From NCBI GenBank assembly GCA_018056725.1, contig JAGPFF010000001.1, positions 26,034 to 90,033 of the forward strand: a stretch of 64,000 bases of DNA. Reading direction: 5' to 3'. This document shows, piece by piece, positions 1 through 64,000 of this stretch. Source of the DNA: Anaerolineaceae bacterium (GTDB lineage: Bacteria; Chloroflexota; Anaerolineae; Anaerolineales; Anaerolineaceae). The notes below the pieces were generated by a model. It saw nothing but the letters and a program-made list of their open reading frames with translations, searched no databases and was not told the origin of the DNA. How positions within the stretch are numbered: the stretch's first letter is position 1; every line of letters begins with the position of its first letter. Position numbers and translations under genes: made by a program.

Positions 1-1317
1 ATTGTTTTCATTCTTCAACAGCACAAGAGATTCACTGACAGCCTTCCGGGCAAGGTTGCGATGTTCAATCGATCCGATGGCAGGGATCAGCGCTTCATCC
101 GCATAGGGATGTTCAAAAACACCCATCTCGAGCTTGGCTCTTAAAATCCTTCGCACGGCATCATCGATGCGCTTGACGGGGATATCCCCCTTTTCGACTG
201 CTGTTTGGACGGTCTCAATGAAAGTGACGTAATCACACGGGACCATGCTCATATCGATGCCAGCGTTAATGCTGGTTACTACAGATGTGTAATAGTCAGA
301 TGCCACCTGGTCGATCCCTGCGTAATCTGAGACGATGAAACCATCGAATCCCAGTTCACCTTTCAATACATCCATCAGCAGGTACCTCTGGGCGTGCATT
401 TTTGTCCCATTCCAACTGCTAAACGAAGCCATCACACTTTTCGCGCCTGCATCCACCGCTGATTGATAGGGCGGAAGAAAAAGTTCACGCAGCGCTGCTT
501 CGGGGAGCCTCATGTCTCCCTGGTCGAGCTGGTAAACCTGATCGGGGCTGGCATAACCATACCTGACGGTGGAGCTGCCAAATGTGGTACCGCCATCTCC
601 AAGATAATGCTTGGGTGTTGCAAGGACGAAGATAGATTGAGTTTGGGCTTTTGGATAAGAGGCAGGCAGAGATTGCAAGCCTTTGATGTAAGCAGCGCCA
701 AGTTCAGCAGTCAGGGCTGTATCCTCACTGTACGCTTCATATGTTCTACCCCAACGAATGTCCTGAGGAACAGCGACCACCGGGGAAAAGTTCCATCTTG
801 TACCTATCGCTATCATTTCGCTGGCAGTTACCTGACCGATCTGATAGACCAGGTCGGTATCACGTGTGGCGCCCAAACCGATCTCGTGGGGGAAGATCGT
901 CGCGCCGTAGAGTGCTCCGTTTCCATGGACTGAATCAATTCCATAGAGGATGGGAATTCCGAGACGGGTCGCAAGAGCTTCATCCTGAAATTCAGTGGTC
1001 ATGTCTGCCCATGACTGAGGCTCATTCGGGCTGGGTGCGCTCCCCCCGCCGCTAAATATGGACCCAATGAAATGTTTTCGGATGTCCCCTTTCCGAATAC
1101 ATTGTCGCTCGACCTGGGTCATCTGACCAATCTTTTCCTCGAGCGTCATCTGTTCCAGAAGGTCAGTAATTTTATTTTCAATGACTTCGGACGGTGCGAG
1201 TTGAACCGTTTCCGGTGTGCTTTCCACGGGTATTCCGGGTCGAAGGGCACAACCACAAAGCATCAGCAGTGCCGGAATGAGGAGCAGCCCTTGAAATTTA
1301 ATTTTCCTGGTGGTCAT
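1..1317 (-). CDS. Glycoside hydrolase family 3 beta-glucosidase, lipoprotein; C-terminal part runs off the left edge of the window
   Basis: Absent from the ORF track because it has no in-window stop. My reverse-strand translation from the ATG at 1317..1315 gives MTTRKIKFQGLLLIPALLMLCGCALRP (lipobox). GH3 N-domain motifs follow: EEKIGQMTQV, GIDSVHG, KHYLGDGG and the nucleophile context GFIVSDY. The frame stays open to base 1. Confidence 0.85.
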   Translation of the reverse strand, partial: MTTRKIKFQGLLLIPALLMLCGCALRPGIPVESTPETVQLAPSEVIENKITDLLEQMTLEEKIGQMTQVERQCIRKGDIRKHFIGSIFSGGGSAPSPNEPQSWADMTTEFQDEALATRLGIPILYGIDSVHGNGALYGATIFPHEIGLGATRDTDLVYQIGQVTASEMIAIGTRWNFSPVVAVPQDIRWGRTYEAYSEDTALTAELGAAYIKGLQSLPASYPKAQTQSIFVLATPKHYLGDGGTTFGSSTVRYGYASPDQVYQLDQGDMRLPEAALRELFLPPYQSAVDAGAKSVMASFSSWNGTKMHAQRYLLMDVLKGELGFDGFIVSDYAGIDQVASDYYTSVVTSINAGIDMSMVPCDYVTFIETVQTAVEKGDIPVKRIDDAVRRILRAKLEMGVFEHPYADEALIPAIGSIEHRNLARKAVSESLVLLKNENN

Positions 1318-1330
1318 AGGCAATCGCCTT

Positions 1331-3781
1331 TCACCGGATGACCACGTTAACCATGATTTTATTCGCCTGTTCAACTGGAACTGGGATGAGGTTACCGCTG
1401 ATATCGATACCGTTTACACAGATGTATGCCTGGTTGCCAGGACCTTTACGTGTCACTTCGATCTCATATCTCGAACCGCGAAAATGCCGCACCGCTTTGA
1501 ACCCGCTCCAGGAGGATGGGAAAACCGGGTCGATGATCAAGCCGTCATAATGAGGGCGAATCCCGAGGATCCATTGCGTCATGGCAACGTAGTTCCAGGC
1601 AGCGGTTCCGGTGAGCCAGGAATTCTTGGCTTCTCCTGGTATGGCGGCTTCCTTGCCTGAAATGGTCTGCGCATATACATACGGTTCACAGCGATGGATC
1701 TCGCTCTTTTCTTCACGCGCTGAAGGATTGATCCGTAAATAATAATCAAAAGCGTGGTCTCCACGACCAATGCGGGTTTCAGCGATCATAATCCACGGGT
1801 TGGTGTGGCAAAAGACACTGCCATTCTCCTTGTAGCCTGGTGGATAAGAGGAAATTTCACCAAGTTCAAGATAATATTGTTGATATGCCGGTGAAACCAG
1901 CACAATGCCATGTTCGCAGGCGAGCTTTTCTGCCACTGCATCCAGCGCCTGGCGGGCACGGTTGTCCTCAAGCCCGATGCCTGCCATGACGCAGATGCCC
2001 TGAGGCTCAATGAAAATTTGACCTTCCGCATTTTCCACTGACCCCACGGGGTTACCGAAATCATTGTAAGCGCGGCGGAACCAGGAACCATCCCATGCTG
2101 CGGTATCAATCACCTGTTCCATCTGTTGCCTGGCAAGCGCGTATTTTTGGCTCTCTGCCTGCCTGCCCAACCTGGTCATGATTTCTTCCATCTCATGGGC
2201 AGCCAGAATGAACTGACCAGCGATGAAGACACTTTCAGCGACTTTACCATCCTTGGCGGTGACGGTCTGGAAGGATTGCCCTGGTGTAGCCGAAAAACTA
2301 TTCAGATTGAGGCAGTCGTTCCAATCCGCTCTGCCGATGAGTGGAAGACCATGCGGACCGGTTCGCTCCAGAGTGTAGTTCATCGAGCGCTGCAAGTGAT
2401 CGATGAGGGGAGTTTCAGACCCGGGTCGGTTATCGAACGGGACGGCTTCATCGAGGATTGACCAGTCTCCGGTTTCTCTCAGATAAGCAGAGACTGCCAG
2501 CACCAGCCACAGTGGATCATCATTAAAATTTCCGCCAATATCATGATTGCCCTGTTTGGTGATGGGCTGGTATTGATGGTAGGCACCGCCGTCCGTGAGT
2601 TGCGTGGCAGCTAAATCCAACAGACGCCGGCGGGCTTTTTCTGGAACCATATGGACAAACCCCAGCAGGTCCTGGGTGGAATCGCGAAAGCCCATGCCGC
2701 GACCGATTCCCGATTCAAAATAGGAAGCGGATCGGGATAAATTGTACGTAACCATCATTTGATACGCATTCCAGGTGTTGATCATGCGGTTGGCATGCAA
2801 ATCAGGTGTCTCAACCTGAAAGAGGGAAAGCAGGCTGAGCCAGTATTCCGCCAATTCAGTGAAGGCGTGATTCGCATTGCCTTCATCCAGATAGTGCGCG
2901 ATCACAGGTTTGACATTCGCCTTATTGATTACCTGACTATTTTCGGACTCGAATTTTCGCTGGGGATCATTCTCGTGGTAACCAAGAAGAAAAATGAGGG
3001 TGCGGGATTCTTCAGGAGCAAGTGAAAGATTCACCTGGTGGACGCCGACAGGCTGCCAGCCATGGGCGATCGAAGCACTGGTATGCCCTTTTTCAACCGC
3101 CAGTGGGGCATCCCAGCCGCGATAGGCACCAAGAAAAGCATCACGGCTGGTATCAAATCCATCTAAAGGTGCTGAACATGCAAAATAAGCGAAGTGATTG
3201 CGGCGCTCGCGATATTCCGTCTTGTGATAAATTATGCTTCCTTCTACTTCAACCTCGGCAATGTTGAAGTTGCGCTGGAAATTTGTCGCATCATCCAGCG
3301 CGTCCCAGAGGCAGAACTCCACTGCGGAAAAAATAGAAAGAGACGCCTGCTGGTCCCGGTGATTGGTGATCTCCACTTTCCAGATTTCCAGGTTTTCATG
3401 CAAGGGAATGAAATAGGTGATGCGCGCATCGATGTGGTTTTTTTCGGAATGGATTGTGGAATATCCCAGACCGTGACGGCATTCGTAAGCATCGAGCTCC
3501 TGCCGCACGGGCTGCCAGGTTGGAGACCAGTAGGATGGGGATTCTTCAGCGTTGTCACGAATATAAAGGTAACGTCCTCCTTCATCAAGGGGAGCGTTAT
3601 TGTAGCGGTAACGGGTTAATCGGCGCAGCCGGGCATCCTGGTAAAAGGAATACCCCCCAGCGGTATTGGAGATAATCCCGAAGTATTCGTCCATGCCAAG
3701 GTAGTTAATCCATGGCAGAGGAGTATCGGGGCGAGTAATGACATATTCGAGGCGAGAATCATCAAAATAACCAAACCGCAT
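1331..3781 (-). CDS. Cellobiose phosphorylase (GH94)
   Basis: 816 aa. The N-terminus MRFGYFDDSRLEYVITRPDTPLPWINYLG and the catalytic-region GRADWNDCLN are typical of GH94 cellobiose/chitobiose phosphorylases. The length fits cellobiose phosphorylase rather than cellodextrin phosphorylase. Confidence 0.9.
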   Translation of the reverse strand: MRFGYFDDSRLEYVITRPDTPLPWINYLGMDEYFGIISNTAGGYSFYQDARLRRLTRYRYNNAPLDEGGRYLYIRDNAEESPSYWSPTWQPVRQELDAYECRHGLGYSTIHSEKNHIDARITYFIPLHENLEIWKVEITNHRDQQASLSIFSAVEFCLWDALDDATNFQRNFNIAEVEVEGSIIYHKTEYRERRNHFAYFACSAPLDGFDTSRDAFLGAYRGWDAPLAVEKGHTSASIAHGWQPVGVHQVNLSLAPEESRTLIFLLGYHENDPQRKFESENSQVINKANVKPVIAHYLDEGNANHAFTELAEYWLSLLSLFQVETPDLHANRMINTWNAYQMMVTYNLSRSASYFESGIGRGMGFRDSTQDLLGFVHMVPEKARRRLLDLAATQLTDGGAYHQYQPITKQGNHDIGGNFNDDPLWLVLAVSAYLRETGDWSILDEAVPFDNRPGSETPLIDHLQRSMNYTLERTGPHGLPLIGRADWNDCLNLNSFSATPGQSFQTVTAKDGKVAESVFIAGQFILAAHEMEEIMTRLGRQAESQKYALARQQMEQVIDTAAWDGSWFRRAYNDFGNPVGSVENAEGQIFIEPQGICVMAGIGLEDNRARQALDAVAEKLACEHGIVLVSPAYQQYYLELGEISSYPPGYKENGSVFCHTNPWIMIAETRIGRGDHAFDYYLRINPSAREEKSEIHRCEPYVYAQTISGKEAAIPGEAKNSWLTGTAAWNYVAMTQWILGIRPHYDGLIIDPVFPSSWSGFKAVRHFRGSRYEIEVTRKGPGNQAYICVNGIDISGNLIPVPVEQANKIMVNVVIR

Positions 3782-3891
3782 ATATGATCCTTAAGGGGTG
3801 AGGGGTTGATCCATGATTACCTTAGATATAGATTTCAGTAATCCCGTTTACTGAGTCAGGGTTGGCAAAAAATTATCCACCATGATCCGCA

Positions 3892-4737
3892 TTATTCTTT
3901 TACCGCGCCCATCGAAATACCGTTGACGATGTATCTTGAAAACAGGAAGTAGATGATGATGATGGGTACCACGGATGTCGCCAGACCCAGGTAGATGGCT
4001 CCATATTCATGACGGTAGACATCTCCGCGCAAAGTCTGCACGAGCATTGGCAGGGTGTATTTATCGCGGGTGGTAATCAAGACGTAGGGGGTGAAGAAGT
4101 TATTCCAGGCGGATACAAATGTAAAAATACCCAGGGTGAAGGCTCCGGGCGCTGCCAATGGGAACATGATGCGGTGGAAGATGCCGAGCTCGCTGGCGCC
4201 ATCGATTCTGCCTGCATCAATCAGATCCTGAATCATCACTGATTCCAGGTATTGCTTGGCGAAGAATACAGCGCTCGCCGAAGCGATACTTGGCAGAATC
4301 ATCGACAGGTAATTATCCTCTAACCCAATCTTAACCATGTAATGGTAGAAACCGATGATGGAGAGTTGCATCGGGATCATGACCAATACAAGAATCGAAT
4401 TGTACAAGAATTTCTTGCCTTTGAACTCATAGGCGACGATACCGTAGGCGGTGAGAAAAGAGAAATAGACTGTGACTACGGTAATGGCTCCGGCAAGTAC
4501 CAAACTGTTGATTGTACCGCGCGGGAGGTCCAACCCTTTGCTAAGCAAGATTTTGTAATTTTCAACGATATGTGTGCTGGGCAGCATGCTGATTCCCTGT
4601 TGGATTTGCAGGGTCGATCGAGTGGCGTTCACAATCAACATCCAGACCGGGATGATGGTGATTACCAGCAGGACGATGAGGAACAGGTAGATCAGGATGC
4701 GCAGGATCTTCGTATTTAAGGTGTAATTGGTTTTCAT
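3892..4737 (-). CDS. Carbohydrate ABC transporter permease (MalG-like)
   Basis: 281 aa polytopic membrane protein with an EAA-type loop DAGRIDGASELGIFHRIMFPLAAPG. RBS GAGGAGG upstream. Confidence 0.85.
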   Translation of the reverse strand: MKTNYTLNTKILRILIYLFLIVLLVITIIPVWMLIVNATRSTLQIQQGISMLPSTHIVENYKILLSKGLDLPRGTINSLVLAGAITVVTVYFSFLTAYGIVAYEFKGKKFLYNSILVLVMIPMQLSIIGFYHYMVKIGLEDNYLSMILPSIASASAVFFAKQYLESVMIQDLIDAGRIDGASELGIFHRIMFPLAAPGAFTLGIFTFVSAWNNFFTPYVLITTRDKYTLPMLVQTLRGDVYRHEYGAIYLGLATSVVPIIIIYFLFSRYIVNGISMGAVKE

Positions 4738-4748
4738 TTTTCCTCCTC

Positions 4749-5663
4749 TTACGCCTTGATCTCAGATTTGGGGTGTTTTTCACGCAGCAGATAGAAAATC
4801 AACATTGCTACGATTGTAGTCATCAGGAAAACCATCACGCCTACCGCAGAGGCTGCGCCAATATGGCCTTGGCTGCTGCGGAAGCGCATATACATCAAAA
4901 TGTTATTGGTTAAAATGGAATTGGCAGGGCTGCCCCGACCATCGGTTAACAGGTATGGAATATCATACATCTGCATTCCACCCACCAGAGAGGTGACCAG
5001 AACATAGATCATTACCGGTTTAATAAGGGGCAGGGTAACATAACGGAAGGATTGCCACCCGCTTGCTCCATCCATAAGAGCTGCTTCATACAACGAAACC
5101 GAAATGGAGGTCATAGCAGCCATCAGGATGATGGTTGTCTGCCCATACCATAACCACCACTGGATGAAAACAACCAGACCGCGCATGGTGGATGGACTGC
5201 GAATAAAATCGATAGCTTCGGGCATAAAACCATTGCGAACCAGGAACTGATTAACCGGTCCATAAAAAGAAAACAGACTGAAGAACAGCGCGGCAATTGC
5301 AGCGGGCATCATCAAGTTGGGCAAGTAGAAGAACATACGCCAGATGCCGCCACCTTTGATCTTCAGCCGGGTGCTTGTGAACCATACAGCCAGCAGCATG
5401 GCGATCCCCAGCTGAGGGATGAAGTTCATCAGCCATAATTCCCAGGTATTTTTGACAGCAGTCAGAAAAGTCTTATCGGCGAACAACCTTTTAAAGTTTT
5501 GGAGACCGATAAAATCCGCGTCCATTTTCATTAGAGTTGTGTTGGTCAAACTCAAACTTAGCGTGTTGTAAACCGGATACAAACCAAACAAGAGAAACCC
5601 TATAATGAAAGGTGCTATGAAGAAATAGCCGTAATGCTCTTTTTTTATTCTCAGGCGTTTCAT
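4749..5663 (-). CDS. Carbohydrate ABC transporter permease (MalF-like)
   Basis: 304 aa with EAA loop EAALMDGASGWQSFRYVTLPLIKP. RBS AAGGAGG upstream. Confidence 0.85.
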   Translation of the reverse strand: MKRLRIKKEHYGYFFIAPFIIGFLLFGLYPVYNTLSLSLTNTTLMKMDADFIGLQNFKRLFADKTFLTAVKNTWELWLMNFIPQLGIAMLLAVWFTSTRLKIKGGGIWRMFFYLPNLMMPAAIAALFFSLFSFYGPVNQFLVRNGFMPEAIDFIRSPSTMRGLVVFIQWWLWYGQTTIILMAAMTSISVSLYEAALMDGASGWQSFRYVTLPLIKPVMIYVLVTSLVGGMQMYDIPYLLTDGRGSPANSILTNNILMYMRFRSSQGHIGAASAVGVMVFLMTTIVAMLIFYLLREKHPKSEIKA

Positions 5664-5736
5664 AATACCTCCTTAGGAAATGAGTCAGTGTATTTCTATA
5701 ATACACTGACTCATTCTTTAGAGTGTGAGCAAATGA

Positions 5737-7194
5737 TTAAGGAATGATCAGATCAGGGAATTCATTGCGGACAGCATCTTTCCATAACTGCCACATCTCT
5801 TCCTCTGTGATCGTTCCTTCAAGATAGGAGTTCAATGGATCGTTAAGGGCACGCTGGATCGCGTCATCCGAACCTTGCATCAGCCGGGCATTCACGGATG
5901 GAGCAGCCGCAGCAAACCCACCATACGAGTTCTGACCACCAAGGAAGCGGCTCATTTCGGAATCGTCGAAGCTCGCGGTGATCTTTTCAACGACAACCTG
6001 ACTGCCAACGAAGTCACCTGCAGGCTGATATTGACCTTCGGGAACGTTGGGATCAATTGCTTTGAGGAATTCGTTGGTATACACTCCGGTTGCCCAGTTG
6101 GTCAGGTTCTCCTCATCCAGGGTGCAGAAGCGAACAAATTCTTTCGCCAGTTCCTGCTTCTTGCTATCTTTCATCACACCTAACCAGGTGCCACCCCATT
6201 GATATGCCATGGGTCCATTGATGACTGCCCAGTCACCCGTGGTATCATGCGTGCCATCTGCTGATTTGGCATTTGGGGCTAATACATAAGGCAGACCCCA
6301 GGTGGGAAGGAAGTAAGAGAAGATCTGTTTGGGGTTGCCTTCGGCATCGGTAAGTGTGTCATTCATGCCGGCGAACCAACCTTCCTGCCATTGGGTCGCT
6401 TTGGCTTCATAGCCGTTGTCGCGGAAAATTTTCACCGTCTCAACCATCTTATTGACCATTGGGTCAACGGTCAGAGTGTTATCAACCACCCATGGTTGCT
6501 CGCGGTTGGCATAGAAGAGGTTCATGAAATCGCCATTGGAGGCAACCATGTAGGTGTTACCACCGGATTTTTCCTTGACAACCTGAGCTGCCGCTTTGTA
6601 TTTATCCATATCGCTCAGGATTTCCTGGATCTGGGCAGGATCATCCGTGCCAAAGTATTCCTTAGCCAGACTGCGGCGGTAGAAGAGCGCGCCCGGGGTT
6701 GCCTGGTAAGAGTATGCCTTGACGATACCATCATAGGTGCCGACTTCATAAACGAATGGGTAGACTTTTAATTCTTCGGCATAGGGCATCAGATCAGAAA
6801 GGTCCGAGAGGAAATCACTTTCCACATAGCTCTTAACGAAAGCAGCTTCCAATGCAACCACATCAGGCACGGCTTCGGTGCCGAGCGTAGCCATCAATTT
6901 GGTCTGATACTCGCCATTGGTCATCGGGATCATCGTATAGACCACATCGACATCGGGATGCTTGCCTTCAAAGGCAATCGCCATGGTCATAATCTCGTTG
7001 GTGAAGGACCAGACATTTAAAACGGTTTTCCCTTCAGCCGGGGCTTCAGTCGCCGGGGCTTCGGTTGCTGCGGGTGCTTCGGTAGCCGGGGGTTCGGTTA
7101 CTGCCGGGGCTTCAGTCGGTGCCGGTGTGGCACAGGCTGCCAGCAGCATTGCTGCGATCAGAACAACAGAAAACAACATGGTAAAGCGTTTCAT
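5737..7194 (-). CDS. Extracellular sugar-binding protein of the ABC importer (lipoprotein with Pro/Thr/Glu/Ala linker)
   Basis: Signal peptide plus lipobox LLAAC, followed by a TEAPA-type linker and a family-1 solute-binding fold. I moved the start to the ATG at 7194 because AAGGAG lies 6 nt upstream. The ORF-track start at 7209 lies inside that RBS. Confidence 0.8.
   Translation of the reverse strand: MKRFTMLFSVVLIAAMLLAACATPAPTEAPAVTEPPATEAPAATEAPATEAPAEGKTVLNVWSFTNEIMTMAIAFEGKHPDVDVVYTMIPMTNGEYQTKLMATLGTEAVPDVVALEAAFVKSYVESDFLSDLSDLMPYAEELKVYPFVYEVGTYDGIVKAYSYQATPGALFYRRSLAKEYFGTDDPAQIQEILSDMDKYKAAAQVVKEKSGGNTYMVASNGDFMNLFYANREQPWVVDNTLTVDPMVNKMVETVKIFRDNGYEAKATQWQEGWFAGMNDTLTDAEGNPKQIFSYFLPTWGLPYVLAPNAKSADGTHDTTGDWAVINGPMAYQWGGTWLGVMKDSKKQELAKEFVRFCTLDEENLTNWATGVYTNEFLKAIDPNVPEGQYQPAGDFVGSQVVVEKITASFDDSEMSRFLGGQNSYGGFAAAAPSVNARLMQGSDDAIQRALNDPLNSYLEGTITEEEMWQLWKDAVRNEFPDLIIP
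7033..7128 (-). repeat. Imperfect tandem repeat encoding the (T/A)EAPA low-complexity linker of the binding protein
   Basis: The peptide TPAPTEAPAVTEPPATEAPAATEAPATEAPAE is encoded by reiterated ggggcttc(a/g)gt(c/t)gc units. Confidence 0.8.
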
Positions 7195-7287
7195 TTTTTT
7201 CTCCTTCAAGGATATTTTGTGGATCGATCCATACGGACGACAGAATTTTGTGTTTAATCACCTCCTCTTTTCCTCATCAGAACATCT

Positions 7288-7301
7288 TGAGAGCGGTCTC
7301 A
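7288..7301. promoter_or_regulatory. Candidate LacI-family operator (CebR/CelR-type box) upstream of the ABC importer operon
   Basis: TGAGAGCGGTCTCA differs at one position from the perfect palindrome at 8381..8394. It lies 94 nt upstream of the binding-protein start. Confidence 0.55.
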
Positions 7302-7336
7302 TGAAAAGTATAAAAAAATTTACCCAAGCGTGTTCC

Positions 7337-8356
7337 TCATAGTAGTTTTGCTCCACACGAATCGCGTATGATCAATTCGGTATCTAAGATGATTCGTCTA
7401 GCTGGTTTGGTACCGTTTTCGATCAAATCGATCAGTAATTCCACTGCTTTGACCCCAAGCCTGGTGATTGGCTGTTTGATCGTGGTCAATGGCACTTTTA
7501 ATTGTCTGGCGATTGGAATATCGTCGAACCCGACCAGGGCGATATCTTCTGGCACACGCAAGCCTGCCTCTTGAATGGTGCGCATTGCTCCGGCAGCCAT
7601 GATGTCTGATTGGCAGAATACTGCATCCGGCGCAAGGGGGAGCAGGGTTTTCATCCCCAAATAGCCGCTCACCTCGGTAAAATCACCTTCCACAATCCAC
7701 TCATTACCTGGTTCACAACCGGCTGCGCGCAACCCCTTTCGGTAGCCTTCGAGACGATCCTCGGTTACGGTGCTGTCATGATTGCCAGTGATGGTGGCAA
7801 TCCGTTTGCGCCCAAGATTCAAAAGGTGTTGGGTTGCTTTCATCGCCGCGCTTACATTATCAATATCAATAAAGCTGAGACCATCCACAACAAAGGGGCG
7901 CCCAATGATTACTACAGGAAGATTGGATCTGGTAAGCCGGTCGATGATTAATTCATCCGGGCGACCCGCCTGAATGAGGATCCCATCCAGGAATCCCCGC
8001 CGCGAAATACGCGGGAGAATCTTTTCTTCATCCTCACGGTTACCAGCCAGGAAAAGGGAAAGAGACAGATCATTGTTGTTGCAACCAAACGCGATGCCCT
8101 GGGTTAAGTGAGGGAAAAACGGATCAGTAAAAAATGAGGCAACACTGCGTGGAAGCAGCAAGCCGATCATGTGAGAACGCTGGGAAGCGAGCGAGCGCGC
8201 TGCCGCATTGGGCTGATAGCCCGTGGATTGAATGACCTTCTGCACTCGTTTGCGGACTTCAGGGCTCACGTTTGGGGAATCATTGATCACCCGCGATACA
8301 GTTGAGCGGTGTACACCAGCCAGTTTTGCCACATCTTCAAGGGTTAATTTTTCCAT
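7337..8356 (-). CDS. LacI family transcriptional repressor (cellobiose-locus regulator, CebR/CelR-like)
   Basis: N-terminal HTH LEDVAKLAGVHRSTVSRVIN followed by a periplasmic-binding-protein-like sugar domain. I trimmed the start to MEKLTLEDV (ATG at 8356) because the longer ORF runs through the promoter and operator. Confidence 0.85.
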   Translation of the reverse strand: MEKLTLEDVAKLAGVHRSTVSRVINDSPNVSPEVRKRVQKVIQSTGYQPNAAARSLASQRSHMIGLLLPRSVASFFTDPFFPHLTQGIAFGCNNNDLSLSLFLAGNREDEEKILPRISRRGFLDGILIQAGRPDELIIDRLTRSNLPVVIIGRPFVVDGLSFIDIDNVSAAMKATQHLLNLGRKRIATITGNHDSTVTEDRLEGYRKGLRAAGCEPGNEWIVEGDFTEVSGYLGMKTLLPLAPDAVFCQSDIMAAGAMRTIQEAGLRVPEDIALVGFDDIPIARQLKVPLTTIKQPITRLGVKAVELLIDLIENGTKPARRIILDTELIIRDSCGAKLL

Positions 8357-8380
8357 TGAAAAGGATTTTTCCTCGAGGTA

Positions 8381-8394
8381 TGAGAGCGCTCTCA
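8381..8394. promoter_or_regulatory. Perfect 14-bp palindromic operator TGAGAGCGCTCTCA (CebR/CelR-type box)
   Basis: Perfect inverted repeat lying between the predicted -10 element and the LacI start codon. It differs from the actinobacterial CebR/CelR box TGGGAGCGCTCCCA only at the symmetric third and twelfth positions. Confidence 0.6.
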
Positions 8395-8405
8395 ATTCTA
8401 TTCTG

Positions 8406-8434
8406 ATGATACATTCAATTTTGCCGCGTGTCAA
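8406..8434 (-). promoter_or_regulatory. Sigma-70-type promoter of the LacI gene
   Basis: On the reverse strand: TTGACA, a 17-nt spacer, then TATCAT. Confidence 0.5.
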
Positions 8435-8674
8435 CAGGTTTACGGAAAATTTAAGATAATGCGCCGGTTTTGAACCTTCACTGGAAGATTACACGAAGAG
8501 CAGGCGGTGGGGTGGGTATGGTACTTCACTGGTCTCTCATGGTGAAAAGAGGATGACAGCGTTCTTTTGCAGATCGAAGCGCCAGTGGTTAAGAGGGAAG
8601 TATTCAAACGAGCATAAGAAGTCGCTCCCATTTACTGAAGAGGCACCCTATTTTTGCTCTACAGGATGCCTTTT

Positions 8675-8748
8675 CCCCTGCATCACCGGGCGAAACTTGC
8701 GACCATAGGGAGTGCTGTGCATAACCGTACATCCGACTCGGTCTGCGT
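8675..8748 (-). repeat. R1: 74-nt remnant related to the 3' end of a DUF35 gene
   Basis: Matches R2 (9743..9816) at 70 of 74 positions. Its reverse-strand reading contains YGRKFRPVMQG, compared with the intact gene end YGYKFRPVIRA. Confidence 0.8.
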
Positions 8749-8765
8749 GGAGCAGGGAACAATCA

Positions 8766-9575
8766 TCAGCTCTTGGCTTGCGGTATATGGGTGCTGGCGG
8801 GTGAGGTCAGCACGTAATCTGCTGTAATGCCATCCTTCTTGAACACATAAATCGACCAACCAATTGTCTCCCGCCCCCACCTCAAGTAGCTCTCCCGATT
8901 CTCCCTGACTTGTTTCAACACCTCCTTCACATCAGGATCCTCTGGATGCTTGTCTGCCCACTCTGTCGCTGCATACCACTGCAACCCCTCATATCTGTCC
9001 CAATCATCCGGGTTGCTTACCAAAGTATAGACCAGTTGTAGCCCAAGCTCTTGCCCTGCCTGTGCATTCTCATAGTGCGTTCCAAGCGAGCCCCGTTCTT
9101 CTCCGATGGCTTCCAAATACTCTACTACTGGTTCTTGCCGCCAGTATGGCTCGCCCACCACCACCCAACCTTTGTGAGCTGCCATCTCTTTTAGCGCCTT
9201 GAGGGTTGCTTTATGACCGCCAAAGATCCAGCTCGCTCCAATGCAGGCGACCAGGTCAAAGCATCCCGGCTTTTCCGGTTTAAAATTCGCCCCATCCATC
9301 TCCACGAACGTCAACTGAGCATCCGGGATGCGTTCTTTGCACTTTTTCTCTGCGTCCGAAATATGGTATGGCGAAATATCAATCCCTGTTCCTGCAATCT
9401 TGTATCGTTCAGCCATACGGATGATGAACTCGCCCTTCCCTGTGGCGATCTCAAGCACCCGTGCTCCAGGTTCAAGGCGCAAAAGAGCGATGAGTTCCTC
9501 AAATTTCTCAACACTCATCGGGTTGCAGAAAACGTGTTCATGGTGGGTGATGTCAAAGTACTTCCAGCGGTCCAT
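8766..9575 (-). CDS. Class I SAM-dependent methyltransferase (cassette A)
   Basis: Motif I VLEIATGKGEF and downstream MTase motifs. I trimmed the start to MDRWKYFD (ATG at 9575) with AAGGAGAG upstream. The longer ORF-track version runs across a terminator and R2. Confidence 0.75.
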   Translation of the reverse strand: MDRWKYFDITHHEHVFCNPMSVEKFEELIALLRLEPGARVLEIATGKGEFIIRMAERYKIAGTGIDISPYHISDAEKKCKERIPDAQLTFVEMDGANFKPEKPGCFDLVACIGASWIFGGHKATLKALKEMAAHKGWVVVGEPYWRQEPVVEYLEAIGEERGSLGTHYENAQAGQELGLQLVYTLVSNPDDWDRYEGLQWYAATEWADKHPEDPDVKEVLKQVRENRESYLRWGRETIGWSIYVFKKDGITADYVLTSPASTHIPQAKS

Positions 9576-9692
9576 CTTCACTCTCCTTCTAACGGGAAGA
9601 ATACCCTTTTGCATTCCGATTGTATGAGCAGCATGAATTCGTTCATCTTGTCCTACATTGCAATTATACAAATAACCTCTACTGACAGAAAA

Positions 9693-9721
9693 CAAAAACG
9701 CCCTCCAAATTTCGGAGGGCG
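9693..9721 (-). terminator. Rho-independent terminator following R2
   Basis: Reverse strand: CGCCCTCC gaaattt GGAGGGCG followed by TTTTT. Confidence 0.65.
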
Positions 9722-9742
9722 GCTCAATCACAAACCACATTA

Positions 9743-9816
9743 CCCCTGCATCACCGGTCGGAACTTACGAACATAGGGAGTGCTGTGCATAACCGTACAT
9801 CCGACTCGGTCTGCGT
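9743..9816 (-). repeat. R2: 74-nt remnant related to the 3' end of a DUF35 gene
   Basis: Near-identical to R1. The reverse-strand reading ends in YVRKFRPVMQG followed by a stop. It contains the imperfect inverted repeat GTCGGA...TCCGAC. Confidence 0.8.
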
Positions 9817-9991
9817 AAAAGAGTGAGAGTATCGCCTAAACAGGGGAGCGTTTTATGATGACTTGCGGATATGTACCAGGTTTAATAGCAGGATGCTTCC
9901 AGCGCGTAGAAAACTTTCGAAAACGCCACAGAAAACCACGGGTTAGGTACACTATTTTTTTACCGGGTTTTATCTCTCAACACCATTGTTT

Positions 9992-10543
9992 TTAAGGTGC
10001 AGAAACAAAGACCCATTTGCCACAGCCATTAAATTCAACCTGAAAGGCACTGGGTGATATATAAGCCGTCCCACCTGACATACCGAAATGGTTATCAATA
10101 ATATCTCCTGTTTTGGATGTAGTTGCCCAGTAACAAAAATCACTATTTCCCGTTGAACGCCATATGCCAGGTGCAATATCAATATTAACTAAATAAAAAC
10201 CATCTTCTTTGTCAGCGCGTAATTGGGCGATCAACTTAGCCTGAGCAGTTTGTGTAGGGTTGGGCGTTTCAGTCGGTGTACTTGTAATTGTGGGGGTTGA
10301 AGTTATAGTCGGCGTAAAGAGAGGCGTAGGCGTGTAAGTTGTAGTAACTATCACTATTCGAGTAATTTCAACTGCAATAGTGGCTGGTGGTGTGTAAGTA
10401 GGAAAGGCAGTGTATGACGGAACAGGCGTCCAAACTGCTTGTGTTTGCTTGATAGCATCCTGAATTTGGGATGCAGATGGAGCACATGATGTTATAAACA
10501 CGATGCCTGTACAAATTATTGTGATGAGAAGATTCTTTTTCAT
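9992..10543 (-). CDS. Hypothetical lipoprotein with Pro/Thr-rich linker (cassette B)
   Basis: 183 aa. Signal peptide and lipobox FITSC, a linker TPTPLFTPTITSTPTITSTPTETPNPT, then a ~90-aa C-terminal domain. RBS AAGGAG. No family recognised. Confidence 0.6.
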   Translation of the reverse strand: MKKNLLITIICTGIVFITSCAPSASQIQDAIKQTQAVWTPVPSYTAFPTYTPPATIAVEITRIVIVTTTYTPTPLFTPTITSTPTITSTPTETPNPTQTAQAKLIAQLRADKEDGFYLVNIDIAPGIWRSTGNSDFCYWATTSKTGDIIDNHFGMSGGTAYISPSAFQVEFNGCGKWVFVSAP

Positions 10544-10552
10544 GATTTCTCC

Positions 10553-10942
10553 TTATTTTTCAAATTCCAAGCCACCCGTAGATTGGAGATATGCCCAATG
10601 ACTATAAGGCAATCTCAAAATGATACGGTCAGTTAAATCGGAAGACGCACTTATGGCTGCCATTCGACAAAGAAGAGAAACTCCACCTTCTATTTGGAGA
10701 CATAGACCATCAGGCGATGAGAAAATGGGCATTTCTGGATTACGTGAATGATATATGAAAGTTATGCCTTCGGGAAGTGCGCCAATGGGTTGTATTGTAA
10801 AAACTCCAGGACGTATTAATACCCACGCAAGCACAAAAACTGCAATGATGGCAATTGCAATATAAATTCCCTTGCCGGACTTATGTGATGTGGACGCAAC
10901 CGTTAGCTCAACTGCTGCCTCGTCTGCTGCCTCTTCTGTCAT
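10553..10942 (-). CDS. Hypothetical single-pass membrane protein (cassette B)
   Basis: 129 aa with one hydrophobic span IYIAIAIIAVFVLAWVLI. Lies 9 nt upstream of the lipoprotein gene. No family recognised. Confidence 0.5.
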   Translation of the reverse strand: MTEEAADEAAVELTVASTSHKSGKGIYIAIAIIAVFVLAWVLIRPGVFTIQPIGALPEGITFIYHSRNPEMPIFSSPDGLCLQIEGGVSLLCRMAAISASSDLTDRIILRLPYSHWAYLQSTGGLEFEK

Positions 10943-11220
10943 GGCTCATCCTTTCTACTTTGGGATTTTGGCATTGCCTCCTACTTATTAATTATATGAA
11001 TTTTGAAAAATCTGAGATATGCTGTAAAGCAAGTTTAATAGGTTATCTCAAACGATCAGCAGCCAACAAATCTTAAAATATTAAACATTCAGCTTGGCAA
11101 AGTCAAACAGCCATGACCGATCACTCCCCTCAAAAACCCAAAAAACTTCTTGATCAGCCGGTAGGGTGGGCTCGGTTTTAAAACCACCGCTTTTACAAGG
11201 CTAATTATATGCCCCAACAC

Positions 11221-11250
11221 AAAAAGCGCCCTCCATCTCTGGAAGGCGCT
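11221..11250 (-). terminator. Rho-independent terminator following R3; homologous to the terminator at 12026..12055
   Basis: Reverse strand: AGCGCCTTCC agagat GGAGGGCGCT followed by TTTTT. The sequence aligns with the terminator of the intact DUF35 gene. Confidence 0.7.
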
Positions 11251-11270
11251 TCGATGCTCAAATCGATCTC

Positions 11271-11440
11271 TTAATCAGCCGCCACCGGGCGGGTCATCAC
11301 AGGTCGGAACTTGTACCCGTACATCCGACTCGGTCCGCGGCTTGTCGCCATCCTGTCGCACCCGGCGGGTGACCATCTCCACCGGCATGCCAATCTCCAC
11401 GGGCTGGTCGCCCAGGTCGGTAAACTGTGCGGTGACTATG
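11271..11440 (-). pseudogene. R3: decayed copy of the last ~50 codons of a DUF35 (OB-fold/zinc-ribbon) gene
   Basis: The reverse strand reads IVTAQFTDLGDQPVEIGMPVEMVTRRVRQDGDK, compared with MVTAQLTDLGNEPVKIGMPVEMVTRRLREDGEK in the intact gene. A frameshift follows, then MYGYKFRPVM and a stop. It has no 5' part and no start codon. Confidence 0.85.
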
Positions 11441-11486
11441 TTTGATTGAGTTGCCCTAAGCAGTGTTTCTCAGACTTTTACTCTTC

Positions 11487-11891
11487 CTACTCGTTCCCAG
11501 TGGAGTTTTTACTTATAGCAATGAGAGCTACTGTTCCAAGCGCTCCACCGGTTGCAGTGAGAAGAGATGGTATCGGGGTGGGAATAGCTGTCAGTAAACC
11601 AACAAACAAGCCCTTGCCGATAGCTAATCCCCACTGTTCTCGCATTGCATTTTTTTGAATTAGCACACAAATAATTGTGGCAACTATCCCAATGGGGATA
11701 GAAATGGGCCAGGATGCGGCTAAGCCTCCTGTACCGAATAGCATGACATCCAAAACAATCATCATTAGTGCGACAATCGGGTTTAGGCCAAAAAATTGGC
11801 AGAACTGAATGAACTTGTTCAATTTATTTCGCCCTCCAGTAACTTTAGAAGTATGGACCACAATACTAGCATTCGCGTATGATACCCCCAC
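11487..11891 (-). CDS. Hypothetical small polytopic membrane protein (cassette C)
   Basis: 134 aa with 3-4 hydrophobic spans and a GTG start as called. No family recognised; the start is uncertain. Confidence 0.45.
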   Translation of the reverse strand: MGVSYANASIVVHTSKVTGGRNKLNKFIQFCQFFGLNPIVALMMIVLDVMLFGTGGLAASWPISIPIGIVATIICVLIQKNAMREQWGLAIGKGLFVGLLTAIPTPIPSLLTATGGALGTVALIAISKNSTGNE

Positions 11892-12025
11892 AGCTTGCGC
11901 AACCTGCTTATGGACGGGAGTGGATAAAGACGTTGAGCAAGATTTAACTTCTTATAGAATAACCACCCTGTCTTTTCTTTACTCCACCTATTTCATTATA
12001 CAAATTTGAGGTTTTCTTACCAAAT

Positions 12026-12055
12026 AAAAAGCGCCTTCCAATTCTGAAAGGCGCT
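12026..12055 (-). terminator. Rho-independent terminator of the mevalonate operon
   Basis: Reverse strand: AGCGCCTTTC agaatt GGAAGGCGCT followed by TTTTT, 22 nt after the DUF35 stop codon. Confidence 0.7.
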
Positions 12056-12077
12056 TCAAATCAAAAATTCAATCCAT

Positions 12078-12479
12078 TTACGCTCTTATCACCGGTCGGA
12101 ATTTATACCCGTAGACCAGGATCCCCTTTTTCTCGCCATCTTCGCGCAGACGGCGGGTAACCATTTCCACCGGCATGCCGATCTTCACCGGCTCGTTGCC
12201 CAGATCGGTTAATTGCGCCGTGACCATAGGACCTTCATCAAGCGCCACCACCGCCACGGTGTAGGGCGCATTTTGCTCGTACCCTGCTGGAGCTTCGCGC
12301 ATGACGGTATAAGAATACACTTTGCCTTTTCCGCTGAAGGCGTACTCGGTTTTGGCTTCACCGCCGCATTCCGGGCAAACATCGCGTGGAGGGAATATTT
12401 TCGCATCACAATGCGGACAAACCTCTCCAATGAGGCTGTAGCGTTGCTTTTTCATTCGCCAGTAGCGTGGATTTTCCAT
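12078..12479 (-). CDS. DUF35 OB-fold/zinc-ribbon protein (scaffold subunit of the thiolase/HMG-CoA synthase complex)
   Basis: 133 aa. Rubredoxin-like CPHCDAKIFPPRDVCPECG followed by an OB-fold. RBS AAAGGAG. Last gene of the HMGR-HMGS-thiolase-DUF35 operon. Confidence 0.85.
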   Translation of the reverse strand: MENPRYWRMKKQRYSLIGEVCPHCDAKIFPPRDVCPECGGEAKTEYAFSGKGKVYSYTVMREAPAGYEQNAPYTVAVVALDEGPMVTAQLTDLGNEPVKIGMPVEMVTRRLREDGEKKGILVYGYKFRPVIRA

Positions 12480-12580
12480 TATGACTCCTTTTCGTTCCTT
12501 TCCTGCACGTGCGATGATAAGTGTAGAGGTCGAATGCTATCAATTCCTATCAGGTTTGTTCCGAGAAGCTGGAATTTTAC

Positions 12581-13744
12581 TTAATCGCTCACTCTTTCAA
12601 GAACATGGGCAATGGCTGTGGATGCCGCGCCTCCCAATGAAAGGGTAAGCGCTCTACGCGCGTCTGGCACCTGGTTGGCACCTGCCTGCCCGCGTAACTG
12701 GGTCACCGCTTCCACAATCTGGTAAACACCAACTGCACCGATGGCATTTCCACGTGCCAGACTGCCCCCCATTGTCATCAGCGGCAAACGACCGCTCAAC
12801 GCAAAGTCGCCATCCCGCGCCTGCTGCCAGGATCGACCGACATCCGCCATACCGCATGTTTCCAGTGTCAGCGCAGCATAAATCGAAAAAGCGTCATCCA
12901 GTTCAAATAAACTGATCTGCTCAGGCTTGACCTCTGCCTGCTGTGTTGCGGCAAAGACGGCGTTTGCCGCCGCGCTGAAGGAAAGAGGTTCGTAGCGGTC
13001 ATGCCAGGAAAGCGAGTCGCTGCTGGCGCCGGTCCCGGCGATCCGGATAATCGCATGAGGGTAATCAGCCGGGAGCCGGTCAAGGCGGGTGAGAATGACG
13101 GCAGCCGCCCCATCGGCGTACGATCCGCCGTCAAAACGGTTCAAGGGATCACTGGTTTGAGCTCCACGGTTGTAGGCTTCGGCTGAAAGGGGTTGGCGAT
13201 GAAAAGCATTGGGGTTGGAGGTTGCATTGGCGTGTGCCAGGAGAGCAAAACCACTCAGAGCTTCGGAGGATAAATCATGTTCATGCAGATAACGGTGCTG
13301 GATCAGAGCGGCAAGACCGGAGCTGGTGAGCCCGGGAATGGCTTCGAAGTCAAAATCCATTTCCTGGGTCAACCGGGCTTCAGCTTCCTCCCGAAGCAGA
13401 TCGGACCACTTTTCCACGCCCAGCACGGCAACTGTGTCGGCGTAACCACTGAGGATGGAAAGAACGCCAAGGCGCAGCGCGGCAGCTCCGCTGGCACCGG
13501 CAGCTTCCGTGGTATAGGATTCCACCCCATTAAGGTGGGCATAATCAGTGAAGAGGGCGCCAAGGTTTGCCTGGTGCGAAATCATCGAAGCCAGCATATT
13601 CCCGATATATAGCGCGTCGGGCTTGAGATCTCTACTGTCATGAATTGCCTGCATCAGCGCTCTGACCCCCATTGAACGCAGGCTAAGATCATAATGCTCG
13701 CCGACCGGGATTTGACCGATTCCTGCAATGACAACTTCAGTCAT
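12581..13744 (-). CDS. Thiolase-fold protein (archaeal/SCP-x type acetyl-CoA acetyltransferase homologue) lacking the canonical catalytic Cys and His
   Basis: 387 aa from MTEVVIAGIGQ (ATG at 13744, RBS GAGGAG). Thiolase-like motifs are present (GVEKWS, DGAAAVIL, QLRGQAG). However, it reads AAGASG where ACASG is expected and GNAIGAVG where GHP.GATG is expected. Confidence 0.8.
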   Translation of the reverse strand: MTEVVIAGIGQIPVGEHYDLSLRSMGVRALMQAIHDSRDLKPDALYIGNMLASMISHQANLGALFTDYAHLNGVESYTTEAAGASGAAALRLGVLSILSGYADTVAVLGVEKWSDLLREEAEARLTQEMDFDFEAIPGLTSSGLAALIQHRYLHEHDLSSEALSGFALLAHANATSNPNAFHRQPLSAEAYNRGAQTSDPLNRFDGGSYADGAAAVILTRLDRLPADYPHAIIRIAGTGASSDSLSWHDRYEPLSFSAAANAVFAATQQAEVKPEQISLFELDDAFSIYAALTLETCGMADVGRSWQQARDGDFALSGRLPLMTMGGSLARGNAIGAVGVYQIVEAVTQLRGQAGANQVPDARRALTLSLGGAASTAIAHVLERVSD

Positions 13745-13754
13745 AGCGTGCTCC

Positions 13755-14831
13755 TCAGTCCATGTCAATTTTGCCGCGGAAGCGGGCGTACGTGGCATAG
13801 TTGATCTCCGTCCTGCGGGCGAGATAGTCTGCCACGGTCGGGGCAAGCGCGCGCCGTTCTTCGATACGCTCTGTTACCACATGATAGAAGGCATCGGATC
13901 CAGCTCCTGAGCCATAAGAAACTTGCAAAATACGGTCACCGGGTTTGGCGATATCCAGCACCGCGCTCAAACCAATCATGGTGGCGCCAGCGTAAGTGTT
14001 ACCGATTTTCGGCACGAGTAAACCCGGCAAAAGTTGTTCATCACTGAAGCCAAGGTCTTTTCCAGCTTTCATCGGGAAGCGGGGATTGGGTTGGTGAAAT
14101 ACCGCATAGGTAAAATCGGCTGCGGTCATTCCCAATTCATCCATCAATACCCGTCCGGCGGTTTCCACATGGCGGAAGTAAGCCGGGTCGCCGGTGAACC
14201 GCTGGCTGTGCTCGGGATATTTCTGCTCGGGACGGCGCCAAAAATCGGGCGTGTCGGAAACAAAAGAATAGCTGGCTTCAATAAGAACTGCCGCTTCTTC
14301 CGCAGGACCGATAACGAACGCCGCGCCACCGCTGCTGGCGGTGTATTCCAGCGCATCACCGGGTTTTCCCTGCGCCGTATCCATGCCAATTGCCATGGCG
14401 TAACGTCCCATGCCTGAGCCAACGAGAGCAATCGCGGCAACCATCGCCTCGGTGCCAGCTTTGCAGGCAAATTCCCAATCCCCTGCCTGGATGTGATTTG
14501 AAGCGCCAATGGCTTCCGCCACAATGGTGCCGCTGGGTTTCACGGCATAGGGGTGGGATTCTGACCCTACCCACACGGCGCGGAGTTCCTGCGGGTTGAT
14601 TCCCGCGCGCGCCAGCGCGTTCCGGGCTGCTTCGATGGACATGGTAATGACATCTTCATCCAGCCCGGCAACGGATTTTTCCTGCACCGGGGAGCCTTTG
14701 GGGGAGCCCGTCCAGAGTTGCGAGATTTCGCTGCCTGGCAGGCGATAGCGGGGAATATAGGACCCATACCCGATAATTCCGGTTTTGCGGTCCGTTCGTA
14801 ATAAAAGGGATTTGTTATGTGGTGTATTCAT
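13755..14831 (-). CDS. Hydroxymethylglutaryl-CoA synthase, archaeal type
   Basis: 358 aa from MNTPHNK. Contains [21 protein letters not shown] (Glu), [10 protein letters not shown] (Cys), FHQPN (His) and GNTYAGA. Confidence 0.85.
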
Positions 14832-14835
14832 CCGG

Positions 14836-16113
14836 TTATTTTCTCCATTCCTGAAGAATTTGTGCCGCCCGATCTGCGCGGATCGAATGCTCACGAATGA
14901 GCTGGCGGGCGAGCCGTTCTACCTCTTCTCCAACTGCGCCTACCGATAACGCTATCTGACGGGCATGGAGGCTCATGTGACCGCGCTGGATCCCCTCGGT
15001 GGCAAGAGCGCGCAATGCTGCCAGGTTCTGAGCCAGCCCCACCGCCACGATGATTTGTGCCAGTTCTGAAGCGGAGGCAACTTGCATCATCTTGAGGGCG
15101 GTTTTGGCTGTGGGGTGCGACCGCGTGGCTCCGCCAACAATACCCACTGCCATCGGCATTTCAAGAAATCCTTTCAGGTTACCGTTGGAATCAGATTCCC
15201 ATCTGCTCAGGCTGGTGTAACAGCCCCCGCGGGCGGCATAAGCGTGCGCGCCGGCTTCCACCGCTCGCCAGTCATTCCCGGTTGCGATCACCACTGCATC
15301 CACACCATTCATGATGCCTTTATTATGCGTGGCGGCACGGTAGGGATCAGCCACAGCAAAAGCCCATGCTTCGAGGATACCATCACGAACCTTTTCAGGC
15401 GCATAAGCCCCAAACCCCAGCGAGGCAAGCGGAATGGTGCACTCCGCACTTGCCAACCGCCGGTCTGCCAGGTTGGAAAGGATGCGTAAATGCGGACGTC
15501 CACCGCTGATTTCCGCCACGAGTGGAGCGATTTGTTCCAGTGCAGTGTTGATGGCGTTGGCGCCCATGGCGTCGCGAACATCATAAATAAGATGGAGGAC
15601 TAAAAATGGACCGATGGGGGAATCATGGATCTCCCGCACTTCAAGATCGCGTGGACCCCCGCCAAAACGTGAAAGGACGGGGTCGACCTGTGCCGCCAGC
15701 GCCATCAGTTCTTCACGTCTTGCCAGAATTCTGGCTTTCGCCTCGGCAAGATCGGAAAGATCGAGTAATTGTAGCTGACCGATCATCTCCGGAGGGGTCG
15801 ACTGCGTGGTAAAACCGCCACCCTCACGTGTCAGGCGCGCCATAAAAGAAACTGCCGCGATCACTGAAGGTTCTTCAATCGCCATCGGAACGATGACGTC
15901 ATGACCATTGATGAGAAAATTACGCGCCACGCCCAGGGGAAGGTTGTAAACGCCGATAGCGTTCTCGATCATGTGATCCGCCTGTTCGACAGTCAGCCCA
16001 TGACTGCCATCCAGAGTCATCAACTCTTCCGGGGTCAGATGCGCTTCCTCCGCGAGGATTTCCAGCCGGTTAAAGAGCGGGAGTTGGTAAAACTTGGATG
16101 AATGTTGTTCCAT
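14836..16113 (-). CDS. Hydroxymethylglutaryl-CoA reductase, class II
   Basis: 425 aa. Contains [47 protein letters not shown] and SLHARQIA. Confidence 0.9.
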
Positions 16114-16323
16114 ATTCTTCAGGAGGACTCCTTATGGCTTCAATACTAACGGTCACACACTGGCAAAACCTATCAAAAATCCCATTGACGCTGGTTTGTG
16201 GAGGGAACGGGCACAAAGGTGAGGATTGATGGCGAAGTGATATGATTAAAAACGAGAAGGAGCACTCGGATTAATCGCTTTAAGTAGATAGAGCGGACAT
16301 GCTCCGCTCAAAGGGTCGATTGC

Positions 16324-16938
16324 ATGTCTGGTAATAGCATCAAGTTAACCTTCCATAATCGTGAAATTTCCTTCAGCATGGCAGGGGAAGAATCGCCGGA
16401 GGTAGAAATGGTAATTCGCCAAGCGGTTTTCCGCTTCTATGACCGGTTCTCTGCTTTGTTTGCGAGCAGCGGAAGGGATGGGAGTTACCTTGTTTTACTG
16501 AATCAGCAGGGTGGAAATAATTTTCAAAAAGGCAACCAGATTCACTTAAACCCGCGTAACCTGACGGAATGGACTGTGACCCACGAACTGGCGCATTCAC
16601 TGGACGCGGCTTATCACTGGCAACTTTCACGGCAGATGAAAGCCTTCACCCACAGTAGGTTTCCATTCAAAGCCCTCCATCAGGTATTCCCTGCATGGCA
16701 ATTCCTCTGGTACAGGGCGGGTTCTCCGCCCCCACCCTGCGGGATTGACCGACACTTTAATTCCCTCGAGGACTTTGCTGAATCCATAACAGCTTATCTC
16801 TTCCCAGAGGAAGCCCATCAACGAGCCGCAAGTCGGGGTTATCCGTATGAAAAATGGGGGTATACCCACTTTCACGATACGCCTCGCGGTGAATTTATCG
16901 CAGAGCTGTTGAACCAGCCTGCGGGGGCTCTTTTGTAA
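16324..16938 (+). CDS. Putative cytoplasmic zinc metalloprotease-like protein (HExxH ... ExFAE)
   Basis: 204 aa. HELAHSLD and about 55 residues later SLEDFAESITAYLF, the arrangement seen in M34/ATLF-like gluzincins. No signal peptide. No clear RBS. Confidence 0.4.
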   Translation: MSGNSIKLTFHNREISFSMAGEESPEVEMVIRQAVFRFYDRFSALFASSGRDGSYLVLLNQQGGNNFQKGNQIHLNPRNLTEWTVTHELAHSLDAAYHWQLSRQMKAFTHSRFPFKALHQVFPAWQFLWYRAGSPPPPCGIDRHFNSLEDFAESITAYLFPEEAHQRAASRGYPYEKWGYTHFHDTPRGEFIAELLNQPAGALL

Positions 16939-16969
16939 TAAATGGTTCCGTACACTGATTAAGGAAAGA

Positions 16970-17974
16970 TTAATCTGCCGGGAAGGTCTCCTTACACTCC
17001 GGTGCGTTGGAACAAATGAACGTCTTACGGGGTTTGAGGAAAGGACGGTGGGTGGTTTTTAGAATCATCGGCGTTCCACACACCGGGCAATCTGGCTCTA
17101 CGGTGAGGTTCATAAACGGCGCCTTATCTGCCAGTGTAACCTCGTCTGAATAGGCATCCTGACGGGAGAAGACCACAGCCGAATGGGCTGCCGGGGCAGG
17201 GACGGCGGCAGGTTGCAGTGTGGGGCGGATGGCTTGAGGTTTGGATTCCGGTTCTTCTTCTTTCAGCGCTTCATCAGGCAAAGAACGGCGAAAACGGGTG
17301 GCTTCAATCACTTTAAGAAAGGCACGTCCGTCGTAAAGGAAGATGGGTTTGCCTTCAGCCCACAGCCTGGCTTGGGGGGTAATCAGTCCTGTTGTGACGA
17401 TGGCGCCAGCATCGGCATTGGAAGCCCGAAGCACGCCATAAAAATCTCGTACCACGGGTTCCCCAACTTTGCCCCGATACTTCTTGCATTGCACCAGCAC
17501 GGTTTCACCCTTGCGGGTATGCACGATCAGATCAATCCCGTGATCACCGGTTGATCCGACTTCTTCCACCCGGTTGCCCTGATCACGATACGTTTTCGCC
17601 ACCAATTTCTCAAATTCCGATGGTGAAAGGATTTGCATATCATCAATGGATTTAATAATGTGGTGTTTCCGCTGTTCTTCGAGGACAATCGCAAAGGCAA
17701 AGGGCAGAAGGAAGATCCCGATCAGAAGGAAGTATTGAGAATTGGCGGGTTCAGGAATGAGCTGGAAAGTCTCCATTTTCAGGAAGTAAAACACCGCGCG
17801 CAGTACGGCAAAGAACACCCACAGAATCACCAGGGATTTGATAGATGTGCGCAGCATGGTGGAAAATCCGTCGCGCCGTTTGGCAATGCCAAAAAGAAGC
17901 CCGATAAACATCACTGGCCAAAGACCAACGAGGAATTTACCGGCAGTTGTGAGTAATTCGAGAATTGTATCCAT
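16970..17974 (-). CDS. Membrane-anchored Mrr-like restriction endonuclease domain protein with C-terminal topoisomerase-type zinc ribbon
   Basis: N-terminal hydrophobic spans, then an Mrr_cat core GDHGIDLIVHT...VLVQCKKY, a Pro/Ala linker, and CPVCGTPMILK...FICSNAPECK. I trimmed the start to MDTILELL (RBS GGAGGT). Confidence 0.7.
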   Translation of the reverse strand: MDTILELLTTAGKFLVGLWPVMFIGLLFGIAKRRDGFSTMLRTSIKSLVILWVFFAVLRAVFYFLKMETFQLIPEPANSQYFLLIGIFLLPFAFAIVLEEQRKHHIIKSIDDMQILSPSEFEKLVAKTYRDQGNRVEEVGSTGDHGIDLIVHTRKGETVLVQCKKYRGKVGEPVVRDFYGVLRASNADAGAIVTTGLITPQARLWAEGKPIFLYDGRAFLKVIEATRFRRSLPDEALKEEEPESKPQAIRPTLQPAAVPAPAAHSAVVFSRQDAYSDEVTLADKAPFMNLTVEPDCPVCGTPMILKTTHRPFLKPRKTFICSNAPECKETFPAD

Positions 17975-18076
17975 TCCAATACCTCCACGCAATTTATTGC
18001 GGTTCGGAGATATTGTTGCATGAATGATGCCAAAAAAACTTAAGGATGAAAAATTTATCTGGGGAGGATACCCTGA

Positions 18077-18766
18077 TCAGGCGATCTCCACTGCTTCGCC
18101 GGGTTGCAGCACCATCACCTGGGCTGCGGTTTCTTTTCTGACTTTATCTGCCCACGACACCGCATCTTGCTGGATGAGCGGGAAAGTATTGTAATGAATC
18201 GGAATCACCAACCGCGGGCGCAACAGGTGCACAGCCCGCAAGGCATCCTCCGGTCCCATCGTGTAATTATCACCAATTGGCAGAACAGCCAGATCAAGCC
18301 CCTCATCACCGATTAATTTCATATCCCCAAACAGACCGGTATCGCCGGCGAAGTAGAGTTTTTTCCCCTCCAGCGTGGTCAGCAGGAACCCAGCCGGGTT
18401 GCCCCCGTTTGAACCATCGGGCAGGGCGGAGCCATGTAGGGCAAAAGTTAATTTAAGGTAGCCGAAAGGGTAATGGAACCCACCACCCAGATGCTGGGCA
18501 TGAGTTTTGATCCCTTTCGCCGCAAACCAGGTACAGATTTCAGCATTGGAAATGAGAATTGCCCCAGTTCGACTGGCAATTGCCAGGGCATCGCCCACAT
18601 GATCGCCATGCCCGTGGGTGATGAGGATGTAGTCCGCAGACACTTGCCCGGGATCCTGTTTGGTTTGACTGTTACCGGTGAAGTAGGGGTCGAGCAGCAA
18701 TTGTTTGCCGGCGGTATTAATGCTCAGGGCAGCATGCCCGAACCATTTAATAGTGGTAGTCATCAT
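18077..18766 (-). CDS. UPF0173-type metallo-beta-lactamase-fold hydrolase
   Basis: 229 aa. IKWFGHAALSI, the metal-binding HGHGDHVGD, and a pattern of later His/Asp residues. Confidence 0.75.
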   Translation of the reverse strand: MMTTTIKWFGHAALSINTAGKQLLLDPYFTGNSQTKQDPGQVSADYILITHGHGDHVGDALAIASRTGAILISNAEICTWFAAKGIKTHAQHLGGGFHYPFGYLKLTFALHGSALPDGSNGGNPAGFLLTTLEGKKLYFAGDTGLFGDMKLIGDEGLDLAVLPIGDNYTMGPEDALRAVHLLRPRLVIPIHYNTFPLIQQDAVSWADKVRKETAAQVMVLQPGEAVEIA

Positions 18767-18798
18767 TCAATCCTTTTCTATTTTCTGCCCTCTGGAGT

Positions 18799-19707
18799 CT
18801 AGCGAACAGGAAGCCCGCGGCGATGTTCTTCAATTAATTCCAGTGTTTTTTCCAGTTCAATTTCAGGGAACCGGCGGAAGGGCTCCAGGTAAAAGCGATC
18901 GGTTGTGGCTTCCGCTGTCCGGCGAATTTCTGAACCGGTGGGAGTAATGCGGAGAATGCTATCCTCTTTTGTCAGCCAGCCTTTTTGGGCAAGCATATCC
19001 ACGGCTTGCTGAGTGCGTTCAGGAAGATTCCCGCGGCGTTTGAGCGCCCGGCAGATGGACTCGAAAGAACTTTCCTTCTCAATCCATAGATACGTAAGAA
19101 TATCCCAGGCGTGACCATCACTTTCGATCCCGTGCCATGAAGCCAGGTGGGCGTCATCGCGAAACGCTCTCAACTCGGCGAGGAATTGATCGACCCGGAC
19201 CATCATTGGAGACCCGGATCCGGGATCCAGCCGGCGTTTGTGCTGGATGCACCAGGTTCCCGGGGGATCAGGCGCGGTCAGGCAGGTGTCGGCTAGCTCT
19301 TTTAACCGGCTCGCCAAATCCATCATTTTTGTAACCGGGAGAGACTGAATGCCACCGAGTGTGGAATTAATCGCATTAAGGGTGGACTTCAAAACGTCCA
19401 AACCCTGCGGGCTCATTCGATATTCGTTTTCAGCGACTTGATTGAGTATTCCCGCATCTGTTAGATTGTCCAGTTGAAATTGATACAGCTCTGGCGCAGT
19501 GTAGGGAGAGCTGATGTTGAGCAGGGTAACGCTCACCGGAGTGGGTTCAAAAGCGGGAACCACTGTAAGAAGGGATAAATCCTGTGGGGTCAGGTTGAAG
19601 CGGCTGCTATATTCGACAAAAACCGGCTCGTAAATTGCCGTCATCGCCTGGTAGGCTGCCTCAAAAGCAGGGAATAGGTCTTTTAAATTCACTTTCCCTC
19701 CCGTCAC
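18799..19707 (-). CDS. Hypothetical protein with two winged-helix (MarR-like) segments
   Basis: 302 aa with a GTG start as called; an alternative GTG lies 15 nt downstream behind GGGAGG. The C-terminal ICRALKRRGNLPERTQQAVDMLAQKGWLTKEDSILRITPTG resembles a wHTH. Confidence 0.45.
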   Translation of the reverse strand: MTGGKVNLKDLFPAFEAAYQAMTAIYEPVFVEYSSRFNLTPQDLSLLTVVPAFEPTPVSVTLLNISSPYTAPELYQFQLDNLTDAGILNQVAENEYRMSPQGLDVLKSTLNAINSTLGGIQSLPVTKMMDLASRLKELADTCLTAPDPPGTWCIQHKRRLDPGSGSPMMVRVDQFLAELRAFRDDAHLASWHGIESDGHAWDILTYLWIEKESSFESICRALKRRGNLPERTQQAVDMLAQKGWLTKEDSILRITPTGSEIRRTAEATTDRFYLEPFRRFPEIELEKTLELIEEHRRGLPVR

Positions 19708-19935
19708 TCTCCAACGGTCATCATCGTAGGAATATTATTTCACAAGAAAGCGAAGATTTCAAGCATTCTCATCGCATCATTATATTGGTTATTGTTCGGG
19801 ATAACAAATCTCTGAAAGAGGAACAACTTTATTGAGAGTGCATCGTATACAATATGGCAGTTTTTACGCCGGGAAAACCTTTGGTTGGAAGTTTTAATGA
19901 GTCGTGTATAATGAATTCGTAAATGAGAGGATTCC

Positions 19936-20538
19936 ATGAATCTGTTCCTTGATCCCAACGTTGCTTATGTAATTCTGGTAATCAGTGTCATCCTGGGTGT
20001 ATTGGCGTTATTTACCCCCGGGACGGGATTTCTCGAAGCTGGAGCCCTACTGGCGATCTTGTTTTCCGGCTACGCCATGGTCAGACAGCCGATCAATCTG
20101 TGGGCGTTGATCCTGCTCGTTATCGGCGTGATTCCATTTTTGATCGCCTTGCGGCGTACTAAGAAGTGGTATTACCTGGTTCCAGCTATCCTTTCCATCC
20201 TTGTCGGCTCAATTTTTCTCTTTCGAACGGAAACAGGCGCCCCGGCGATCAATCCGATTCTGGCTTCTCTGATGAGTGTAATCACAGTGCTTTTGTTATG
20301 GATTGTTGCCCGCAAAGGTCTCGAAGCTCTTCGCTTACAGCCCTCACAGGATCTTTCCGCGCTTGATGGACAAATTGGAATTGCGCGCACCGATATTCGT
20401 TATACCGGGACAATCTATGTGGCAGGGGAGGAGTGGAGCGCACGGAGCGAAAAAACGATCCGCGAAGGTCGCCTGGCGAAGGTGGTTGGTCGCGATGGCT
20501 TGGTACTGCTGGTGGAACCGGTGGAAAAAGAAGATTAG
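19936..20538 (+). CDS. NfeD family membrane protein
   Basis: 200 aa. Four hydrophobic spans plus the C-terminal OB-like GIARTDIRYTGTIYVAGEEWSARS. Lies upstream of a stomatin gene, the classic pairing. Confidence 0.8.
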   Translation: MNLFLDPNVAYVILVISVILGVLALFTPGTGFLEAGALLAILFSGYAMVRQPINLWALILLVIGVIPFLIALRRTKKWYYLVPAILSILVGSIFLFRTETGAPAINPILASLMSVITVLLLWIVARKGLEALRLQPSQDLSALDGQIGIARTDIRYTGTIYVAGEEWSARSEKTIREGRLAKVVGRDGLVLLVEPVEKED

Positions 20539-20571
20539 TGTATTTTCATTTATTACCCATGAGGAGGAACT

Positions 20572-21474
20572 ATGTTAGGTGATGGAAATGTTTTGATTTA
20601 CTGTTTGATCGGCGTGGTGATCATTCTTTTGGTTGTCTTCTTCGCTGCTGCCATCAAAATCGTACCGGAATATCGGCGTATAGTGGTTTTCCGGCTTGGA
20701 CGTTGTATCGGCTCCAAGGGACCGGGTCTCGTGCTTTTGATCCCCTTTGTAGACCGCCCGGTATCGGTTGATTTGCGTGAACAGGTGCGTGAGATTCCAG
20801 CCCAAACCTCAATCACCCAGGATAATGCTCCCATCTCAATCGATTTTCTCTGGTATTACAAGGTCTTTGATCCAGTGCAATCCGTTTTGCAGGTGCAAAA
20901 CTTTGAACTTGCGGCGCAAGGGATTGCGACCACAACGCTGCGTTCCGTCATCGGCGGCATCATGCTGGATGGTGTGCTTTCCGAACGGGAGAAGATCAAC
21001 ACTTCCTTACGCGCCCGCCTGGACGAAGTGACAGAGCGCTGGGGTGTGAAAGTGACCAACGTTGAAATCCGTGAAATCGTCCCGCCAAGGGATGTGCAGG
21101 AATCCATGAATCGGCAATTGACCGCCGAGCGCACCCGCCGTGCCGTTGTGACGGAATCCACCGGCAGCCGGGAAGCGGCGATCAACGTGGCTCAGGGTGA
21201 GAAGCAGGCGAACATTCTGCGCGCGGAAGGTGAAAAACAGGCTGCCATCCTCAAAGCCGAAGGCGAACGGCAAGCCCAGGTGCTGCGGGCTGAGGGCTAC
21301 CAGAAAGCGCTGGAAGCCATTTATGCTGCTGCCAAAGAGATTGACCAGAAGACCATGACCCTGCAATACTTTGATACTCTCAAGAATATGGCTGCCGGTC
21401 CTTCCACAAAGTACATCTTCCCGATGGAATTCACCAGCCTGATGAGTGATTTCGTCAAGAAGGGGAAAGAATAA
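20572..21474 (+). CDS. SPFH/band-7 (stomatin-like) protein
   Basis: 300 aa. N-terminal anchor, an SPFH core (IVPEYRRIVVFRLGR, TQDNAPISIDF) and a coiled-coil AEGEKQA repeat tail. Confidence 0.85.
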   Translation: MLGDGNVLIYCLIGVVIILLVVFFAAAIKIVPEYRRIVVFRLGRCIGSKGPGLVLLIPFVDRPVSVDLREQVREIPAQTSITQDNAPISIDFLWYYKVFDPVQSVLQVQNFELAAQGIATTTLRSVIGGIMLDGVLSEREKINTSLRARLDEVTERWGVKVTNVEIREIVPPRDVQESMNRQLTAERTRRAVVTESTGSREAAINVAQGEKQANILRAEGEKQAAILKAEGERQAQVLRAEGYQKALEAIYAAAKEIDQKTMTLQYFDTLKNMAAGPSTKYIFPMEFTSLMSDFVKKGKE

Positions 21475-21499
21475 CCACGATCTAACGTGATACGTTGAA

Positions 21500-21527
21500 G
21501 CGGGTTGGAGAAATCCAACCCGCTTTT
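21500..21527 (+). terminator. Rho-independent terminator after the stomatin gene
   Basis: GCGGGTTGGA gaaa TCCAACCCGC followed by TTTT. Confidence 0.75.
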
Positions 21528-21542
21528 AGTTATAATAACCTT

Positions 21543-22019
21543 ATGGAGGACAGGGATCGATTCTATACCTTTCAGACAGCCACCTTAAACGATCTGGGCG
21601 CACTAGGTGAAATGGAGCGGGTATGTTTCCCGCTGGATGCCTGGCCGCTGCTTGAGCGAATCGGTGCCTTAATCCTTCCTGCCAGTGTGCGTATCAAGGC
21701 GGTTTACGCCGACCAAATGATCGGATTTGTCGGAGGCGACATTCGGCGTAGAACAGCTACCGGCTGGATCACCACGATTTCGGTGCTGCCGGAATACCGA
21801 CGCATGGGCGTCGGTGAAGGATTGCTGGCTGCCTGCGAAGATCAAATGGGCATGCCTCTAGTGAAACTCGCCGTGCGTCAATCCAATCTGGCTGCCCAGC
21901 AAATGTACCGTAAACATGGTTATCGAAGCGTGGAGATTTGGAAAAGGTACTATTCGGGCGGTGAAGACGCCATCATCATGGAAAAACATCTTTCGAACGC
22001 AAGCATTTCGCTGCCCTGA
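21543..22019 (+). CDS. GNAT family N-acetyltransferase (RimI-like)
   Basis: Acetyl-CoA motif RRMGVGEGLLAACE. I moved the start to the ATG at 21543 because the TTG-initiated ORF-track version spans the terminator hairpin. Confidence 0.75.
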   Translation: MEDRDRFYTFQTATLNDLGALGEMERVCFPLDAWPLLERIGALILPASVRIKAVYADQMIGFVGGDIRRRTATGWITTISVLPEYRRMGVGEGLLAACEDQMGMPLVKLAVRQSNLAAQQMYRKHGYRSVEIWKRYYSGGEDAIIMEKHLSNASISLP

Positions 22020-22056
22020 AGCTGCGAAGGCAATCCCCACGACCATATAGGGTCGC

Positions 22057-22085
22057 TTGCATTCACCTTTGATTTATGATATAGT
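22057..22085 (+). promoter_or_regulatory. Candidate sigma-70-type promoter upstream of greA
   Basis: TTGCAT, a 17-nt spacer, then TATAGT, about 150 nt upstream of the greA start. Confidence 0.3.
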
Positions 22086-22233
22086 ATTTCCAATTCAGAG
22101 AGATTTATCTTCTCTCGCATTAAATAATCGCTCCGGTTTTGGAGTGATTTTTTCCTATCTATACAGGTTTCATTGCAAGAAAACATCATTTAAATTCTCT
22201 GAAGGCACGTAATCACAAAGTGAGGAAAAAAAC

Positions 22234-22704
22234 ATGCCAGTTTCATTCTTGACATCTGAGGGGTATCAAAAACTTCAAGAAGAACTTGAATACCTGCGCA
22301 CGACACGGCGGGAAGAAGTAGCCCAGCGGTTGCACGAAGCCATTGAAGGCGGTGAGCTGTTGGATAATGCTGAATTGGAAGCCGCGAAAAACGAACAGGC
22401 ATTCCTGGAAGGAAGCATTAAAGAACTGGAAATTTTGCTGGCGACCGCGCGCGTGGTGGATGATTCCGATGTGGACAAGGAAGTTATTCAAGTTGGGAAT
22501 AAAGTAACCCTGCAGGAGGAAGGCTCCAGCGCAACGGAAGAATACGAAATTGTTGGGGCAGCCGAGGCAGACCCGAGCGCAGGCAAGATCTCAAATGAGT
22601 CACCGATGGGACGCGCCCTTCTGGGGAAGCGTGTGGGTGATCGGGTGCAGGTGGATGCTCCTGCGGGTTCTTACTTTGTTCAGGTGCTCAAGGTGGACCT
22701 GTAA
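22234..22704 (+). CDS. greA: Transcription elongation factor GreA
   Basis: 156 aa. LTSEGYQKLQEELEYLR, a coiled-coil N-domain, and C-terminal SPMGRALLGKRVGD. Confidence 0.9.
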   Translation: MPVSFLTSEGYQKLQEELEYLRTTRREEVAQRLHEAIEGGELLDNAELEAAKNEQAFLEGSIKELEILLATARVVDDSDVDKEVIQVGNKVTLQEEGSSATEEYEIVGAAEADPSAGKISNESPMGRALLGKRVGDRVQVDAPAGSYFVQVLKVDL

Positions 22705-22763
22705 CGAGGAACGGGGGTCACACAGCCGCAATCTCTGAGTGATCCATTCTCTGGAAGAGTAAA

Positions 22764-22799
22764 AGCCTGCCCCCGAAAATCCTCCCGGGCAGGCTTATT
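22764..22799 (+). terminator. Hairpin after greA (weak T-tract)
   Basis: AGCCTGCCC ... GGGCAGGCT followed by tattcatt. Confidence 0.45.
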
Positions 22800-22820
22800 C
22801 ATTAAGTAAAGGATGTCCTC

Positions 22821-24335
22821 ATGGAATTGAACGACCTGGAAAGAATTCGCTTTGAAAAAATGGAGCAAATGCGCGCGCAAGGGTTTGAACCATACCCCAC
22901 GCGAACAGAAGTGAACCAGACTATCGCCACAGCCATTGGTCGATTTGAAATGGCAGAGGCGGAAGGCAACCCTGTAACGCTCACAGCAGTGCTTGGAGGC
23001 AGGTTGCGCGCTGTGCGTCTGATGGGCAAACTGGCTTTCGCGCATATTGAAGATGCCAGCGGACGCATTCAATTGTTTTTCCGGGTCAACGAGCTGGGTG
23101 AAACGGAAATGCAGCGGTTTAAAGACCAGTTCGATCTCGGTGATTTCATCCAGGCGGAGGGTGACCTCGTCCGCACGAGGACAGGCGAAATCAGCCTGCA
23201 GGTATGTGCCTTTAAAATGCTGGCAAAGGCGATCACACCCCTGCCGGCAGCCAAGGATGAGGTGGTGGATGGTCAGGTGATCCGACATGCCACCCTGGCG
23301 GATCCCGAAACCCGTTTTCGTCAACGATACGCTGACCTTGCGGTAAACGAGGATGTGCGTAAGATTTTTCGTACGCGCACACGCACGGTGAGCGCCCTGC
23401 GCGATTTCCTTGATGAACACGACTTTCTTGAAGTCGAGACGCCTGTCTTACAGCCAATCTATGGCGGCGCAGCGGCGAAGCCCTTTATAACTTATCACAA
23501 TCAACTTAAACAACAACTCTATCTGCGCATTTCCTTCGAACTTTACTTAAAACGCCTGACGGTAGGTGGATTGGATCGGGTGTACGAAATCGGGCGGGAC
23601 TTTCGAAACGAAGGCGTGTCCTACAAACATAACCCTGAATTCACCCAACTCGAATTCTATTGGGCTTACGCCGATTACCTGCAGGTAATGGAGCTCACGG
23701 AGCAGATGATTGCTTACGTCTGTGACCGGGTGCTGGGCACGCGCAAGGTCATGTATGATGGCAGGGAGCTAGACTTTAACCCACCCTGGCGGCGGGTCAA
23801 CCTCCGCCAGAGCCTGATAGAAACTGCTGGCATCGATATCCAGCAGCACCCCAATGCGGAAACGCTGGAGAAAGAGATGCTCGCCCGGGGTCTGAAGGTG
23901 AAAGAGGGCGAAGCCCGCGGCAAGCTCATTGGTCAGCTGCTCGAGGAATACGTCGAGCCGACGCTGATTCAACCGACTTTCCTCTATGATTATCCACGGG
24001 ATATCTCCCCGCTGGCAAAGAATATCCCGGGTGACCCCTCTACCGTAGAACGGTTCGAGGGCTTTGTCAATGGAATGGAACTGTGCAATGCCTTCACCGA
24101 ACTGAATGACCCGTTGGAGCAGGAGAAGCGCTTTTTGGAGATGGGGCGGGAGTATGAAGCGGATGACGAGGAGCGACACCCCATGGACGAGGATTATTTG
24201 AAGGCAATGTCCTATGGTATGCCACCTCAAGGCGGGTTTGGCATGGGCATCGACCGCCTGGTGATGGTGTTGACCGGTCAGAAGAATATCCGCGAGGTTT
24301 TGTTATTCCCCCACCTGCGTGAACGTGAGGAATAG
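22821..24335 (+). CDS. lysS: Lysine--tRNA ligase, class II
   Basis: 504 aa. N-terminal OB anticodon-binding domain and class II motifs (YEIGRDFRNEG, GGFGMGIDRLVM). Confidence 0.92.
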   Translation: MELNDLERIRFEKMEQMRAQGFEPYPTRTEVNQTIATAIGRFEMAEAEGNPVTLTAVLGGRLRAVRLMGKLAFAHIEDASGRIQLFFRVNELGETEMQRFKDQFDLGDFIQAEGDLVRTRTGEISLQVCAFKMLAKAITPLPAAKDEVVDGQVIRHATLADPETRFRQRYADLAVNEDVRKIFRTRTRTVSALRDFLDEHDFLEVETPVLQPIYGGAAAKPFITYHNQLKQQLYLRISFELYLKRLTVGGLDRVYEIGRDFRNEGVSYKHNPEFTQLEFYWAYADYLQVMELTEQMIAYVCDRVLGTRKVMYDGRELDFNPPWRRVNLRQSLIETAGIDIQQHPNAETLEKEMLARGLKVKEGEARGKLIGQLLEEYVEPTLIQPTFLYDYPRDISPLAKNIPGDPSTVERFEGFVNGMELCNAFTELNDPLEQEKRFLEMGREYEADDEERHPMDEDYLKAMSYGMPPQGGFGMGIDRLVMVLTGQKNIREVLLFPHLREREE

Positions 24336-24356
24336 GTAGGTCGCGCTATTAATAAA

Positions 24357-24385
24357 GAACCCGGTTGAAATGCCGGGTTCCTTTT
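24357..24385. terminator. Shared (bidirectional) terminator between lysS and the UPF0316 gene
   Basis: GAACCCGG ttgaaatg CCGGGTTC followed by CTTTT, with an A-rich run on the other side. Confidence 0.7.
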
Positions 24386-24406
24386 AAATTAATCATCCTT
24401 ACACGA

Positions 24407-24934
24407 TCAGGCACGCCAAAATCCCCGCCTTACCGGACGGACATCCTCGGCTGTCACAAATGCCTGAGGGTCGGCTTCAAGGACGATGGTCTCGACATTG
24501 GGCACATCTTTGCGCAAGACGCTGGCATGCAGCTCAAAGACGGTACCATTCTTGCCCCGACCGGGGATTTCAGTGACGGCGTAACCACCGGCACGCAACT
24601 TTTCAGCAATAATGGCGCCGCGGTTGGAACTGATGATTGTAACCAGAATATGACCAATCGCCAGACGCTGCTCAATCAACATGCCGACCAGATTACCGGT
24701 GGCGAAACCGGTGGCGTAACCGAGCACATTCAGGATGTTATCGAGCTGGGTAAGGACTGAACTGATGGCTACTACAAAGATGAGTGATTGGAAAAATCCG
24801 AGCACCCAAACGATGCCTTTTTTACCGCGCACCACGAATAGGACGCGGATCGTGTCGAGTGACATATCGGCGACACGCAAAGCAAAGATCATCAGGGCAA
24901 AAAGCCAGGCATGGGGATCAGAAAGGTATTCCAT
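24407..24934 (-). CDS. UPF0316/DUF2179 family membrane protein
   Basis: 175 aa. N-terminal membrane part ALRVADMSLDTIRVLFVVRGKK plus a C-terminal DUF2179-like alpha/beta domain. Confidence 0.65.
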   Translation of the reverse strand: MEYLSDPHAWLFALMIFALRVADMSLDTIRVLFVVRGKKGIVWVLGFFQSLIFVVAISSVLTQLDNILNVLGYATGFATGNLVGMLIEQRLAIGHILVTIISSNRGAIIAEKLRAGGYAVTEIPGRGKNGTVFELHASVLRKDVPNVETIVLEADPQAFVTAEDVRPVRRGFWRA

Positions 24935-24945
24935 GATAACCTCCT

Positions 24946-27105
24946 TTAGGCTGCTTTTTCTTTGCGCATAGCTGGCAGGTAGAAATCGGTGGTGTATTCC
25001 TTGAGCATGCGCCGCAGACTGAACTGGGGGATCAATGTGCGCAGATCTTCACGTACCAGTTTCAGCCATTCCACCGGGATCTTTTCTTCATTGCGGTCAT
25101 AATAGAGCGGGATAATTTGTTTCTCCAAAGTATTATAGAGACTCTCGGCATCGGCGGCATCCTGCTCTTCGGGGTTGGAATAATCGATGTCTTTACCGAT
25201 AGACCAGCCGTTTTTGCCATTATAACCTTCCCGCCACCATCCATCCAACACGGAGAAGTTCAGCACCCCGTTTATGGCTGCCTTCATGCCGCTGGTGCCG
25301 GAGGCTTCGTTGGGGCGGCGCGGCGTATTGAGCCAGACGTCCACTCCCTGCACCAGATAGCGTGCCACATTAATATCGTAATCTTCCAGGAAGACCAGGC
25401 GACCGGCACTTCGTGAATCCTTCACAGCGCGATAGACCTGTTGAATCAAAAGCTTGCCCGGCTCATCTGCGGGGTGAGCTTTACCGGCAAAAACGATCTG
25501 CACCGGGCGATGAAGGTCGGTGATCAGCGAAATGAGACGATCGAAATCCCGGAAGATCAGGTTGGCACGCTTGTAAGTGGCAAAACGCCGGGCAAAGCCG
25601 ATGGTCAGCGAGTATGGCTCCAGGAAGAGTCCTCCTGCCACCACCTGAGACGGGGTGAGCAGACCGTTTTGCCATTGAATGCGGGTGCGCTCGTTGGCGA
25701 AGTTGACCAGCTTGTTCTTGAGATGGCGGCGGATTGACCATAATTCATCATCCGGGATGTTCTGGATGCTGTTCCAGAATGCCGGGTCCTCAATGTGATC
25801 CACCCAGCTTTCGCCGAGGAACTGGTCGAACAGCATGCCCATACGTCTGGCAAGCCAGGTGTGGGTGTGAACGCCATTGGTGATATAACGGATGGGAACT
25901 TCTTCTTCCTGGCGGTCTGGCCAGAGGAAATTCCACATGCGGCGAGAAACCATGCCGTGAAGTTCCGAGACGGCATTGGCGCGCTCGGAAAGCTTGAGTG
26001 CCAAAACCGGCATGACGAAAGATTCACCCCAGGATTGGGTCTGCCTGCCGAGGTCAATGAACTGGTCATGCGTGAGACCCAATTCCGACCAGATGTTGCC
26101 GAAATACTTGTCGATAAGCCACAGCGGAAACTGGTCATTTCCGGCAGGAACGGGCGTATGGGTGGTGAAAACATTGGAAATCTTCACCTGATCCCAGGCA
26201 TCGCGGAATTCGACGCCATTTTTGACTTTCTCGCGGATACGTTCAATCGCCAGGAATGCGGAATGTCCTTCGTTCATATGCCAGACGGAGGGATCATAAC
26301 CCAGCCGGCTTAGCGCGCGTACTCCGCCCATACCCAGGAGGATCTCCTGCGAAATGCGCACTTCCAGATCATTGCTGTAGAGACGCTCCGTCAATTGCCG
26401 GTCAGCGGGTGAATTTTGCTCAACATTGGAATCCAGCAGATAGAGCCGCACACGACCGACTGCCATCTCCCAGATGCGTGCAAAGACCTTGCGCCCCGGA
26501 AGTTCCACGGAAACAGTGAGCGGTGCGTGGTTTTCATCCAGCAGGGAAATGAGCGGGAGCTGATTGTAGTCGATAATGGCGTTGCGCGTCTCCTGCCAGC
26601 CATCCTCGGTAAGGTGTTGGACGAAATATCCCTGGTCGTAGATGAAACCCAGCCCCACCAGAGGCAGACCGAGATCGGAAGCTTCTTTGAGGTGATCACC
26701 TGAAAGGATACCCAGACCTCCGGCATATACCGGAAGAGATTCGTGCAAGCCGAATTCAAAGGAAAAATAAGCAATGGTGTCCGTTGTGATCTTGGGGTAG
26801 GTGGTATGAAACCAGGTGTCTTGCTGTGCCAGATAGGCATCCATACGAGCGAGCGTACGGTCGTAATACTCAAGATAAGCGGGCTGTGCCGCGGCACTAT
26901 TGAGCATGGGGCGTTCCACCTGGTGCAGGAAAGCCACCGGATTGTGGGAGACGTTGTCCCACAATAAGGGATCAATCAGCTTGAACAGCCGCTGACCATC
27001 CTGGTTCCATGCCCACCACAGGTTATGAGCAACCCGGGTCAGTCCATCGATGCGGCGGGGAAGGTTAAAATTGTTTGGAAATTCACGAATTATGTTTGTA
27101 GTCAT
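24946..27105 (-). CDS. glgP: Alpha-glucan (glycogen/maltodextrin) phosphorylase, GT35
   Basis: 719 aa. GGLGILSGDHLK, and the PLP-lysine context EASGTSGMKAAINGV. Confidence 0.9.
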   Translation of the reverse strand: MTTNIIREFPNNFNLPRRIDGLTRVAHNLWWAWNQDGQRLFKLIDPLLWDNVSHNPVAFLHQVERPMLNSAAAQPAYLEYYDRTLARMDAYLAQQDTWFHTTYPKITTDTIAYFSFEFGLHESLPVYAGGLGILSGDHLKEASDLGLPLVGLGFIYDQGYFVQHLTEDGWQETRNAIIDYNQLPLISLLDENHAPLTVSVELPGRKVFARIWEMAVGRVRLYLLDSNVEQNSPADRQLTERLYSNDLEVRISQEILLGMGGVRALSRLGYDPSVWHMNEGHSAFLAIERIREKVKNGVEFRDAWDQVKISNVFTTHTPVPAGNDQFPLWLIDKYFGNIWSELGLTHDQFIDLGRQTQSWGESFVMPVLALKLSERANAVSELHGMVSRRMWNFLWPDRQEEEVPIRYITNGVHTHTWLARRMGMLFDQFLGESWVDHIEDPAFWNSIQNIPDDELWSIRRHLKNKLVNFANERTRIQWQNGLLTPSQVVAGGLFLEPYSLTIGFARRFATYKRANLIFRDFDRLISLITDLHRPVQIVFAGKAHPADEPGKLLIQQVYRAVKDSRSAGRLVFLEDYDINVARYLVQGVDVWLNTPRRPNEASGTSGMKAAINGVLNFSVLDGWWREGYNGKNGWSIGKDIDYSNPEEQDAADAESLYNTLEKQIIPLYYDRNEEKIPVEWLKLVREDLRTLIPQFSLRRMLKEYTTDFYLPAMRKEKAA

Positions 27106-27208
27106 TCAAACTCACTATTAATAATATGGGCTCAGCAGGCATACCTCACCCGCGATGAAAGTAATAACGATTTGACTTTTACGCTGGGGGGATTTTTAAG
27201 CCGCAAAA

Positions 27209-27217
27209 ATTATACCA
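27209..27217 (-). promoter_or_regulatory. Candidate extended -10 promoter element for glgP
   Basis: Reverse strand TGGTATAAT (TGnTATAAT), about 100 nt upstream of the glgP ATG. No properly spaced -35 element. Confidence 0.3.
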
Positions 27218-27537
27218 GAATGTCAAGAGTAGACTTATGATTTTGTGGATTTGAAAGGTGTGTGGTGTGCGGTCTATGTGGCTTAATGACGTGCCCTCTC
27301 AATTATGAATGACGAATCATCATCCTATCTAACAAAAATTGAATCCTCTCATCCGGTATTAAATGCACTGCATTTTGTCTGAAAACCGGATCCTTCAATT
27401 GTATGGAAGGAGTCAATTCACCGGGTTTAAATTGAGATTGGGATCGAAGTGTTTTCCAGCGCCACTGGTAAGGATCTAAAAAGTACCCGCATCAGCACAT
27501 TGACCACGAGGGAGGCGGGGCGCTTGAAAGCGCGGGG

Positions 27538-27933
27538 TCAAAACTCGGTGGGAATGCGGGCGATGATGGTAAAGAAGGGCTGCAATGATTTAACCAGCCC
27601 CATGGCTTTGAAAACATTGCCGCTAAAGTGGAGGTCGCCATTCATGACCGCGTTGACGGGATCGAGCTGCCCCTTGAACACGCGTTCATAAGTTCGGTAA
27701 TCCCCGCTCAATGCGAACTCCGTTTTCACCGCTTCGGGACCCGCCAGGCGGAAGGTTTTAAGGCTGCCCTGCGCAGTTTCCACAACAAGCGTCTTGGTCT
27801 GACCCTCCGGGCAGTTTTCTACCGTCATGGCGATGGAGAGATCCGTGCTGCCGGTGGTTTGCGGGCTGATACCGGCGCGGAGCACCTTTTCAGCGGCAGT
27901 CATCCAATCTGTACTGAGAAAGCGGTTAGTTGC
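27538..27933 (-). CDS. SCP2 (sterol carrier protein 2-like) domain protein
   Basis: 131 aa from MATNRFLS (RBS AGGAGG). C-terminal GDLHFSGNVFKAMGLVKSL is typical of the SCP2 fold. The longer ORF-track version overlaps the GH1 gene. Confidence 0.7.
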   Translation of the reverse strand, partial: ATNRFLSTDWMTAAEKVLRAGISPQTTGSTDLSIAMTVENCPEGQTKTLVVETAQGSLKTFRLAGPEAVKTEFALSGDYRTYERVFKGQLDPVNAVMNGDLHFSGNVFKAMGLVKSLQPFFTIIARIPTEF

Positions 27934-27955
27934 CATTTTTCCTCCTGAGCGTGAA

Positions 27956-29287
27956 TTAATTGGATGGAAACAACGAATCGAATATTTCCGGAACAAAACG
28001 GGCGACCATTTTGCTGGAAATGCCATTTCTTTGACAGATGTCTTCATAAACATCCACGCTGGTGCGGCGGATGCGCTGCTGGCTGGCAAGATCAAGCCCC
28101 CACAAGCCGAAGCGTTGAGTCCAGCCGCGCTCCCATTCAAAGTTGTCAATCAAGGACCAGTGAAAATAGCCTTTGATTTGCCAGTTGAAGTTGGCAGCGC
28201 GCCAGACCTGGTGCAAATGTTCAATCAGGTAGCGCGGGCGAAGAGTATCCGCTTCGTCCTCAATGCCATTTTCTGTAACATAGATGGGCAGCTCGTATCC
28301 ATGCGCCCACTTAAGTCCGTCCCACATTCCAGCGGGAACATTGGCAATAAAACCGGTCGGACTGAGGAGTGCCCCCCGTGGTGGGCGCCGCCGACCGAAC
28401 ATTTCTCCGGGCAGGAACGGGTCAAAAGAGATGATATCCCGGCTGTAATAATTCAAACCGATAAAATCCTGGGTGCCGGCAGCTTCGGGAAGGGTGATTT
28501 TTTTAAGTACCAGATTGAGCTTTCCGGTTGAGAGGCAGTTGTTAAATGCGCGATTGAAGATCTGATTTTGGATCGTGAGTGGCAGACGGTCGAGGGTGTT
28601 AAAAGGATTGGCGGGCGAAAAACTGCGATAGTTTGTGGCAACGCCAACCTGAGCATCCGGTTGAAGTTCATGAATGACGCGATAAGCAGCGGCATGCCCG
28701 CGGATGAGGTTGGCAAGAACACGTGCGGCAAGACCAAGGTCATGTTTGCCGGGCGGAAAAACGCCTTCCACCCAGCCACTTAGAGCGTATACATTTGGCT
28801 CGTTGATGGTAATCCATAAGGATACATCCCCTTTAATTGCGGAAACTACATGGCGCACGAAGCGGGCGAAAAGGGCGGGAGTGTCCTCATTTTCCCACCC
28901 GCCGAGATCGGTGAGCCATAATGGGTCGGTAAAGTGATGAAGCGTGACCATGGGAGTGAAGCCGTTTTTTTTCAGCCAATGGATGATCTCAATGTAACGG
29001 GAAAGTGCTTCTTCATCCCACCGGTCGGGTTCGGGCTGGATACGGCTCCATTCTATGGATAGCCGGTGGGCATTTTGTGCGCTGTCGCGGGCACGCTGGA
29101 GATCCTCCTCCCAGCGACCGCCCCACCAATCACAGGCGAGCCCGGATTTCTGGTCCTGAAGGATACGCCCGGGTTCGTTTTCCCAACGCGACCAGTTGTT
29201 GTTAGTGTTATTTCCTTCCACTTGATGAGCGGCTGTGGCGGTTCCCCAAAGAAACCCGCGTGGGAAAAAGAAAGTACCTTCAGGCAT
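27956..29287 (-). CDS. GH1 beta-glucosidase
   Basis: 443 aa from MPEGTFFFPRGFLWGTATAAHQVEG (RBS AAAGGAGG). Acid/base TINEPNV and nucleophile YVTENG. Confidence 0.9.
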   Translation of the reverse strand: MPEGTFFFPRGFLWGTATAAHQVEGNNTNNNWSRWENEPGRILQDQKSGLACDWWGGRWEEDLQRARDSAQNAHRLSIEWSRIQPEPDRWDEEALSRYIEIIHWLKKNGFTPMVTLHHFTDPLWLTDLGGWENEDTPALFARFVRHVVSAIKGDVSLWITINEPNVYALSGWVEGVFPPGKHDLGLAARVLANLIRGHAAAYRVIHELQPDAQVGVATNYRSFSPANPFNTLDRLPLTIQNQIFNRAFNNCLSTGKLNLVLKKITLPEAAGTQDFIGLNYYSRDIISFDPFLPGEMFGRRRPPRGALLSPTGFIANVPAGMWDGLKWAHGYELPIYVTENGIEDEADTLRPRYLIEHLHQVWRAANFNWQIKGYFHWSLIDNFEWERGWTQRFGLWGLDLASQQRIRRTSVDVYEDICQRNGISSKMVARFVPEIFDSLFPSN

Positions 29288-29332
29288 CCATCCTCCTTTG
29301 AGGTGATGTGGTTTGATTATAGCCCAAACAAT

Positions 29333-29358
29333 AAAAAAACCCCGCCAAGAGCGGGGTG
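29333..29358 (-). terminator. Rho-independent terminator after the DegV gene
   Basis: Reverse strand: CCCCGC tcttg GCGGGG followed by TTTTTTT. Confidence 0.7.
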
Positions 29359-29375
29359 AGGAGGGCAGTGGTTGG

Positions 29376-30224
29376 TTACATGCCAGCCATGTAAGCGATG
29401 GAGAGTGTACCGGGACCAACGTGACTGCCGATCACCGGGCTGACATAGCTAAGGATGGATTCTTCAGCGTTAAAGCGACGGGTAGCTTCCTCAAGCATGG
29501 AGCGGGCTTTGTCTTCCGCCAGGGCATGAAAAACGGAGATGTGCACCGGGGATCGTCCGTTGATATCCTTCTCCACAAGTTGGAGCATAGCATCGATCGC
29601 TTTATTTAATGAAATAACGCTCTTGACAGCTTCTATCTTGCCATCACGAATCTCGAGAATGGGTTTAATGTTGAGAGAGGTGCCGAGAAAACGTTGGGCA
29701 CCACCGATTCGTCCCCCCGCATGCAGGTATTTCAGGGTATCCACAACGAAGTAGACGCCAATGTGCTCATAGGCTTTTTGTGCGATACGCTTGCATTCCT
29801 CAAGCGAAGCGCCGTCACGAGCAGCGCGTGCTGCAGCCAGCACCTGAAAACTTAATGCCATCGAGACAAGGTGAGTATCGAGCACTTCAATGGGAGCATC
29901 TTTAAATTCTTCACGCGCCTGCACGGCGGAGAAATAGGAACCGGAGATGCCCGAGCTGATGGGCAGCGTAAGGATGGCGTAATCTTCGTCTAAAAGTCTT
30001 TGGAAGAGATTGTGGTAAACACTTACGGGGGTCTGGCTGGTGGTGGGGAGGGTATTGCTTTTTGCCAGCCGGGTGTAGAACTCATCGGGGAGGATATCGA
30101 TGCCATCCCGGTAATCCACACCATCCCAGTTGAGGGTGAGGGGAATTACCTCAATGCCAAGCTCCTCAATATATTTTTGCGGAAGATAAGCAGTCGAATC
30201 GGTGGTAACGATCACTTTTTTCAT
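29376..30224 (-). CDS. DegV family fatty-acid-binding protein
   Basis: 282 aa from MKKVIVTTDSTAYLP (RBS GAGGAG). Contains the DegV motifs TSQTP and GPGTLSIAY. Confidence 0.85.
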   Translation of the reverse strand: MKKVIVTTDSTAYLPQKYIEELGIEVIPLTLNWDGVDYRDGIDILPDEFYTRLAKSNTLPTTSQTPVSVYHNLFQRLLDEDYAILTLPISSGISGSYFSAVQAREEFKDAPIEVLDTHLVSMALSFQVLAAARAARDGASLEECKRIAQKAYEHIGVYFVVDTLKYLHAGGRIGGAQRFLGTSLNIKPILEIRDGKIEAVKSVISLNKAIDAMLQLVEKDINGRSPVHISVFHALAEDKARSMLEEATRRFNAEESILSYVSPVIGSHVGPGTLSIAYMAGM

Positions 30225-30391
30225 CGGTAAACTCCTCGTAATGTATGAACTCGTACCAATAACCAACTTTTCAGTATACTCGTTTTTACTCTTCTGTCAT
30301 GGGTAATAGGTCATATTCCCTTTGCGCGATAAAGTGAATCCCCTACCGGGGGGACAGGCGTGGTAAACTTTGCAGGGAGATTGATTCCGGT

Positions 30392-30724
30392 ATGTTTCGC
30401 AGCAGATTTGTCAGGTTAATGATCGGGTTGGTGCTGATTGCCGTTTTTACCACTGCCTGCGGCAGTTCGGATCCGTTGATTGGGGTTTGGAAGGAACCCA
30501 ACTCGGGGATGATTATGGAATTGACGGATAACAGTGAAGTGGTGATGAGTCTGAATGACTCGAGCCTGACCCTTCAATATCAAACAGAGGATCCGGATGT
30601 GCTGATCTTTCTGGGCACAGCGGATGGCACCATTCCCGAACAACGGATGACCTATCGCATCAAAGAGAATAAGCTGATTCTGACGTTGGATGGGGTAAAC
30701 ACCACTTTCTTTCGCGTTCAATAA
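30392..30724 (+). CDS. Small hypothetical lipoprotein
   Basis: 110 aa with signal peptide and lipobox FTTAC. No family recognised. Confidence 0.55.
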   Translation: MFRSRFVRLMIGLVLIAVFTTACGSSDPLIGVWKEPNSGMIMELTDNSEVVMSLNDSSLTLQYQTEDPDVLIFLGTADGTIPEQRMTYRIKENKLILTLDGVNTTFFRVQ

Positions 30725-30838
30725 CCCACTTGAAACCCCCGGATTGAAAATTGTATACTGGTAGTGTAGGCTTGCGCGGTTCGTGGAACTTTTTATGCGC
30801 GGGTTCGTCTTAAGGAAGACTATGAAGGAGATGTGTAT

Positions 30839-32053
30839 ATGAAGAAAAACTTCCTGTTAAAAACGTTGATCGCGATCCTGATCCTGGCATTAGCCCTCAC
30901 TGCCTGCAATTTGACGGATTATTTCGGTGGTGATACCACCGAAGATTTTGCCCAGATTGAAACGATCGCGGCGGCAACCATTTCAGCCCGCTTCACCCAA
31001 TCGGCATATGAGACAACGGTAGCCCAACTGACACAAGTGGCTCCCACAAGCACGGCAGGCGGGTCTGTGGTGATTGTGACCAACACTCCACAACCAACGA
31101 GCACCTTGATTGCCACTTTTACCCCGGTAGCCCCCTCGGTAACACCCGTTCCTCCAACTAAAACACCGGTTCCCATCCCGTGCAATGCGGCAGAATTTGT
31201 CGACGATGTGACCATAAAGGATTGGAGCACAATTTATGCGGGTGAGTCCTTCGTCAAGACCTGGAAGGTGAAGAATGTGGGCACCTGCTCGTGGACGAAG
31301 GAATACAAGATCTTTTTCTTCGGTGGCAATCAGATGGATGCACCGGCAGCCGTCGCCTTCCCGGAAGTAGTGGATCCAGGCGAGTCGGTCAATCTTTCTG
31401 TGACCATGGTAGCTCCTTCCTCCAAGGGCGAATACAGCGGTAGCTGGATGCTCAAAGCCGCCAATGGCACTGTGTTCGGAGTTGGCAGCGCTTACAACGT
31501 TCCACTATCCGTGAACATCAAAGTAGATAAGCTGCCCGCCGCAAAGGATCCTGATACTGTGTATGATTTAGTGGCGAATTATTGTTCCGCATCCTGGCGC
31601 ACCAATGGGGGGGATATTTCCTGCCCGAGTGCAAAGATTGATACCAGCAATGGATCGATTACCCGCTCCTATGCCCCCGTACTGGCTGGCGGATACAAGG
31701 ATGATGAAGGTGCAATTTACACTGTGCCTGCCAAAGGCGGTGATGGCATGATTCAGGGGAAATTCCCCAAGCTCAAAATTGAAAACGGCTACCGGTTCCG
31801 CAGCCTGCTCATTTGCGCCAACAAAGCCGAGAAATGCTCCGTAACCTATGAGCTCCTCTACACCGAAGTGGGCACGGACAGCGGAGGGTCGCTGGGTTCA
31901 TGGGATGTGACCTACAGCAACTCGATCACTGCCGATGTGGATCTTTCAGCCCTGCAAGGGAAAACCGTCCGACTGACGTTGAAAGTGAGCAGCAAAGGGG
32001 ACTCCACGGATGATGTGGCATTGTGGTTGGCTGCCCGGGTAACCAATCCGTAA
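30839..32053 (+). CDS. Secreted lipoprotein with NBR1-FW (Ig-like) domain
   Basis: Start moved to ATG 30839 (GAAGGAG 8 nt upstream). Lipobox LTAC and a Pro/Thr linker. The FW-domain signature reads VDDVTIKDWSTIYAGESFVKTWKVKNVGTCSW...GEYSGSWMLKAANGTVFG. An uncharacterised ~170-aa C-terminal part follows. Confidence 0.65.
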   Translation: MKKNFLLKTLIAILILALALTACNLTDYFGGDTTEDFAQIETIAAATISARFTQSAYETTVAQLTQVAPTSTAGGSVVIVTNTPQPTSTLIATFTPVAPSVTPVPPTKTPVPIPCNAAEFVDDVTIKDWSTIYAGESFVKTWKVKNVGTCSWTKEYKIFFFGGNQMDAPAAVAFPEVVDPGESVNLSVTMVAPSSKGEYSGSWMLKAANGTVFGVGSAYNVPLSVNIKVDKLPAAKDPDTVYDLVANYCSASWRTNGGDISCPSAKIDTSNGSITRSYAPVLAGGYKDDEGAIYTVPAKGGDGMIQGKFPKLKIENGYRFRSLLICANKAEKCSVTYELLYTEVGTDSGGSLGSWDVTYSNSITADVDLSALQGKTVRLTLKVSSKGDSTDDVALWLAARVTNP

Positions 32054-32061
32054 TCGCAAAG

Positions 32062-32099
32062 AGAGCCAGAAGGTGGTAAACCGCTGGCTCTTTTATTTT
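32062..32099 (+). terminator. Rho-independent terminator
   Basis: AGAGCCAG ... CTGGCTCT followed by TTTATTTT. Confidence 0.7.
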
Positions 32100-32168
32100 C
32101 TTTCTGAAGTTGCTATACTGAAATGACAACGTTGGGATCATTGACAGATGGGAAAAAGGAGGATCAGG

Positions 32169-33206
32169 ATGATTCAGAATCAACACAGGTTACTTCGTTT
32201 GGGGTTATCGCTGCTGGCAGTGGTAGCATTCGCACTCACCAGCATTGGTTCCAGCTCTGCCAGCAATGTACCGGTAATCTCGATCGTATCGGTCGAGGTG
32301 GATAAGAGCGTGACCATTTCAGGCTCAAACTTCCCGGTGGGACAAAAATTTGTGGTGCGTATGGGCGACTATGGCACCTATGCTCTTGGCGGTGAGAAGG
32401 TAGGCAAAGTGGAAACCGACAAGAGCATCTTTACCGCTTCCTTTGATATTCCGGAAGGGTTGAAAGGTGAAGCACGCATCGCCATTCGCCTGGATAGCGA
32501 GCAGGGTTATTACGCCTATAACTGGTTCTACAATGCCACTGCGCCAGCGGACGGCAACACCACGGATAAAGGTGGTTATACCGGTTATCCCACGTTCACC
32601 ATTTCGGATGTGGAACGGAATATGGCAGTGGATATTGAAATCACCAACCTGCCAGCTGATCAGACCTTCACAGTGAAAATGGGCGAGTATCTGACCATGG
32701 GGTTGGGCGGGATTGAGGTTGGCACCTTTGAATCAGGTGAAGGCGGCAGCCTAAAGAAGACCTTCTCCATTCCGGCAGCGCTGGCGGATCGTTCCAAGAT
32801 CGCCATCCGCTTTGACAGCCCGGAGGGGTATTACGCTTACAACTGGTTCTGGAATAACTCCACTGGAGCGCCTGCGACCGGTGGAGACGTGGAACCAACT
32901 GCCCCCGCTTACAGTGGTATTCCGCTTATCCATATTGATGGTGTGGTCAAGGATACCTCCGTCACTGTCAGTGGCACCAACTTCCCCGTGGATCAAACCT
33001 TCAAGGTAACCATGGGGGAATATGGTAAGAAAGGAATTGGCGGTATCGAAGCCGGCAGTTATGAATCGGGGGAGGGTGGAGATTTCACCCAGACCTTTGA
33101 TATCCCGGAGGAACTGGCAGGGAGCTACCGCATCGCCATTCGGCTCGAAACCAGTGATGGCATGTTCTATTCCTACAACTGGTTCTTCAATACCACCACC
33201 GAATAA
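32169..33206 (+). CDS. Secreted protein built from three tandem ~90-aa repeats (unknown family)
   Basis: Start moved to ATG 32169 (AAAGGAGG upstream). A signal peptide is followed by three repeats, each with SG(S/T)NFPV.Q.F.V.MG.Y ... RIAIR(L/F)(D/E)S..G..Y(A/S)YNWF.N. Confidence 0.7.
   Translation: MIQNQHRLLRLGLSLLAVVAFALTSIGSSSASNVPVISIVSVEVDKSVTISGSNFPVGQKFVVRMGDYGTYALGGEKVGKVETDKSIFTASFDIPEGLKGEARIAIRLDSEQGYYAYNWFYNATAPADGNTTDKGGYTGYPTFTISDVERNMAVDIEITNLPADQTFTVKMGEYLTMGLGGIEVGTFESGEGGSLKKTFSIPAALADRSKIAIRFDSPEGYYAYNWFWNNSTGAPATGGDVEPTAPAYSGIPLIHIDGVVKDTSVTVSGTNFPVDQTFKVTMGEYGKKGIGGIEAGSYESGEGGDFTQTFDIPEELAGSYRIAIRLETSDGMFYSYNWFFNTTTE
32265..33191 (+). repeat. Three in-frame tandem repeats of about 270 nt (32265-32534, 32586-32855, 32919-33191) separated by short linkers
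   Basis: Boundaries derived by aligning the protein repeats. The DNA copies are diverged (for example tattacgcctataactggttctacaat / tattacgcttacaactggttctggaat / ttctattcctacaactggttcttcaat). Confidence 0.85.
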
Positions 33207-33233
33207 CCCGGCAAAACAGGTTGTATTCATGCA

Positions 33234-33262
33234 AAAGGCTGCCTCGCAGGGCAGCCTTTTTA
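33234..33262. terminator. Bidirectional terminator between the repeat-protein gene and the Elp3 gene
   Basis: AAAAGGCTGCC tcgca GGGCAGCCTTTTT. Confidence 0.75.
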
Positions 33263-33279
33263 ATTAAGAGAAGCTCGAT

Positions 33280-34950
33280 TTACCACTCTTTGACCATGTA
33301 AAGCTCCTGCTGCTGGAAGCCACGGCGGGCGTAATAAGGGCGGGTGCCAACAGCAGCAATGACTGCCATCTTGCGCAGCCCTTTCTCCCGGGTGATGTGG
33401 GCAGCTTCTTCAAGCAGGCGGGTGCCCAACCCGCTGTGCTGCGCGGCGCCGCTGCTTTCGCGACCCACAGGGAGGGATTGACCGAAGACATGCACTTCAC
33501 GAATGATCGCGGCATTCTTCAGCTCCGGAATTTGCAGGTCGGGAGCGCCTTCTCGCGGGAAAGAAAGGCGTAAATAACCTGCCAGACGGTCTTCAGGGGT
33601 GTTGAAGGAAAGAAAATGCTCCTCACTGCTGGCGGGGGCATAAACCGTATCAAGAAAGGTCAATTGATCTGGTTCAATGGCTTGACCGCGAACCTCACGG
33701 CAGCGAATGCATCGGCAGGAAGTTCCGCGACGCTGCATCTCACGGTGGACATCCTGCCTGAGGCTGGTGCGCTTGTTGCCGGCAACGACGTGAAAAGAGG
33801 GAATATCGCGGATAATGCGATTGACGCGGCAATAAGGAGGAATGAGGGGTTTGATATCCGCCAGCAGCTCCACCAGAGTTTCCGTACTGTAGGGAGTATA
33901 GTCGCCACGCTGCCAGTATTCGTAGAGTTCGGCGGATTCCAGCAGCTGGGTGGGGTAGATCTTGATCTCGTCAGGTGCAAAGCCATCCGACCACAGCCGG
34001 GCAAAATCATCTCGGTCAGACTGGGGCGTGGCTCCCAGGAGGTTGGGCATCCAGTGGAGCACGATCTTAAAACCGGCTGCGCGCAGCAGTGTCATCGCTG
34101 TAAGCGTGTCAGCACGGGTATGTCCCCGTTTGTTCAGGGCGAGGATGCGATCATCCAGACTCTGTGCCCCCATTTGGACTTTTGTGACGCCCAGCTGGCG
34201 CAGCCAAACGAGCTCATCACGGTTGATTTCATCAGGGCGAGTTTCTATGACCAAACCTACATTTCGATGATTGGCATGTTCATTCTGAGCATGGGCAAGC
34301 TTCAGGTCACTGAGGTTGATGGGGGTGTGATCACGTGGAGAGGGCTCTGGGGCAGGAGCGGGCTGAGCGTCCGTGTCCAGGCTGTCTGCATTCATGGCAT
34401 GGAAGCAGCGCCGGATGAACCACTCTTGATAATTGCGCGGGTAGCAGCTCCAGGTACCACCCAGGATGAGCAACTCGATCTTGTCATTGGGATGACCCAC
34501 AGCCGCGTATTCAAGGATGCGGGAATGAACCTGGTCGTACGGGTCAAAATGGTTCTGAAATGCGCGCGCGGCGCCAGGTTCATCGGAGAGGTAACTCTTC
34601 GGCATTTGGTCTTCGCTGGGGCAGAAGATGCAATGACCAGGACACGGAGATTCCTTCGTCAGCACAGTGACGGTGGTCACACCTGAAAGGGTGCGTACCG
34701 GCTTCATGCGAATGCGGGCAAGAAATGACGGATCCTCCGACCATTCGCCTTCCTCCACCAGTTGGTGATAGGCAGCTACCAGAATGTGTTTCGCTACCAG
34801 CGTGCCATCCGGCATGGGGTGAGAGCGTAAAGCGCGGTCCAGCCGGATGCCGCTGCGCACATCCTCCAGGATGGTGCGGGCAGTCTCAAGCTGGGCAGGC
34901 GTATAGTGGCGCGCCTGGCGCCATTGTTCCATTTGTTCTTCAGTTTTCAT
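33280..34950 (-). CDS. elp3: Elp3-family radical SAM / GNAT enzyme (tRNA U34 carboxymethylation-type)
   Basis: 556 aa. Radical-SAM cluster motif SPCPGHCIFCPS, a central rSAM barrel, and the C-terminal GNAT QHSGLGTRLLEEAAHITREKG...VGTRPYYARRGF. This two-domain fusion is diagnostic of Elp3. Confidence 0.85.
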   Translation of the reverse strand: MKTEEQMEQWRQARHYTPAQLETARTILEDVRSGIRLDRALRSHPMPDGTLVAKHILVAAYHQLVEEGEWSEDPSFLARIRMKPVRTLSGVTTVTVLTKESPCPGHCIFCPSEDQMPKSYLSDEPGAARAFQNHFDPYDQVHSRILEYAAVGHPNDKIELLILGGTWSCYPRNYQEWFIRRCFHAMNADSLDTDAQPAPAPEPSPRDHTPINLSDLKLAHAQNEHANHRNVGLVIETRPDEINRDELVWLRQLGVTKVQMGAQSLDDRILALNKRGHTRADTLTAMTLLRAAGFKIVLHWMPNLLGATPQSDRDDFARLWSDGFAPDEIKIYPTQLLESAELYEYWQRGDYTPYSTETLVELLADIKPLIPPYCRVNRIIRDIPSFHVVAGNKRTSLRQDVHREMQRRGTSCRCIRCREVRGQAIEPDQLTFLDTVYAPASSEEHFLSFNTPEDRLAGYLRLSFPREGAPDLQIPELKNAAIIREVHVFGQSLPVGRESSGAAQHSGLGTRLLEEAAHITREKGLRKMAVIAAVGTRPYYARRGFQQQELYMVKEW

Positions 34951-34969
34951 CGGACGTTATAATGGGGGT

Positions 34970-35767
34970 ATGAATCAGCATACCCTTCATCGTTTGATCT
35001 CCATCAATCAGGAATTCTACCAGAATTTCGGGCACGCTTTTGCGCAGACTCGAAGGCGGATCCAACCCGGGGTGAGGTGGGCGCTCGAGAAATGGGGTCA
35101 GGATGGCGATTGGCTCGATCTGGGTTGTGGAAGCGGGGCGCTGGCTCAGGCGTGGCAGAAGGCAGGATTGAAAGGTTCATATACCGGAGTGGATTTTAGT
35201 CTGCCATTATTGGCAGAAGCGCAGAATTTACCAGCGGCTGGCTGCATTGAAACAGGGCTGCAGATCACTTTCCGGCAGGTGAACCTTGCAGAAGCCGATT
35301 GGGTGAAGGAATTCACCCCCCGGAGTTTTGATGGTATTGTCTCGTTCGCAGTCTTGCATCACCTGCCGGGGGCGGCATTACGCGAACAGATGATCCTCCA
35401 GGCAGCCTCCCTGCTGAAACCGCATGGGTTAATGATCCTTTCAGTGTGGCAGTTTCAGAATAGTGCAAAGCTGCTGGCGCGAGTGCAACCCTGGGCAAAG
35501 GTTGGAATCTCGGAGAACGAAGTGGAGGAAGGAGATGCCCTGCTCGACTGGCGCTACCATCCAGATCAGGCGGAGCAAGCCAATGGCTTGCGCTATGTGC
35601 ACCTCTTCACCCGGGAGGAACTGGCAAGATTGAGGGCAGCGGGCGGGTTCACGCTGCTGGAAGAATTCGAATCGGATGGTCAGGGAGGTCGGCTGGGTCT
35701 CTATCAGGTTTGGCGCGCAGGCGATTCATCCGGGGGGTCTTCAGGGTTGAAGCCGGATTTAAGATAA
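34970..35767 (+). CDS. Trm9-like class I SAM-dependent methyltransferase
   Basis: 265 aa. FAQTRRRIQPG, LDLGCGSG, FDGIVSFAVLHHLPG, GDALLDW and LRYVHLFTREEL correspond to yeast Trm9 segments HFSQTRYKPWP, IDVGCGNG, FDFAISIAVVHHWS, QDVFVPW and YRYYHLYREGEL (yeast sequence from memory). Confidence 0.65.
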   Translation: MNQHTLHRLISINQEFYQNFGHAFAQTRRRIQPGVRWALEKWGQDGDWLDLGCGSGALAQAWQKAGLKGSYTGVDFSLPLLAEAQNLPAAGCIETGLQITFRQVNLAEADWVKEFTPRSFDGIVSFAVLHHLPGAALREQMILQAASLLKPHGLMILSVWQFQNSAKLLARVQPWAKVGISENEVEEGDALLDWRYHPDQAEQANGLRYVHLFTREELARLRAAGGFTLLEEFESDGQGGRLGLYQVWRAGDSSGGSSGLKPDLR

Positions 35768-36138
35768 GCCGGTATTTCACCGCGGATACGGCGGCGAAGT
35801 TGACCGAGGTGATAGTTTACCGCGCGGCGTGAAAGGTCGAGCATGGCGGCGATTTCAGCAGTGTTAAAGCCGCGAGAGGAAAGCTCCAGCACCTGCCGCT
35901 GGCGGCGAGAGAGATCGGATGTCGGGGAAAAAATGCGCGGACGCCCGGGTAAACGAACCGGTGCGATGATCACACTGGCATTGACCTGGATGGCAGTAAG
36001 CTTTCCGGGAGGTGCGGCGCGCAATATCGGTAGCGGACGCAAACCGGCATTGATGGCAGCCACCAGTTCAGCCGGAGAGAGATCGATTTCCAATTGGATG
36101 ACAGTGGCGTCATCCGGCAGGTAGAGCAGGCGGGTCAT
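35704..36138 (-). CDS. LuxR-family HTH transcriptional regulator (no receiver-domain phospho-acceptor recognised)
   Basis: C-terminal LSRRQRQVLELSSRGFNTAEIAAMLDLSRRAVNYHLGQL. The start is uncertain (ATG at 36138 or TTG at 36177). The 3' end overlaps the Trm9-like gene by 64 nt. Confidence 0.65.
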   Translation of the reverse strand: MTRLLYLPDDATVIQLEIDLSPAELVAAINAGLRPLPILRAAPPGKLTAIQVNASVIIAPVRLPGRPRIFSPTSDLSRRQRQVLELSSRGFNTAEIAAMLDLSRRAVNYHLGQLRRRIRGEIPAYLKSGFNPEDPPDESPARQT

Positions 36139-36280
36139 GGGAATCCCTGGCGGAGATGGAGTGATTAACAAAACCAATAGAACTTATATTCTATATTTTA
36201 ATCCGCTTCCCATTAATGTCAAGTAGCATCTCCTGTTTTAAGTCTTCCAATGGCCTCTGTCGCAACCGTTGCGTGGGTAG

Positions 36281-37726
36281 TTAAAAAGGTCCGAGCTGGA
36301 TGACCGTGCCAATCCACAGAAAGAGGGCAACGAGCGGGAAAATGACCAGCCACAGGCGGGCAGTGAAGCGCATCCATTTGCCATAGGTCACCGCAGCGAG
36401 CCCCAGGCTGATGAGCAGCACAGCATTGGTGGGGTATGCCAGATTCGTGAAACCATCACCGAAGCAGTAGGCGGTTACGGTAAGCTGCCGGGTGACCCCC
36501 ACCATGTCCGCGATGGGAAGAAGAATGGGCATCATCAGCACTGCCTTCGCCCCGGCGGAGGTAACGAAGAATTCCACCAGTAATGCCAGGAAGAAGATGA
36601 TCAAAACCGCCGAAAGGGGGGTCGTACCCTGCAGGAGTGAGCTGGTATTATGCAGCAAAGTATCGATCACTTTACCGCTGGCAATGATCTGCTTGGTGCT
36701 GGCTGCCATCAGAATGAGGGGAATGCCGGGAGCGAGACCGATCATGCCTTCCTTGAGCGCCTTGCCAATCTGACCAACACCGCAACCGGAAACAAAACCA
36801 CTCACCAGACCGCCGACGAAAAAGAGCAGACCGACAATCGGCAGGGTGTAATCGGAAAGACCGGGGAGGAAGGGACCTGCAAAAAGGACGGCTACAATGA
36901 GGATCAGGAATATGCCAAACACCAGGGTAGCCTTCCCCGTGCGCGGGTTGGTTGTAGCCGAAAGATCGAGCTGTTTGTACTTTGCTTCTGCCGCCTGTGT
37001 TTCTTGATAAACATAAGAAGCAGCGGGATTGCGGTCAATACGGCGGGCATAGGTAAGCAGGAACCAGGCTAGAACAGCATAGAAAACGAGGAAAACGGGA
37101 ATCCGGAAAAGCGCACCGGAAAAGAGGGGCAAATCGGCAAGTTTTTGGGCAACCCCGATGGTAAAGGGGTTGGTGATGGCAGCGGAAAAACCGATATTGG
37201 TTGCCAGCACACTCATCCCCAACCCAACCAGTGGGTCCCATCCGAGTGAAACTGCAAGAGCGATCATCAGGGGAACGAGGGGAATAATTTCTTCGAGGAT
37301 GCCAAAAAAACCGCCAAGGAGCATAAAAAAGAGCGATACGATCAGCAGCAAGGTGTACCGTTTTGAGCGAAACCGGTTGACGATTTTAGCTAAAACAGCA
37401 TTGATAATGCCGGATTTTTCGAGAACGGCAAATGAGCCGCTGACAAGCAAAATAAACACGATGATGGTAATGATGATGAGATTGCCCTCCGACCATAACA
37501 CCTCGACCGGGGCAGTGAACCAGCGCCAAATGGGATAATCAGGGCGGCTAATGGTGGTGTACGAAGCAGGATCAATCAAAGTGCGCCCGTTGGATTCGTA
37601 ACGCTGATACTCCCCTGCCGGGAGGACAAGGGTGAGAATCCCAGCAAGGATCATTAACGCCAGCAGGATGAGTGCAGATTGCAGAAAAGCCCGTTTACCA
37701 ATTTGCGCGCCAGCTTTTTGTTCCAT
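36281..37726 (-). CDS. YfcC/DcuC-like anion or amino-acid carrier (polytopic membrane protein)
   Basis: About 480 aa from MEQKAGAQIGKRAF (RBS AAAGGAG). More than 10 hydrophobic spans. Overall similarity to the YfcC family judged by eye. Confidence 0.6.
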   Translation of the reverse strand: MEQKAGAQIGKRAFLQSALILLALMILAGILTLVLPAGEYQRYESNGRTLIDPASYTTISRPDYPIWRWFTAPVEVLWSEGNLIIITIIVFILLVSGSFAVLEKSGIINAVLAKIVNRFRSKRYTLLLIVSLFFMLLGGFFGILEEIIPLVPLMIALAVSLGWDPLVGLGMSVLATNIGFSAAITNPFTIGVAQKLADLPLFSGALFRIPVFLVFYAVLAWFLLTYARRIDRNPAASYVYQETQAAEAKYKQLDLSATTNPRTGKATLVFGIFLILIVAVLFAGPFLPGLSDYTLPIVGLLFFVGGLVSGFVSGCGVGQIGKALKEGMIGLAPGIPLILMAASTKQIIASGKVIDTLLHNTSSLLQGTTPLSAVLIIFFLALLVEFFVTSAGAKAVLMMPILLPIADMVGVTRQLTVTAYCFGDGFTNLAYPTNAVLLISLGLAAVTYGKWMRFTARLWLVIFPLVALFLWIGTVIQLGPF

Positions 37727-37842
37727 GAAAGCTCCTTTTTTGTAATGAACACCAATTAGTGTAGAACGTGACGGAGGGGATGTCAAATGGTTTTTTGTGA
37801 TCGATTCCTACGGAAACGAAGAGAGACTGGTATCATTGGGGA

Positions 37843-38586
37843 ATGGCTGCCGATGGCAAAGGACATGTTAAAGCGGTAACGATAATTGACGGGCGCCGGA
37901 TCCCCTACCAGATCATCGTTTCACCGCGGGCAAGGAGGCTGAGAGTAACGGTGACCCCTACGGGGGTGTCGGTGATACTGCCTGAAGGAGTGCGACTGGC
38001 GGAAGCGGAACAGATGCTGCAGCAGCATTCAGAATGGGTGCTTAAACAGCTGGATCATCCAGCCGGGGTAAAACAACGTGCCGCCACTTTGCCGAAGGAT
38101 GTCCTGTTGTTGCGCGGCGAAGTAAAAAAAGTGGAGATTCTCGCGCAAAAGGGAAGGCAGGGACGGATGCAGGTGGTGGAGGCAGATGACCGGCTGTTGC
38201 TGCGGGTGCCGGAGGGAAGGGCACAGGAGGGGCGTGCCCTGGCGCTGCCCTGGCTGCGGGGGCTCGCCCGGGCGGAGATTGAAAAAACCGCCAGGCAACG
38301 GGCAGCCCAGATGAAGGTGAACTACCGTTCCATCACGATTCGTGATCAGAAGACACGTTGGGGAAGCTGTTCGAACCGGGGAACGCTTTCTTTCAACTGG
38401 CGGCTGATCATGGCGCCGCCGCAGGTTTTGGATTATGTGGTGGTTCACGAATTGGCTCATTTACAGCAACCCGATCACTCAAAAGATTTCTGGCGGCTGG
38501 TGGAACACTATTTTCCTGAGTACAAGAAAGCACGAGCCTGGCTGCGCAGCAATGCTCATCTATTGCGACCCGATGACCTCACTTGA
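37843..38586 (+). CDS. YgjP-like (DUF45, M48-related) metal-dependent hydrolase
   Basis: 247 aa. RWGSCS followed by YVVVHELAHLQQPDHSKDFW. Confidence 0.8.
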   Translation: MAADGKGHVKAVTIIDGRRIPYQIIVSPRARRLRVTVTPTGVSVILPEGVRLAEAEQMLQQHSEWVLKQLDHPAGVKQRAATLPKDVLLLRGEVKKVEILAQKGRQGRMQVVEADDRLLLRVPEGRAQEGRALALPWLRGLARAEIEKTARQRAAQMKVNYRSITIRDQKTRWGSCSNRGTLSFNWRLIMAPPQVLDYVVVHELAHLQQPDHSKDFWRLVEHYFPEYKKARAWLRSNAHLLRPDDLT

Positions 38587-38616
38587 ACGAGTGAAACAGG
38601 TATAATAGAAGCAGCT

Positions 38617-39636
38617 ATGGAGTTTACGCACTGCACCGATTTTTCCTACGACATTGCAACAGAGTGGAACGACCTGCTGACCGTGAGCGCTACCCACGTG
38701 CCATTTTTACGCTATGAATATCTGGCAGAGTGGTGGTCAACTCGCGGGGGTGGTGAATGGCCGGATGATGCCGAGCTGGTTATCCTCATCGCCCGCGAGG
38801 ACGGGAAATTGATTGGCATCGCGCCTTTATTCATCGCAGAACATGAAGATGAAAAGAAACTATTGCTGCTGGGGAGCATTGAAATCAGCGATTATCTCGA
38901 TTTCATCTGCCGAGAAGAGGATCTGGAGCGTTTTTGTCGCGAGTTGTTGGCTTATCTCCGAGTCAATTTTATTGAAAACGGTAAAGCCACGAGCCTGGAT
39001 CTTTACAATGTGCTTGAGGATTCACCCACGTTGAAGATTCTGGAATCTGTGTCCAAACAGCTGGATCTGCATTACACTGACCACAAGCTGGAGCATTCCC
39101 CGTATATTCCCCTGCCGGCGGATTGGGAAACCTACCTGAATGGGCTGGACAAGAAACAGCGCCATGAGATTCGCCGCAAAATGAGGCGCGCCGGCGAAGG
39201 CGAAACAAAGGCGGAAGTTTACATCACCGAAGATGCCAATAAGCTGGAAGACGACATGGATGACTTTTTGGAGCTGATGGCACAGGATGAAAAAAAGGAA
39301 GAGTTTCTTTCCCCCCTGATGCGCGTGCAGCTTAAACAAATCATGCGCTGCTCCTTCAAAGAAGATTGCCTGCAACTCTCCTTCCTGATCATCGACGGTC
39401 AAAAAGCCGCGGCATATCTGAGTTTCGATTATCTCGACCGGATTTGGGTCTACAACTCAGGATTGGACCGGCGCTATATGGCTTATTCGCCGGGCTGGGT
39501 GCTGCTGGGACATTTATTGCAGCGCTCCATCGAGGCTGGAAAAAAGGAATTTGACTTTATGCGCGGCGATGAGGAATACAAGTACAAGTTCGGGGCGGTC
39601 GACCGTTTCATTTTGCGCGCACGCATTGAATTTTGA
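38617..39636 (+). CDS. GNAT-fold protein of the CelD/BioF2-like (FemAB-related) acetyltransferase family
   Basis: 339 aa. C-terminal FDFMRGDEEYKYKFGA is typical of this family. Confidence 0.6.
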   Translation: MEFTHCTDFSYDIATEWNDLLTVSATHVPFLRYEYLAEWWSTRGGGEWPDDAELVILIAREDGKLIGIAPLFIAEHEDEKKLLLLGSIEISDYLDFICREEDLERFCRELLAYLRVNFIENGKATSLDLYNVLEDSPTLKILESVSKQLDLHYTDHKLEHSPYIPLPADWETYLNGLDKKQRHEIRRKMRRAGEGETKAEVYITEDANKLEDDMDDFLELMAQDEKKEEFLSPLMRVQLKQIMRCSFKEDCLQLSFLIIDGQKAAAYLSFDYLDRIWVYNSGLDRRYMAYSPGWVLLGHLLQRSIEAGKKEFDFMRGDEEYKYKFGAVDRFILRARIEF

Positions 39637-39655
39637 TCTTATTAATCAACAATAA

Positions 39656-39690
39656 ACGGAGGCGAATTGTGAACAGCCTCCGTTTTTTGT
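39656..39690. terminator. Terminator hairpin between convergent genes
   Basis: ACGGAGGC gaattgtgaaca GCCTCCGT followed by TTTTTG. Confidence 0.75.
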
Positions 39691-39697
39691 TGTTGTC

Positions 39698-41176
39698 TTA
39701 TTGATCCTGAGAGGACCAACGCTGAATCAGGCGATAGAAGAAGAGCACGAGGTGGTTCATGTTTTCCAGCGAAAGCCGTTCATTAATGCCATGTATGCGC
39801 TCAAGGTCTTCCTTATGGACCAAGATGGGCGTAAAGCGATAGACACGGTCAGAGATGGCATGATAGTGGCGTGAATCGGTAGCGCCGAGCATGGCATTCG
39901 GAGCGCAGGTGGTGTCAGGGAAAAGATCCCGCACGACTGTGGTAAGGTGCTGATAAGCGCTGCAGTCGGAAGGGGAGACGGGAGAGGGCTCCCAGGCATT
40001 ATTGGGGAGGGGAGCGAAACTGACGCGATCATCGTTGACCACAGCCCGCACCCGGTCACAGACAGAGCTGACGGATTCACCCGGGAGGATGCGGAAGTTC
40101 ACCACTGCTTCAGCCAGGCTGGGCAGTACATTATCTTTGATGCCACTGTGGAAAATCGTTGGCGCGGTAGTAGTGTGGATGCTGGCAGCCGTTTCGGAGG
40201 ATGCAGCCAACTGTCGGCGCACCATTGGACCAAAGAGCCAGAGATTGGCAAATGCGACCTTCATCATCGTCGATTCCGCCGGACTGAAAGCCTTGAACAT
40301 GGGCAGAGCCACCTTGAGGCGATAGGGGAAAGGATTGGATTGCAGGCGATCAATGGCGCGGGAGAGAACGCCAATGGCTGTTTCGGAGGACGGGGTAGAG
40401 GAATGACCACCGGTGGATTCAACGCTGAATTTGAGCGACAGGTAGCCCTTTTCAGTGACAGCAATGGGGGCAGTGCGACCGGAAAAACCAGGAAGGACAC
40501 CTTCCAGCACATAGGTACCTTCATCCAGAACAGCATGGAGGCGGATGTTCTGCTGCTGGAGACGGGCAACGATACGGCGGGCACCAAAACCGAGCACTTC
40601 TTCATCATGGCTGAAGGCAAGAAATACCGTCCGTAATGGCTGAAAGCCCGCGGAAAGCAAGTTCTCCACTGCATCAAGGATGGCAATTAATTGACACTTG
40701 ATGTCCATGCTGCCGCGACCCCAAATAAAGCCATCGGCAATCGCCCCTGAAAAAGGCGGGTAAGTCCACTTGTTGAGCGTATGCTCATCCGCGGGGACGA
40801 CATCCTGGTGCGCCATGAAAAGCACGGGCTCAAGGGAAGGATCCTTACCTGACCAGGTATAGAGCAGGCTGCCGCCTTCGAGTTCTTCACATTGCAAGCG
40901 TTGATGAAGGAGGGGATATTCCTGGCGGAAGAGTTGATGCAAAACCGCAAAATTTTCAGGCTGATCCTGCGCCGCATTTTCATGGGAGACGGTTTGTACC
41001 TGGATGGCAGCGGAAAGATGTTGCGCAGCGAGCATGGGATCCAGCCGGGGGTCGGGGAGTTGCGCTGGAAAGGGGAGTGAAGCTGCGGCAGCAGTGCGCG
41101 AAAACTGCCAGGTGCGCACGGCGATGACGACAAGAACGAGAAAGATCACAACGAGCAGGGCAAGGACAATTTCCAT
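39698..41176 (-). CDS. M20 family metallopeptidase (carboxypeptidase S-like) with N-terminal membrane anchor
   Basis: About 492 aa from MEIVLALLVVIF. Contains MAHQDVVP, GRGSMDIKCQ, SHDEEV and TDSRHY. Confidence 0.8.
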   Translation of the reverse strand: MEIVLALLVVIFLVLVVIAVRTWQFSRTAAAASLPFPAQLPDPRLDPMLAAQHLSAAIQVQTVSHENAAQDQPENFAVLHQLFRQEYPLLHQRLQCEELEGGSLLYTWSGKDPSLEPVLFMAHQDVVPADEHTLNKWTYPPFSGAIADGFIWGRGSMDIKCQLIAILDAVENLLSAGFQPLRTVFLAFSHDEEVLGFGARRIVARLQQQNIRLHAVLDEGTYVLEGVLPGFSGRTAPIAVTEKGYLSLKFSVESTGGHSSTPSSETAIGVLSRAIDRLQSNPFPYRLKVALPMFKAFSPAESTMMKVAFANLWLFGPMVRRQLAASSETAASIHTTTAPTIFHSGIKDNVLPSLAEAVVNFRILPGESVSSVCDRVRAVVNDDRVSFAPLPNNAWEPSPVSPSDCSAYQHLTTVVRDLFPDTTCAPNAMLGATDSRHYHAISDRVYRFTPILVHKEDLERIHGINERLSLENMNHLVLFFYRLIQRWSSQDQ

Positions 41177-41307
41177 TTTGACCTCAACAAAAAAAAGGCA
41201 GATGACAGGAATGGGTAAGTACAATTATAAAGCCGTGGTGAAAAGAAAACCCGGTGCAGGCGCACAACGACAGCCCAGACCGGGTATGGCTTGACGCTAA
41301 GGGAGAA

Positions 41308-41748
41308 TTACAACTCGATTTCGCCGCCGAGAAGGTAATTTTCCAATCCCTTAATCAATGTGTCTTTATCCTGCAAGAGCGATTTAACAACATCACCGAT
41401 AGAGATCACACCTACCACTTTCCCTTCCTGCATCACCGGCAGGTGGCGGATGCGTTTATCTGACATTTGCGCCATACAGGTTTCCACCGATTGTTCGGGA
41501 GTAACATAATACACTTTATCGGTCATCACTTTCTTTACCGCTGTGTGCTCATTGTTCCCCTGCAGGATGCCGCGCCGGGCGTAATCACGTTCGGAAAAGA
41601 TGCCCACTACCTTCTCTCCGTCCATCACCAACACGGAGCCGATCTGCTTCTCGCACATCAATTTGATGCAGTCGACAAGAGTGGTGTCTGGAGAGACCCC
41701 ATAAACTTTGTTCCCTTTCTCTTTGAGGATCGAAGCAACCGTCGCCAT
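41308..41748 (-). CDS. CBS-pair domain protein
   Basis: 146 aa with two CBS repeats (IGSVLVMDGEKVVGIFSERD; IRHLPVMQEGKVVGVISIGD). Confidence 0.85.
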   Translation of the reverse strand: MATVASILKEKGNKVYGVSPDTTLVDCIKLMCEKQIGSVLVMDGEKVVGIFSERDYARRGILQGNNEHTAVKKVMTDKVYYVTPEQSVETCMAQMSDKRIRHLPVMQEGKVVGVISIGDVVKSLLQDKDTLIKGLENYLLGGEIEL

Positions 41749-41882
41749 TTTTACCTCCTTGAAGAATGAATCGAATTGTTCGTAAAATAATCATATCCTA
41801 ATCTGGAGGAATTATCAACCAGACCGGGAGGCGCAGACAACCGAAAGGTAAACCGGGCAGTTAATCTGTTAGAATTTCTGTT

Positions 41883-43274
41883 ATGAAACTAAAAATGAAA
41901 CAGATAATCCTGGTCAGCTTGCCGGTCATTGGGTTTCTGCTGGGGTATCTTTTGATGGGGCGCGATGTCACGGCGAGGATTGATGGTCAGCCCGTCACCC
42001 TCCACACGCGGGCGCTGAGAGTTGAAGGGGCGCTCCGTTCCGCAGGGATCGAAATTGCCGCGGGAGATGAGGTATCTCCTGCAGCGCAAAGCTGGCTTTC
42101 AAAAACGGATACCATTGAAGTAAACCATACCCGTAAGGTGAGCATTCGGGTAGAACCGGAAGGGGATTTAATCACCCTTCAGAGCTCCTCCAACTCAACG
42201 AAGGAAATCCTCGCCGGGGCAGGGCTGGCGGTTAACGCCTCAGACCGGGTGTTGCTGGAGGGCGCTGAGGTCAGCCTTAATGCCTCTCTCCCCACCACAT
42301 CGGATCTGGTACTGCAGTATTTTCCTGCCCACGAATTATTGATCTACCTGGATGGGGAAGAAGTGCAGCTGACCACATCTGCTACAGACTTGGGAAGCGC
42401 ATTGAGAGAAGCGGGGATTTCTGTCCGCGCAGGGGATGGTCTTTCGATTCCTTTTGAGGCACCTTTAACTGAAGATTCACAGGTGGATGTGGTTTACGGT
42501 CGACCGTTGACGATTCAGGTGGACGGCATGGAGGTGAAGGGCTACAGCGCAGCCGAAACCGTTGGAGAAGCGCTTTCCGATGCCGGTATCAGCCTGGAGG
42601 ATCTGGATTACTCTACTCCGGGAGCTGAAGAAGCCATCCCGCAGGATGGTGCTATCCGGGTGGTGCGGGTGATGGAAGAGCTGGTTCTGGAACAGACAGC
42701 CCTGCCCTATGAGACGCAGGAAGTGCCAGACGCCAGCATGGAAATCAATACCCGCAAAGTCGTGCAGGAAGGGGCTGCCGGGATTAAAGCGGTTCGGGTA
42801 CGGGTGCGTTACGAAGACGGAGTGGAGACTTCACGCATCGAAGAAGGCGAGGTGGTAATCGCTGAAGCCCAGCCAAGGATAGTAAATTTTGGGACAAAAA
42901 TTGTCGATCTGGTGGCGGATACGCCGGACGGTCCGATTACCTATTACATGTCAGCGACAGTTGTTGCCACTTCTTATTCGCCCTGCCGGTCAGGTGTGGC
43001 GGGCAAATGTTACACCGGTACCTCGCTCGGGTTGCCAGTTCAGAAGGGGGTTATCGGTGTGAACCGAGCCTGGTATAACCTGTTTAAAGGGAGCAAGATT
43101 TACGTGCCAGGGTACGGTGTTGGGGTGATTGCGGATATTGGTTATTACCCCTACACGAACTACTGGATTGACCTTGGATATTCCGATGCTGATTTTCAAT
43201 CCTGGGGAGCGACGAGCGTGACCATCTATTTCCTTTCGCCTGCGCCGCCAGGCTTCAATGGAGTGCTGCCATAA
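41883..43274 (+). CDS. YabE-like cell-wall protein (DUF348 repeats, G5 domain, 3D/RlpA-like domain)
   Basis: 463 aa. N-terminal anchor, three DUF348-like repeats, G5 (ETQEVPDASMEINTRKVVQEGAAGIKAV) and a C-terminal 3D domain (YVPGYGVGVIADIG). Followed by rsmA, as in the Bacillus yabE-ksgA neighbourhood. Confidence 0.75.
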   Translation: MKLKMKQIILVSLPVIGFLLGYLLMGRDVTARIDGQPVTLHTRALRVEGALRSAGIEIAAGDEVSPAAQSWLSKTDTIEVNHTRKVSIRVEPEGDLITLQSSSNSTKEILAGAGLAVNASDRVLLEGAEVSLNASLPTTSDLVLQYFPAHELLIYLDGEEVQLTTSATDLGSALREAGISVRAGDGLSIPFEAPLTEDSQVDVVYGRPLTIQVDGMEVKGYSAAETVGEALSDAGISLEDLDYSTPGAEEAIPQDGAIRVVRVMEELVLEQTALPYETQEVPDASMEINTRKVVQEGAAGIKAVRVRVRYEDGVETSRIEEGEVVIAEAQPRIVNFGTKIVDLVADTPDGPITYYMSATVVATSYSPCRSGVAGKCYTGTSLGLPVQKGVIGVNRAWYNLFKGSKIYVPGYGVGVIADIGYYPYTNYWIDLGYSDADFQSWGATSVTIYFLSPAPPGFNGVLP

Positions 43275-43285
43275 CGGATACCGCT

Positions 43286-44155
43286 GTGAACGTTCAGGCT
43301 CTCTTGAAACGCCATCATTTAGACCCGCGCAAGGGGTTGGGGCAAAATTTTCTGGTCGACCAGGACGCGTTAAAAAGGATTGTGCAGCAGGCTGGCGTGA
43401 CCCGCGAAGATTGCGTGCTCGAAATCGGCGCCGGTTTGGGCAGCCTGACCAAGCTGCTGGCGGAAGCCGCCGGGGAGGTCAAAGCTGTGGAAATTGATGG
43501 GCGGCTCATCCCGGTGCTGCAGGAAGTGGTAAGTGGATATTCGAATGTTGAAATTATCCAGGGCGACATTCTGGCGATGGACGCAGGGAAGCTTGCCGGC
43601 AGAGCCGGTTATGGGGTGGTGGCGAATATACCCTATTACATTACTTCAGCCATTATTCGCCATCTGCTTGAAAATCCAATCAAACCGGGATGGATGGTGT
43701 TAACGATGCAGCGCGAGGTTGCAGAACGGATTTGCGCAGAGGCGGGAGATCTTTCATTACTGGCGTTGAGCGTGCAGGTGTACGGCACACCAAAAATTTT
43801 AGGCATCATTCCCGCGCAGGCGTTCTACCCGGTGCCGGGGGTGGATTCAGCCACACTGCGAGTTGATCTGTATTCACAATCGATTTTTACGGATGAACAG
43901 CGCAGCCGTTTCTTTACCCTCATCCGGATGGCATTCGCGCAAAAAAGAAAAATGTTGCGCAACAATCTGGCGGCTGGTTTGCATCTTTCCACGCAACAAG
44001 TTTCAGGTTATCTCACCGCAGCGGGGATTGATCCGGAACGACGCGCGCAGACACTAAACCTGGTGGAATGGAAAACACTGGTGAATGAGTTGGGGGAGCT
44101 GATCCCGGCTGAACGTAGCGTGGGAGTTAAGAACGTGGAACAGCGAGCGGCTTAA
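43286..44155 (+). CDS. rsmA: 16S rRNA (adenine1518/1519-N6)-dimethyltransferase
   Basis: 289 aa with a GTG start. Contains GQNFLVD, VLEIGAGLGSLT and ANIPYYITS. Confidence 0.9.
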   Translation: MNVQALLKRHHLDPRKGLGQNFLVDQDALKRIVQQAGVTREDCVLEIGAGLGSLTKLLAEAAGEVKAVEIDGRLIPVLQEVVSGYSNVEIIQGDILAMDAGKLAGRAGYGVVANIPYYITSAIIRHLLENPIKPGWMVLTMQREVAERICAEAGDLSLLALSVQVYGTPKILGIIPAQAFYPVPGVDSATLRVDLYSQSIFTDEQRSRFFTLIRMAFAQKRKMLRNNLAAGLHLSTQQVSGYLTAAGIDPERRAQTLNLVEWKTLVNELGELIPAERSVGVKNVEQRAA

Positions 44156-44867
44156 GATCGCGGTAGCGAGACAGCAATCCCCATACCCCCACAGCAGCTT
44201 CCACCTGAATGGAAAGATTCATCTTGGATTGTCCGAGTTGACGCTCAGCGAAATAAATAGGCACTTCGCAAATATGAAAGCCGAGCCGGGTGGTAACGTA
44301 CGCCATTTCCACCTGGAAGACATAACCGTTTGAACGCACCCGTTCCCACGGAATGGCAGCAAGGGTCTCACGCCGCCACATGCGGTAGCCGCCGGTGATA
44401 TCTTTGACAGGCATACCGAGAATGGTACGGGCATAAACGTTGCCAAAGCTTGAAAGACCTTTGCGCCAGGCGGGCCAGTTACGGTCAAGGCTGCCACCGG
44501 GAATGTACCGGGAACCAAAGACTACATCGCAACGGGGTATAGCATCGTAAAAATCCAAAATTTTTTCAGGGGGATGGGAAAAATCAGCATCCATCTGAAC
44601 AATATAATCCGTATTGGCAGCCAGAAGGTGCTTGAAGCCGGTAACGTACGCGCTGCCCAGCCCAAGCTTACCAGACCGGTGAATGACGTTCACCTGACCA
44701 GGGTGTTGAAGCGCCAGTTCCTCGGCAATGGCACCGGTGCCATCCGGGCTGTTGTCATCTATGATCAGCAGAGAGAGATTCGGTAGGGGTAACGTGAACA
44801 ATCGCTCTGCCAGCAGGGGCAGGTTTTCTTTTTCGTTATAGGTCGGAATGATGACGCCAATGCTCAT
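44127..44867 (-). CDS. GT2 polyprenol-phosphate mannosyl/glycosyltransferase (Dpm1/Ppm1-like)
   Basis: About 246 aa from MSIGVIIPTYNE (RBS GGAG). Contains IIDDNSPDGT and QMDADFSHPP. The 3' end overlaps rsmA by 29 nt (convergent). Confidence 0.8.
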   Translation of the reverse strand: MSIGVIIPTYNEKENLPLLAERLFTLPLPNLSLLIIDDNSPDGTGAIAEELALQHPGQVNVIHRSGKLGLGSAYVTGFKHLLAANTDYIVQMDADFSHPPEKILDFYDAIPRCDVVFGSRYIPGGSLDRNWPAWRKGLSSFGNVYARTILGMPVKDITGGYRMWRRETLAAIPWERVRSNGYVFQVEMAYVTTRLGFHICEVPIYFAERQLGQSKMNLSIQVEAAVGVWGLLSRYRDLKPLAVPRS

Positions 44868-44962
44868 TGCAGCTCCGTATGAATCCTCCGGATATTCTAC
44901 CAGCGGATGTGAAAAAAGGTCAGATGGATTCAAACTGAATTTGGAGGGAAGAAGAGCTGAAA

Positions 44963-45355
44963 TCAGGTAGTGTGGAGAGAGCCATTCAGCAATTGAGCCA
45001 GATCCTCCGCAGTCTTGCGTAATTCCAGAAAGAGGATGCCAAGTTTGGCTTCTGGTTTGACGAGCGTGGTGAGGACAGCGGATTGACCCACTGCAAGTAG
45101 GACGACATAGCCATTGGCGCCGCGGGTGTACAACTGATCCAGTTTACCGAGACCGACTTCTTTGTTGATCTGTTCGCCAAGAGAAAGCATGGCTGCTGAC
45201 ATCGCGGAGATACGATCTTCACTAATCCGTTCAGGGAGGGCGGAGGCAATAAGCAGACCGTCAAGACTGATCACGGCGGCGGCTTCCACTTCGGGAAGTC
45301 CCTGCTGCATGACACGGATGCGGTTGATAAGGGGTTGTGGATTAAGAGCGGACAA
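44963..45355 (-). CDS. Roadblock/LC7 domain protein
   Basis: 130 aa. AAAVISLDGLLIASAL and ANGYVVLLAVG fit the Roadblock/LC7 (MglB-like) fold. Confidence 0.7.
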   Translation of the reverse strand: MSALNPQPLINRIRVMQQGLPEVEAAAVISLDGLLIASALPERISEDRISAMSAAMLSLGEQINKEVGLGKLDQLYTRGANGYVVLLAVGQSAVLTTLVKPEAKLGILFLELRKTAEDLAQLLNGSLHTT

Positions 45356-45443
45356 ACTTCACCTCGAGAGATAACCAATCAACTTTAACACAGGGGTCAG
45401 GGTGTGTCAAGAAAACCAGGCACCGCCTTACCAGAAAGCAAAG

Positions 45444-46331
45444 TCAGCCGCGTTTGAAGACGAGAAGCTGGGCGGAAATGATGGCGGTAAGAATGATAAT
45501 TGCTCCGATCACCTGGACTAGATTCATGGTTTCTTTAAGATAAAGGACACCAGCGATGGCAGCAAATACTGCTTCCAGGCTGAGAATGAGAGCCGCATCA
45601 GCAGGAGGAGCTTTCTTTTGACCAATGGCTTGAAAACTAAAGCCAAGCGCCACAGAAAAGAGCCCGGCATACAGAACGGGCAGCCAGCTGGCACGCAAAG
45701 CAGTAAGGGTGATTGGTTCGATGAAAAAGCTGCAAATCAGGTGGAGGGTTCCACAGACCAGAAATTGACCGACGGAAAACGCCATCACATCCATTTTTCG
45801 CACCGCAAGCCCGACCACGATGACGTGGAAAGCCCAGACGAAAGAACCGGCGAGGAGAAGGAGACTACCTGTGGAAGGGGTTAGCGCTGTGCCGCCAGTA
45901 CTTAACATGTAAGTGCCGATAAGCGCCACCAGTGCTGCCAGCCAGGTATACATTGAAGTTTTTTGACGCCAGAAAATGGCAAGCAGGACAGGGACGAGGA
46001 TGACATAAGTGCCGGTGATGAAACCTGCTGTACTGGCGGAAGTGGAGCCGATGCCCAACTGCTGCAGGGAGCTGGCAACAAAGAGGATTGACCCGGCTAA
46101 AAGCATCCAGGGGAACCCTTGCCGACCTTGAATCAACCGTTTGTAAACAAAGGGCAACAGCACAAGCCCGCCAAGGAGGAAACGGATGCCATTAAATGCG
46201 TTGAAACCTAAATGAAACGAGGCAAGACGCTGTGCGACAAAACCAATCCCCCAGATCACGGCAGCAAGGAGAAGGATCCCATCCGAAGCCAGACGGGAAC
46301 GAAGATTGGTTATTCCAGGCTCTTGATTCAT
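45444..46331 (-). CDS. EamA/DMT superfamily transporter
   Basis: 295 aa with ten hydrophobic spans in two EamA halves. Confidence 0.8.
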   Translation of the reverse strand: MNQEPGITNLRSRLASDGILLLAAVIWGIGFVAQRLASFHLGFNAFNGIRFLLGGLVLLPFVYKRLIQGRQGFPWMLLAGSILFVASSLQQLGIGSTSASTAGFITGTYVILVPVLLAIFWRQKTSMYTWLAALVALIGTYMLSTGGTALTPSTGSLLLLAGSFVWAFHVIVVGLAVRKMDVMAFSVGQFLVCGTLHLICSFFIEPITLTALRASWLPVLYAGLFSVALGFSFQAIGQKKAPPADAALILSLEAVFAAIAGVLYLKETMNLVQVIGAIIILTAIISAQLLVFKRG

Positions 46332-46355
46332 ACTTCTCCCTATTTTACCGGAGAT

Positions 46356-46391
46356 TTAAAAAGCGAAGCGCCTGGCGAATTCGCCAGGCGC
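46356..46391 (-). terminator. Terminator after the 91-aa gene
   Basis: Perfect palindrome GCGCCTGGCG aatt CGCCAGGCGC, then ttcgcTTTTT on the reverse strand. Confidence 0.6.
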
Positions 46392-46407
46392 GCTGAGGTG
46401 AACCGGG

Positions 46408-46683
46408 TTAGCGACCGTGTTTGAATTCCCGTCTGGCGGTATGCATACGCCAGTTGCGGGTAAGCGCCGTTAGATCGGTGCTGAATTTTGCACGCGCCCA
46501 ATCACTGGCAAATTTTTCCGCAGGTAGAGCCATCAATCCAGCATGAAGTTCATCAAAAAGAATCTCGGTAAGATCCTCTTGCTCAATTTGTTCGAGCCAT
46601 CCCTTTTTATCTTCTTCAGGGTAAGGGACCTGCTGTATAAAGTGGACTATTTTTTGTTTTTCATCGCGTATGTTGGCAGGCAT
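46408..46683 (-). CDS. Hypothetical protein (91 aa)
   Basis: Open frame with an upstream RBS-like AAAGGAGG. No family recognised. Confidence 0.45.
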   Translation of the reverse strand: MPANIRDEKQKIVHFIQQVPYPEEDKKGWLEQIEQEDLTEILFDELHAGLMALPAEKFASDWARAKFSTDLTALTRNWRMHTARREFKHGR

Positions 46684-46807
46684 AGTATCCTCCTTTTCTA
46701 TATCCTTTCAACTTTAACCATTGTACATTATTGCACAATCCCTTTGAAAGGTGCAACCTTCTCATGCGATTCTCGTATGATTAACAACGCGAACATAGGA
46801 GAAAAAA

Positions 46808-47008
46808 ATGAGTGATTCAACAGTTAAAAGATTATATCGTTCAAGAACGGATAGAAAAATTGCCGGAGTTTGTGGCGGTCTGGCGGAATATTTTGGGATC
46901 GATCCGACGATCATTCGGTTGGGGTTTGTGCTGGGGTTGATTCTGGCTGGCGGAACAGCGACAGCCTATCTCATCATGGCACTGGTGATTCCTGAAGAAC
47001 CACTTTAA
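46808..47008 (+). CDS. PspC domain membrane protein
   Basis: 66 aa. LYRSRTDRKIAGVCGGLAEYFGIDPTIIRLGFV is the PspC signature. Confidence 0.85.
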   Translation: MSDSTVKRLYRSRTDRKIAGVCGGLAEYFGIDPTIIRLGFVLGLILAGGTATAYLIMALVIPEEPL

Positions 47009-47049
47009 TCGTCATGGGCTGCCCGGATCAAAGATCCGCGGCGAAAGTC

Positions 47050-47098
47050 AAAAAACAGACTGCTGCCAAAATTTATCTTACGGCAGCAGTCTGTTGGT
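47050..47098. terminator. Bidirectional terminator between the PspC gene and the MacB-like operon
   Basis: AAAAAA CAGACTGCTGCC ... GGCAGCAGTCTG TTGGTTT (12-bp stem). Confidence 0.75.
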
Positions 47099-48325
47099 TT
47101 AATCGTGGCGCAAGGCTTCAACAGGTTCCAGGTTGGCGGCGCGGTTGGCGGGGTAAAGACCGAAGAAAAGACCCACAACAGTAGAAAAGATGGTCGCAAG
47201 CAAAATAGCATCCAGGCTGATTTGCGGTGTGAACGGGGTGTTGTTGGCAACCGCAATCTGCCCCACGATGAAGGCGATCAGCCATCCCAGACCGATACCC
47301 ACCAATCCGCCCATGAGGCTGAGGAGGGAAGATTCGGTGAGAAACTGAATCAGGATATCTCTCTTGCGGGCGCCAAGTGCTTTGCGCAGACCAATCTCAC
47401 GGGTACGTTCGGTAACGGAAACCAGCATGATGTTCATGATGCCAATTCCACCGACCAGCAGGGAAATTCCGGCAATTCCGCCCAGGAAAATCGTCAGCAC
47501 GCCGGTAATTGTCTTGGCGATGTCGACGAAATCTTCCTGCGAAAAGATCGTGAAGTCATCCTCACCGATCTTTGTGCGGTGTCTGGCGCGCAAAATCTGG
47601 CTTACTTCCTCGCTGGCTTGAGAGACCTGGGAGGCTGAAACAGCCTGAATCAGTAGCATATCCAGGCGATTATCGTTGTGCCGGATGAGACGTGCCTCCG
47701 CGGTAGAAAGGGGAATGATGGCTATTTCATCCTGTGAGCCAAAGGAGGAGCCTCCTTTGGATTCGAGTACTCCGCTAACGCGGAAAGGCTGCCCCTCAAT
47801 CCGAATTGTTTCACCGACAAGACCCTCACGGCGACCAAATAGTTTTTCAGCCGTATCCGGACCAAGAAGGACCACAGAGGCGCGACCGAGATTTTGCTCT
47901 TCGGTGATGAACTCCCCTTCTGTCACCCGATAATTACGAACCTCCTCATAGGAAGGTGTGACTCCGTAAACTGTGGTTCGGGCAGCTTCACCGCCAGCAG
48001 TGAGCGAGAGAGTATCGTTGAGGACGGGGGCAACCGCCGCTACATTGGGTGCCTGGAATTGGTCGAGCAGGGCTCTCGCATCCTCAATTGTAAGGGGTTC
48101 AACCCGGGTAAGGTCCTGTGAGGGGTTCCCCTGCATGACGAAGAGCAGGTTGCTGCCAATGCCGCTGATGGAACCGGTGATTGTGTCCTGTGCGCCTGTG
48201 CCCACAGCGAGCATGGCGATAACCGCTCCAACACCGATGATGATGCCGAGGATAGTCAACCCGGAGCGCATTTTGTTCGAGTTGAGGCTTTCTAGGGCTT
48301 CAGTGATTGCCTGCCAGAGGTTCAT
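47099..48325 (-). CDS. MacB/FtsX-type ABC transporter permease
   Basis: 408 aa. N-terminal TM, a large extracytoplasmic MacB_PCD-like domain, and the C-terminal FtsX 3-TM bundle ([11 protein letters not shown]). Its start overlaps the ATPase stop by 4 nt. Confidence 0.85.
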
Positions 48326-49002
48326 GATGCACCTTCCTCAATCAGACCGTCTTTGAGGCGGATGACACGACCGGTATGGGCAGCCACATCAGGGTCGTGG
48401 GTTACGATGATCAGGGTGGTGCCCTGCTCGCGGTTGAGATTGAGCAGAAGTTCCATTATTTCTTCACCGGAGCGGGAATCGAGATTGCCGGTTGGTTCAT
48501 CCGCCATGATAATGGCAGGACGATTCACCAGGGCGCGGGCAATTGCCACCCGCTGCTGCTGCCCGCCTGAAAGTTCAGGTGGACGATGATTCATGCGGTC
48601 ACTGAGTCCAACGGACTCGAGCGCTGCTACAGCACGTTCACGCCTCGTGGTGGTAATGCCGGCATAGCGCATGGGAAGTTCCACATTGGCTAAAGCGGTG
48701 GCGCGTGGGAGCAGGTTAAAACTCTGAAAGACAAACCCCACCTTGCGGTTTCGAATGCTGGCAAGCTGATCATCATTCAATTGCGCGACTTCTTCGCCAT
48801 CCAGGGTATAGCTGCCGCTGGTCGGACGATCAAGACAGCCAAGCAGGTTCATCAGGGTCGACTTGCCGGAGCCGGAGGGACCCATGATGGCAACAGTTTC
48901 GCCCTGTTGAATCGTGAAACTGACGCCGTCGAGGGCGTGCACTTCCACGCTGCTGATTTTATAGATCTTTTTAAGATCCTGAACTTGAATAACGGTATCC
49001 AT
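48322..49002 (-). CDS. ABC transporter ATP-binding protein (MacB/LolD type)
   Basis: 226 aa. Walker [10 protein letters not shown], signature [13 protein letters not shown], and Walker B IIMADEPT. Confidence 0.92.
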
Positions 49003-49012
49003 CTTATCCTGA

Positions 49013-50434
49013 TTAGAAGGGTGGTGCTGAATTAAAGTTCATGTCCATAATGGAGGAAGGTGGATTAAGGATCACCAGATCTTTCTCCTTAAGATCGCCG
49101 GAAAGCACTTCGCTCACTGTGTCAGATGAGGCACCAATTTCAATGGGGACTTTTACCGCTGTATTATTCTTGAGCACATACACGACGGTCTCATTATTCA
49201 CCAGACGCACAGCGCGATTGGGCACGATGAGGGCATCATTGATTTCACGGACAATGACATTCACGGCGGCAGTCATGCCGGGCAGCACCTGTTCATCCGG
49301 ATTGAGGATCTCAATGGTGATCTTGAAATTCACCAGACCTCCTTCCACGGTGCCCACCGTGGCAACCTGGCTTACTTTGCCCTGATATTGTTTATTGGGG
49401 ATGGCGTCAAAGGTCAATTCGACAGACTGACCGGTTTGGATGCTGTTAATATCCACCTCCGGTACCATGACATCCACCAGCAGGTGAGAAAAATCATCCA
49501 AACGAAACGCCTGGGTACCCGCGTTGATCTGATCGCCAGTCATTGCAAAGACTTCTGTAATCGTCCCGCTGAAGGGGGCGGTGATGCGGGCGAGATTGAT
49601 GGTGGCTTTGAGCGCGGTGATGCGTGCCTGGGCGGCGGCGATGTCCGCGGGATCAGCCCCATCTTTCTGTCGTTCCCATTCGCGCTGGGCATCCTCATAT
49701 TCCGCCAGAGCCACAGCCACTTTGCCTTCAGAAATTGCCAGCTCTTTAGCATCTGGTGTTTGGATCAGATAGTTCAGATCCTTTTTTGCTTTTTCAAGAT
49801 TCTGCCTTGCGTTGGCAAGGGTGCTCAGCGCACCAGCTTTAAGAGGATCATCATCATCACGTGAATCAACCCGTTCATAAGCATCCTGAGCGTCATCCAC
49901 CTGTTTTTGGGCGAGTGTGACCGCAGCGCGGGCAGCGTCAATTTTATTTTGATCGGTGGTTCGTGCCGTGTTCCCCTGCCAGCTGGACCACACCGCGCGG
50001 TCATAGGCATCTTTGGCATTGGCAAGGTTTAATTGCGCCTGTGCCTTGGCAAGGTTGGAATTCAGCAGGTCATCAAGATCTCGTTCGGCGGTTACCAGAT
50101 CCGCCTTGGCAAGGATGACGTTCTGTGGCAGAGAGGATTCCAGCAGTTCAGCGAGGACGGCTTCACTGGCTACTTTATCTCCAACTTTTACATTTATCTG
50201 GCTAATGCGACCACTGGTTTGCCAGGCGAGTGTGGCAGTCTGGTTGGCTCGCACCGTTCCAGTGGCACCAACGTAGGCAGTCAGTTCACCCCGTGTGACG
50301 GGTGTGGTTTGCAAATCGGCTACCGAAGATTGGTTGCGGGCGTTGTTGCTGATGATTATAAAAACCACCAGTGCGATAACGACGAGAGCAACAATCAGGT
50401 AAATCACTTTCTTTTTTGATTTTTTGTTTTCCAT
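49013..50434 (-). CDS. HlyD/MacA-type periplasmic adaptor (membrane fusion) protein
   Basis: 473 aa. N-terminal anchor, a lipoyl-like half-motif, a long coiled-coil hairpin, and beta-barrel/MP domains. Confidence 0.8.
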
Positions 50435-50493
50435 ACTGGTTATCCATATTCCTTAGTAAAGTCCCTGTTTTGTAGCAGGGTATAATTTTGGTC

Positions 50494-51738
50494 ATGCGTT
50501 TGAATCAATGGCTCAAGCAAATCCTTATTTTTTTAGCGATGGCATTTTTACTGACCCGGTCCGTGATGCGGTTGGAGCGACCAGTGGATCAGGCGCGCTT
50601 GTTTACGGGAGGTATTGAGTTTGATTATATCGCCTGGACACTCAATGCCATACAAGAAAAAGCTGCCCAGGCGCAACTGAATGTGGTGCAGTACCTGTCC
50701 CCTGATCAGCAAGCGAAGGTGGTACTGCGTTATTTTGAGCTGGTCCGCGAGCTGGAAATCACCCAGGCGCAGATCAATTTTCTTTACACTGACCCCAGGG
50801 TGGTTGACCCTGAGAAACAGGCAGCGGAATTCCTCTCCCGACAGAAAAATTTGGAAAATAGTCTGGATCACCTGGCAGCGCTTACCGAGGGGATTCTGCA
50901 GTTTCAAGTTACGCAGGTGTTGAGCGAACAAGGATTGGGGTTTCTTTCGCAGCAGGTGCCGCCAGTATTATTTCATTCTACCCCACTGCCTAAGGCTCTG
51001 ATTGTCTCACCGCGTGATGCAATCCGGCAGGAGGTTAATATTTCGCTGCTGGCGGATTTGAGCCTGGAGGAGATTACCCGGCTGGAGGATGAAGTAGCGG
51101 CGTACATGAATGCCTCCGTGCTGGTGGAAGACGTAGGCGGAATTGGGGTTTACCCCACCATGGTGCAACGGGCTTCAAGCCTGGAATGGACACTTGATAC
51201 CATTGTTCATGAATGGACTCATAACTATCTCACTCTGAGACCGTTAGGTTTAAATTATGACAAAACCCCTGAGCTGCGCACGATGAACGAAACCACGGCT
51301 TCCATTGTGGGCAATGAGATCAGCGCGGCAGTTTTGCGGAGGTATTATCCACAGTTATCTGCCAGCGGAAGAGCGGGAAAAAAAGTGGCATCGTTGCAGA
51401 CAGCCAATGGAGAGAGTTTTGATTTCAATCATGAAATGCATCTTACCAGGGTGACTGTGGATGAATTGCTGGCGCAGGGGAAAATTGAAGAAGCGGAAGC
51501 GTATATGGAAGAGCGGCGAATTGTGTTTGTGGAACATGGTTACATGATCCGCAAACTCAACCAGGCGTATTTTGCCTTCCATGGAGCTTATGCCGATGTA
51601 CCGGTAGGTGCAGCGGGCGAAGACCCGGTTGGACCGGCAGTACGCGCCCTGCGAGAGAGCTCTCCCTCACTGGCGGGCTTCCTGCGGCAGATCGCTCGGA
51701 TGAATTCCTTCGACGATTTGCAGCGGACAGTAAAATGA
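50494..51738 (+). CDS. Hypothetical membrane-anchored HExxH protein (possible MA-clan zinc peptidase)
   Basis: About 414 aa with one N-terminal hydrophobic span and HEWTHNYL in the middle. No family recognised. Start is at ATG 50494 or TTG 50488. Confidence 0.45.
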   Translation: MRLNQWLKQILIFLAMAFLLTRSVMRLERPVDQARLFTGGIEFDYIAWTLNAIQEKAAQAQLNVVQYLSPDQQAKVVLRYFELVRELEITQAQINFLYTDPRVVDPEKQAAEFLSRQKNLENSLDHLAALTEGILQFQVTQVLSEQGLGFLSQQVPPVLFHSTPLPKALIVSPRDAIRQEVNISLLADLSLEEITRLEDEVAAYMNASVLVEDVGGIGVYPTMVQRASSLEWTLDTIVHEWTHNYLTLRPLGLNYDKTPELRTMNETTASIVGNEISAAVLRRYYPQLSASGRAGKKVASLQTANGESFDFNHEMHLTRVTVDELLAQGKIEEAEAYMEERRIVFVEHGYMIRKLNQAYFAFHGAYADVPVGAAGEDPVGPAVRALRESSPSLAGFLRQIARMNSFDDLQRTVK

Positions 51739-51779
51739 ACCCCATCCAAATTCAACGTATGAATTATTAAAGAACTGTT

Positions 51780-52145
51780 TTATTCCTCGCCCAGATCGGG
51801 CATCTCCCGTTCAATTTCTTCGGGTGTCTGTCCTTTCTCAAGGCGGCTGACGACCTCATCAAATTCTCCGGGAAGATCATCTGCGCCGACTTCATTTTTC
51901 ATTTCGCGCATCATTTTGCCCAGGGCGCGTGGATCACTGTCCAGAGCACTGAGATTGTCCTCATCCGCAAGAGAAGCCAGGCGACCTTCCTCACCCCGGC
52001 TTACCCTCACTTTCCGGATTACTCGCTGCACATTTGCTGATCCGCACTTTGGACAAACGGTCTGGTGCTGGTCATACTGCGCATAGGATAAGTAAACCTC
52101 AAAGCGGTTTTTGCATTGTGAACATGAAAAATCGTAAACCGGCAT
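51780..52145 (-). CDS. FmdB/CxxC_CxxC_SSSS family zinc-ribbon protein
   Basis: MPVYDFSCSQCKNRFEV...CPKCGS. I trimmed the start to ATG 52145. Confidence 0.8.
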   Translation of the reverse strand: MPVYDFSCSQCKNRFEVYLSYAQYDQHQTVCPKCGSANVQRVIRKVRVSRGEEGRLASLADEDNLSALDSDPRALGKMMREMKNEVGADDLPGEFDEVVSRLEKGQTPEEIEREMPDLGEE

Positions 52146-52227
52146 CCACACCTCATTTTTGAGCAAACTAATATCCATTATAATCAAAGGATATTAGAGA
52201 AATGTTAATTCCATCTGGAGCCTGCGC

Positions 52228-52851
52228 ATGAACAAGGAAGAGATGTTCGATCTGTTGCACCCACAACCTTTGTTGATTGTAATTTCAGGTCCATCGGGGG
52301 TAGGAAAAGACAGCGTGCTGCAGGGGCTGAAACGCCGCAATCTACCTTTTCATTTTGTGGTTACCGCCACAAGCCGGGCACCTCGACCAGATGAAGTTAA
52401 TGGGCGTGATTATATCTTTTACTCGCGAGAAGAGTTTGAAGAGCGCGTGGCAAGAGGTGAGTTTATAGAACATGCGCTGGTTTATCAAGATTTGAAAGGG
52501 ATCCCGTGTTGCCAGATTGAGGATGCGATAAAAAGTGGAAAAGATGTGGTACTGCGAGTGGATGTACAGGGTGCGGCGACAATTCGAAAAAAATATCCGC
52601 AGGCGGTAATGATCTTTTTAATCCCGCGGTGCTATGAGGAATGGTATCAACGATTAATCAATCGTAAAACTGAAAGCGAAGAGCAATTGAAAATCCGTAT
52701 TGAAACGGCAGCCAGAGAAGTGGAACAAATTGATATGTTTGACTATATCGTTGTGAACGCGGAAAACCTGCTGGAGCAGGCAGTGGAGGATATTATCAGC
52801 ATCATCCGCGCGGAGCACCTGGCGGTCAATCATCGAGTGTTAATAAAATGA
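52228..52851 (+). CDS. gmk: Guanylate kinase
   Basis: 207 aa. P-loop GPSGVGKDS, TTRAPR-like TATSRAPRPDEVNGRDYIF, and EHALVY. Confidence 0.9.
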   Translation: MNKEEMFDLLHPQPLLIVISGPSGVGKDSVLQGLKRRNLPFHFVVTATSRAPRPDEVNGRDYIFYSREEFEERVARGEFIEHALVYQDLKGIPCCQIEDAIKSGKDVVLRVDVQGAATIRKKYPQAVMIFLIPRCYEEWYQRLINRKTESEEQLKIRIETAAREVEQIDMFDYIVVNAENLLEQAVEDIISIIRAEHLAVNHRVLIK

Positions 52852-53618
52852 ATTCCAGCGAACCTTCTTACACCCAGCCGGGGGGACCAATCCCCCCTGG
52901 CGGTATACCAGTGACAGTTAAGCTTGCAGCAAAAAAACCGAGCGTAACTTACATTTTGATTGGCGTTACCGTCGCAATCTACCTGCTGCAGATGCTATCG
53001 CAAACCCTTAGCGGCGGATATGATTTTCCGTTCATACTGGGGGGCAAGATTAATGAGTATATCCTGCGTGGGCAGGTTTGGCGGCTGATCACACCCGCGC
53101 TGCTGCATGGCAATTTACTGCATATTGCTTTTAATATGTACGCGCTCTATTCGCTTGGCGAATCGATGGAACGTTATTATGGGCATAAGCGCTTCCTGCT
53201 GCTGTATGGGATCGGTGCTTTTTGTGGCAACAGCCTCTCGTTTCTTCTATCGCCCAAAGCCTCCCTCGGCGCCTCCACGGCAGTGTTTGCGCTGGTGGCA
53301 GCGGAAGGCGTGTTTATCTACCGCAATCGCAACCTGTTTGGTCGCCGCGCCCGAATGATGTTGAGTAACCTGGTAATGATCGTAGTGGTGAACCTGCTGA
53401 TCGGGTTGCAACCCGGGATTGATAACTGGGGACACGTAGGCGGTCTGGCGGGTGGCGTACTTTTTGCCTGGTTTGCCGGACCATGGCTCAAGGTTGAAAA
53501 TACTTTCAGCGGTTACGAACTGACGGATTCCCGGAGGGGCAGTGATGTGTGGAAAGGTACCGCTTTTTCAGCGGGTTTATTCCTGGCTGCAGTGATTGGA
53601 AGGTTTATCGCGGGTTGA
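52848..53618 (+). CDS. Rhomboid family intramembrane serine protease
   Basis: 256 aa. WRLITPALLHGNLLHIAFNM, the catalytic GASTAVF, and NWGHVGGLAGG. ATGA overlap with gmk. Confidence 0.88.
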   Translation: MNSSEPSYTQPGGPIPPGGIPVTVKLAAKKPSVTYILIGVTVAIYLLQMLSQTLSGGYDFPFILGGKINEYILRGQVWRLITPALLHGNLLHIAFNMYALYSLGESMERYYGHKRFLLLYGIGAFCGNSLSFLLSPKASLGASTAVFALVAAEGVFIYRNRNLFGRRARMMLSNLVMIVVVNLLIGLQPGIDNWGHVGGLAGGVLFAWFAGPWLKVENTFSGYELTDSRRGSDVWKGTAFSAGLFLAAVIGRFIAG

Positions 53619-53789
53619 CGGGAACAAATCACACCGTCCATGAGCTGCTGTGACGGATGGATAGATCACACACGTATGCGATGATGTTTTTCGGCTCTAC
53701 GAAAAGAAACCGTATTCAAGGAAGGTTTGATTTCAATTTCATGAAAATCGAACCTTCTTTTTATTCCCCGGGGATTTCAAAGGAAGGGA

Positions 53790-54962
53790 TTAGAAACCAC
53801 CTGATCCATAAAGCGCCGGGTCGGTTGGAGTTTTACCCGATGGATCCCACACATATACATAATCACCCTCGTCCGCCCAGTCGTATAGCCAGTGAGAGTC
53901 AGCGACAGACAGATTTACGCAGCCATGTGAGCGTTGATATCCGAGCAGCGTTTGCCAGTAAGCACCATGAAGGGCACGCAAGTCGTCGTAATACATGATG
54001 TAAGGTACTTCTTCAAGATAATAATAATCCGACCGGTCTGCCTCAAAAGAGCCAACCATGCGATCAAAATCTAATTTCTTGTAGATTTGGAAAACACCCG
54101 GACGGGTGTAAAAGGGAGCAACTCCGGATGAAATGAGTGTGGCAAAGACGAGGTTTCCGTTTTCATAGGCAGCCAGGGTTTGTTCGTAGAGGTTGACTTC
54201 GATCCATTTATCCACCGGCACCCCTTCGGGACGGGTGTAATTGGGGATGACGCGGGAAATGAAGCGGTGTTCGACCCACTCATCCACGCCGACCATCACC
54301 CATTCAATATCATCGATTACAACACTGTCATAGATCAGGATTTTGTCCTCACGGCGGTACTGTGTGCCTGTTTCGGCAGAGGCATAACCCGGCGCGGACC
54401 GTCCAACTGTTTCATTGATCACCCAACCAAAATTGAGGGCAGGGTTGCGTTTGAAGATGTAGCCCTGAAAATTGGGTAAGCCCACAATATCCATGTGTTC
54501 ATCGCTGATCCATTCCGTGGTGGCAATCTGGTAAAACCGTCCTTTGTCAGTATCGACGTGGTTTTGTAGCGCCACATACTTGATTTTGCTTTTGTAAAGG
54601 CGGTTGGTGGGATGGTTGTTTTCGATATCCTCCACGGTGGCATAGAGCGGAACTTCATCATTTACGACCAGCCCATAAGTATAGGGAACCTGGGCGAGGG
54701 CATAAGGGGTGCGGGTAACGAAAAGCGGCTGGGGCGGGAAAGTGATGCCGAGGCTGGCGAGCTCCGCCAACCGGCTCGCCGGTCCCTTTTCGAGGCAATC
54801 CAGATTGGCGATCTCATCTCCACCTGGCAGACACAAAGCCAGATCGGCTTGTCTTGGGGGAAGGGATTCTGCCGACACCGTGGCAAGTGAATGAGAGAAC
54901 AACGCACATAAAGAAGCGATGAAGAAAGCAATCAAGAGGATACTTCTTTTCACAAAATTCAC
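53790..54962 (-). CDS. L,D-transpeptidase (YkuD domain) with N-terminal signal anchor
   Basis: 390 aa. The C-terminal YkuD domain carries the catalytic SHGCVNLS. Confidence 0.8.
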   Translation of the reverse strand: MNFVKRSILLIAFFIASLCALFSHSLATVSAESLPPRQADLALCLPGGDEIANLDCLEKGPASRLAELASLGITFPPQPLFVTRTPYALAQVPYTYGLVVNDEVPLYATVEDIENNHPTNRLYKSKIKYVALQNHVDTDKGRFYQIATTEWISDEHMDIVGLPNFQGYIFKRNPALNFGWVINETVGRSAPGYASAETGTQYRREDKILIYDSVVIDDIEWVMVGVDEWVEHRFISRVIPNYTRPEGVPVDKWIEVNLYEQTLAAYENGNLVFATLISSGVAPFYTRPGVFQIYKKLDFDRMVGSFEADRSDYYYLEEVPYIMYYDDLRALHGAYWQTLLGYQRSHGCVNLSVADSHWLYDWADEGDYVYVWDPSGKTPTDPALYGSGGF

Positions 54963-55089
54963 CTGTTTCCAATAATACGATGTATTTTATCCTAAATTAA
55001 GGACAGATTGATGGGTGGGGATTAAGAACTATGGCTCAACCAACGATGTAGGAGCTGCAAAGAACCGTTCCCGCCCAAAGAAAGAGGAC

Positions 55090-55704
55090 TTATTCGAAGG
55101 GTTTGTGAAATCGCTTTGAAGCCAGTTCTTGCAGCGCGCCATAGGTTTTCTCCCCCAGCAGGTAGCGCAGCTCGGCTTCGAAGGTGGAGTGGAGGGGGAT
55201 GGACTCGTCCGCAGGGCGAAGGCAACTGCCTTCTTCATCCTTCAGTTCCTGGGCTGAATCAAGGGTGATGCAACCGGAGTCATCCAGGTCAAGCGGGTGA
55301 AGGATGCAATAGAACGGTTTGAAGCGCCAGGGGTGCATGCCGTTTTCCAGCGCAGCGATTTGCAGGGCACAACGCCCGTCAGCGCAGCAAAAAACGCACG
55401 CCGTTCTGCCATAATGGTCGGGGCGATTTTCAACGGCGGTGTGCACCACTTTGCCGCTGGGGCTATATGGATCGCTATCTTCCACACCCGCGAACCAATC
55501 ACCGGGTGAAGGAGAGTCTTTGGGCATATAAGGCAGAATGAGAGCAGTATTACGGAGAATGTCGTCACGCTCTCTCAAATCCACCCAGACGCCAAAAACA
55601 CAACAGGCACCATGGCATTCGCCGAGCGTGCAGCGCTGCAAGGCTTCCGAATCCAGTAGACGGGGGTTGACCCGATCAAATACGGTAAGGGATGTTCCAG
55701 ACAT
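55090..55704 (-). CDS. DUF3109-like Cys-rich protein
   Basis: 204 aa. CHGACCVFGVWVD, ACVFCCADGRCALQ, and KPFYCILHPL. Confidence 0.55.
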   Translation of the reverse strand: MSGTSLTVFDRVNPRLLDSEALQRCTLGECHGACCVFGVWVDLRERDDILRNTALILPYMPKDSPSPGDWFAGVEDSDPYSPSGKVVHTAVENRPDHYGRTACVFCCADGRCALQIAALENGMHPWRFKPFYCILHPLDLDDSGCITLDSAQELKDEEGSCLRPADESIPLHSTFEAELRYLLGEKTYGALQELASKRFHKPFE

Positions 55705-55803
55705 GGTTGGATTGTACCATTACAAAAGAGTCCAAGGCGCAGGCGGAATTTGGATCCAATGAAATAAGGTAAAATGAAAGCATCATTTTCAAAGGAGATG
55801 GGT

Positions 55804-56745
55804 ATGGGAAACTGGAAGATCTTGTTAACCGATGGATTGGAAGAGAATGGCAAAGAGATCCTGAGGGCTTCCGCCGAGGTGGTGGATCAATCCGGGATCA
55901 GCGCCGATGACCTGTTGAAAGTCGTAGGGGAATATGACGCGCTAATTGTCCGTGGTCGAACCAAAGTGACTAATGCAGTTTTTGAAGCCGGCAAAAAGTT
56001 AAAAGTGGTGGGGCGTGCCGGGGTTGGTGTGGATAATATTGACCTGGAAGCAGCGAAAGCGCATCACGTGACTGTGGTCAACTCGCCTTTAGCCACTACG
56101 GTAGCCGTAGCCGAACTCACCCTCAGTTTGATGTTGAGCTTGGTGCGGGAAATTCCGCGGGCGGATGCTTCCATGAAATCAGGAAAATGGCTCAAGAAGG
56201 AATTTGAGGGTCGGGAATTATACGGCAAGACGCTTGGCGTGCTGGGATTTGGTCGGATCGGTTCTGCGGTGGCTGCGCGTGCCAAAGCCTTTGAAATGAA
56301 GATTCTGGCTTATGACCCGGTTGTATCGGCAGAAGAGATCCGGGCTCGAGGTGGAGAACCGGTAAGTTTGGATGACTTGCTCAAACAATCTGACATGATC
56401 ACGATGCACATGCCGTTGACATCGGAATCAAAACATCTACTGAATCGGGAAGCTTTCTCCAAGATGAAGGATGGGGTATACATCGTATGTGCTGCTCGTG
56501 GTGGGGTCATTGATGAAGACGCCCTGCTTGAAGCGCTGAACAGCGGCAAGGTTGCAGGCGCAGCGTTGGACGTTTTTGCCACGGAACCCCCTGGCGAGAC
56601 GGAGCTGGTCGCCCACCCACACGTGATTGACACACCCCATGTTGGCGCGCAGACTGTAGAAGCCCAGACACGGGCAGCCCACGATATTGCTGAAGAAGTA
56701 TTGAATGCACTGGCAGGGAAGCCATTAAGGTGGAAAGTCGCTTGA
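55804..56745 (+). CDS. D-isomer-specific 2-hydroxyacid dehydrogenase (phosphoglycerate dehydrogenase-like, short form)
   Basis: About 313 aa from MGNWKILLTD (AAGGAG upstream). NAD motif GVLGFGRIGSAVA, and catalytic RGGVIDE and HVGAQT. Confidence 0.8.
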   Translation: MGNWKILLTDGLEENGKEILRASAEVVDQSGISADDLLKVVGEYDALIVRGRTKVTNAVFEAGKKLKVVGRAGVGVDNIDLEAAKAHHVTVVNSPLATTVAVAELTLSLMLSLVREIPRADASMKSGKWLKKEFEGRELYGKTLGVLGFGRIGSAVAARAKAFEMKILAYDPVVSAEEIRARGGEPVSLDDLLKQSDMITMHMPLTSESKHLLNREAFSKMKDGVYIVCAARGGVIDEDALLEALNSGKVAGAALDVFATEPPGETELVAHPHVIDTPHVGAQTVEAQTRAAHDIAEEVLNALAGKPLRWKVA

Positions 56746-56772
56746 ACGAATATTGGATCTACGGGAGATAAA

Positions 56773-58275
56773 ATGCAGGAAAAATTGGCACAATTTAAAC
56801 ATCGCATGATGGAAATCACCGACCTGGGTAGAGCAGAAGCTCTGCTCGGCTGGGATCAGCAGACCTATATGCCACGCGGCGGTGCTGAAGACCGGGGGAA
56901 CGTGTTGGAGACGGTGGCAGGACTTTCGCATCGCATGTTCACCTCCGCGGAAATGGGTGAGATGCTGGCGTTGCTCGTGCCTTATGCTGAAAACCTGGAC
57001 CCGGATTCGGATGATGCCTGCCTGATTAAACGAACGGCTCATGATTATGAAAAAATGACTAAAGTTCCCGGCGAATGGGTGGCGGAATTTGCCCGCATCA
57101 CCACTCTGGCACAGGTGGCGTGGGAAGAAGCTAAAACGGAAAACCAGTTCGAAGTTTTTCGCCCGCACCTGGAGAAGGTGGTGGAACTACGCCGGGCTTA
57201 CGCTGATTTCTTCAAACCCTACGACCACGTTTATGATGCGCTTTTGGATGATTTTGAACCGGGAATGAAAACAAGCGAAGTGCAGGCAATTTTTGATACT
57301 TTACGTCCGCAACAGGTTCAGTTGCTGAAGGAAATTGCCGCCCAACCGGTGGTGGAGGATTCCTTCCTCCATGTTCCCTATGATGAGCAGGGACAGTGGG
57401 ATTTTGGTGTGGATGTAATCACCCGCTTTGGTTTTGATTGGAATCGCGGGCGGCAGGATAAATCGATGCACCCGTTCACCACCTCCTTTGGAATTGATGA
57501 CGTGCGCATCACCACCCGTTTTGACCCGGAACGGGCTGCCTCCGCTTTATTCAGCACCATGCACGAAGGCGGTCATGCCATGTATGAACAGGGGATCGCG
57601 AAATCCTTAAGGCGATACCCGCTGGCAAACGGTGCCTCGATGGCTGTGCATGAGTCGCAATCGCGGATGTGGGAGAACCTGGTCGGGCGATCAAAATCCT
57701 TTTGGATCTTCTTTTATCCTAAATTGGTGGAACGGTTCCCGACCCAGCTTGCGAATGTAACCCTGGAGCAGTTCTATCGCGGTATCAATAAGGTTGAGCC
57801 CTCATTCATTCGTGTTGAAGCAGACGAAGCCACCTACAACCTGCATATCATGCTGCGTATGGAGTTGGAGATTGCCATGCTCGAAGGACGTTTGCAGGCT
57901 GGCGATCTACCGCAAGCATGGAATCAAAAAATGGAGGAATATCTGGGTGTGATACCGCCTAATGATCGTGAAGGCGTGCTGCAGGATGTACACTGGTCAG
58001 GTGGAATGATGGGGTACTTCCCGACCTATGCCCTTGGAAATCTGGTCTCTGCACAGTTATGGGAAAAGATTCACCAAGACCTGCCTTCTCTGGAGGATCA
58101 AATCCGCCAGGGCAAATTTGACGACCTGCTCGGCTGGCTGCGGGTCAATGTGCACCAGCACGGGGCGAAATTCCAACCCCAGGTGCTGGTCAAGCGGGTT
58201 ACCGGATCCACCATCCGTCCGGAACCGTATATGCACTACCTGCGTACCAAATACGCGGAGATTTATCACCTGTAA
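56773..58275 (+). CDS. M32 carboxypeptidase (Taq-type)
   Basis: 500 aa. HEGGHAMYEQG, HESQSRMWEN, and IRVEADEATYNLHI. Confidence 0.9.
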   Translation: MQEKLAQFKHRMMEITDLGRAEALLGWDQQTYMPRGGAEDRGNVLETVAGLSHRMFTSAEMGEMLALLVPYAENLDPDSDDACLIKRTAHDYEKMTKVPGEWVAEFARITTLAQVAWEEAKTENQFEVFRPHLEKVVELRRAYADFFKPYDHVYDALLDDFEPGMKTSEVQAIFDTLRPQQVQLLKEIAAQPVVEDSFLHVPYDEQGQWDFGVDVITRFGFDWNRGRQDKSMHPFTTSFGIDDVRITTRFDPERAASALFSTMHEGGHAMYEQGIAKSLRRYPLANGASMAVHESQSRMWENLVGRSKSFWIFFYPKLVERFPTQLANVTLEQFYRGINKVEPSFIRVEADEATYNLHIMLRMELEIAMLEGRLQAGDLPQAWNQKMEEYLGVIPPNDREGVLQDVHWSGGMMGYFPTYALGNLVSAQLWEKIHQDLPSLEDQIRQGKFDDLLGWLRVNVHQHGAKFQPQVLVKRVTGSTIRPEPYMHYLRTKYAEIYHL

Positions 58276-58292
58276 CTCACTCAGTTTTGAAG

Positions 58293-58322
58293 AGAGGCGG
58301 TGAATTCACCGCCTCTTTTTTG
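58293..58322. terminator. Terminator hairpin between convergent genes
   Basis: AGAGGCGGTG aatt CACCGCCTCT followed by TTTTTTG. Confidence 0.8.
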
Positions 58323-58339
58323 TCTAGCCGTCAGAGTTT

Positions 58340-59638
58340 TCAAGGTGTGGGGTTGATTGACTGCTCCGGGGAAATGGAAATGGATTGAACCGCTGGGCGT
58401 GCTTTTTCAAGATTGATGATTTCGCTGTTGAAGAACATCAGCACGCCAATCACCATGGCAAGACTGCCACCTGCCCAGTACCAGACGCGCAAACCGACAA
58501 GTTCAGCGATAGGTGTGGCAAGGAGCAGCGCGATAGGCATCATCATCGTGCAAATGCTATTGGTCATCCCCATCACACGCCCCTGAAATTGCGGTTCCAC
58601 CCGGCTTTGCATAATCGCCTGGAGAGGTCCATTGGCAATGGGGTTCATGAAGCCCATGACCGTCATTCCCACAGCAGCGATCCAAAATAAGTTAGCCGGT
58701 GCAATCCCGAAGATGAATACACCAAGACCGATACCAATGATTCCCGTCAGGCTGGTTTTCATCCGGTTCTTGAAGCCTCCCCAGACTCCAAGGGTAAGAC
58801 CGCCCAACACAATACCAATCCCTAACAGAGACTCAAGCAAACTGAGTTTCCAAACGTCTCCATGGAAATACTGGGTGACGACGAGGGGCATCAGAGTTCC
58901 CACCGGAATGAAGAGAAAATTCAACAGAGCGGCGGTAAGCACCAGGTAAAGCATGCCACGCCAGTTTTTTACATATTTAAAACCCTCCACAACGTCCGCG
59001 AGGACGCTCCTGGGGGTCACAATCTCCAGGGGAGCTTCGTGAACTGGCTGGGGGATGAGGATGAAGCATAAGGGAAGGATGGCAATAATGGCAGTTACCA
59101 CATCCACGGCGATCACCAGGTAAAGAGGCAGGAGGGACATGAGGAGCGCGCCGAGAGGTGGAGCAATGATGTTGAGACCGCCGCGAACTGCCTGATTGAG
59201 ACCGGCGAAACGGGAAAGATGCTTTTCAGGAACCATGAGGGCTGTGGACGCCTGCATTGCCGGCCATTGGAAAATACCGCCAAAGGAGCGTAAAAACAGC
59301 ACAACAAAAATATGCCAGATTTGGATGTGCCCGAAGGCAAAAAGAAAAACCAGTACGAGGGTGGTGAGAGCGGTCAAGCCATCTGCCACGATCATTACCA
59401 GGCGGCGGTTCATGCGGTCAACGAGCGCGCCGGCAAAGGGAGCCAGAAAAACCTCTGGCAGGATGGCAACCAGGGTGGCTGTGGTGAGCATGGCGGCGGA
59501 TCCGGTTTGCTGGGTGATATACCACACCAGAGCAAACTGAACCAATCCGCTGCCAAGGAGGGAGATGATCTGTCCTACCCACAGCGGGATAAAACTTCTC
59601 TTCCAGTTTGATTCGATGACGTAGCCGTGATTTTCCAT
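58340..59638 (-). CDS. MFS transporter
   Basis: About 432 aa from MENHGYVIES, with 12 hydrophobic spans and GALVDRMNRR in loop 2-3. Confidence 0.8.
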   Translation of the reverse strand: MENHGYVIESNWKRSFIPLWVGQIISLLGSGLVQFALVWYITQQTGSAAMLTTATLVAILPEVFLAPFAGALVDRMNRRLVMIVADGLTALTTLVLVFLFAFGHIQIWHIFVVLFLRSFGGIFQWPAMQASTALMVPEKHLSRFAGLNQAVRGGLNIIAPPLGALLMSLLPLYLVIAVDVVTAIIAILPLCFILIPQPVHEAPLEIVTPRSVLADVVEGFKYVKNWRGMLYLVLTAALLNFLFIPVGTLMPLVVTQYFHGDVWKLSLLESLLGIGIVLGGLTLGVWGGFKNRMKTSLTGIIGIGLGVFIFGIAPANLFWIAAVGMTVMGFMNPIANGPLQAIMQSRVEPQFQGRVMGMTNSICTMMMPIALLLATPIAELVGLRVWYWAGGSLAMVIGVLMFFNSEIINLEKARPAVQSISISPEQSINPTP

Positions 59639-59724
59639 TGGGTCACAATCCACAAAGCATCAGATACCCGGGGCTGAAGAAAACCTCGGAAGCGATTTAA
59701 CAATATAAAAGGGAGACCTGTTCG

Positions 59725-60120
59725 TTATTCGATGAAGACTTCTACGTGTTCACCGTCTTCGTCATCATAAACGTCCATGATCTTTCCGGTTTCGCCAGAA
59801 GCGATAGCTTCCGCCATGCGGGCGGCATCGAGTCCTTCAATTTCCGGTGAAAAGCGCATGCCCATGCGAATTCCGGCATTGATCATGCCTATTGGCAGAC
59901 GGATATTAACCCGTGCCCGACCTGTATCCGTATCCGTAACTCTGACCCGGAAAAAGCGACCGCCGCCTTTGCCAGTCATCCCAAGGGTGGACCTGTCTTC
60001 AGTTTCCGCTTTGCGGGCGGAGCTGTCCAGAGCTTTGAGCAATTCCGCTGCCATTTCAGCGGTGATTTTGCCATCTTGCACCATCTTAAGGACTTTTAAT
60101 CGTTCCTCGCTGCTAGCCAT
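59725..60120 (-). CDS. Hypothetical protein with N-terminal SHOCT-like helix pair
   Basis: 131 aa. EERLKVLKMVQDGKITAEMAAELLKAL followed by a small beta-rich domain. Confidence 0.5.
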   Translation of the reverse strand: MASSEERLKVLKMVQDGKITAEMAAELLKALDSSARKAETEDRSTLGMTGKGGGRFFRVRVTDTDTGRARVNIRLPIGMINAGIRMGMRFSPEIEGLDAARMAEAIASGETGKIMDVYDDEDGEHVEVFIE

Positions 60121-60131
60121 ACGATCGTCTC

Positions 60132-60551
60132 CTAAGCCTCAGAGGCGCGAGTTTCAGGGATTTTCTCACCGCGCAGCTTTGCCTGGGCTTCCTCCCAGGA
60201 GATCTCGCCGCGATCGAGCTGTTCAAGAATGTCACGACGGTCCTCCGCTGTTAGGGGAGCAGGCGCTTCCTCCTTGCCGGGCTCATAGCCCAAAGCGCGT
60301 ACAATCTCGTTTAAACGGCTGCGCAACGTGGGGTAGGAGAGGTTCATCTCGTCCTCCATGCGATTCAAGCGCCCTTCACAGCGAACAAAAGTGAGCAGGA
60401 ACTGCATTTGTTCCGGTGTGAGATGACCGAAAGGGGTGTGTTCGGTGGTAAAGTGACCTTCAATGGTGGTATCACAGTTGACACAATAAAGACGGGTGAC
60501 GGTGAGATCTGAATCACAAACGGGGCATTTGTTCAAAGCGGTTTTTAACAT
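60132..60551 (-). CDS. DUF2089 family protein (zinc ribbon + HTH + SHOCT-like tail)
   Basis: 139 aa. CPVCDSDLTVTRLYCVNCDT, then FVRCEGRLNRMEDEMNLSYPTLRSRLNEIV, and a C-terminal ILEQLDRGEISWEEAQAKL. Confidence 0.7.
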   Translation of the reverse strand: MLKTALNKCPVCDSDLTVTRLYCVNCDTTIEGHFTTEHTPFGHLTPEQMQFLLTFVRCEGRLNRMEDEMNLSYPTLRSRLNEIVRALGYEPGKEEAPAPLTAEDRRDILEQLDRGEISWEEAQAKLRGEKIPETRASEA

Positions 60552-60697
60552 TTTTTCTTCACCATGAGTTACAAAGGTTCTGATTTATTTATCTCAAAGT
60601 TAATTATTTTATAACATGATAACACAATCATAAATAAAGTCAATAACAGAATGAAGATTATTAATATCCTGAGAAAACTATTTGCAAATTTGGAAAA

Positions 60698-61069
60698 TCA
60701 ACTCTCCTTCTGGAGGGAACGTTCGCCTTTCAGGAACCAGCCGCCTTTACGGTTATTCACATCTTTTGGAGCGCGGTCGTAATAAATTTCAAAAACCTGA
60801 TCCGTGTCCACGGTAACGCGAAAGTAAAAACGCCCTACCCCCCAGGAACCGGAGTGGGAAGCGGAAGCGAGGTGAGCGGGAGCCATATTTTTTGCCATTC
60901 TCCCGCGTCGCTCATATTCGATCCATTCCTCCAAAATACTGGTAATGCTATATTCCTTCCCGCGCCAGGTGAACTGTTGCGGGCAAGAGGGGGCTTTCTC
61001 GCGAACAGGCGGCGTTGCGAACTCCACCTGGATGGGTTCATCGACCAGAGAGATCGGAATTGTTTTCAT
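60698..61069 (-). CDS. Hypothetical protein (123 aa)
   Basis: Trimmed to MKTIPISL (RBS AAGGAGAG). No family confidently recognised. Confidence 0.45.
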   Translation of the reverse strand: MKTIPISLVDEPIQVEFATPPVREKAPSCPQQFTWRGKEYSITSILEEWIEYERRGRMAKNMAPAHLASASHSGSWGVGRFYFRVTVDTDQVFEIYYDRAPKDVNNRKGGWFLKGERSLQKES

Positions 61070-61147
61070 GGCATCTCTCCTTATGGATTGGATGCAGGTA
61101 GGAACCGGTTGGATCGATGGGGGGAGAGGAACGCCCAAAAGAGACGG

Positions 61148-62056
61148 TCAGGCTTGATCGTTCCAATCATTGGGTTCCACATGGACGTAAGCCCGGTCAA
61201 CGTTAGGGAAGGATTCCAGTTTATGGATGACTGCATCAGAGATTTCGTGGGATTCATTCAGAGTTTTTTGCCCATCCACGTTTATGTGAAGGTCAACCAT
61301 GAGCCGTGGACCAACGTAATCCGTCATGATGTGGTGCACCTTAAGCACACCCGGTACGCTCTCGGCTGCCTGGATGAACTCGTTTACTTCGGCACGGGTG
61401 GCTCCTCGACCGGTGAGGAACCCCAGGTTTTCACGACCGGCAAGAAAAGCGTTGCGGAAAATCCAGGCTGCCACGACAAGCCCGGCGATTGGATCGGCGA
61501 GCGGGTGGATGAGATTGGAACCGATAACGCCGATGAATGCCGCCATCGAGGTCAGCACATCACTGAGGTTGTCTCGTGCGGTGGTGGCAAGGGTGGGGCT
61601 GAGGGTTCTTTTGCCAATCTGTTTGATGGAAAGATACATTCCCACCTTGATTAACGCGCTGACGAGCAAAATGGCGCTGGGGAGATCAATGGCGATCGGA
61701 GAGAGCGAATTTTGGGTGTAGCGATCGATAGCATTCCGCGCGGCTTCATAACCGGCAAAAGCCATGGATGCAGTCACCACCAGACCCACCAGAGGCTCGT
61801 AGCGCGAATGACCCTGCGGATGTGACAGATCTGGTGGACGCATGGCTGCCCATAGTCCCAGCACCATGAGAATGGAATAGATCACATCGGAAATCGAGTT
61901 TGCGGCATCGGCATAGACGGCGGCTGAGCCGGAAATATATGCCACAGCGCCTTTACCCGCTGCCAGCAGGAGATTCCCGCCCAGGGTTATGACCAGGGCA
62001 TTCCGGTAGAGACGATTTTGTTCAGGTCTTGGTTTATCTTCACGAACCCATTGCAT
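61148..62056 (-). CDS. Cation diffusion facilitator family transporter (FieF/MamB-like)
   Basis: 302 aa. YADAANSISDV in TM2, six TM spans, and a C-terminal cytoplasmic metallochaperone-like domain. Confidence 0.85.
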   Translation of the reverse strand: MQWVREDKPRPEQNRLYRNALVITLGGNLLLAAGKGAVAYISGSAAVYADAANSISDVIYSILMVLGLWAAMRPPDLSHPQGHSRYEPLVGLVVTASMAFAGYEAARNAIDRYTQNSLSPIAIDLPSAILLVSALIKVGMYLSIKQIGKRTLSPTLATTARDNLSDVLTSMAAFIGVIGSNLIHPLADPIAGLVVAAWIFRNAFLAGRENLGFLTGRGATRAEVNEFIQAAESVPGVLKVHHIMTDYVGPRLMVDLHINVDGQKTLNESHEISDAVIHKLESFPNVDRAYVHVEPNDWNDQA

Positions 62057-62081
62057 TGTCGTTTATCCTGTAGTGATGTAT

Positions 62082-62134
62082 AAAAAAAACCCCAAGGTAC
62101 TGCCTTCCATGCTGAAGGAATTGCACCTTTGAGG
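62082..62134 (-). terminator. Strong intrinsic terminator hairpin plus T8 lying 25 nt upstream of the second CDF gene (terminator of the first gene and/or attenuator)
   Basis: Reverse strand: CCUCAAAGGU gcaa UUCCUUC agcaug GAAGG cagu ACCUUGGGG UUUUUUUU. Confidence 0.7.
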
Positions 62135-62180
62135 CTTACTTCGGTCTCAATCAGACTGGTGAACCTGTCTGATAAAAAAA

Positions 62181-62190
62181 ATTATATCAT
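62181..62190 (-). promoter_or_regulatory. Candidate extended -10 promoter (TGATATAAT) between the two CDF genes
   Basis: Reverse strand TGaTATAAT. The possible -35 element CTAACA at 17-nt spacing is weak. Confidence 0.3.
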
Positions 62191-62205
62191 ACTCAACCCC
62201 AGGTG

Positions 62206-63144
62206 TTAGTTGCACCCTCCATGACCTTCACCACAACGAGTCTGTTCAAACTGCAAGGTCGTGTGTTCAATGCCAAAATCGCGTGATAGTACTTCCTTGA
62301 TTTGTTTCATTACGATGGCTTGTTGATCCATGTTGGCATCGTTGAGCACCACATGAGCGCTCAGAGACACCTCTTCTGATCCCAGATTCCAAACATGCAG
62401 ATCATGAATGGTATCAACATCCTCCAGGGCGCTGATGGAACGACGGATATCATTTACCGATAACCCTGCCGGAACGCCTTCAATCAGGATGTGGAGCGCG
62501 CTTTTTAACACCCGGTAGGCGCTGACGAGAATGATCGCGCCAATCAGAATGGAGATCAGCGGGTCAATCCAGCGGGCACCGGTCAGGCGGATCAGCAAGG
62601 CGGCAAGGATGACGCCGATTGAGGAGATCAGATCGCCTAACACATGGAGATATGCGCTGTGTACATTCAAGTTGCGTTTTTCGCCTTTGCTTTGCAGCGC
62701 TGAACCTTCATGGGCGTGATGGTGCGTGTGTTCGTGACCACCCAATATGGATGCCACGACGACATTGACGATTAGTCCGATGACCGCCACGATCATCATG
62801 GGAGTGCTTTTGATTTCGACCGGTGTCTGCCATCGCTGGATGGCTTCGACCCAGATGCCGATGGCAATCACGAGGAGAGAGACGCCATTGATCAGTGCAG
62901 CAAGGACTTCGGTACGGTGCCAGCCATAACTGTGCCGGTCATCCGGCGGGCGGGCAGCAAGTCGCATGGCAAAATAGCTCAACCCAAGGGCGAAGATATC
63001 CGAAAAGACATGTGCAGCATCCGAAAGAAGCGCCAGCGACCCTGATACCAGACCACCAATGATCTCGGCGACCAGAATTAAAGCTGTGAGCAGGATGGAG
63101 AAAAGAAATCGATTTTGTGTTGCGTGGGAATCAGTTGTGGTCAA
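62206..63144 (-). CDS. Cation diffusion facilitator family transporter (CzcD/ZitB-like)
   Basis: 312 aa. LLSDAAHVFSD in TM2, a His-rich loop GGHEHTHHHAHEGS, HVLGD in TM5, and a C-terminal CGEGHGGCN. Confidence 0.88.
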   Translation of the reverse strand: MTTTDSHATQNRFLFSILLTALILVAEIIGGLVSGSLALLSDAAHVFSDIFALGLSYFAMRLAARPPDDRHSYGWHRTEVLAALINGVSLLVIAIGIWVEAIQRWQTPVEIKSTPMMIVAVIGLIVNVVVASILGGHEHTHHHAHEGSALQSKGEKRNLNVHSAYLHVLGDLISSIGVILAALLIRLTGARWIDPLISILIGAIILVSAYRVLKSALHILIEGVPAGLSVNDIRRSISALEDVDTIHDLHVWNLGSEEVSLSAHVVLNDANMDQQAIVMKQIKEVLSRDFGIEHTTLQFEQTRCGEGHGGCN

Positions 63145-63167
63145 ATTTTTTCTCTCTGGGGATTCTT

Positions 63168-63938
63168 TTAGTATTCGAGTTCGATCTCCGCCACGGAATT
63201 AAGAATGCGGGTGGGGCGATAAGGAAAGCGCTCCACATCTGCCAGCGAGGAGACCCCACTGAGAACAAGAATTGTATCCAAACCACTCATCACGCCAGCG
63301 ACAATATCGGTATCCATGCGATCCCCTACCATGATGGTGTCTTCTGAATGGACGCCGAGGTATCGCAGCGCGCTGCGCATCATTAATGGGTTGGGTTTGC
63401 CTACAAAGAAGGGTGACCTGCCGGTCGCTTTCTCAATCAGCGCCGCCAGCGCGCCAGTGGCAGGGACAATGCCGGATTCAAGAGGCGCCGTTGAGTCAGG
63501 ATTGGTGGCAATAAACATGGCGCCTTCCTTGACCAGACGTACCGCCTTGGCGATCAATTCAAAGTTGTAGTTGTTCACTTCACCCAGAACAACATAATCG
63601 GGGTTGATGTCGGTTTGGACATATCCTACTTCATGCAGTGCCTGGGTAAGACCGCTTTCACCAATCACAAAAGCCGTTCCGTTCGGTCGCTGGCTTTGCA
63701 GAAAGCGTGCTGTGGCGATGGCGGAGGTGAAGATATGATCAGCAGGGACTTTCAGACCGATGATGTTCAGGCGATGTTCCAGGTCACGCTGGGTATAGAG
63801 CGGATTGTTGGTGAGAATTAAAAATTTTGCCTGAGAGGCGAGCAAACGATCGATAAACTCAATAGCACCTGGTAAAGGAGTTTTTCCTTTAAGGAGAACT
63901 CCATCCATATCGATCAGAAAATTTTTCTTCTGAGTCAT
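63168..63938 (-). CDS. HAD-IIA family sugar-phosphate phosphatase (NagD-like)
   Basis: 256 aa. [18 protein letters not shown], and [10 protein letters not shown]. Confidence 0.85.
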
Positions 63939-64000
63939 TGTTTGCCTCCAAATCAGTATTTATTCTAACACGGTTGGAAGCCAGTTGAATCAAGTATGGA

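Follow-up and report, generated by a model that had tools for sequence, protein, structure and literature searches.

Repeats behind a DUF35 gene of an Anaerolineaceae bacterium as probable junction scars of serine-recombinase elements, one of them a decayed integron

The closest analogues of the locus described here are the SCCmec cassettes and the ssrA islands of Dehalococcoides. SCCmec and pseudo-SCC elements, moved by CcrAB or CcrC, insert into the last codons of rlmH (orfX) with the reading frame kept, composite tandem arrays are bounded by direct repeats, and cassettes without a recombinase persist. The ssrA islands carry DsiB, a serine recombinase of ~540 aa encoded on the reverse strand beside attL, and their target is the 3' end of the single-copy essential gene ssrA; direct repeats of this 3' end flank the tandem islands, just 5' of each repeat there is a conserved motif that cannot be aligned to the gene, and some islands without an integration module have been read as accretion or as cis-mobilisable elements (McMurdie et al. 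2011, PMC3146451). A like logic operates in tRNA and tmRNA 3'-end islands, where the element brings a copy of the target 3' end and direct repeats stand at the borders. Integrons are already known from Chloroflexi.

Our locus lies in a 64-kb stretch of DNA (the window), behind the DUF35 gene that ends an HMGR-HMGS-thiolase-DUF35 operon. We propose, with a probability of roughly two in three, that the repeats R1, R2 and R3 found there are junction scars of elements that a large serine recombinase (LSR) mobilises and that target the last codons of DUF35, one of these elements being a decayed integron. The features listed above for the ssrA islands resemble the DUF35 system, and the phylum is the same. 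However, DUF35 is a protein-coding gene, part of the mevalonate operon, which means that an element inserting there has to bring codons and a stop with it; the host belongs to another class, Anaerolineae; many DUF35-site elements carry integrons; and the window's units are much shorter (0.6-1.5 kb) and show more advanced decay. SCCmec is similar in its LSR insertion at the end of a conserved protein gene and in its tandem arrays, but Ccr and the DUF35-site LSR are only distantly related (48.7 bits, where the cutoff is 700), a single recombinase gene was observed in place of the two of ccrAB, and host, target and cargo differ. In contrast to the tRNA/tmRNA islands, the junction recombinase is of the serine, not the tyrosine, family, and a search found no tRNA at the locus, as an earlier note on this DNA had stated. 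A limited literature search found no description of the DUF35 3' end as an integration target, nor of an integron platform framed by LSR att half-sites behind DUF35.

The three repeats, their shared 19-mer and the three homologous terminators are confirmed and far above chance (Table 1). The earlier note had counted 70 of 74 positions identical between R1 and R2, and about three quarters between R3 and the gene end; our values of 94% over 77 nt and of 76-81% against the intact DUF35 end (12078-12229) agree. The coding remnant and frameshifted end ascribed to R3 are seen as IVTAQFTDLGDQPVEIGMPVEMVTRRVRQDGDK in one frame and ..SRMYGYKFRPVMTRPVAAD with a stop in another. The 19-mer (CCGTACATCCGACTCGGTC) has three exact copies in the window, all at the DUF35 locus (0.01 expected), and is indeed missing from the window's intact DUF35 gene. 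Similarly, R2 and R3 both have the inverted repeat GTCGGA...TCCGAC, and R1 has an eroded form of it; as a single-strand hairpin, a fold that the note had proposed to check, the repeat does not reach significance (z -0.6 to -0.95 against shuffled sequence). Conservation at R2 runs ~170 nt beyond the 74-nt unit first described, to ~9967. The hairpins of T0, T3 and T2 are 72-79% alike and are the best terminator-like matches on the minus strand, which upholds the proposed homology of the R3-side and operon terminators and adds a third; a promoter-like site follows T0 at 12023-11995. The R2 tail is of the native type. The window's current DUF35 end, with tail VIRA and a stop, looks like an unoccupied attB, and it is not P'-like, since the dyad test gives only 2/14.

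Table 1. Features of the DUF35 locus in the window
Feature	Position	Strand	Basis or remark
LacI-family gene	7337-8356		R1 is the last unit before this gene
R1	8672..8748	-	copy of R2 unit, dyad eroded, stop codon lost; last before LacI-family gene
Degenerate 3' half of attC-like module + right flank	8749..8805	-	nhmmer match (profile positions 152-259; python coordinates WIN 13196-13325)
Unit 1 cargo: SAM-dependent methyltransferase	8766..9575	-	Pfam
Terminator T2, native-type	9699..9721	-	repeat comparison, terminator scan
R2	9740..9816	-	arm with 19-mer at 9793-9811, 22-nt insert, core, tail ..RKFRPVMQG and stop
attC-like site, imperfect long hairpin with R''/R' boxes	9829..9967	-	covariance model
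Unit 2 cargo: 183-aa lipoprotein-like ORF	9992-10543	-	Pfam: nothing
Unit 2 cargo: 129-aa single-pass membrane ORF	10553-10942	-	Pfam: nothing
Weak attI-like remnant ATTCATATAATTAATAAGTAGGAGGCA	10975..11001	-	directly upstream of first cargo ORF
Integron integrase 5'-end remnant + promoter region	11065..11157	+	nucleotide match to L119 platform
Terminator T3, homologous to T0	11223..11252	-	repeat comparison, terminator scan
R3	11271..11441	-	three parts: DUF35 coding fragment, element arm, core + tail
R3 part 3: core + tail KFRPVMTRPVAAD and stop	11271-11316	-	
R3 part 2: element arm GCGGACCGAGTCGGATGTACGG	19-mer at 11317-11335	-	19-mer within
R3 part 1: genuine DUF35 3' coding fragment	11340-11441	-	
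Unit 3 cargo: 134-aa polytopic membrane ORF	11487..11891	-	weak AzlD-like match
Terminator T0, native-type operon terminator	12028..12057	-	repeat comparison, terminator scan
Intact DUF35 gene (zf-ChsH2 + OB_ChsH2_C)	12078..12479	-	Pfam; repeat family D3
Target core ..GTCTACGGGTAT/AAATTCCGACCGGTG..	~12088-12117	-	inside DUF35 gene; C-terminal comparison, 80 species

The cargo is what the earlier note had named, with no Pfam match for the lipoprotein and single-pass pair and no attC between those two ORFs (9992..10942). Its claim that all three units are AT-richer than their surroundings stands for two of them: GC is 0.39-0.46 across 9950-12050 (unit 2 cargo ~0.41) and 0.50-0.61 in the flanks, and the methyltransferase unit has ~0.52. 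Homologues of the methyltransferase with 77-78% amino-acid identity occupy the same variable region at L032 and L051, others (~32%) immediately precede 19-mer units at L094 and L142, and the polytopic protein has homologues within other arrays (L107, L116).

Outside the window, 70 metagenome contigs contain an exact copy of the 19-mer, and 69 of them run on into GTAYAARTTYMGNCC and a DUF35-like tail; what follows it is nearly always the DUF35 core TAYGGNTAY/AARTTYMGNCC and then the tail. Allowing up to 3 mismatches, it occurs at 14 of 80 species loci in addition to the three window copies, always on the gene strand and 743-7872 nt past the DUF35 stop, with no copy upstream, and none of 81 intact DUF35 genes carries the arm. 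Because it is exact in so many contigs, restricted to the gene strand and missing from intact genes, the 19-mer is a conserved element-borne recombination arm, mobile or constrained, and the repeats are not the serially decayed copies of the gene end for which they had been taken. Read literally, that account makes R1-R3 ageing former gene ends and the 19-mer an ancestral DUF35 sequence since lost. By eye the arm aligns loosely with ..GAGCGCGGCATGCTGGTGTACGG.. of the gene, and in R3 it runs on from real DUF35 coding sequence, but with no arm in any intact gene, and with dead remnants unlikely to be kept unchanged between genera that share only ~75% identity in their DUF35 proteins, we regard this account as very improbable. 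Still less credible is a generic dispersed repeat (REP/MITE-like), or a structured RNA or 3'-UTR element resembling a gene end. The unit is short, has dyad symmetry and is found in many metagenome copies, yet its three copies in 64 kb all sit at the DUF35 locus, a DUF35-like tail is attached in all but one contig, a copy stands downstream of DUF35 wherever the gene shares the contig, an Rfam search gave no match, and the unit folds no better than shuffled sequence. Thus the copies stay with DUF35 tails, and the dispersal to unrelated sites that would have spoken against the earlier note was not seen.

The idea that the gene 3' end is a site-specific, one-way entry point with older ends displaced downstream agrees with the relatives. 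Of the 80 Anaerolineaceae species loci, 64 extend 3 kb or more downstream, and ~27 of these have extra DUF35-3'-like units, every one downstream and oriented as the gene. The synteny comparison that had been suggested showed a highly variable gene order: closely related species are ~90% identical in nucleotide sequence in the ~10 kb upstream, and their collinearity breaks off at the DUF35 stop. Single cassettes reappear at different array positions among species, and intact DUF35 genes (80 species) diverge immediately past ..YGYKFRP.

In these relatives, an LSR gene abuts the site, which removes the suggestion of an unrecognised, recombinase-less system. The protein (556 aa; Pfam domains Resolvase, Recombinase and Zn_ribbon_recom) is encoded convergently with DUF35, overlapping its stop codon, at L040, L021 and L163-L167, and 3' fragments of the gene persist at L013, L034, L039, L058 and L065. 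It has 601 homologues at E < 1e-30, the named ones from Anaerolineales or Chloroflexota, and its best NCBIfam matches are CcrA, CcrB and CcrC, all far under cutoff. At L163, the sequence adjoining the LSR gene (GACTCGGTCCGCGC) repeats the arm GCGCGGACCGAGTC in inverted orientation at 14/14 positions, and at L040 at 12/14. The pair reconstructs an LSR-type attP with outer dyad symmetry about a 30-nt centre. Moreover, tails to the right of TAT/AAGTTC match the resident gene's tail at L065, L025, L063, L055, L056 and L088, and the left arm of such units is the same across species, which is how an attR is composed. At L058, the gene has an LSR-type tail (VGLGPH, stop) and the ancestral-type VMAR (cf. 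L031, L033) lies 3.1 kb downstream, behind the arm. A complete LSR element with both ends on one contig was not seen, and the right end of the L166 element was not recognisable.

Homology-driven accretion is best regarded as a second process at the same locus: RecA-dependent entry of foreign DNA from related species, anchored in the conserved mevalonate operon and DUF35 3' end, with no dedicated recombinase and with truncated gene ends remaining. It could take the form of homology-facilitated illegitimate recombination, of unequal crossing-over or of Campbell-type integration of circles. In its favour are genuine DUF35 3' fragments of variable length (30-400 nt) with gene-type left halves, a fragment in R3 that resembles the genes of other species (83-89%) more than the resident one, the near-identity of R1 and R2, and the likewise duplicated 3' end of a cassette gene at L054 and L061. 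As the whole explanation we consider it unlikely, as it accounts neither for an arm that no intact gene has but that is conserved between genera and fixed in position, nor for the arm's dyad partner adjoining the LSR gene, nor for the repeated occurrence of that gene at the junction.

Many DUF35-site elements also carry integrons. At L119 and L097, intI lies directly behind the DUF35 end and its terminator, and the IntI proteins score 487 and 432 bits on TIGR02249 (cutoff 265). As in known integrons, the relatives have a conserved attI with a G/TTGGGC core and attC sites with R''/R' boxes behind small ORFs; the 49 attC-like matches of the survey share a single orientation and their stems covary (44 distinct copies). 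In 17 of 46 distinct modules, the arm follows attC at a fixed spacing, the spacing at which R2 follows the attC-like site of the window. That site is the sole match in the window (covariance model R1, 84.9 bits, E 1e-21) and is degenerate, with R'' GGTAAAA and R' GTTTAGG. The stretch at 11065..11157 matches the L119 integron platform (72% over 97 nt, E 1e-6) and includes an intI stub of 15 codons (11104-11148, plus strand), MTDHSPQKPKKLLDQ against MSDQSIPKSKKLLDQ in the L119 IntI; the remainder of intI is deleted. The attI-like remnant is marginal (E 0.013 in 4.2 kb; nhmmer, attI profile from 13 arrays). The 3' end of the methyltransferase ORF overlaps the half-attC. The earlier note had found no integrase: searches of the window gave neither an LSR gene nor an intact IntI, but the stub and the attC had been overlooked, and arrays of relatives contain integron integrases and attC sites. 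CALIN are clusters of attC without an integrase, at least two by definition (Cury et al. 2016, PMC4889954). With one full attC and one half, the window is not a CALIN.

It could be argued that IntI itself inserted cassettes or arrays at a secondary site of DUF35 (G/TT in AAG/TTC), the LSR being a bystander. The presence of intI, attI and attC directly behind DUF35 ends, a GTT within the core, and secondary-site cassette insertion as one known route to CALIN (PMC4889954) speak for this. However, ~60 nt of conserved flank separate the attC R' box from the DUF35 core, so that the core is not an attC junction; nor are the R repeats themselves attC sites. Some extra units have no attC nearby, such as that behind an LSR-type element remnant at L058, and the arm's inverted partner adjoins the LSR gene, not intI. 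Unlike known integrons, these platforms lie behind the DUF35 end, framed by putative LSR att half-sites. We therefore think the IntI route improbable.

Several observations are counterpoints to the LSR model. The window has no LSR gene and its gene end is like an empty attB, not attL. Serial attP x attB insertion predicts one native tail, and both R2 and R1 have the native-type VMQG, with a native-type terminator also at R2. R1 and R2 contain a 22-nt insert between arm and core. Real DUF35 coding sequence makes up the left part of R3, and many units of relatives have gene-type left halves, which count against the model because an LSR crossover at the core cannot yield them. The left flanks of R1 and R2 are much more diverged than the repeats themselves, a sign of duplication or gene conversion. 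The doubling of units, as for this pair, would be a secondary effect of homologous recombination or unequal crossing-over.

Under the LSR model, the last codons of DUF35 (..V-Y-G-Y/K-F-R-P-V..) would serve as the chromosomal attachment site, with crossover probably inside TACGGGTAT/AAGTTC. One element end would be the arm GCGCGGACCGAGTCGGATGTACGGGTAT, containing the 19-mer, and the other would bring replacement tail codons, a stop codon and a terminator, so that insertion would preserve DUF35 and leave a far junction in which arm and core are followed by the displaced tail and its terminator. R1, R2 and R3 would be such right-hand junctions, in a presumed order of insertion events, and the small units between them the leftovers of three decayed element bodies, not a new class of mini-cassettes. 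The middle body was probably an integron (intI stub, attI-like remnant, two cargo ORFs, one attC), and the methyltransferase body retains half an attC. The sequences themselves show the anatomy of the array, an arm conserved between species in sequence and orientation, LSR genes next to the site in relatives, the dyad symmetry, and the assignment of IntI and attC to their families; from these we infer that the LSR catalyses the junctions. With no recombinase gene left in the window, the array would now be fixed. Since relatives still carry recombinases, the locus is a known kind of integration hotspot, and the LSR-moved family of integrative elements using it would be widespread in Anaerolineaceae.

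In the window, an archaeal-style mevalonate set (HMG-CoA reductase, HMG-CoA synthase, thiolase and DUF35, in that order) forms a single co-oriented cluster, which is kept in 80 of the 80 Anaerolineaceae loci that we fetched. From 7.3 to 16.1 kb every gene lies on the minus strand: DUF35 is followed by a 134-aa polytopic ORF, by ORFs of 129 and 183 aa, and by genes for a SAM methyltransferase and a LacI-family regulator. Three repeats resembling the DUF35 3' end, R3, R2 and R1, close the pieces of DNA that we call units 3, 2 and 1, and hairpin terminators T0, T3 and T2 follow DUF35, R3 and R2. The observations in the earlier note on these repeats were reproduced: identity between R1 and R2 is 94% across 77 nt, that between R3 and the intact gene end is 76-81%, the three hairpins are homologous to one another, and a 19-mer present in each repeat occurs three times in 64 kb (0.01 expected) and is absent from intact DUF35. 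The description of the units as AT-rich held for part of the region, where GC is 0.39-0.46, but not for the methyltransferase unit. The core ATCACNGGNCGNAAYTT.. occurs four times in the window and the 19-mer arm three times, and the borders are direct repeats of the target core in a single orientation, downstream of the target, as are the units of relatives, all on the gene strand. Single-strand DNA folding of R1, R2, R3 and the gene end gave nothing better than shuffled sequence, so the dyad in the repeats is read as a candidate double-stranded binding-site feature. Rfam gave nothing relevant for the region or for four relatives' loci.

An island of the type that targets tRNA or tmRNA genes with a tyrosine integrase was ruled out, as the window has no tRNA or tmRNA gene and no tyrosine recombinase by motif and tblastn searches. 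Diversity-generating retroelements, group II introns, IS200/IS605, IS110 bridge-RNA elements and XerCD/dif modules were dropped because the locus has neither a reverse transcriptase nor a transposase, the differences are not limited to adenines, and a dif-like 28-mer is lacking.

The source organism is an Anaerolineaceae bacterium of anaerobic digesters, and the closest DUF35 among the genome representatives searched is 91% identical to its own. We oriented 80 species loci on DUF35, 64 of them reaching 3 kb or more downstream, and about 27 of these 64 carry between one and five extra DUF35-3'-like units, every one downstream and on the gene strand. The core pattern AARTTYMGNCC had 62 extra matches in the direction of the gene and 18 in the reverse direction. 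In close species with ~90% nucleotide identity over 10 kb upstream, collinearity ends at the DUF35 stop; intact gene ends all read ..VYGYKFRP and then diverge sharply, with tails that include VMQG, VGLGPH (five species), VLAGPQ and AWNAPIK. Units are separated by short ORFs that mostly share one direction and hardly ever recur: among 537 clustered ORFs the biggest family spans six loci. A few cassettes reappear at other array positions with 95-97% identity. Repeated entry at the 3' end of this gene, as the earlier note proposed, is correct in kind, and neither of the two outcomes that it had named as counterevidence, a dispersed unit or an invariant gene order, was found. Synteny does not fix the far boundary of the inserted region, as neither the LacI nor the binding-protein gene adjoins DUF35 in any relative.

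Several contigs from independent metagenome samples that match the window end at shared points, either because repeats broke the assemblies or because strains vary at these junctions. Protein look-ups with DUF35 and the lipoprotein returned only contigs collinear with the window. The cargo of relatives' arrays and elements includes defence-like genes, among them an ATPase assigned by Pfam, a TIR/SIR2-like ORF recognised by eye only, and a type I restriction-modification locus beside a large serine recombinase (LSR) gene away from DUF35.

The 19-mer had been taken for part of serially decayed gene ends, a reading that did not survive comparison with other genomes. A metagenome scan recovered it in 70 contigs, and in 69 GTAYAARTTYMGNCC comes next, with a DUF35-like tail; contigs that carry both the 19-mer and DUF35 have the gene on the same strand, 0.4-3.5 kb upstream. 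A search that tolerated up to three mismatches placed the arm in 14 species loci besides the three window copies, always 743-7872 nt past the stop; the 21 copies in DUF35-oriented loci all share the strand of the gene. A dispersed repeat of REP/MITE type, which would have many copies at unrelated loci and in both orientations, is made very unlikely by the confinement of the three copies in 64 kb to this locus and by the DUF35-like tail in 69 of the 70 contigs. The arm stays unchanged across genera whose DUF35 proteins are only ~75% identical, and to the right of TAT/AAGTTC six loci (L065, L025, L063, L055, L056 and L088) have the resident gene's own tail. These patterns indicate that the 19-mer is probably an element arm and not a decay product, and that arm, core and displaced host tail together have the composition expected of an attR.

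A candidate enzyme sits at the same place in relatives. In L040, a 556-aa ORF with Resolvase, Recombinase and zinc-ribbon domains is convergent with DUF35 and overlaps its last 86 nt. Homologues are full-length in L021, are reduced to 3' fragments in L013, L034, L039, L058 and L065, and occur at 62-79% identity in five further contigs (L163-L167), convergent with DUF35-thiolase-HMGS-HMGR. The best curated matches of this LSR are CcrA, CcrB and CcrC, all far below cutoff. The ORF of L040 and L163-L167 crosses the attL junction and covers, antisense, the final 80-90 nt of DUF35, so its C-terminal residues would differ between the integrated and excised states. The clustering of the 537 downstream ORFs revealed no recurrent recombinase, the filter having left out ORFs overlapping the DUF35 stop, where the LSR gene sits; a scan of viral contigs for the LSR gave nothing.

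The left end GGACTTGGTCCGCAC.. is common to five species, and the L163 gene end reads ..GTGTACGGGTATAAGTTCCGACCTGCGGGACTCGGTCCGCGCTAG. Next to the LSR gene of L163, GACTCGGTCCGCGC is a 14/14 inverted repeat of the arm segment GCGCGGACCGAGTC, the L040 counterpart matching at 12/14. Joining arm and left end gives a reconstructed attP of ~58 bp, pieced together from two different contigs and not from one circular junction, with outer dyad symmetry around a centre that mimics the YGYKFRP codons. LSR attP sites typically show symmetry of this kind. The predicted circular junction would be the arm, TATAAGTTC and CCTG[CT]GGGACT[CT]GGTCCGC. Junctions resembling P-O-P' are present in L095, L160 and L065; the one in L065 lies within the array and joins arm, core, a P'-like half-site and a 64-codon LSR 3'-end remnant, as expected for the border of two tandem elements. 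A displaced tail is seen on comparing L058 with L031 and L033: L058 retains ~90 nt of the LSR gene, then cargo, and at 3.1 kb the arm with the tail VMAR-stop, which is still on the genes of L031 and L033. Neither a same-species pair of empty and occupied sites nor a circular form was recovered, and the complete-looking LSR element in L166 has no recognisable right end.

A second layer is made of integron parts. To the left of short units, across species, lies a conserved module of ~140 nt that starts RYYYAAC and ends GTTRRRY. A covariance model found 49 attC-like copies, all in array orientation. Pairing in the family reaches 75% of cells, compared with 68% for shuffles, not one of 500 attaining it, and 28-38% in slid controls, with compensatory changes in 19 of 22 pairs. 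The window copy scores 84.9 bits with the model and has the features of an attC, being an imperfect hairpin with paired L boxes that closes a cassette and is oriented as its ORF, although the R boxes are degenerate. Full-length IntI was found in L119 and L097 by tblastn with an IntI1 query, with TIGR02249 scores of 487 and 432 bits (cutoff 265); both genes lie directly past the DUF35 end or unit and its terminator, pointing away from the array, and about eight more loci have stubs. The IntI genes sit in metagenome loci, outside the set over which a tyrosine recombinase regular expression was run. An attI region, ..TTGCAG-N15-TATAAT-TAATAG/TTGGGC, shows strong conservation among relatives, in 13 arrays or more; in these Chloroflexota integrons it contains a sigma-70-like promoter (TTGCAG and TATAAT, 15 nt apart) aimed at the cassettes, a few bases before the G/TTGGGC core. 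A cassette common to L016 and L065 begins directly after R' G/TTGG. The LSR arm comes after 17 of 46 distinct attC-like modules, with exactly equal spacing in 11 cases, and this combination is the conserved right end of integron-type elements.

Coordinates of features in the window and in loci or contigs of relatives (L-numbers)
Sequence	Feature	Coordinates	Detail
Window	mevalonate cluster	12078-16113	minus strand
Window	DUF35	12479-12078	minus strand
Window	R3	11271-11441
Window	R2	9740-9816
Window	R1	8672-8748
Window	low-GC region	9950-12050
Window	intI stub with promoter region	11065-11157	unit 2
Window	intI stub	11104-11148	15 codons, N-terminal
Window	attI profile match	10975-11001	marginal, E 0.013 in 4.2 kb
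Window	attI profile match	9654-9669	non-significant
Window	attC-like copy	9829-9967	unit 2
Window	degenerate attC 3' half	8749-8805	unit 1
Window	central insert, R2	9766-9790
Window	central insert, R1	8698-8722
Window	shared contig end	10956/7	L001, L004, L005, L007
Window	shared contig end	11525/6	L002, L003, L008
Window	contig end	12113	L010
Window	contig ends inside R2	9772/9787	L011, L012
L040	LSR ORF	10320-11990	opposite strand
L040	LSR ORF across attL	10320-10408
L065	attP-like junction	6387-6631
L119	IntI	2243-3229	tool coordinates
L097	IntI	1389-2399	tool coordinates
L119	attI region	1339-1381	Python orientation
L025	attI region	6598-6640
L065	attI region	5682-5723
L047	attI region	11006-11051
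L058	AAA_13/ABC/SMC-type ATPase	1699-3897
L056	TIR/SIR2-like ORF	14697-16034	445 aa
L168	type I methylase, specificity subunit	613-4169
L054	hemerythrin-like 3'-end copies	10819-11006, 13277-13468
L061	hemerythrin-like 3'-end copies	10814-11005, 13105-13275, 15538-15725
L016	central insert	14420-14490
L054	central insert	13540-13585
L088	central insert	~15776-15797

With these parts in hand, the window can be read unit by unit. Unit 2, from the R3 tail to the R2 arm, contains T3, the intI stub with its promoter region, the marginal attI remnant, two ORFs, one attC, and the conserved flank and arm of R2, and is read as a dead integron; it is the only unit for which we propose an attI remnant. 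Unit 1 comprises T2, the methyltransferase gene, a degenerate attC 3' half and R1, and unit 3 comprises T0, a promoter-like site, the polytopic ORF and R3. The LSR gene at the element end beside the target, which defines such an element, is present in L040, L021 and L163-L167; the 64-kb window has no LSR homologue anywhere, so its array is only a remnant or a non-autonomous member. Of IntI it keeps just the stub, and a CALIN (cluster of attC sites lacking an integrase) needs two or more attC sites and no intI close by; with no recombinase and only one full attC, the array qualifies neither as an autonomous element nor as an integron or CALIN. The window appears to be a fossil array made by LSR-element and integron systems. 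The earlier note was right that no integrase is encoded here, in that the window has neither an LSR nor an intact IntI, but it overlooked the intI stub and the attC, and its suggestion of a new kind of cassette site working with no recombinase gives way to the LSR and IntI genes found at this site in relatives. We propose that Anaerolineaceae integron platforms (intI, attI, cassettes and last attC) may be packaged as non-autonomous units resembling cassette chromosomes and framed by LSR half-sites, and that the LSR would stack such units into the last codons of the mevalonate-pathway DUF35. We give roughly 45% to this two-tier reading, in which integron cassettes travel inside LSR-moved cassettes and the window is their fossil. 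A limited literature search found no description of such a system.

Several features do not fit simple serial insertion. The present DUF35 end in the window resembles an empty attB, and R2 and R1 both carry native-type VMQG tails where one would be expected. R1 and R2 are far more alike than their flanks. On its left side R3 consists of genuine DUF35 coding sequence, which resembles the genes of other species more than it does the resident copy; in relatives, too, the left halves of many units are gene-type and vary in length. L054 and L061 show a duplication, similar to that of DUF35, of the 3' end of one of the cassette genes. The gene in question is hemerythrin-like and is the first cassette gene past DUF35; copies of its final 170-190 nt recur along the array, a short DUF35-tail unit coming after each, and L061 differs from L054 in having an additional 2.1 kb, flanked by such copies. 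Duplication of 3' ends at the locus is therefore not confined to DUF35. Besides insertion, the arrays have probably been reshaped by homologous recombination, unequal crossing-over or gene conversion. In addition, R1 and R2 have a 22-nt insert at the site centre, between ..TACGG(G/T)TA and (T)AAGTTC, with counterparts of 20-27 nt in other species (in L019, L055, L061, L126 and L133 besides those in the table). Every insert holds a small GC hairpin, e.g. GTGC-ACA-GCAC, and in several species the ~22-nt unit stands in two or three tandem copies. Such inserts would uncouple the arm from the crossover core.

The closest analogues are the Dehalococcoides ssrA islands and SCCmec at rlmH. Like the DUF35 locus, the ssrA islands have an LSR beside attL, tandem islands bounded by target 3'-end repeats, a conserved non-gene motif beside each repeat, and recombinase-less modules (PMC3146451). 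Integrons have been reported from Chloroflexi before; in a limited literature search, no paper connected them with DUF35 or with serine-recombinase islands. What appears to be new is the target gene, along with the placement of an integron inside an LSR element.

The 19-mer with the core offers a simple annotation marker for these arrays, and the case illustrates that what looks like a conserved 'gene-end remnant' can be a recombination arm brought by an element and not a product of decay. The locus also supplies a natural set of LSR/attP/attB combinations, together with a Chloroflexota integron attC/attI family, that is usable in experiments. Anaerolineaceae are abundant bacteria in anaerobic digesters and sediments. 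In this family, the 3' end of an essential mevalonate-pathway gene is a gene-flux hotspot, of which we found no description in a limited literature search, and this one site ties together two cassette systems, serine-recombinase islands and integrons.

Follow-up and report, generated by a model that had tools for sequence, protein, structure and literature searches.

In the archaeal complex of thiolase, HMG-CoA synthase (HMGS) and DUF35 protein, DUF35 clamps HMGS and thiolase together. The complex is that of Vogeli et al. (2018), as described in part in PMC12960953, where the archaeal HMGS is reported to be inactive alone, the archaeal ACAT to be insoluble alone, and a CoA-binding site to be fused between HMGS and thiolase. 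Bacterial descendants of this tripartite architecture, which is also that of the locus described here, include PhlABC (P. protegens), MucABC (S. macacae) and the P. fluorescens ACAT/HMGS-DUF35 (PDB 5M3K, 9VBO; PMC12960953). PhlABC and MucABC, which are Friedel-Crafts acyltransferase complexes, retain a dead thiolase-fold subunit that is needed for assembly and activity (PMC12960953); their HMGS has lost the E-C-H-N residues while their ACAT-like subunit keeps the Cys and the GHx His, and both systems have left the mevalonate pathway. The SCP2-thiolase-fold aldolases Ltp2 and Sal also work with DUF35 partners, as Ltp2-ChsH2 and Sal-Shy (PDB 6OK1, 9MYR; PMC12329534), and carry Gly at the nucleophilic Cys position (Gly89 in Sal). 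Their aldolase residues are YDHF plus Tyr344 in Ltp2 and YDCY, with Tyr302 and Cys304, in Sal (PMC12329534), and their DUF35 is part of a MaoC-type hydratase encoded in a steroid-degradation cluster.

The locus compared here with these systems lies in a 64-kb window, the whole stretch of DNA analysed, from an Anaerolineaceae bacterium, and mevalonate is the only isoprenoid pathway that an evolutionary study reports for the source organism's part of the phylum (PMC6107057). Pfam and NCBIfam matches bear out the proposal of an earlier note on this DNA that the operon is the gene set of the archaeal complex plus HMG-CoA reductase (HMGR). The genes are ordered HMGR, HMGS, thiolase-fold ORF and DUF35 (Table 1), with the thiolase-fold ORF flanked by HMGS and DUF35; it begins with ATG just downstream of GAGGAG and thus has its own ribosome-binding site, with tight spacing in the operon. 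The three gene families of the archaeal complex are all present, adjacent and in identical order, and the loci differ in that the operon here has an HMGR gene fused into it. No steroid-degradation or hydratase genes were found near the operon, the neighbours being HMGS, HMGR and unrelated genes. The spacer between the thiolase-fold and DUF35 genes gave no Rfam match and varies in length, and an RNA element at this site was rejected on both grounds.

Table 1. Features of the operon, in positions of the 64-kb window.
Feature	Position	Strand	Basis
Class II HMG-CoA reductase, 425 aa, operon gene 1	14836..16113	(-)	Pfam HMG-CoA_red E 2.4e-114
Archaeal-type HMG-CoA synthase, 358 aa from ATG 14831, tetrad intact	13755..14831	(-)	PRK04262, TIGR00748
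Thiolase-fold subunit lacking catalytic residues, proposed pseudoenzyme scaffold, 387 aa	12581..13744	(-)	Pfam Thiolase_N + Thiolase_C_1
Codon GGT, Gly83, nucleophilic Cys position (CxS motif)	13496..13498	(-)	Alignment to 7yvy/6esq
Codon TGG, Trp113, in place of the VEKM Met of canonical relatives	13406..13408	(-)	
Codon GAT, Asp283, HDxF histidine position	12896..12898	(-)	Alignment to 7yvy/6esq
Codon AAT, Asn333, GHx histidine position	12746..12748	(-)	Alignment to 7yvy/6esq
DUF35 protein, 133 aa, final gene of the operon, rubredoxin-like Zn ribbon + OB fold	12078..12479	(-)	Pfam
Terminator-like hairpin, 13-bp stem + T run, closing the operon	12028..12057	(-)	

The partner genes appear fully equipped. 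HMGS exceeds the cut-offs of NCBIfam PRK04262 (528.8 bits) and TIGR00748 (518.2 bits) and matches chain 6esq_I with an E value of 1.8e-123. It possesses the Glu, Cys and His previously attributed to it (Glu91, Cys123 and His246) together with Asn278, and this E-C-H-N tetrad, intact as in the archaeal complex, is conserved across 81-82 related loci. HMGR scores 391.7 bits against the TIGR00532 cut-off of 259.95 and has the catalytic contexts that had been described for it, [19 protein letters not shown] and GHMSLHAR. The DUF35 protein resembles that of the archaeal complex in its Zn ribbon and OB fold (Pfam OB_ChsH2_C, E 2.3e-22; zf-ChsH2, E 2.1e-09). Its Zn-ribbon residues Cys21, 24, 35 and 38 are present and conserved across 70-72 related loci, and it is the most conserved of the four operon genes (66-90% identity; dN 0.06-0.08).

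The thiolase-like subunit, unlike that of the archaeal complex, lacks every catalytic residue. Catalytic positions were read from ungapped phmmer alignments to the solved thiolases 7yvy (E 3.4e-82, 41% identity) and 6esq (E 5e-49). In these alignments eaaCasg corresponds to eaaGasg, replacing the nucleophilic Cys with Gly83; arGHpvGatG corresponds to arGNaiGavG, replacing the GHx His with Asn333; and evHDaf corresponds to elDDaf, replacing the HDxF His with Asp283. The earlier note had claimed the first two replacements, correctly, and had placed the only Cys of the protein in LETCGM, outside both motifs, where it is now numbered Cys297; the third replacement was missing from its list. No HMG-CoA is formed by the archaeal complex when the HDxF His is substituted (H284A; PMC12960953). 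An AlphaFold model of the subunit (pLDDT 87.4, pTM 0.91) superposes on P. furiosus 7yvy and the M. thermolithotrophicus complex 6esq/6et9 with TM scores of 0.90-0.94; the residue alignment is therefore not an artefact, and the suggested comparison with characterised thiolases places neither Cys nor His at the catalytic positions.

The 387-aa protein is well folded in this model and corresponds over its full length to the thiolase subunit of the archaeal complex (TM 0.91-0.93 for the thiolase fold). Two stretches that are invariant in the clade, residues 50-60 and 111-140, form loops with poor order in the monomer model. The closest solved structure is the P. furiosus thiolase PFC_04095 (PDB 7YVY; TM 0.90/0.94), which has the Ala third in HDAF in common with the Anaerolineaceae protein but keeps the Cys and both the HDxF and the GHx His. 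PhlC and MucB match with TM scores of 0.86-0.88, and Ltp2 and Sal with 0.82-0.85. Against NCBIfam models the subunit scores 303.7 bits for PRK06064, under the cut-off of 420, and 250.1 bits for the equivalog NF053570 (AcCoTHIOL_METTL), under the cut-off of 600.

The extent of these replacements was surveyed in 80 Anaerolineae species loci, retained from 325 matching stretches of GTDB species genomes, and in 235 relatives (the 120 closest homologues and 115 more distant ones) among the matches listed in two database searches. Cys is found at position 83 in none of the 80 species loci and in none of the 235 relatives listed, and its loss is ancient and common to all Anaerolineae sampled, not peculiar to the source genome. 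Gly83 and Asn333 each occur in 120/120 of the closest homologues listed, in which position 283 is Asp in 103, Cys in 14 and Ser in three. A survey of orthologous operons for the same substitutions had been proposed; the absence of Cys holds throughout, while the replacement residues differ between lineages. Across orthologous operons, position 83 is G, Q, E, S or D, position 283 is D, C, S, Y, W, T, H or F, and position 285 is A, S, P or T; position 113 is W, Y, V, F, I, M or another residue in the species loci. Position 333 is steadier, with Asn in 80 of the 86 related loci read and rare F, H, E or D across orthologues. The triads at 83-283-333 thus include Q-D-N in Bellilinea, E-T-N in A. 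thermolimosa, G-T-N in A. thermophila, E-W-F in Longilinea, G-C-N in Leptolinea and Q-H-N in orthologue P0130, and G-Y-N, G-F-N, G-H-E and others among the 115 more distant relatives listed.

The replacements are confined to few columns. Of the columns with 85% conservation or more across 53 canonical relatives, the Cys-less clade has replaced only four (C83G, M113W, H283D and H333N) and F141 turns variable, while 41 other conserved columns are retained; position 113, in the pocket, is Met in 87% of the canonical relatives as against Trp in 94% of the 120-member clade. Ser85, Glu111 and Asp284 persist, and the motif loops around Gly83 and Asn333 (EAAGASG and GGxKARGNPxGAxG) are highly conserved. 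No Cys column conserved across the Cys-less family was found. Position 328 (in GGC) was considered as the site of a relocated nucleophile and rejected; the residue there is Cys in most homologues, Ser in the subunit studied here and those closest to it, and Q, L or F in other lineages.

The gene itself is well maintained. It is an intact, full-length ORF in all 80 species, its dN of 0.20-0.24 against saturated dS (>1.5) indicates purifying selection, and its rate is about that of HMGR and not strikingly faster. The order HMGR-HMGS-thiolase-DUF35 is kept in nearly all of the 80 species loci long enough to show the operon, and the same operon also surrounds more distant Cys-less forms. Complete Anaerolineae genomes with the operon include those of Leptolinea sp. 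HRD-7 (AP024710.1), Longilinea arvoryzae (NZ_DF967972) and A. thermophila UNI-1 and the MAG OY969431.1. Two features expected of a pseudoenzyme are found together: all residues essential in active homologues are replaced, and purifying selection and a conserved genomic context hold across species.

On this evidence, the Anaerolineae thiolase subunit is probably a pseudoenzyme, kept since an archaeal-type HMGS depends on the thiolase/DUF35 scaffold. With the Cys and both His gone, it should be unable to form the acetyl-enzyme intermediate or to make acetoacetyl-CoA, and the endergonic first step, with channelling into HMGS, should not occur in this subunit. The thiolase-like subunit and DUF35 would be retained to support HMGS, because an archaeal-type HMGS does not work alone; the catalytically dead subunit would serve as scaffold and contribute part of the CoA site, HMGS would perform the only chemistry of the complex, and acetoacetyl-CoA would be delivered by a separately encoded enzyme. 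Formation of an HMGS/thiolase/DUF35 complex and a scaffold role within it are suggested by homology, synteny and the conservation of DUF35, and loss of the ancestral activity by the residues themselves. The earlier note had left the choice between a structural pseudoenzyme and a repurposed active site; residue loss, drifting replacements, the conserved operon and purifying selection favour the former. Since catalytic residues are lost yet selection is maintained, a structural partner of HMGS, not an enzyme, is the most likely role. Relative to PhlABC and MucABC the roles would be reversed, HMGS being intact here and the ACAT-like subunit lacking its catalytic residues, and the system sits with HMGR in the mevalonate pathway.

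A source of acetoacetyl-CoA, called unexplained before, can now be suggested in part. A canonical paralogue family (the P0123 family) has equal length and about 42% identity to the Cys-less subunit, belongs to the same SCP2/archaeal thiolase family, and carries Cys-Met-His-Ala-His in 119/120 of the members listed, which are named as Anaerolineales, Chloroflexota or Chloroflexi bacterium (MAGs). Its identity to the P. furiosus thiolase is 49%, and it exceeds the PRK06064 cut-off. In a rough neighbour-joining (NJ) tree without support values, the canonical group P0123/P0128 lies closer to the Cys-less clade than any other group that bears the Cys. In the two P0123-family loci read, the neighbouring genes encode neither HMGS nor DUF35 but DegV, an aldo-keto reductase and a metallophosphoesterase; no contig carried both the canonical paralogue and the Cys-less subunit, and no locus had a second copy. 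Neither thiolase II nor the canonical paralogue was found when the 64-kb window and ~1.3 Mb of related loci were searched. In tblastn searches E. coli AtoB matched nothing in the window and nothing in 86 related loci, annotating every larger ORF of the window with Pfam revealed no other thiolase, KAS III or further mevalonate gene, and an AtoB search of plasmids gave no Chloroflexota record among the matches listed or their ten commonest genera. Nothing specific on thiolase II in Anaerolineae was found in the literature. The canonical archaeal-type paralogue is the best candidate source of acetoacetyl-CoA, with a bacterial thiolase II as the alternative.

The readings that compete with a pseudoenzyme differ in what they ask of the altered pocket. 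That the gene is functionless and decaying, or a product of sequencing or assembly error, would fit the single nucleotide that separates each key codon from its canonical form (GGT/TGT, GAT/CAT and AAT/CAT). The chance of this is practically nil, the idea being refuted by identical homologue states in hundreds of independent assemblies, by intact, full-length ORFs in the 80 species loci and by a dN far below dS; the gene's own ribosome-binding site and tight operon spacing also speak against it. A repurposed site, in which the old pocket performs a Cys-independent reaction, is unlikely. Such a reaction might be an aldol or retro-aldol step of the Ltp2/Sal kind, or a malonyl-CoA decarboxylation of the KSQ/TbSLP kind that feeds HMGS. 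The Ltp2 precedent invoked in the earlier note holds for Gly at the Cys position and for the DUF35 partner (PMC12329534), and fails for the catalytic pair: the subunit has DDAF and Asn333, so both the Tyr/Tyr pair of Ltp2 and the Tyr/Cys pair of Sal are absent. Asn333 lies 50 residues past position 283, as Tyr344 does past Tyr294 in Ltp2, a correspondence suggested by this spacing, and Ala285 is at the position of Sal Cys304. Some orthologues do have YDAY (Tyr 283), resembling YDxF; the subunit itself lacks the catalytic Tyr residues, and its membership of the Ltp2-type aldolases was rejected; nor is there a hydratase or steroid-degradation gene nearby, and the 133-aa DUF35 is free-standing, unlike that of Ltp2 and Sal. 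For decarboxylation, Gln83 in P0130 and Bellilinea resembles KSQ, and the Cys-less relative TbSLP weakly decarboxylates malonyl-CoA. The conservation of Asn333, Gly83 and the motif loops, with Ser85, Glu111 and Asp284 retained, would suit either chemistry. Against both, the residues that would do the work (83, 113, 283 and 285) vary among orthologous operons, and HMGS is intact, so that acetoacetyl-CoA to HMG-CoA needs no extra chemistry. A decarboxylative version can be pictured in which malonyl-CoA drives acetoacetyl-CoA formation at the Cys-His-Asn site of HMGS, with the old thiolase pocket as a KSQ/chain-length-factor module.

It is unlikely that the dead subunit instead pairs with the live canonical paralogue in a DUF35/HMGS complex, in the manner of KS and chain-length factor, with channelling kept and one active site per dimer. 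Thiolases are obligate dimers, which counts for this arrangement, as do the existence of the canonical family in Anaerolineales/Chloroflexota MAGs without a DUF35 neighbour of its own and the position of P0123/P0128 nearest to the Cys-less clade. The archaeal thiolase, moreover, is reported to be insoluble without its partners (PMC12960953). Opposed to it are that the two genes are unlinked in every locus, that the paralogues are only ~42% identical, and that the placement comes from an NJ tree without support values. Taken as one broader proposition, that the subunit is not inert and either lets mevalonate synthesis begin without a classical thiolase step in the complex or joins a live paralogue in a KS/CLF-style heterodimer, the idea is decidedly improbable; if true, either version would overcome in a new way the thermodynamic problem for which the archaeal complex uses channelling.

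If the subunits are dead pseudoenzymes, step 1 of the mevalonate pathway is mis-assigned in Anaerolineae genomes. The Cys-less proteins are named acetyl-CoA C-acetyltransferase in IMG, and PMC6107057 treats them as the archaeal AACT of Chloroflexi, remarking only in general terms that the CH motif is missing from many "other AACT homologs". The literature yielded no earlier account of a thiolase subunit without the Cys in mevalonate operons of Chloroflexi. The operon would be the mirror image of PhlABC/MucABC, in which HMGS is the dead subunit, and a natural case of an archaeal-type HMGS still dependent on a partner whose chemistry is gone. These anaerobes would manage without channelling, the stated rationale of the archaeal complex, and would make the need for it directly testable, and the operon would offer engineering a natural HMGS scaffold uncoupled from thiolase activity.

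A purely inert site would not need the degree of conservation seen at Gly83, Asn333 and the motif loops, and Ser85, Glu111 and Asp284 persist beside them; the conserved pocket loops could have a residual ligand-binding or catalytic role.

The mevalonate genes of the window form a group of four co-directional minus-strand genes (listed below), encoding HMG-CoA reductase (HMGR), HMG-CoA synthase (HMGS), a thiolase-fold protein and a DUF35 protein, with spacers of 4, 10 and 101 nt, respectively. A GAGGAG ribosome-binding site immediately 5' of the thiolase-fold ATG overlaps the HMGS stop codon, and a strong terminator-like hairpin lies 3' of the DUF35 gene.

Genes of the mevalonate operon in the window, and thiolase genes of the P0123 family in two related loci
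Feature	Locus	Coordinates	Strand	Remarks
Class II HMG-CoA reductase (HMGR)	window	14836..16113	-	class II motif contexts present
Archaeal-type HMG-CoA synthase (HMGS)	window	13755..14831	-	start = ATG agreeing with homologues
Thiolase-fold protein, 387 aa	window	12581..13744	-	ORF and phmmer against PDB
DUF35 protein, 133 aa, Zn ribbon and OB fold	window	12078..12479	-	
P0123-family thiolase	L085	3352-4518		canonical Cys/His/His
P0123-family thiolase	L091	10001-11167		canonical Cys/His/His

Near-full-length phmmer alignments of the thiolase-fold protein with 7yvy (P. furiosus thiolase, E 3.4e-82) and with the thiolase chain of 6esq (M. thermolithotrophicus thiolase/HMGS/DUF35 complex, E 5e-49) are gap-free around the motifs. 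They place Gly83 at the nucleophilic Cys (EAACASG to EAAGASG) and Asn333 at the GHx His (ARGHPVGATG to ARGNAIGAVG), confirming the two losses claimed in the earlier note, and add a third that it had missed, Asp283 in place of the HDxF His (EVHDAF to ELDDAF). This His is essential in the archaeal complex, where H284A abolishes HMG-CoA formation (PMC12960953). The same note had correctly described a single Cys outside both motifs, which is Cys297, and intact catalytic contexts in HMGR and in HMGS; the latter aligns with the HMGS chain of 6esq at E 1.8e-123, with Glu91, Cys123, His246 and Asn278 all retained. The AlphaFold model of the thiolase-fold protein (pLDDT 87.4, pTM 0.91), with TM values of 0.90-0.94 to 7yvy and 6esq/6et9, shows a protein that folds well and is of precisely this type of thiolase.

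Judged by its sequence, the gene is still constrained. It is full length in all relatives, and against relatives at 69-72% protein identity its dN is 0.20-0.24 with dS saturated, a dN about twice that of HMGS, three times that of DUF35 and similar to that of HMGR. Residue loss is highly selective. Of the columns that 53 canonical Cys/His/His relatives conserve to at least 85%, the Cys-less clade has replaced only C83, M113, H283 and H333; F141 turns variable in it, and 41 others are kept. A relocated nucleophile was ruled out because the Cys-less family has no conserved Cys column; Cys328, frequent in relatives, is Ser in the query.

Gly83 and Asn333 are present in all 120 of the closest listed database proteins (56-98% identity, Anaerolineae), with D, C or S at position 283, and 115 of 115 further listed relatives are Cys-less. 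A GTDB scan with one genome per species gave 325 matching stretches, the best 80 of which were analysed; all 80 are from Anaerolineae, including the cultured Anaerolinea thermophila, A. thermolimosa, Leptolinea tardivitalis, Longilinea arvoryzae and Bellilinea caldifistulae. In this survey of orthologous operons, which the earlier note had proposed, the former Cys position holds G, Q, E, S or D and never Cys, the HDxF position D, C, S, Y, W, T, H or F, and the GHx position N, rarely F or H. The gene order HMGR-HMGS-thiolase-DUF35 is identical in nearly all loci long enough to reveal it, and the E-C-H-N residues of HMGS and the four Cys of DUF35 are maintained throughout related loci. Distant Cys-less relatives (40-51% identity), one bearing the name Anaerolineales bacterium, also adjoin archaeal-type HMGS, and HMGR and DUF35 are usually there too. 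In a rough neighbor-joining tree without support values, one clade holds all operon-linked Cys-less forms and the His283-retaining subclades (G-H-E and G-H-N at positions 83, 283 and 333) fall outside the query's subclade, a topology that fits a single ancient Cys loss, after which the other catalytic positions drifted.

Gln occupies the former Cys position (EAGQASG or EAAQASG) in Bellilinea and relatives (L054, L059, L063, L071, L072) and in P0130 (L086), which additionally retains His and Asn (Q-H-N); the pattern recalls KSQ/chain-length-factor decarboxylases. In L088 (GCA_032942435.1), the window's closest relative, HMGS (4696-5625) is called as only 309 aa without a Pfam match. It is 94% identical over 295 aa, neighbouring genes being 98-100% identical; a frameshift or misassembly in this MAG is the probable cause. 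HMGR and HMGS are similarly fragmented in L089.

The architecture, thiolase/HMGS/DUF35, is a known one; the thiolase-fold protein lacks the catalytic signatures of the archaeal thiolase subunit, of the DUF35-partnered aldolases Ltp2 and Sal, and of PhlC/MucB. Literature searches turned up no description of a thiolase subunit without the catalytic Cys in mevalonate operons of Chloroflexota; Hoshino and Gaucher treated the Chloroflexi gene as an archaeal AACT and remarked only generally on other AACT homologues without the CH motif (PMC6107057). JGI/IMG labels many Cys-less proteins (P0020, P0021, P0027 and others) acetyl-CoA C-acetyltransferase, and NCBI, more cautiously, has "thiolase domain-containing protein". 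The name given by JGI/IMG is very probably a misnomer throughout the clade.

Thiolases cannot synthesize acetoacetyl-CoA without an acetyl-S-enzyme. Different residues have replaced the catalytic ones in different orthologues, and this speaks against a new catalytic apparatus of any precision. Partner genes and fold are retained. In the archaeal complex, a fused CoA-binding site is common to both active-site clefts, DUF35 holds the enzymes together, and HMGS is reported to be inactive and the thiolase insoluble when alone (PMC12960953). PhlABC and MucABC, bacterial derivatives, keep and need a dead HMGS-like subunit (PMC12960953), the reverse of the present case, in which the dead subunit would be the thiolase-like one. 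The sequence-level evidence is solid, and from these points together we infer a function that favours the structural-pseudoenzyme option of the earlier note: the protein would be a scaffold for HMGS, probably also supplying part of the CoA site, and HMGS would still depend on this catalytically dead partner.

A decaying gene or artefact is excluded by the uniform Gly83 and Asn333 of the closest listed proteins, the Cys-less state of the best 80 of the 325 matching stretches, and the dN set against saturated dS. That Gly83, Asn333 and the motif loops are strictly conserved, that Ltp2, Sal and TbSLP set precedents, and that some orthologues have Tyr283 or Gln83 could instead point to a site repurposed for aldolase-like or decarboxylase-like chemistry, but this is unlikely, as the putative catalytic positions vary and the aldolase residues are missing from the query. 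A KS/CLF-like heterodimer of the dead subunit with a live paralogue is possible, although gene linkage lends it no support.

For the source of acetoacetyl-CoA, unexplained in the earlier note, the 64-kb window offers no second thiolase, KAS III or further mevalonate gene; Anaerolineales and Chloroflexota MAGs offer a candidate in the canonical, well-conserved family of P0123, the nearest Cys-bearing relative. In a protein search with P0123, listed members were at least 73% identical to it, and 119 of 120 carry C-M-H-A-H at positions 83, 113, 283, 285 and 333; the few named ones go by Anaerolineales, Chloroflexota or Chloroflexi bacterium. With the P. furiosus thiolase P0123 shares 49% identity, and its score clears the NCBIfam PRK06064 cut-off, unlike those of the Cys-less proteins. 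In both loci read (L085, L091) the gene lies away from HMGS and DUF35, in the order DegV, aldo-keto reductase, metallophosphoesterase, thiolase, ParA-like, with no DUF35 gene within 10 kb. A P0123-type paralogue could plausibly serve in trans as the acetoacetyl-CoA thiolase. The other candidate is bacterial thiolase II, which has been described as universal among bacteria (PMC6107057). Neither turned up in the window or in about 1.3 Mb of related loci.

The thiolase-DUF35 spacer (12480-12580) is unusually long for a tight operon; across 71 loci its median is 141 nt (mostly 40-320 nt). It matches no Rfam family and contains a promoter-like site, TTGATA-18-TATCAT (12543..12514). DUF35 may have its own promoter. 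The other genes of the window are unrelated, among them LysRS and GreA. They include, beside the operon, an Mrr-type restriction endonuclease domain preceded by N-terminal membrane segments and followed by a Cys-rich, Zn-ribbon-like C-terminal tail, an odd combination (16970-17992, minus strand); a sugar-utilisation cluster of GH94 cellobiose/chitobiose-type phosphorylase, two ABC permeases, solute-binding protein and LacI regulator (1331-8434, minus strand); a GH1 glycosidase with a glycogen-phosphorylase-like gene (24946-29419); and two tandem cation-diffusion-facilitator genes (Cation_efflux plus ZT_dimer; 61148-63144, minus strand). A divergent GAF-GAF-HisKA_3 histidine kinase, absent in the window, lies directly upstream of the operon in the distant relatives L081, L089 and L090, alongside a response regulator in L081, and could regulate the operon.

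Follow-up and report, generated by a model that had tools for sequence, protein, structure and literature searches.

A divergent Elp3 and Trm9-like methyltransferase gene pair in Chloroflexota and its predicted role in wobble-uridine modification

The Elp3-to-Trm9 route of wobble-uridine modification has so far been documented in eukaryotes and archaea. A 2020 review placed bacterial Elp3 in Dehalococcoides alone and reported no direct evidence of xcm5U in bacteria, since those organisms are difficult to culture, and a 2017 review described bacterial homologues of Trm112-dependent methyltransferases as not detectable. A stretch of 64,000 nucleotides from an Anaerolineaceae bacterium (the whole DNA analysed here, hereafter the window) contains a gene pair that raises the question of whether bacteria of this phylum carry both steps of the route. 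The first-pass annotation had interpreted the pair as a two-step, eukaryote-like wobble-uridine pathway; our analysis supports this interpretation, with mcm5U as the predicted product.

The gene pair and its Elp3 protein

The two open reading frames (ORFs) lie head to head with a 19-bp gap, and the coordinates, strands and lengths assigned to them at first pass were all confirmed:

33280..34950, minus strand: Elp3 gene, 556 aa, ATG start
34951..34969, no strand: divergent spacer CGGACGTTATAATGGGGGT, 19 bp between the Elp3 and methyltransferase start codons
34970..35767, plus strand: Trm9-like methyltransferase gene, 265 aa, ATG start, Anaerolineae subtype

The motifs quoted for the two proteins in that annotation were all found in the translations, namely CPGHCIFC (residues 103–110), QHSGLGTRLL (504–513) and VGTRPYYARRGF (534–545) in Elp3, and FAQTRRRIQPG, LDLGCGSG, SFAVLHHLPG, LLDW and LRYVHLFTREEL in the methyltransferase.

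The 556-aa protein proved to be a full Elp3, as had been claimed. It scored 474.6 bits against the NCBIfam model TIGR01211 (cut-off 350), with residues 72–555 corresponding to model positions 47–521 of 522. Radical_SAM and Radical_SAM_C domains were found in Pfam, and the GNAT matches fell slightly under their cut-offs (20.5 vs 20.7 and 21.1 vs 23.6 bits). The closest solved structures in the PDB are the Elp3 proteins of D. mccartyi, archaea and eukaryotes (yeast/human), with the D. mccartyi protein (DmcElp3, 5l7j) matching at 5e-102. The following features were located in the gene:

34726..34950, minus strand: N-terminal extension of ~75 residues, outside the N-terminal end of the TIGR01211 match and absent from DmcElp3
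34621..34644, minus strand: radical-SAM cysteine motif CPGHCIFC (C103-x3-C107-x2-C110), read from the sequence and aligning with DmcElp3 CPGKCIYC
33700..33717, minus strand: CRCIRC cysteine triad in the inter-domain linker (residues 412–417), the same as DmcElp3 CRCIRC
33412..33441, minus strand: acetyl-CoA-binding motif QHSGLGTRLL of the KAT domain, aligning with DmcElp3 QHRGLGRKLL

Within the last of these, QHSGLG (residues 504–509) fits the Q/R-x-x-G-x-G acetyl-CoA motif and pairs with QHRGLG of DmcElp3. A zinc site made of three linker cysteines is typical of bacterial and archaeal Elp3 (PMC6367351). Both the TIGR01211 and the PDB alignments start only at residue 72–83. The extension ahead of this point is not basic (9 K+R vs 13 D+E), and it is conserved, as the tblastn matches in most Anaerolineae loci start at its first residue. 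The window Elp3 is a radical-SAM and GNAT (KAT) protein with the predicted activity of a tRNA wobble-uridine carboxymethyl synthase.

Relationship of the methyltransferase to Trm9

Family models place the methyltransferase only in generic class I families of Pfam (Methyltransf_11/12/23/25/31), and none of the NCBIfam families reached its cut-off. Membership of CpaM, UbiG, BioC and UbiE was rejected at 45.1, 37.8, 37.5 and 26.9 bits against NCBIfam cut-offs of 180, 103, 185 and 216, respectively. CmoM, an enzyme that methyl-esterifies a carboxyl group of a U34 side chain, was not among the NCBIfam matches at E ≤ 0.01.

Trm9 (5cm2_Z) was the top single-sequence match in the PDB (phmmer). In a PDB profile search it ranked third, after two uncharacterised archaeal methyltransferases, and it alone among the top matches covered almost the entire protein (profile positions 25–235). 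The AlphaFold model of the methyltransferase has a pLDDT of 90.1; in Foldseek, Trm9 ranked 18th, although its target-normalised TM-score (0.78) was the highest. Neither the fold nor the whole-protein scores set Trm9 apart from other class I methyltransferases.

Direct comparison of the two families by hhalign, with our family alignment set against 20 named fungal Trm9 sequences, gave 98.4% and an E-value of 5.8e-15 over 195 columns (window residues 14–236). A fungal Trm9 HMM scored the window protein at 40 bits (E 5.6e-11) and matched just the 89 family members among the 4166 ORFs of the window and the related loci (1.4 Mb). Taken alone, the lid region gave P = 0.0013 against Trm9 and no match in the PDB. 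Many family members carry the name TRM9 in the JGI annotation. Judged by its sequence, the methyltransferase is homologous to Trm9, as the first-pass annotation had proposed, and the similarity is not confined to the Rossmann core but takes in the N-terminal helix and the lid.

Eight of the ten residues experimentally shown or modelled as important in Trm9 are kept, the exceptions being Y243 and N271. Numbered against the Saccharomyces cerevisiae enzyme (ScTrm9), they fall in the following features:

35015..35071, plus strand: N-terminal helix FYQNFGHAFAQTRRRIQPG with Y17 and R28 (= ScTrm9 Y18 and R29), aligning with Trm9 VYxQIASHFSxTRYKPWPIV
35114..35200, plus strand: SAM-binding motif I LDLGCGSG and acidic D75 (= ScTrm9 D72), invariant in the family alignment
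35342..35371, plus strand: SFAVLHHLPG with H130 and H131 (= ScTrm9 H115 and H116), retained in 138 and 149, respectively, of the 151 sequences aligned
35441..35623, plus strand: substrate-side lid with W160, W194 and R208-Y209-V210-H211 (= ScW145, ScW168 and ScR241-Y242-Y243-H244), by alignment with Trm9
35666..35713, plus strand: C-terminal strand region FESDGQGGRLGLYQVW with D236 (= ScD270), paired by hhalign with D221 of Yarrowia Trm9

Several of these positions have been mutated in the yeast enzyme: R29A lowers activity to about 5%, H116A, W145A and W168A abolish it, and R241A and Y243A each reduce it at least tenfold (PMC4678810). When the window protein is aligned with 150 distant representatives (151 sequences in all), Y17, R28, H130, H131, W160, W194 and R208 are each kept in at least 129. 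The Y243 position is V210 in the window protein, and among the 150 representatives it holds V in 109, C in 14, A in 8 and I in 7. MAFFT moves the pairing of D236 by one column, and the N271 position lacks an Asn in the hhalign and MAFFT alignments alike. A second subtype of the family, found in Dehalococcoidia, also retains equivalents of Y18, R29, D72, H115, H116, W145, W168 and R241; unlike the window subtype, it retains the Y243 tyrosine and carries an R-N motif.

A Trm112-like gene near the pair, which the first-pass annotation had not seen, was not found here either: a crude regular expression and tblastn with an approximate E. coli YcaR sequence returned no Trm112-like motif or match, either in the window or in the surrounding ~10 kb of 88 loci. 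Signatures of MnmE, MnmG and CmoM were absent from both proteins and from the 20 large window ORFs scanned. Eukaryotic and archaeal Trm9 require Trm112; for the methyltransferase described here, we infer independence from it.

Conservation of the pairing and of the spacer

The methyltransferase was encoded in 80 Anaerolineae genome loci, 79 of them informative and one uninformative. Elp3 is divergent from it within ~360 bp in 63 of the 79, occurs at a greater distance upstream in 6, and is missing from the available flank in 10. Overall, about 13% of loci have the methyltransferase without Elp3 in the available flank (1.7–10 kb upstream), including those of the cultured Longilinea and Flexilinea. 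Where the full flank could be inspected (n = 45), Elp3 was present in 42 loci, compared with 16–26 for the other neighbours of the window. Since the pairing recurs in Anaerolineae loci, and does so more than other neighbours, the arrangement is not due to chance.

The same holds for more distant relatives. Five distant members of the methyltransferase family adjoin or lie near Elp3, with the surrounding genes otherwise different. In D. mccartyi and three more Dehalococcoidia-type loci, a methyltransferase of 213–226 aa, scoring 62–73 bits on the Trm9 HMM, is divergent from Elp3, and among metagenome loci of the Dehalococcoidia subtype, 53 of the 65 that were informative show the pairing. It persists down to 27% identity for the methyltransferase and 40% for Elp3, across two classes, with all other neighbours changing. 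Adjacency in two subfamilies backs a functional link between the methyltransferase and Elp3. The cultured carriers of the pair include Thermanaerothrix daxensis and Ornatilinea apprima.

The spacer itself contains a further conserved element:

34958..34963, plus strand: TATAAT, candidate shared bidirectional −10 element, conserved in the spacer, with a predicted +1 at 34970, the first base of the methyltransferase start codon ATG

In 61 of 89 sequences, an exact TATAAT is followed by 6 or 7 nt and then the methyltransferase start; the neighbouring spacer bases vary, and the layout Elp3 start–N7–TATAAT–N6/7–methyltransferase start was found again in 28 related loci. The same geometry occurs at only 3 of the 67 window ORFs of at least 150 aa. 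On the bottom strand, the hexamer CATTAT predicts a start 0–2 nt ahead of the Elp3 ATG, near 34950–34952. No −35 element passed the scan. The site was compared with the pattern of a symmetric bidirectional promoter with leaderless transcripts, defined by a −10 hexamer with reciprocal −11A/−7T on both strands and by divergent starts 7–25 bp apart that coincide with the start codons; its sequence geometry fits published leaderless and bidirectional promoters. This suggests that the spacer TATAAT is one bidirectional promoter giving leaderless transcripts from the predicted start sites. Together with the adjacency kept in the two diverged subfamilies, the conserved element supports the functional coupling that had been proposed for the pair at first pass.

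The proposed pathway and its place among known systems

We consider it likely that Elp3 and the Trm9-like methyltransferase form a two-step U34 modification module, with the product and tRNA substrates predicted as follows. In the first step, the radical-SAM and acetyl-CoA (KAT) domains of Elp3 would carboxymethylate C5 of U34 in some tRNAs, giving cm5U. In the second, the Trm9-like enzyme would use SAM to methyl-esterify the cm5U carboxyl, giving mcm5U or a thiolated derivative; the Arg/His pair R28 and H131 would position the carboxylate, and W160 and W194 would stack on the base and the neighbouring nucleotide. A single −10 element in the 19-bp spacer, symmetric and bidirectional, probably drives both genes, with mRNAs that would be leaderless or nearly so, and sharing this element would tie the expression of Elp3 and the methyltransferase together. 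Chloroflexota with the gene pair thus probably run the Elp3-to-Trm9 pathway. More tentatively, they may do so with a self-contained module that operates without Trm112 or other Elongator subunits, from a single symmetric promoter with two leaderless mRNAs, to yield mcm5U-type tRNA; the Anaerolineae branch, with its remodelled pocket and extended Elp3, would then be a distinct variant.

It is possible, although we regard it as unlikely, that the enzyme is a Trm9 descendant acting downstream of Elp3 whose product is not plain mcm5U, the altered pocket and extended Elp3 reflecting another substrate form (e.g., thiolated or derivatised cm5U), another tRNA set, or methylation at another acceptor group of that side chain. 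Both Y243 and N271 are replaced in the window subtype across the 150 representatives, and the Dehalococcoidia subtype keeps Y243 and the R-N motif; in yeast Trm9, Y243A and N271A each cut activity at least tenfold, and in a docking model N271 recognises O2 and N3 of U34 (PMC4678810). Moreover, cm5U was not detected in a Haloferax trm9 deletion strain, and prokaryotic cm5U chemistry therefore has unknown branches. However, the N271 contact derives from manual docking and not from a solved complex (PMC4678810), and the carboxylate-positioning R28 and H131 are conserved, as are R208 and the two tryptophans, which speaks for an unchanged carboxyl-methyl-ester chemistry on uridine.

Considerably less probable is that the adjacency is inherited synteny, with a generic class I methyltransferase (UbiG/UbiE/BioC-like) acting on a small molecule or protein and a likeness to Trm9 confined to the SAM-binding fold. 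The generic Pfam matches, the best NCBIfam matches to CpaM, UbiG and BioC (all far under cut-offs), the other methyltransferases heading the PDB profile and Foldseek results, and the genomes in which the gene lies away from Elp3 would be in line with this. Nevertheless, the pairing outlasts the 27%/40% identity divergence across two classes while other neighbours change, the likeness to Trm9 covers the N-terminal helix, the lid and experimentally defined Trm9 residues, and UbiG, BioC, UbiE and CpaM reach 27–45 bits against cut-offs of 103–216, with CmoM absent from the matches. Finally, the role of Elp3 as a histone/protein acetyltransferase has long been disputed and the in vitro activity of DmcElp3 is weak (2020 review), but it is highly improbable that the Elp3 homologue here is not a tRNA enzyme (e.g., a protein acetyltransferase or other radical-SAM enzyme) and that the pair acts on a non-tRNA substrate, given that acetyl-CoA hydrolysis by bacterial, archaeal and eukaryotic Elp3 is triggered by tRNA only, peptides and other nucleic acids having no such effect (PMC6367351), that the window Elp3 retains all Elp3 hallmarks, and that its partner resembles a tRNA methyltransferase.

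On the two-step module as preferred here, the Trm9-like enzyme paired with Elp3 would add a bacterial enzyme to a known pathway; the reviews consulted deny or leave out such an enzyme. The gene pair is widespread in Anaerolineae and Dehalococcoidia, though the pathway is treated as a eukaryotic/archaeal trait, and the existence of cultured carriers makes the question of bacterial mcm5U directly testable. If the self-contained module holds true, it would overturn two published statements, one on the confinement of bacterial Elp3 to Dehalococcoides and one on the absence of bacterial homologues of Trm112-dependent methyltransferases. An enzyme that works without Trm112 would be the simplest available system for Trm9 catalysis, and would also be relevant to the question of inheritance of the pathway versus its exchange between archaea and Chloroflexota.

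Among known systems, MnmE/MnmG/MnmC (cmnm5U, mnm5U) and CmoA/CmoB/CmoM (mcmo5U) occupy the same niche, the C5 side chains of U34, but their enzymes are unrelated to the Elp3–Trm9 pair. Eukaryotic Trm9-Trm112 (yeast; Yarrowia 5CM2) and ALKBH8-TRMT112 share with the window methyltransferase the class I fold with its lid hairpin and N-terminal helix, as well as the residues corresponding to Y18, R29, D72, H115, H116, W145, W168 and R241, and they act downstream of Elp3. The window enzyme differs in having Val for Y243, no Asn at N271 and ~16 extra residues around strand beta-3, the Trm112-binding edge of Trm9, and in being bacterial, with its gene paired with Elp3 and no linked Trm112 gene.

Archaeal Trm9 (Haloferax volcanii HVO_1032 with Trm112) likewise belongs to a prokaryote with a stand-alone Elp3, lacking Elp1/2/4/5/6, followed by a Trm9 orthologue. 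In Haloferax, mcm5U requires Trm9 and Trm112 in vivo, and its formation in vitro requires cm5U; in Sulfolobus solfataricus, the genes for Elp3 and Trm9 are reported to cluster. These systems differ in their archaeal hosts and, there, the requirement for Trm112. DmcElp3 (PDB 5L7J) is from the same phylum and shares the two-domain radical-SAM/KAT architecture, Cys triad, CRCIRC zinc site and acetyl-CoA motif, and its gene is likewise divergent from that of a 224-aa Trm9-like methyltransferase across a 43-bp spacer (genome CP019867.1). The two Elp3 proteins are 40% identical over 479 residues, DmcElp3 having 459 aa without the ~75-residue N-terminal extension of the 556-aa window protein, and their partner methyltransferases are 27% identical, with the D. 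mccartyi enzyme nearer to eukaryotic Trm9 (73 vs 40 bits on the fungal Trm9 HMM).

The divergent gene pair and its Elp3 member

The two ORFs face apart over a 19-bp spacer, exactly as the first-pass annotation had described them, and every peptide motif it quoted was found. The pair comprises the following features:

33280-34950, minus strand: Elp3 ORF, 556 aa, ATG start
34726-34950, minus strand: N-terminal extension of Elp3 (residues 1-75), neutral to acidic, not basic, and outside the TIGR01211 match
Elp3 residues C103/C107/C110: radical-SAM triad, intact
Elp3 residues 412-417: zinc site CRCIRC, intact
Elp3 residues 504-509: acetyl-CoA motif QHSGLG, intact
34970-35767, plus strand: Trm9-like methyltransferase ORF, 265 aa, ATG start
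Between the two ATGs: divergent spacer, 19 bp, sequence CGGACGTTATAATGGGGGT

The proposal that the 556-aa ORF is a full Elp3 was borne out by the intact cysteine triad and acetyl-CoA motif and by the NCBIfam model TIGR01211, matched at 474.6 bits (curated cut-off 350) over residues 72-555 and up to model position 521 of 522. Pfam recovered Radical_SAM and Radical_SAM_C, with GNAT scores slightly below the cut-offs, and the best solved structures were the Elp3 proteins of Dehalococcoides mccartyi (DmcElp3; PDB 5l7j, 5e-102), Methanocaldococcus infernus, yeast and human. DmcElp3 shares 40% identity with the window protein over 479 residues but, at 459 aa, lacks its ~75-residue N-terminal segment. 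This extension is conserved in Anaerolineae Elp3. In the literature, the Elp3 N-terminus has been tied to tRNA binding, and the weak activity of DmcElp3 has been blamed on its short N-terminus. A 356-aa ORF antisense inside Elp3 (33616-34686, plus strand) found no support and was dismissed, the Elp3 frame being the one with homologues; most probably it is an artefact of Elp3 coding-strand composition.

Identity of the methyltransferase

Pfam placed the window methyltransferase in generic class I families alone. UbiG, UbiE, BioC and CpaM were rejected on NCBIfam scores far under the curated cut-offs, as was CmoM, which was not among the NCBIfam matches at all. Among solved structures, a single-sequence search gave Yarrowia Trm9 of the Trm9-Trm112 complex (5cm2_Z) as the best match (E 2.6e-5), with an alignment extending across the substrate-side half of the enzyme. 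With the family profile A1 (31 sequences), Trm9 came third, after two uncharacterised Methanosarcina methyltransferases, and it alone among the top matches had an alignment covering almost the entire protein (profile positions 25-235). The AlphaFold model, a confident one (pLDDT 90.1), matched more than 1200 class I methyltransferases of the PDB at near-equal Foldseek scores, with Trm9 at rank 18 (TM-score 0.78, target), so the fold does not discriminate Trm9 from other class I enzymes. For this reason we assembled 20 fungal proteins as a Trm9 reference; NCBI or UniRef gives several of these the name tRNA (carboxymethyluridine(34)-5-O)-methyltransferase or TRM9.

Alignment of the family profile with the fungal Trm9 profile by hhalign returned a probability of 98.4% (E 5.8e-15); the 195 aligned columns begin in the N-terminal helix and extend as far as the final strand. 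The reciprocal set, with built-in negatives, contained every ORF of at least 100 aa from the window and 88 loci (4166 ORFs, 1.4 Mb); the fungal HMM matched the 89 family members and no others, even at E 10. These comparisons, the HMM check proposed for the methyltransferase, uphold it as a Trm9 relative. A profile of the lid region only (A3, 94 columns) had no match in the PDB, Trm9 included, and reached P = 0.0013 against the Trm9 profile; the lid alone thus cannot carry the Trm9 argument. Automated JGI labels call many family members TRM9, and NCBI lists them as class I SAM-dependent methyltransferases.

Mutagenesis of yeast Trm9 has shown that D72, H116, W145 and W168 are essential, that substitution of R29, R241, Y243 or N271 reduces activity tenfold or more, and that H115 and Y18 lie within the modelled cm5U pocket (PMC4678810). 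According to hhalign and a three-way MAFFT alignment, yeast D72, H116, W145, W168, R29, R241, H115 and Y18 correspond to D75, H131, W160, W194, R28, R208, H130 and Y17 of the window protein. All eight are conserved, and almost all of the 150 distant representatives taken from 692 clusters (E ≤ 1e-30) keep them as well. In the same alignments, Y243 is replaced by valine (V210) and the N271 position carries no asparagine. Retention of the eight residues without Y243 and N271 points to a Trm9 homologue whose pocket has been remodelled in part, and these changes in the Anaerolineae subtype could correspond to a variant activity.

One protein with 19 cluster members (P0163, 429 aa, L088:536-1825) fuses a Trm9-like methyltransferase to a C-terminal GNAT domain (Acetyltransf_9); the fusion, too, lies divergent to an Elp3 gene, which the contig end truncates to its N-terminal part.

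Pairing of the two genes across Chloroflexota

A survey of one genome per GTDB species gave 80 loci, all from Anaerolineae. At 63 of these, the methyltransferase had a divergent Elp3 gene within ~360 bp; elsewhere Elp3 was 0.7-9 kb upstream (6 loci) or absent from the available flank (10 loci), and one locus was uninformative. Cultured organisms with the adjacent pair include Thermanaerothrix daxensis GNS-1 (L046) and Ornatilinea apprima P3M-1 (L052); Longilinea arvoryzae and Flexilinea flocculi carry the methyltransferase with no Elp3 in the flank covered (at most 10 kb). Where flanks were complete (45 loci), Elp3 was present at 42, and the window's remaining neighbours (DegV, an Ig-like protein, a LuxR-type regulator, a DcuC-type transporter, YgjP and a GNAT) at only 16-26. 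Five distant family members (172-241 bits) had Elp3 adjoining or one gene away, in wholly different surroundings and with Elp3 identity down to 47%.

The exceptions, in which the methyltransferase is not beside Elp3, include Flexilinea-type loci (L047:3492-6101, L063:8156-10756 and L075:8080-10762), where it follows RdgB/HAM1-like and L-serine-dehydratase-like genes on the same strand. In a further group (L085:2294-4999, also L045, L072, L074 and L079), a gap of ~2.9 kb separates the two genes; that of L085 encodes a protein of 901 aa to which Pfam assigns no family. The commonest neighbour apart from Elp3 is the LuxR/GerE regulator, found at 26 of the 45 full-flank loci:

35704-36177, minus strand: LuxR/GerE-type HTH protein, 157 aa, convergent with the methyltransferase and overlapping it by 64 bp (35704-35767)

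The overlap corresponds to the low-confidence C-terminal tail of the methyltransferase (pLDDT <50), which among the A1 members is common only to a 94%-identical relative, P0001.

Adjacency in relatives held for Anaerolineae, and it also held for Dehalococcoidia. Locating the D. mccartyi gene from the DmcElp3 sequence in HMMER output (P0426, genome CP019867.1) revealed a 224-aa class I methyltransferase divergent from it and 43 bp away, and three further Dehalococcoidia-type loci had the same arrangement. The Dehalococcoidia-type enzymes share just 27% identity with the window protein, retain R-Y-Y, V-P-W, H-H and the C-terminal R-N, and reach 62-73 bits with the fungal Trm9 HMM, versus 40 for the window protein. 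A metagenome scan with this subtype yielded 80 loci, 65 of them informative: Elp3 was adjacent and divergent in 53, further upstream in 6 and missing in 6. The pair occurs as two subtypes across Chloroflexota. Its persistence through deep divergence of both partners is strong evidence for a joint function of the two enzymes.

In D. mccartyi and a relative (L089:3140-4406 and L090:2767-3859), the pair lies ~1-2 kb from genes for a small GNAT protein and for the epoxyqueuosine reductase QueH, likewise a position-34 tRNA modification enzyme; this proximity may be a coincidence. A short-type Elp3 labelled Bacteroidota (L092:2318-6527) lies near SAM synthetase and adenosylhomocysteinase genes on a contig with just 153 bp of sequence upstream of Elp3; the partner position falls outside it, and the locus does not inform spread beyond Chloroflexota.

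Shared spacer, genomic context and known pathways

Spacers of the window and 28 related loci have one layout: the Elp3 start, ~7 nt, TATAAT, 6-7 nt and the methyltransferase start, with TATAAT invariant and the surrounding bases variable. An exact TATAAT ending 6 or 7 nt upstream of the methyltransferase start was present in 61 of 89 sequences, those without it coming mostly from loci that lack an immediately adjacent Elp3; the same geometry occurred in only 3 of 67 long window ORFs.

34959 and 34963: key positions -11A and -7T of TATAAT

These positions place the predicted transcription start at 34970, on the first base of the methyltransferase ATG. On the bottom strand, CATTAT would use the same two key positions, with a predicted start 0-2 nt ahead of the Elp3 ATG. 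A sigma-70 promoter scan of the spacer region found no paired -35/-10 site, so the promoter case is that of -10 conservation alone. This geometry fits two published patterns, the TA-like signal of leaderless Chloroflexi genes (TAtaaT) and the symmetric bidirectional promoter, whose two divergent starts are separated by 7-25 bp (commonest 18 bp), and we infer a bidirectional promoter with leaderless starts.

As the first-pass annotation had remarked, no Trm112-like gene was found linked to the pair in a crude local search (~10 kb per gene) by regular expression and by tblastn, of low sensitivity with an approximate E. coli YcaR sequence as query. ARAGORN detected no tRNA genes in the 64-kb window, and NCBIfam scans of 20 of its large ORFs detected no MnmE, MnmG or thiolation enzymes; a span of this size is too short to establish that the genome lacks them, and it does not bear on alternative routes. 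Over nearly all of the window (1-64000) GC skew is positive, its cumulative value climbing to 1.71 at the end, as would fit a position inside a single replichore that includes neither origin nor terminus. A further archaeal-flavoured trait of this bacterial window is a run of mevalonate-pathway genes:

12581-16113, minus strand: three consecutive genes, for a thiolase-domain protein, an archaeal-type HMG-CoA synthase (TIGR00748, 518 bits) and a degradative-type HMG-CoA reductase (TIGR00532, 392 bits)

A 2017 review stated that no bacterial homologues of Trm112-dependent methyltransferases are detectable, and a 2020 review placed bacterial Elp3 in Dehalococcoides alone, with no evidence for xcm5U there. 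Our literature search returned no paper on Elp3 in connection with Anaerolinea, and the pair is apparently undescribed in the literature searched. Bacterial mcm5U becomes directly testable in cultured organisms that carry the pair. In archaea, HvoTrm9-Trm112 makes mcm5U in vivo, and its activity in vitro requires cm5U as substrate; in addition, the Elp3 and Trm9 genes of Sulfolobus solfataricus are clustered. Homology, functional residues and conserved pairing support the originally proposed Elp3-Trm9 interpretation, in which the two genes would be a bacterial instance of this known pathway; its product, the tRNAs that it modifies and any requirement for a partner protein are inferred.
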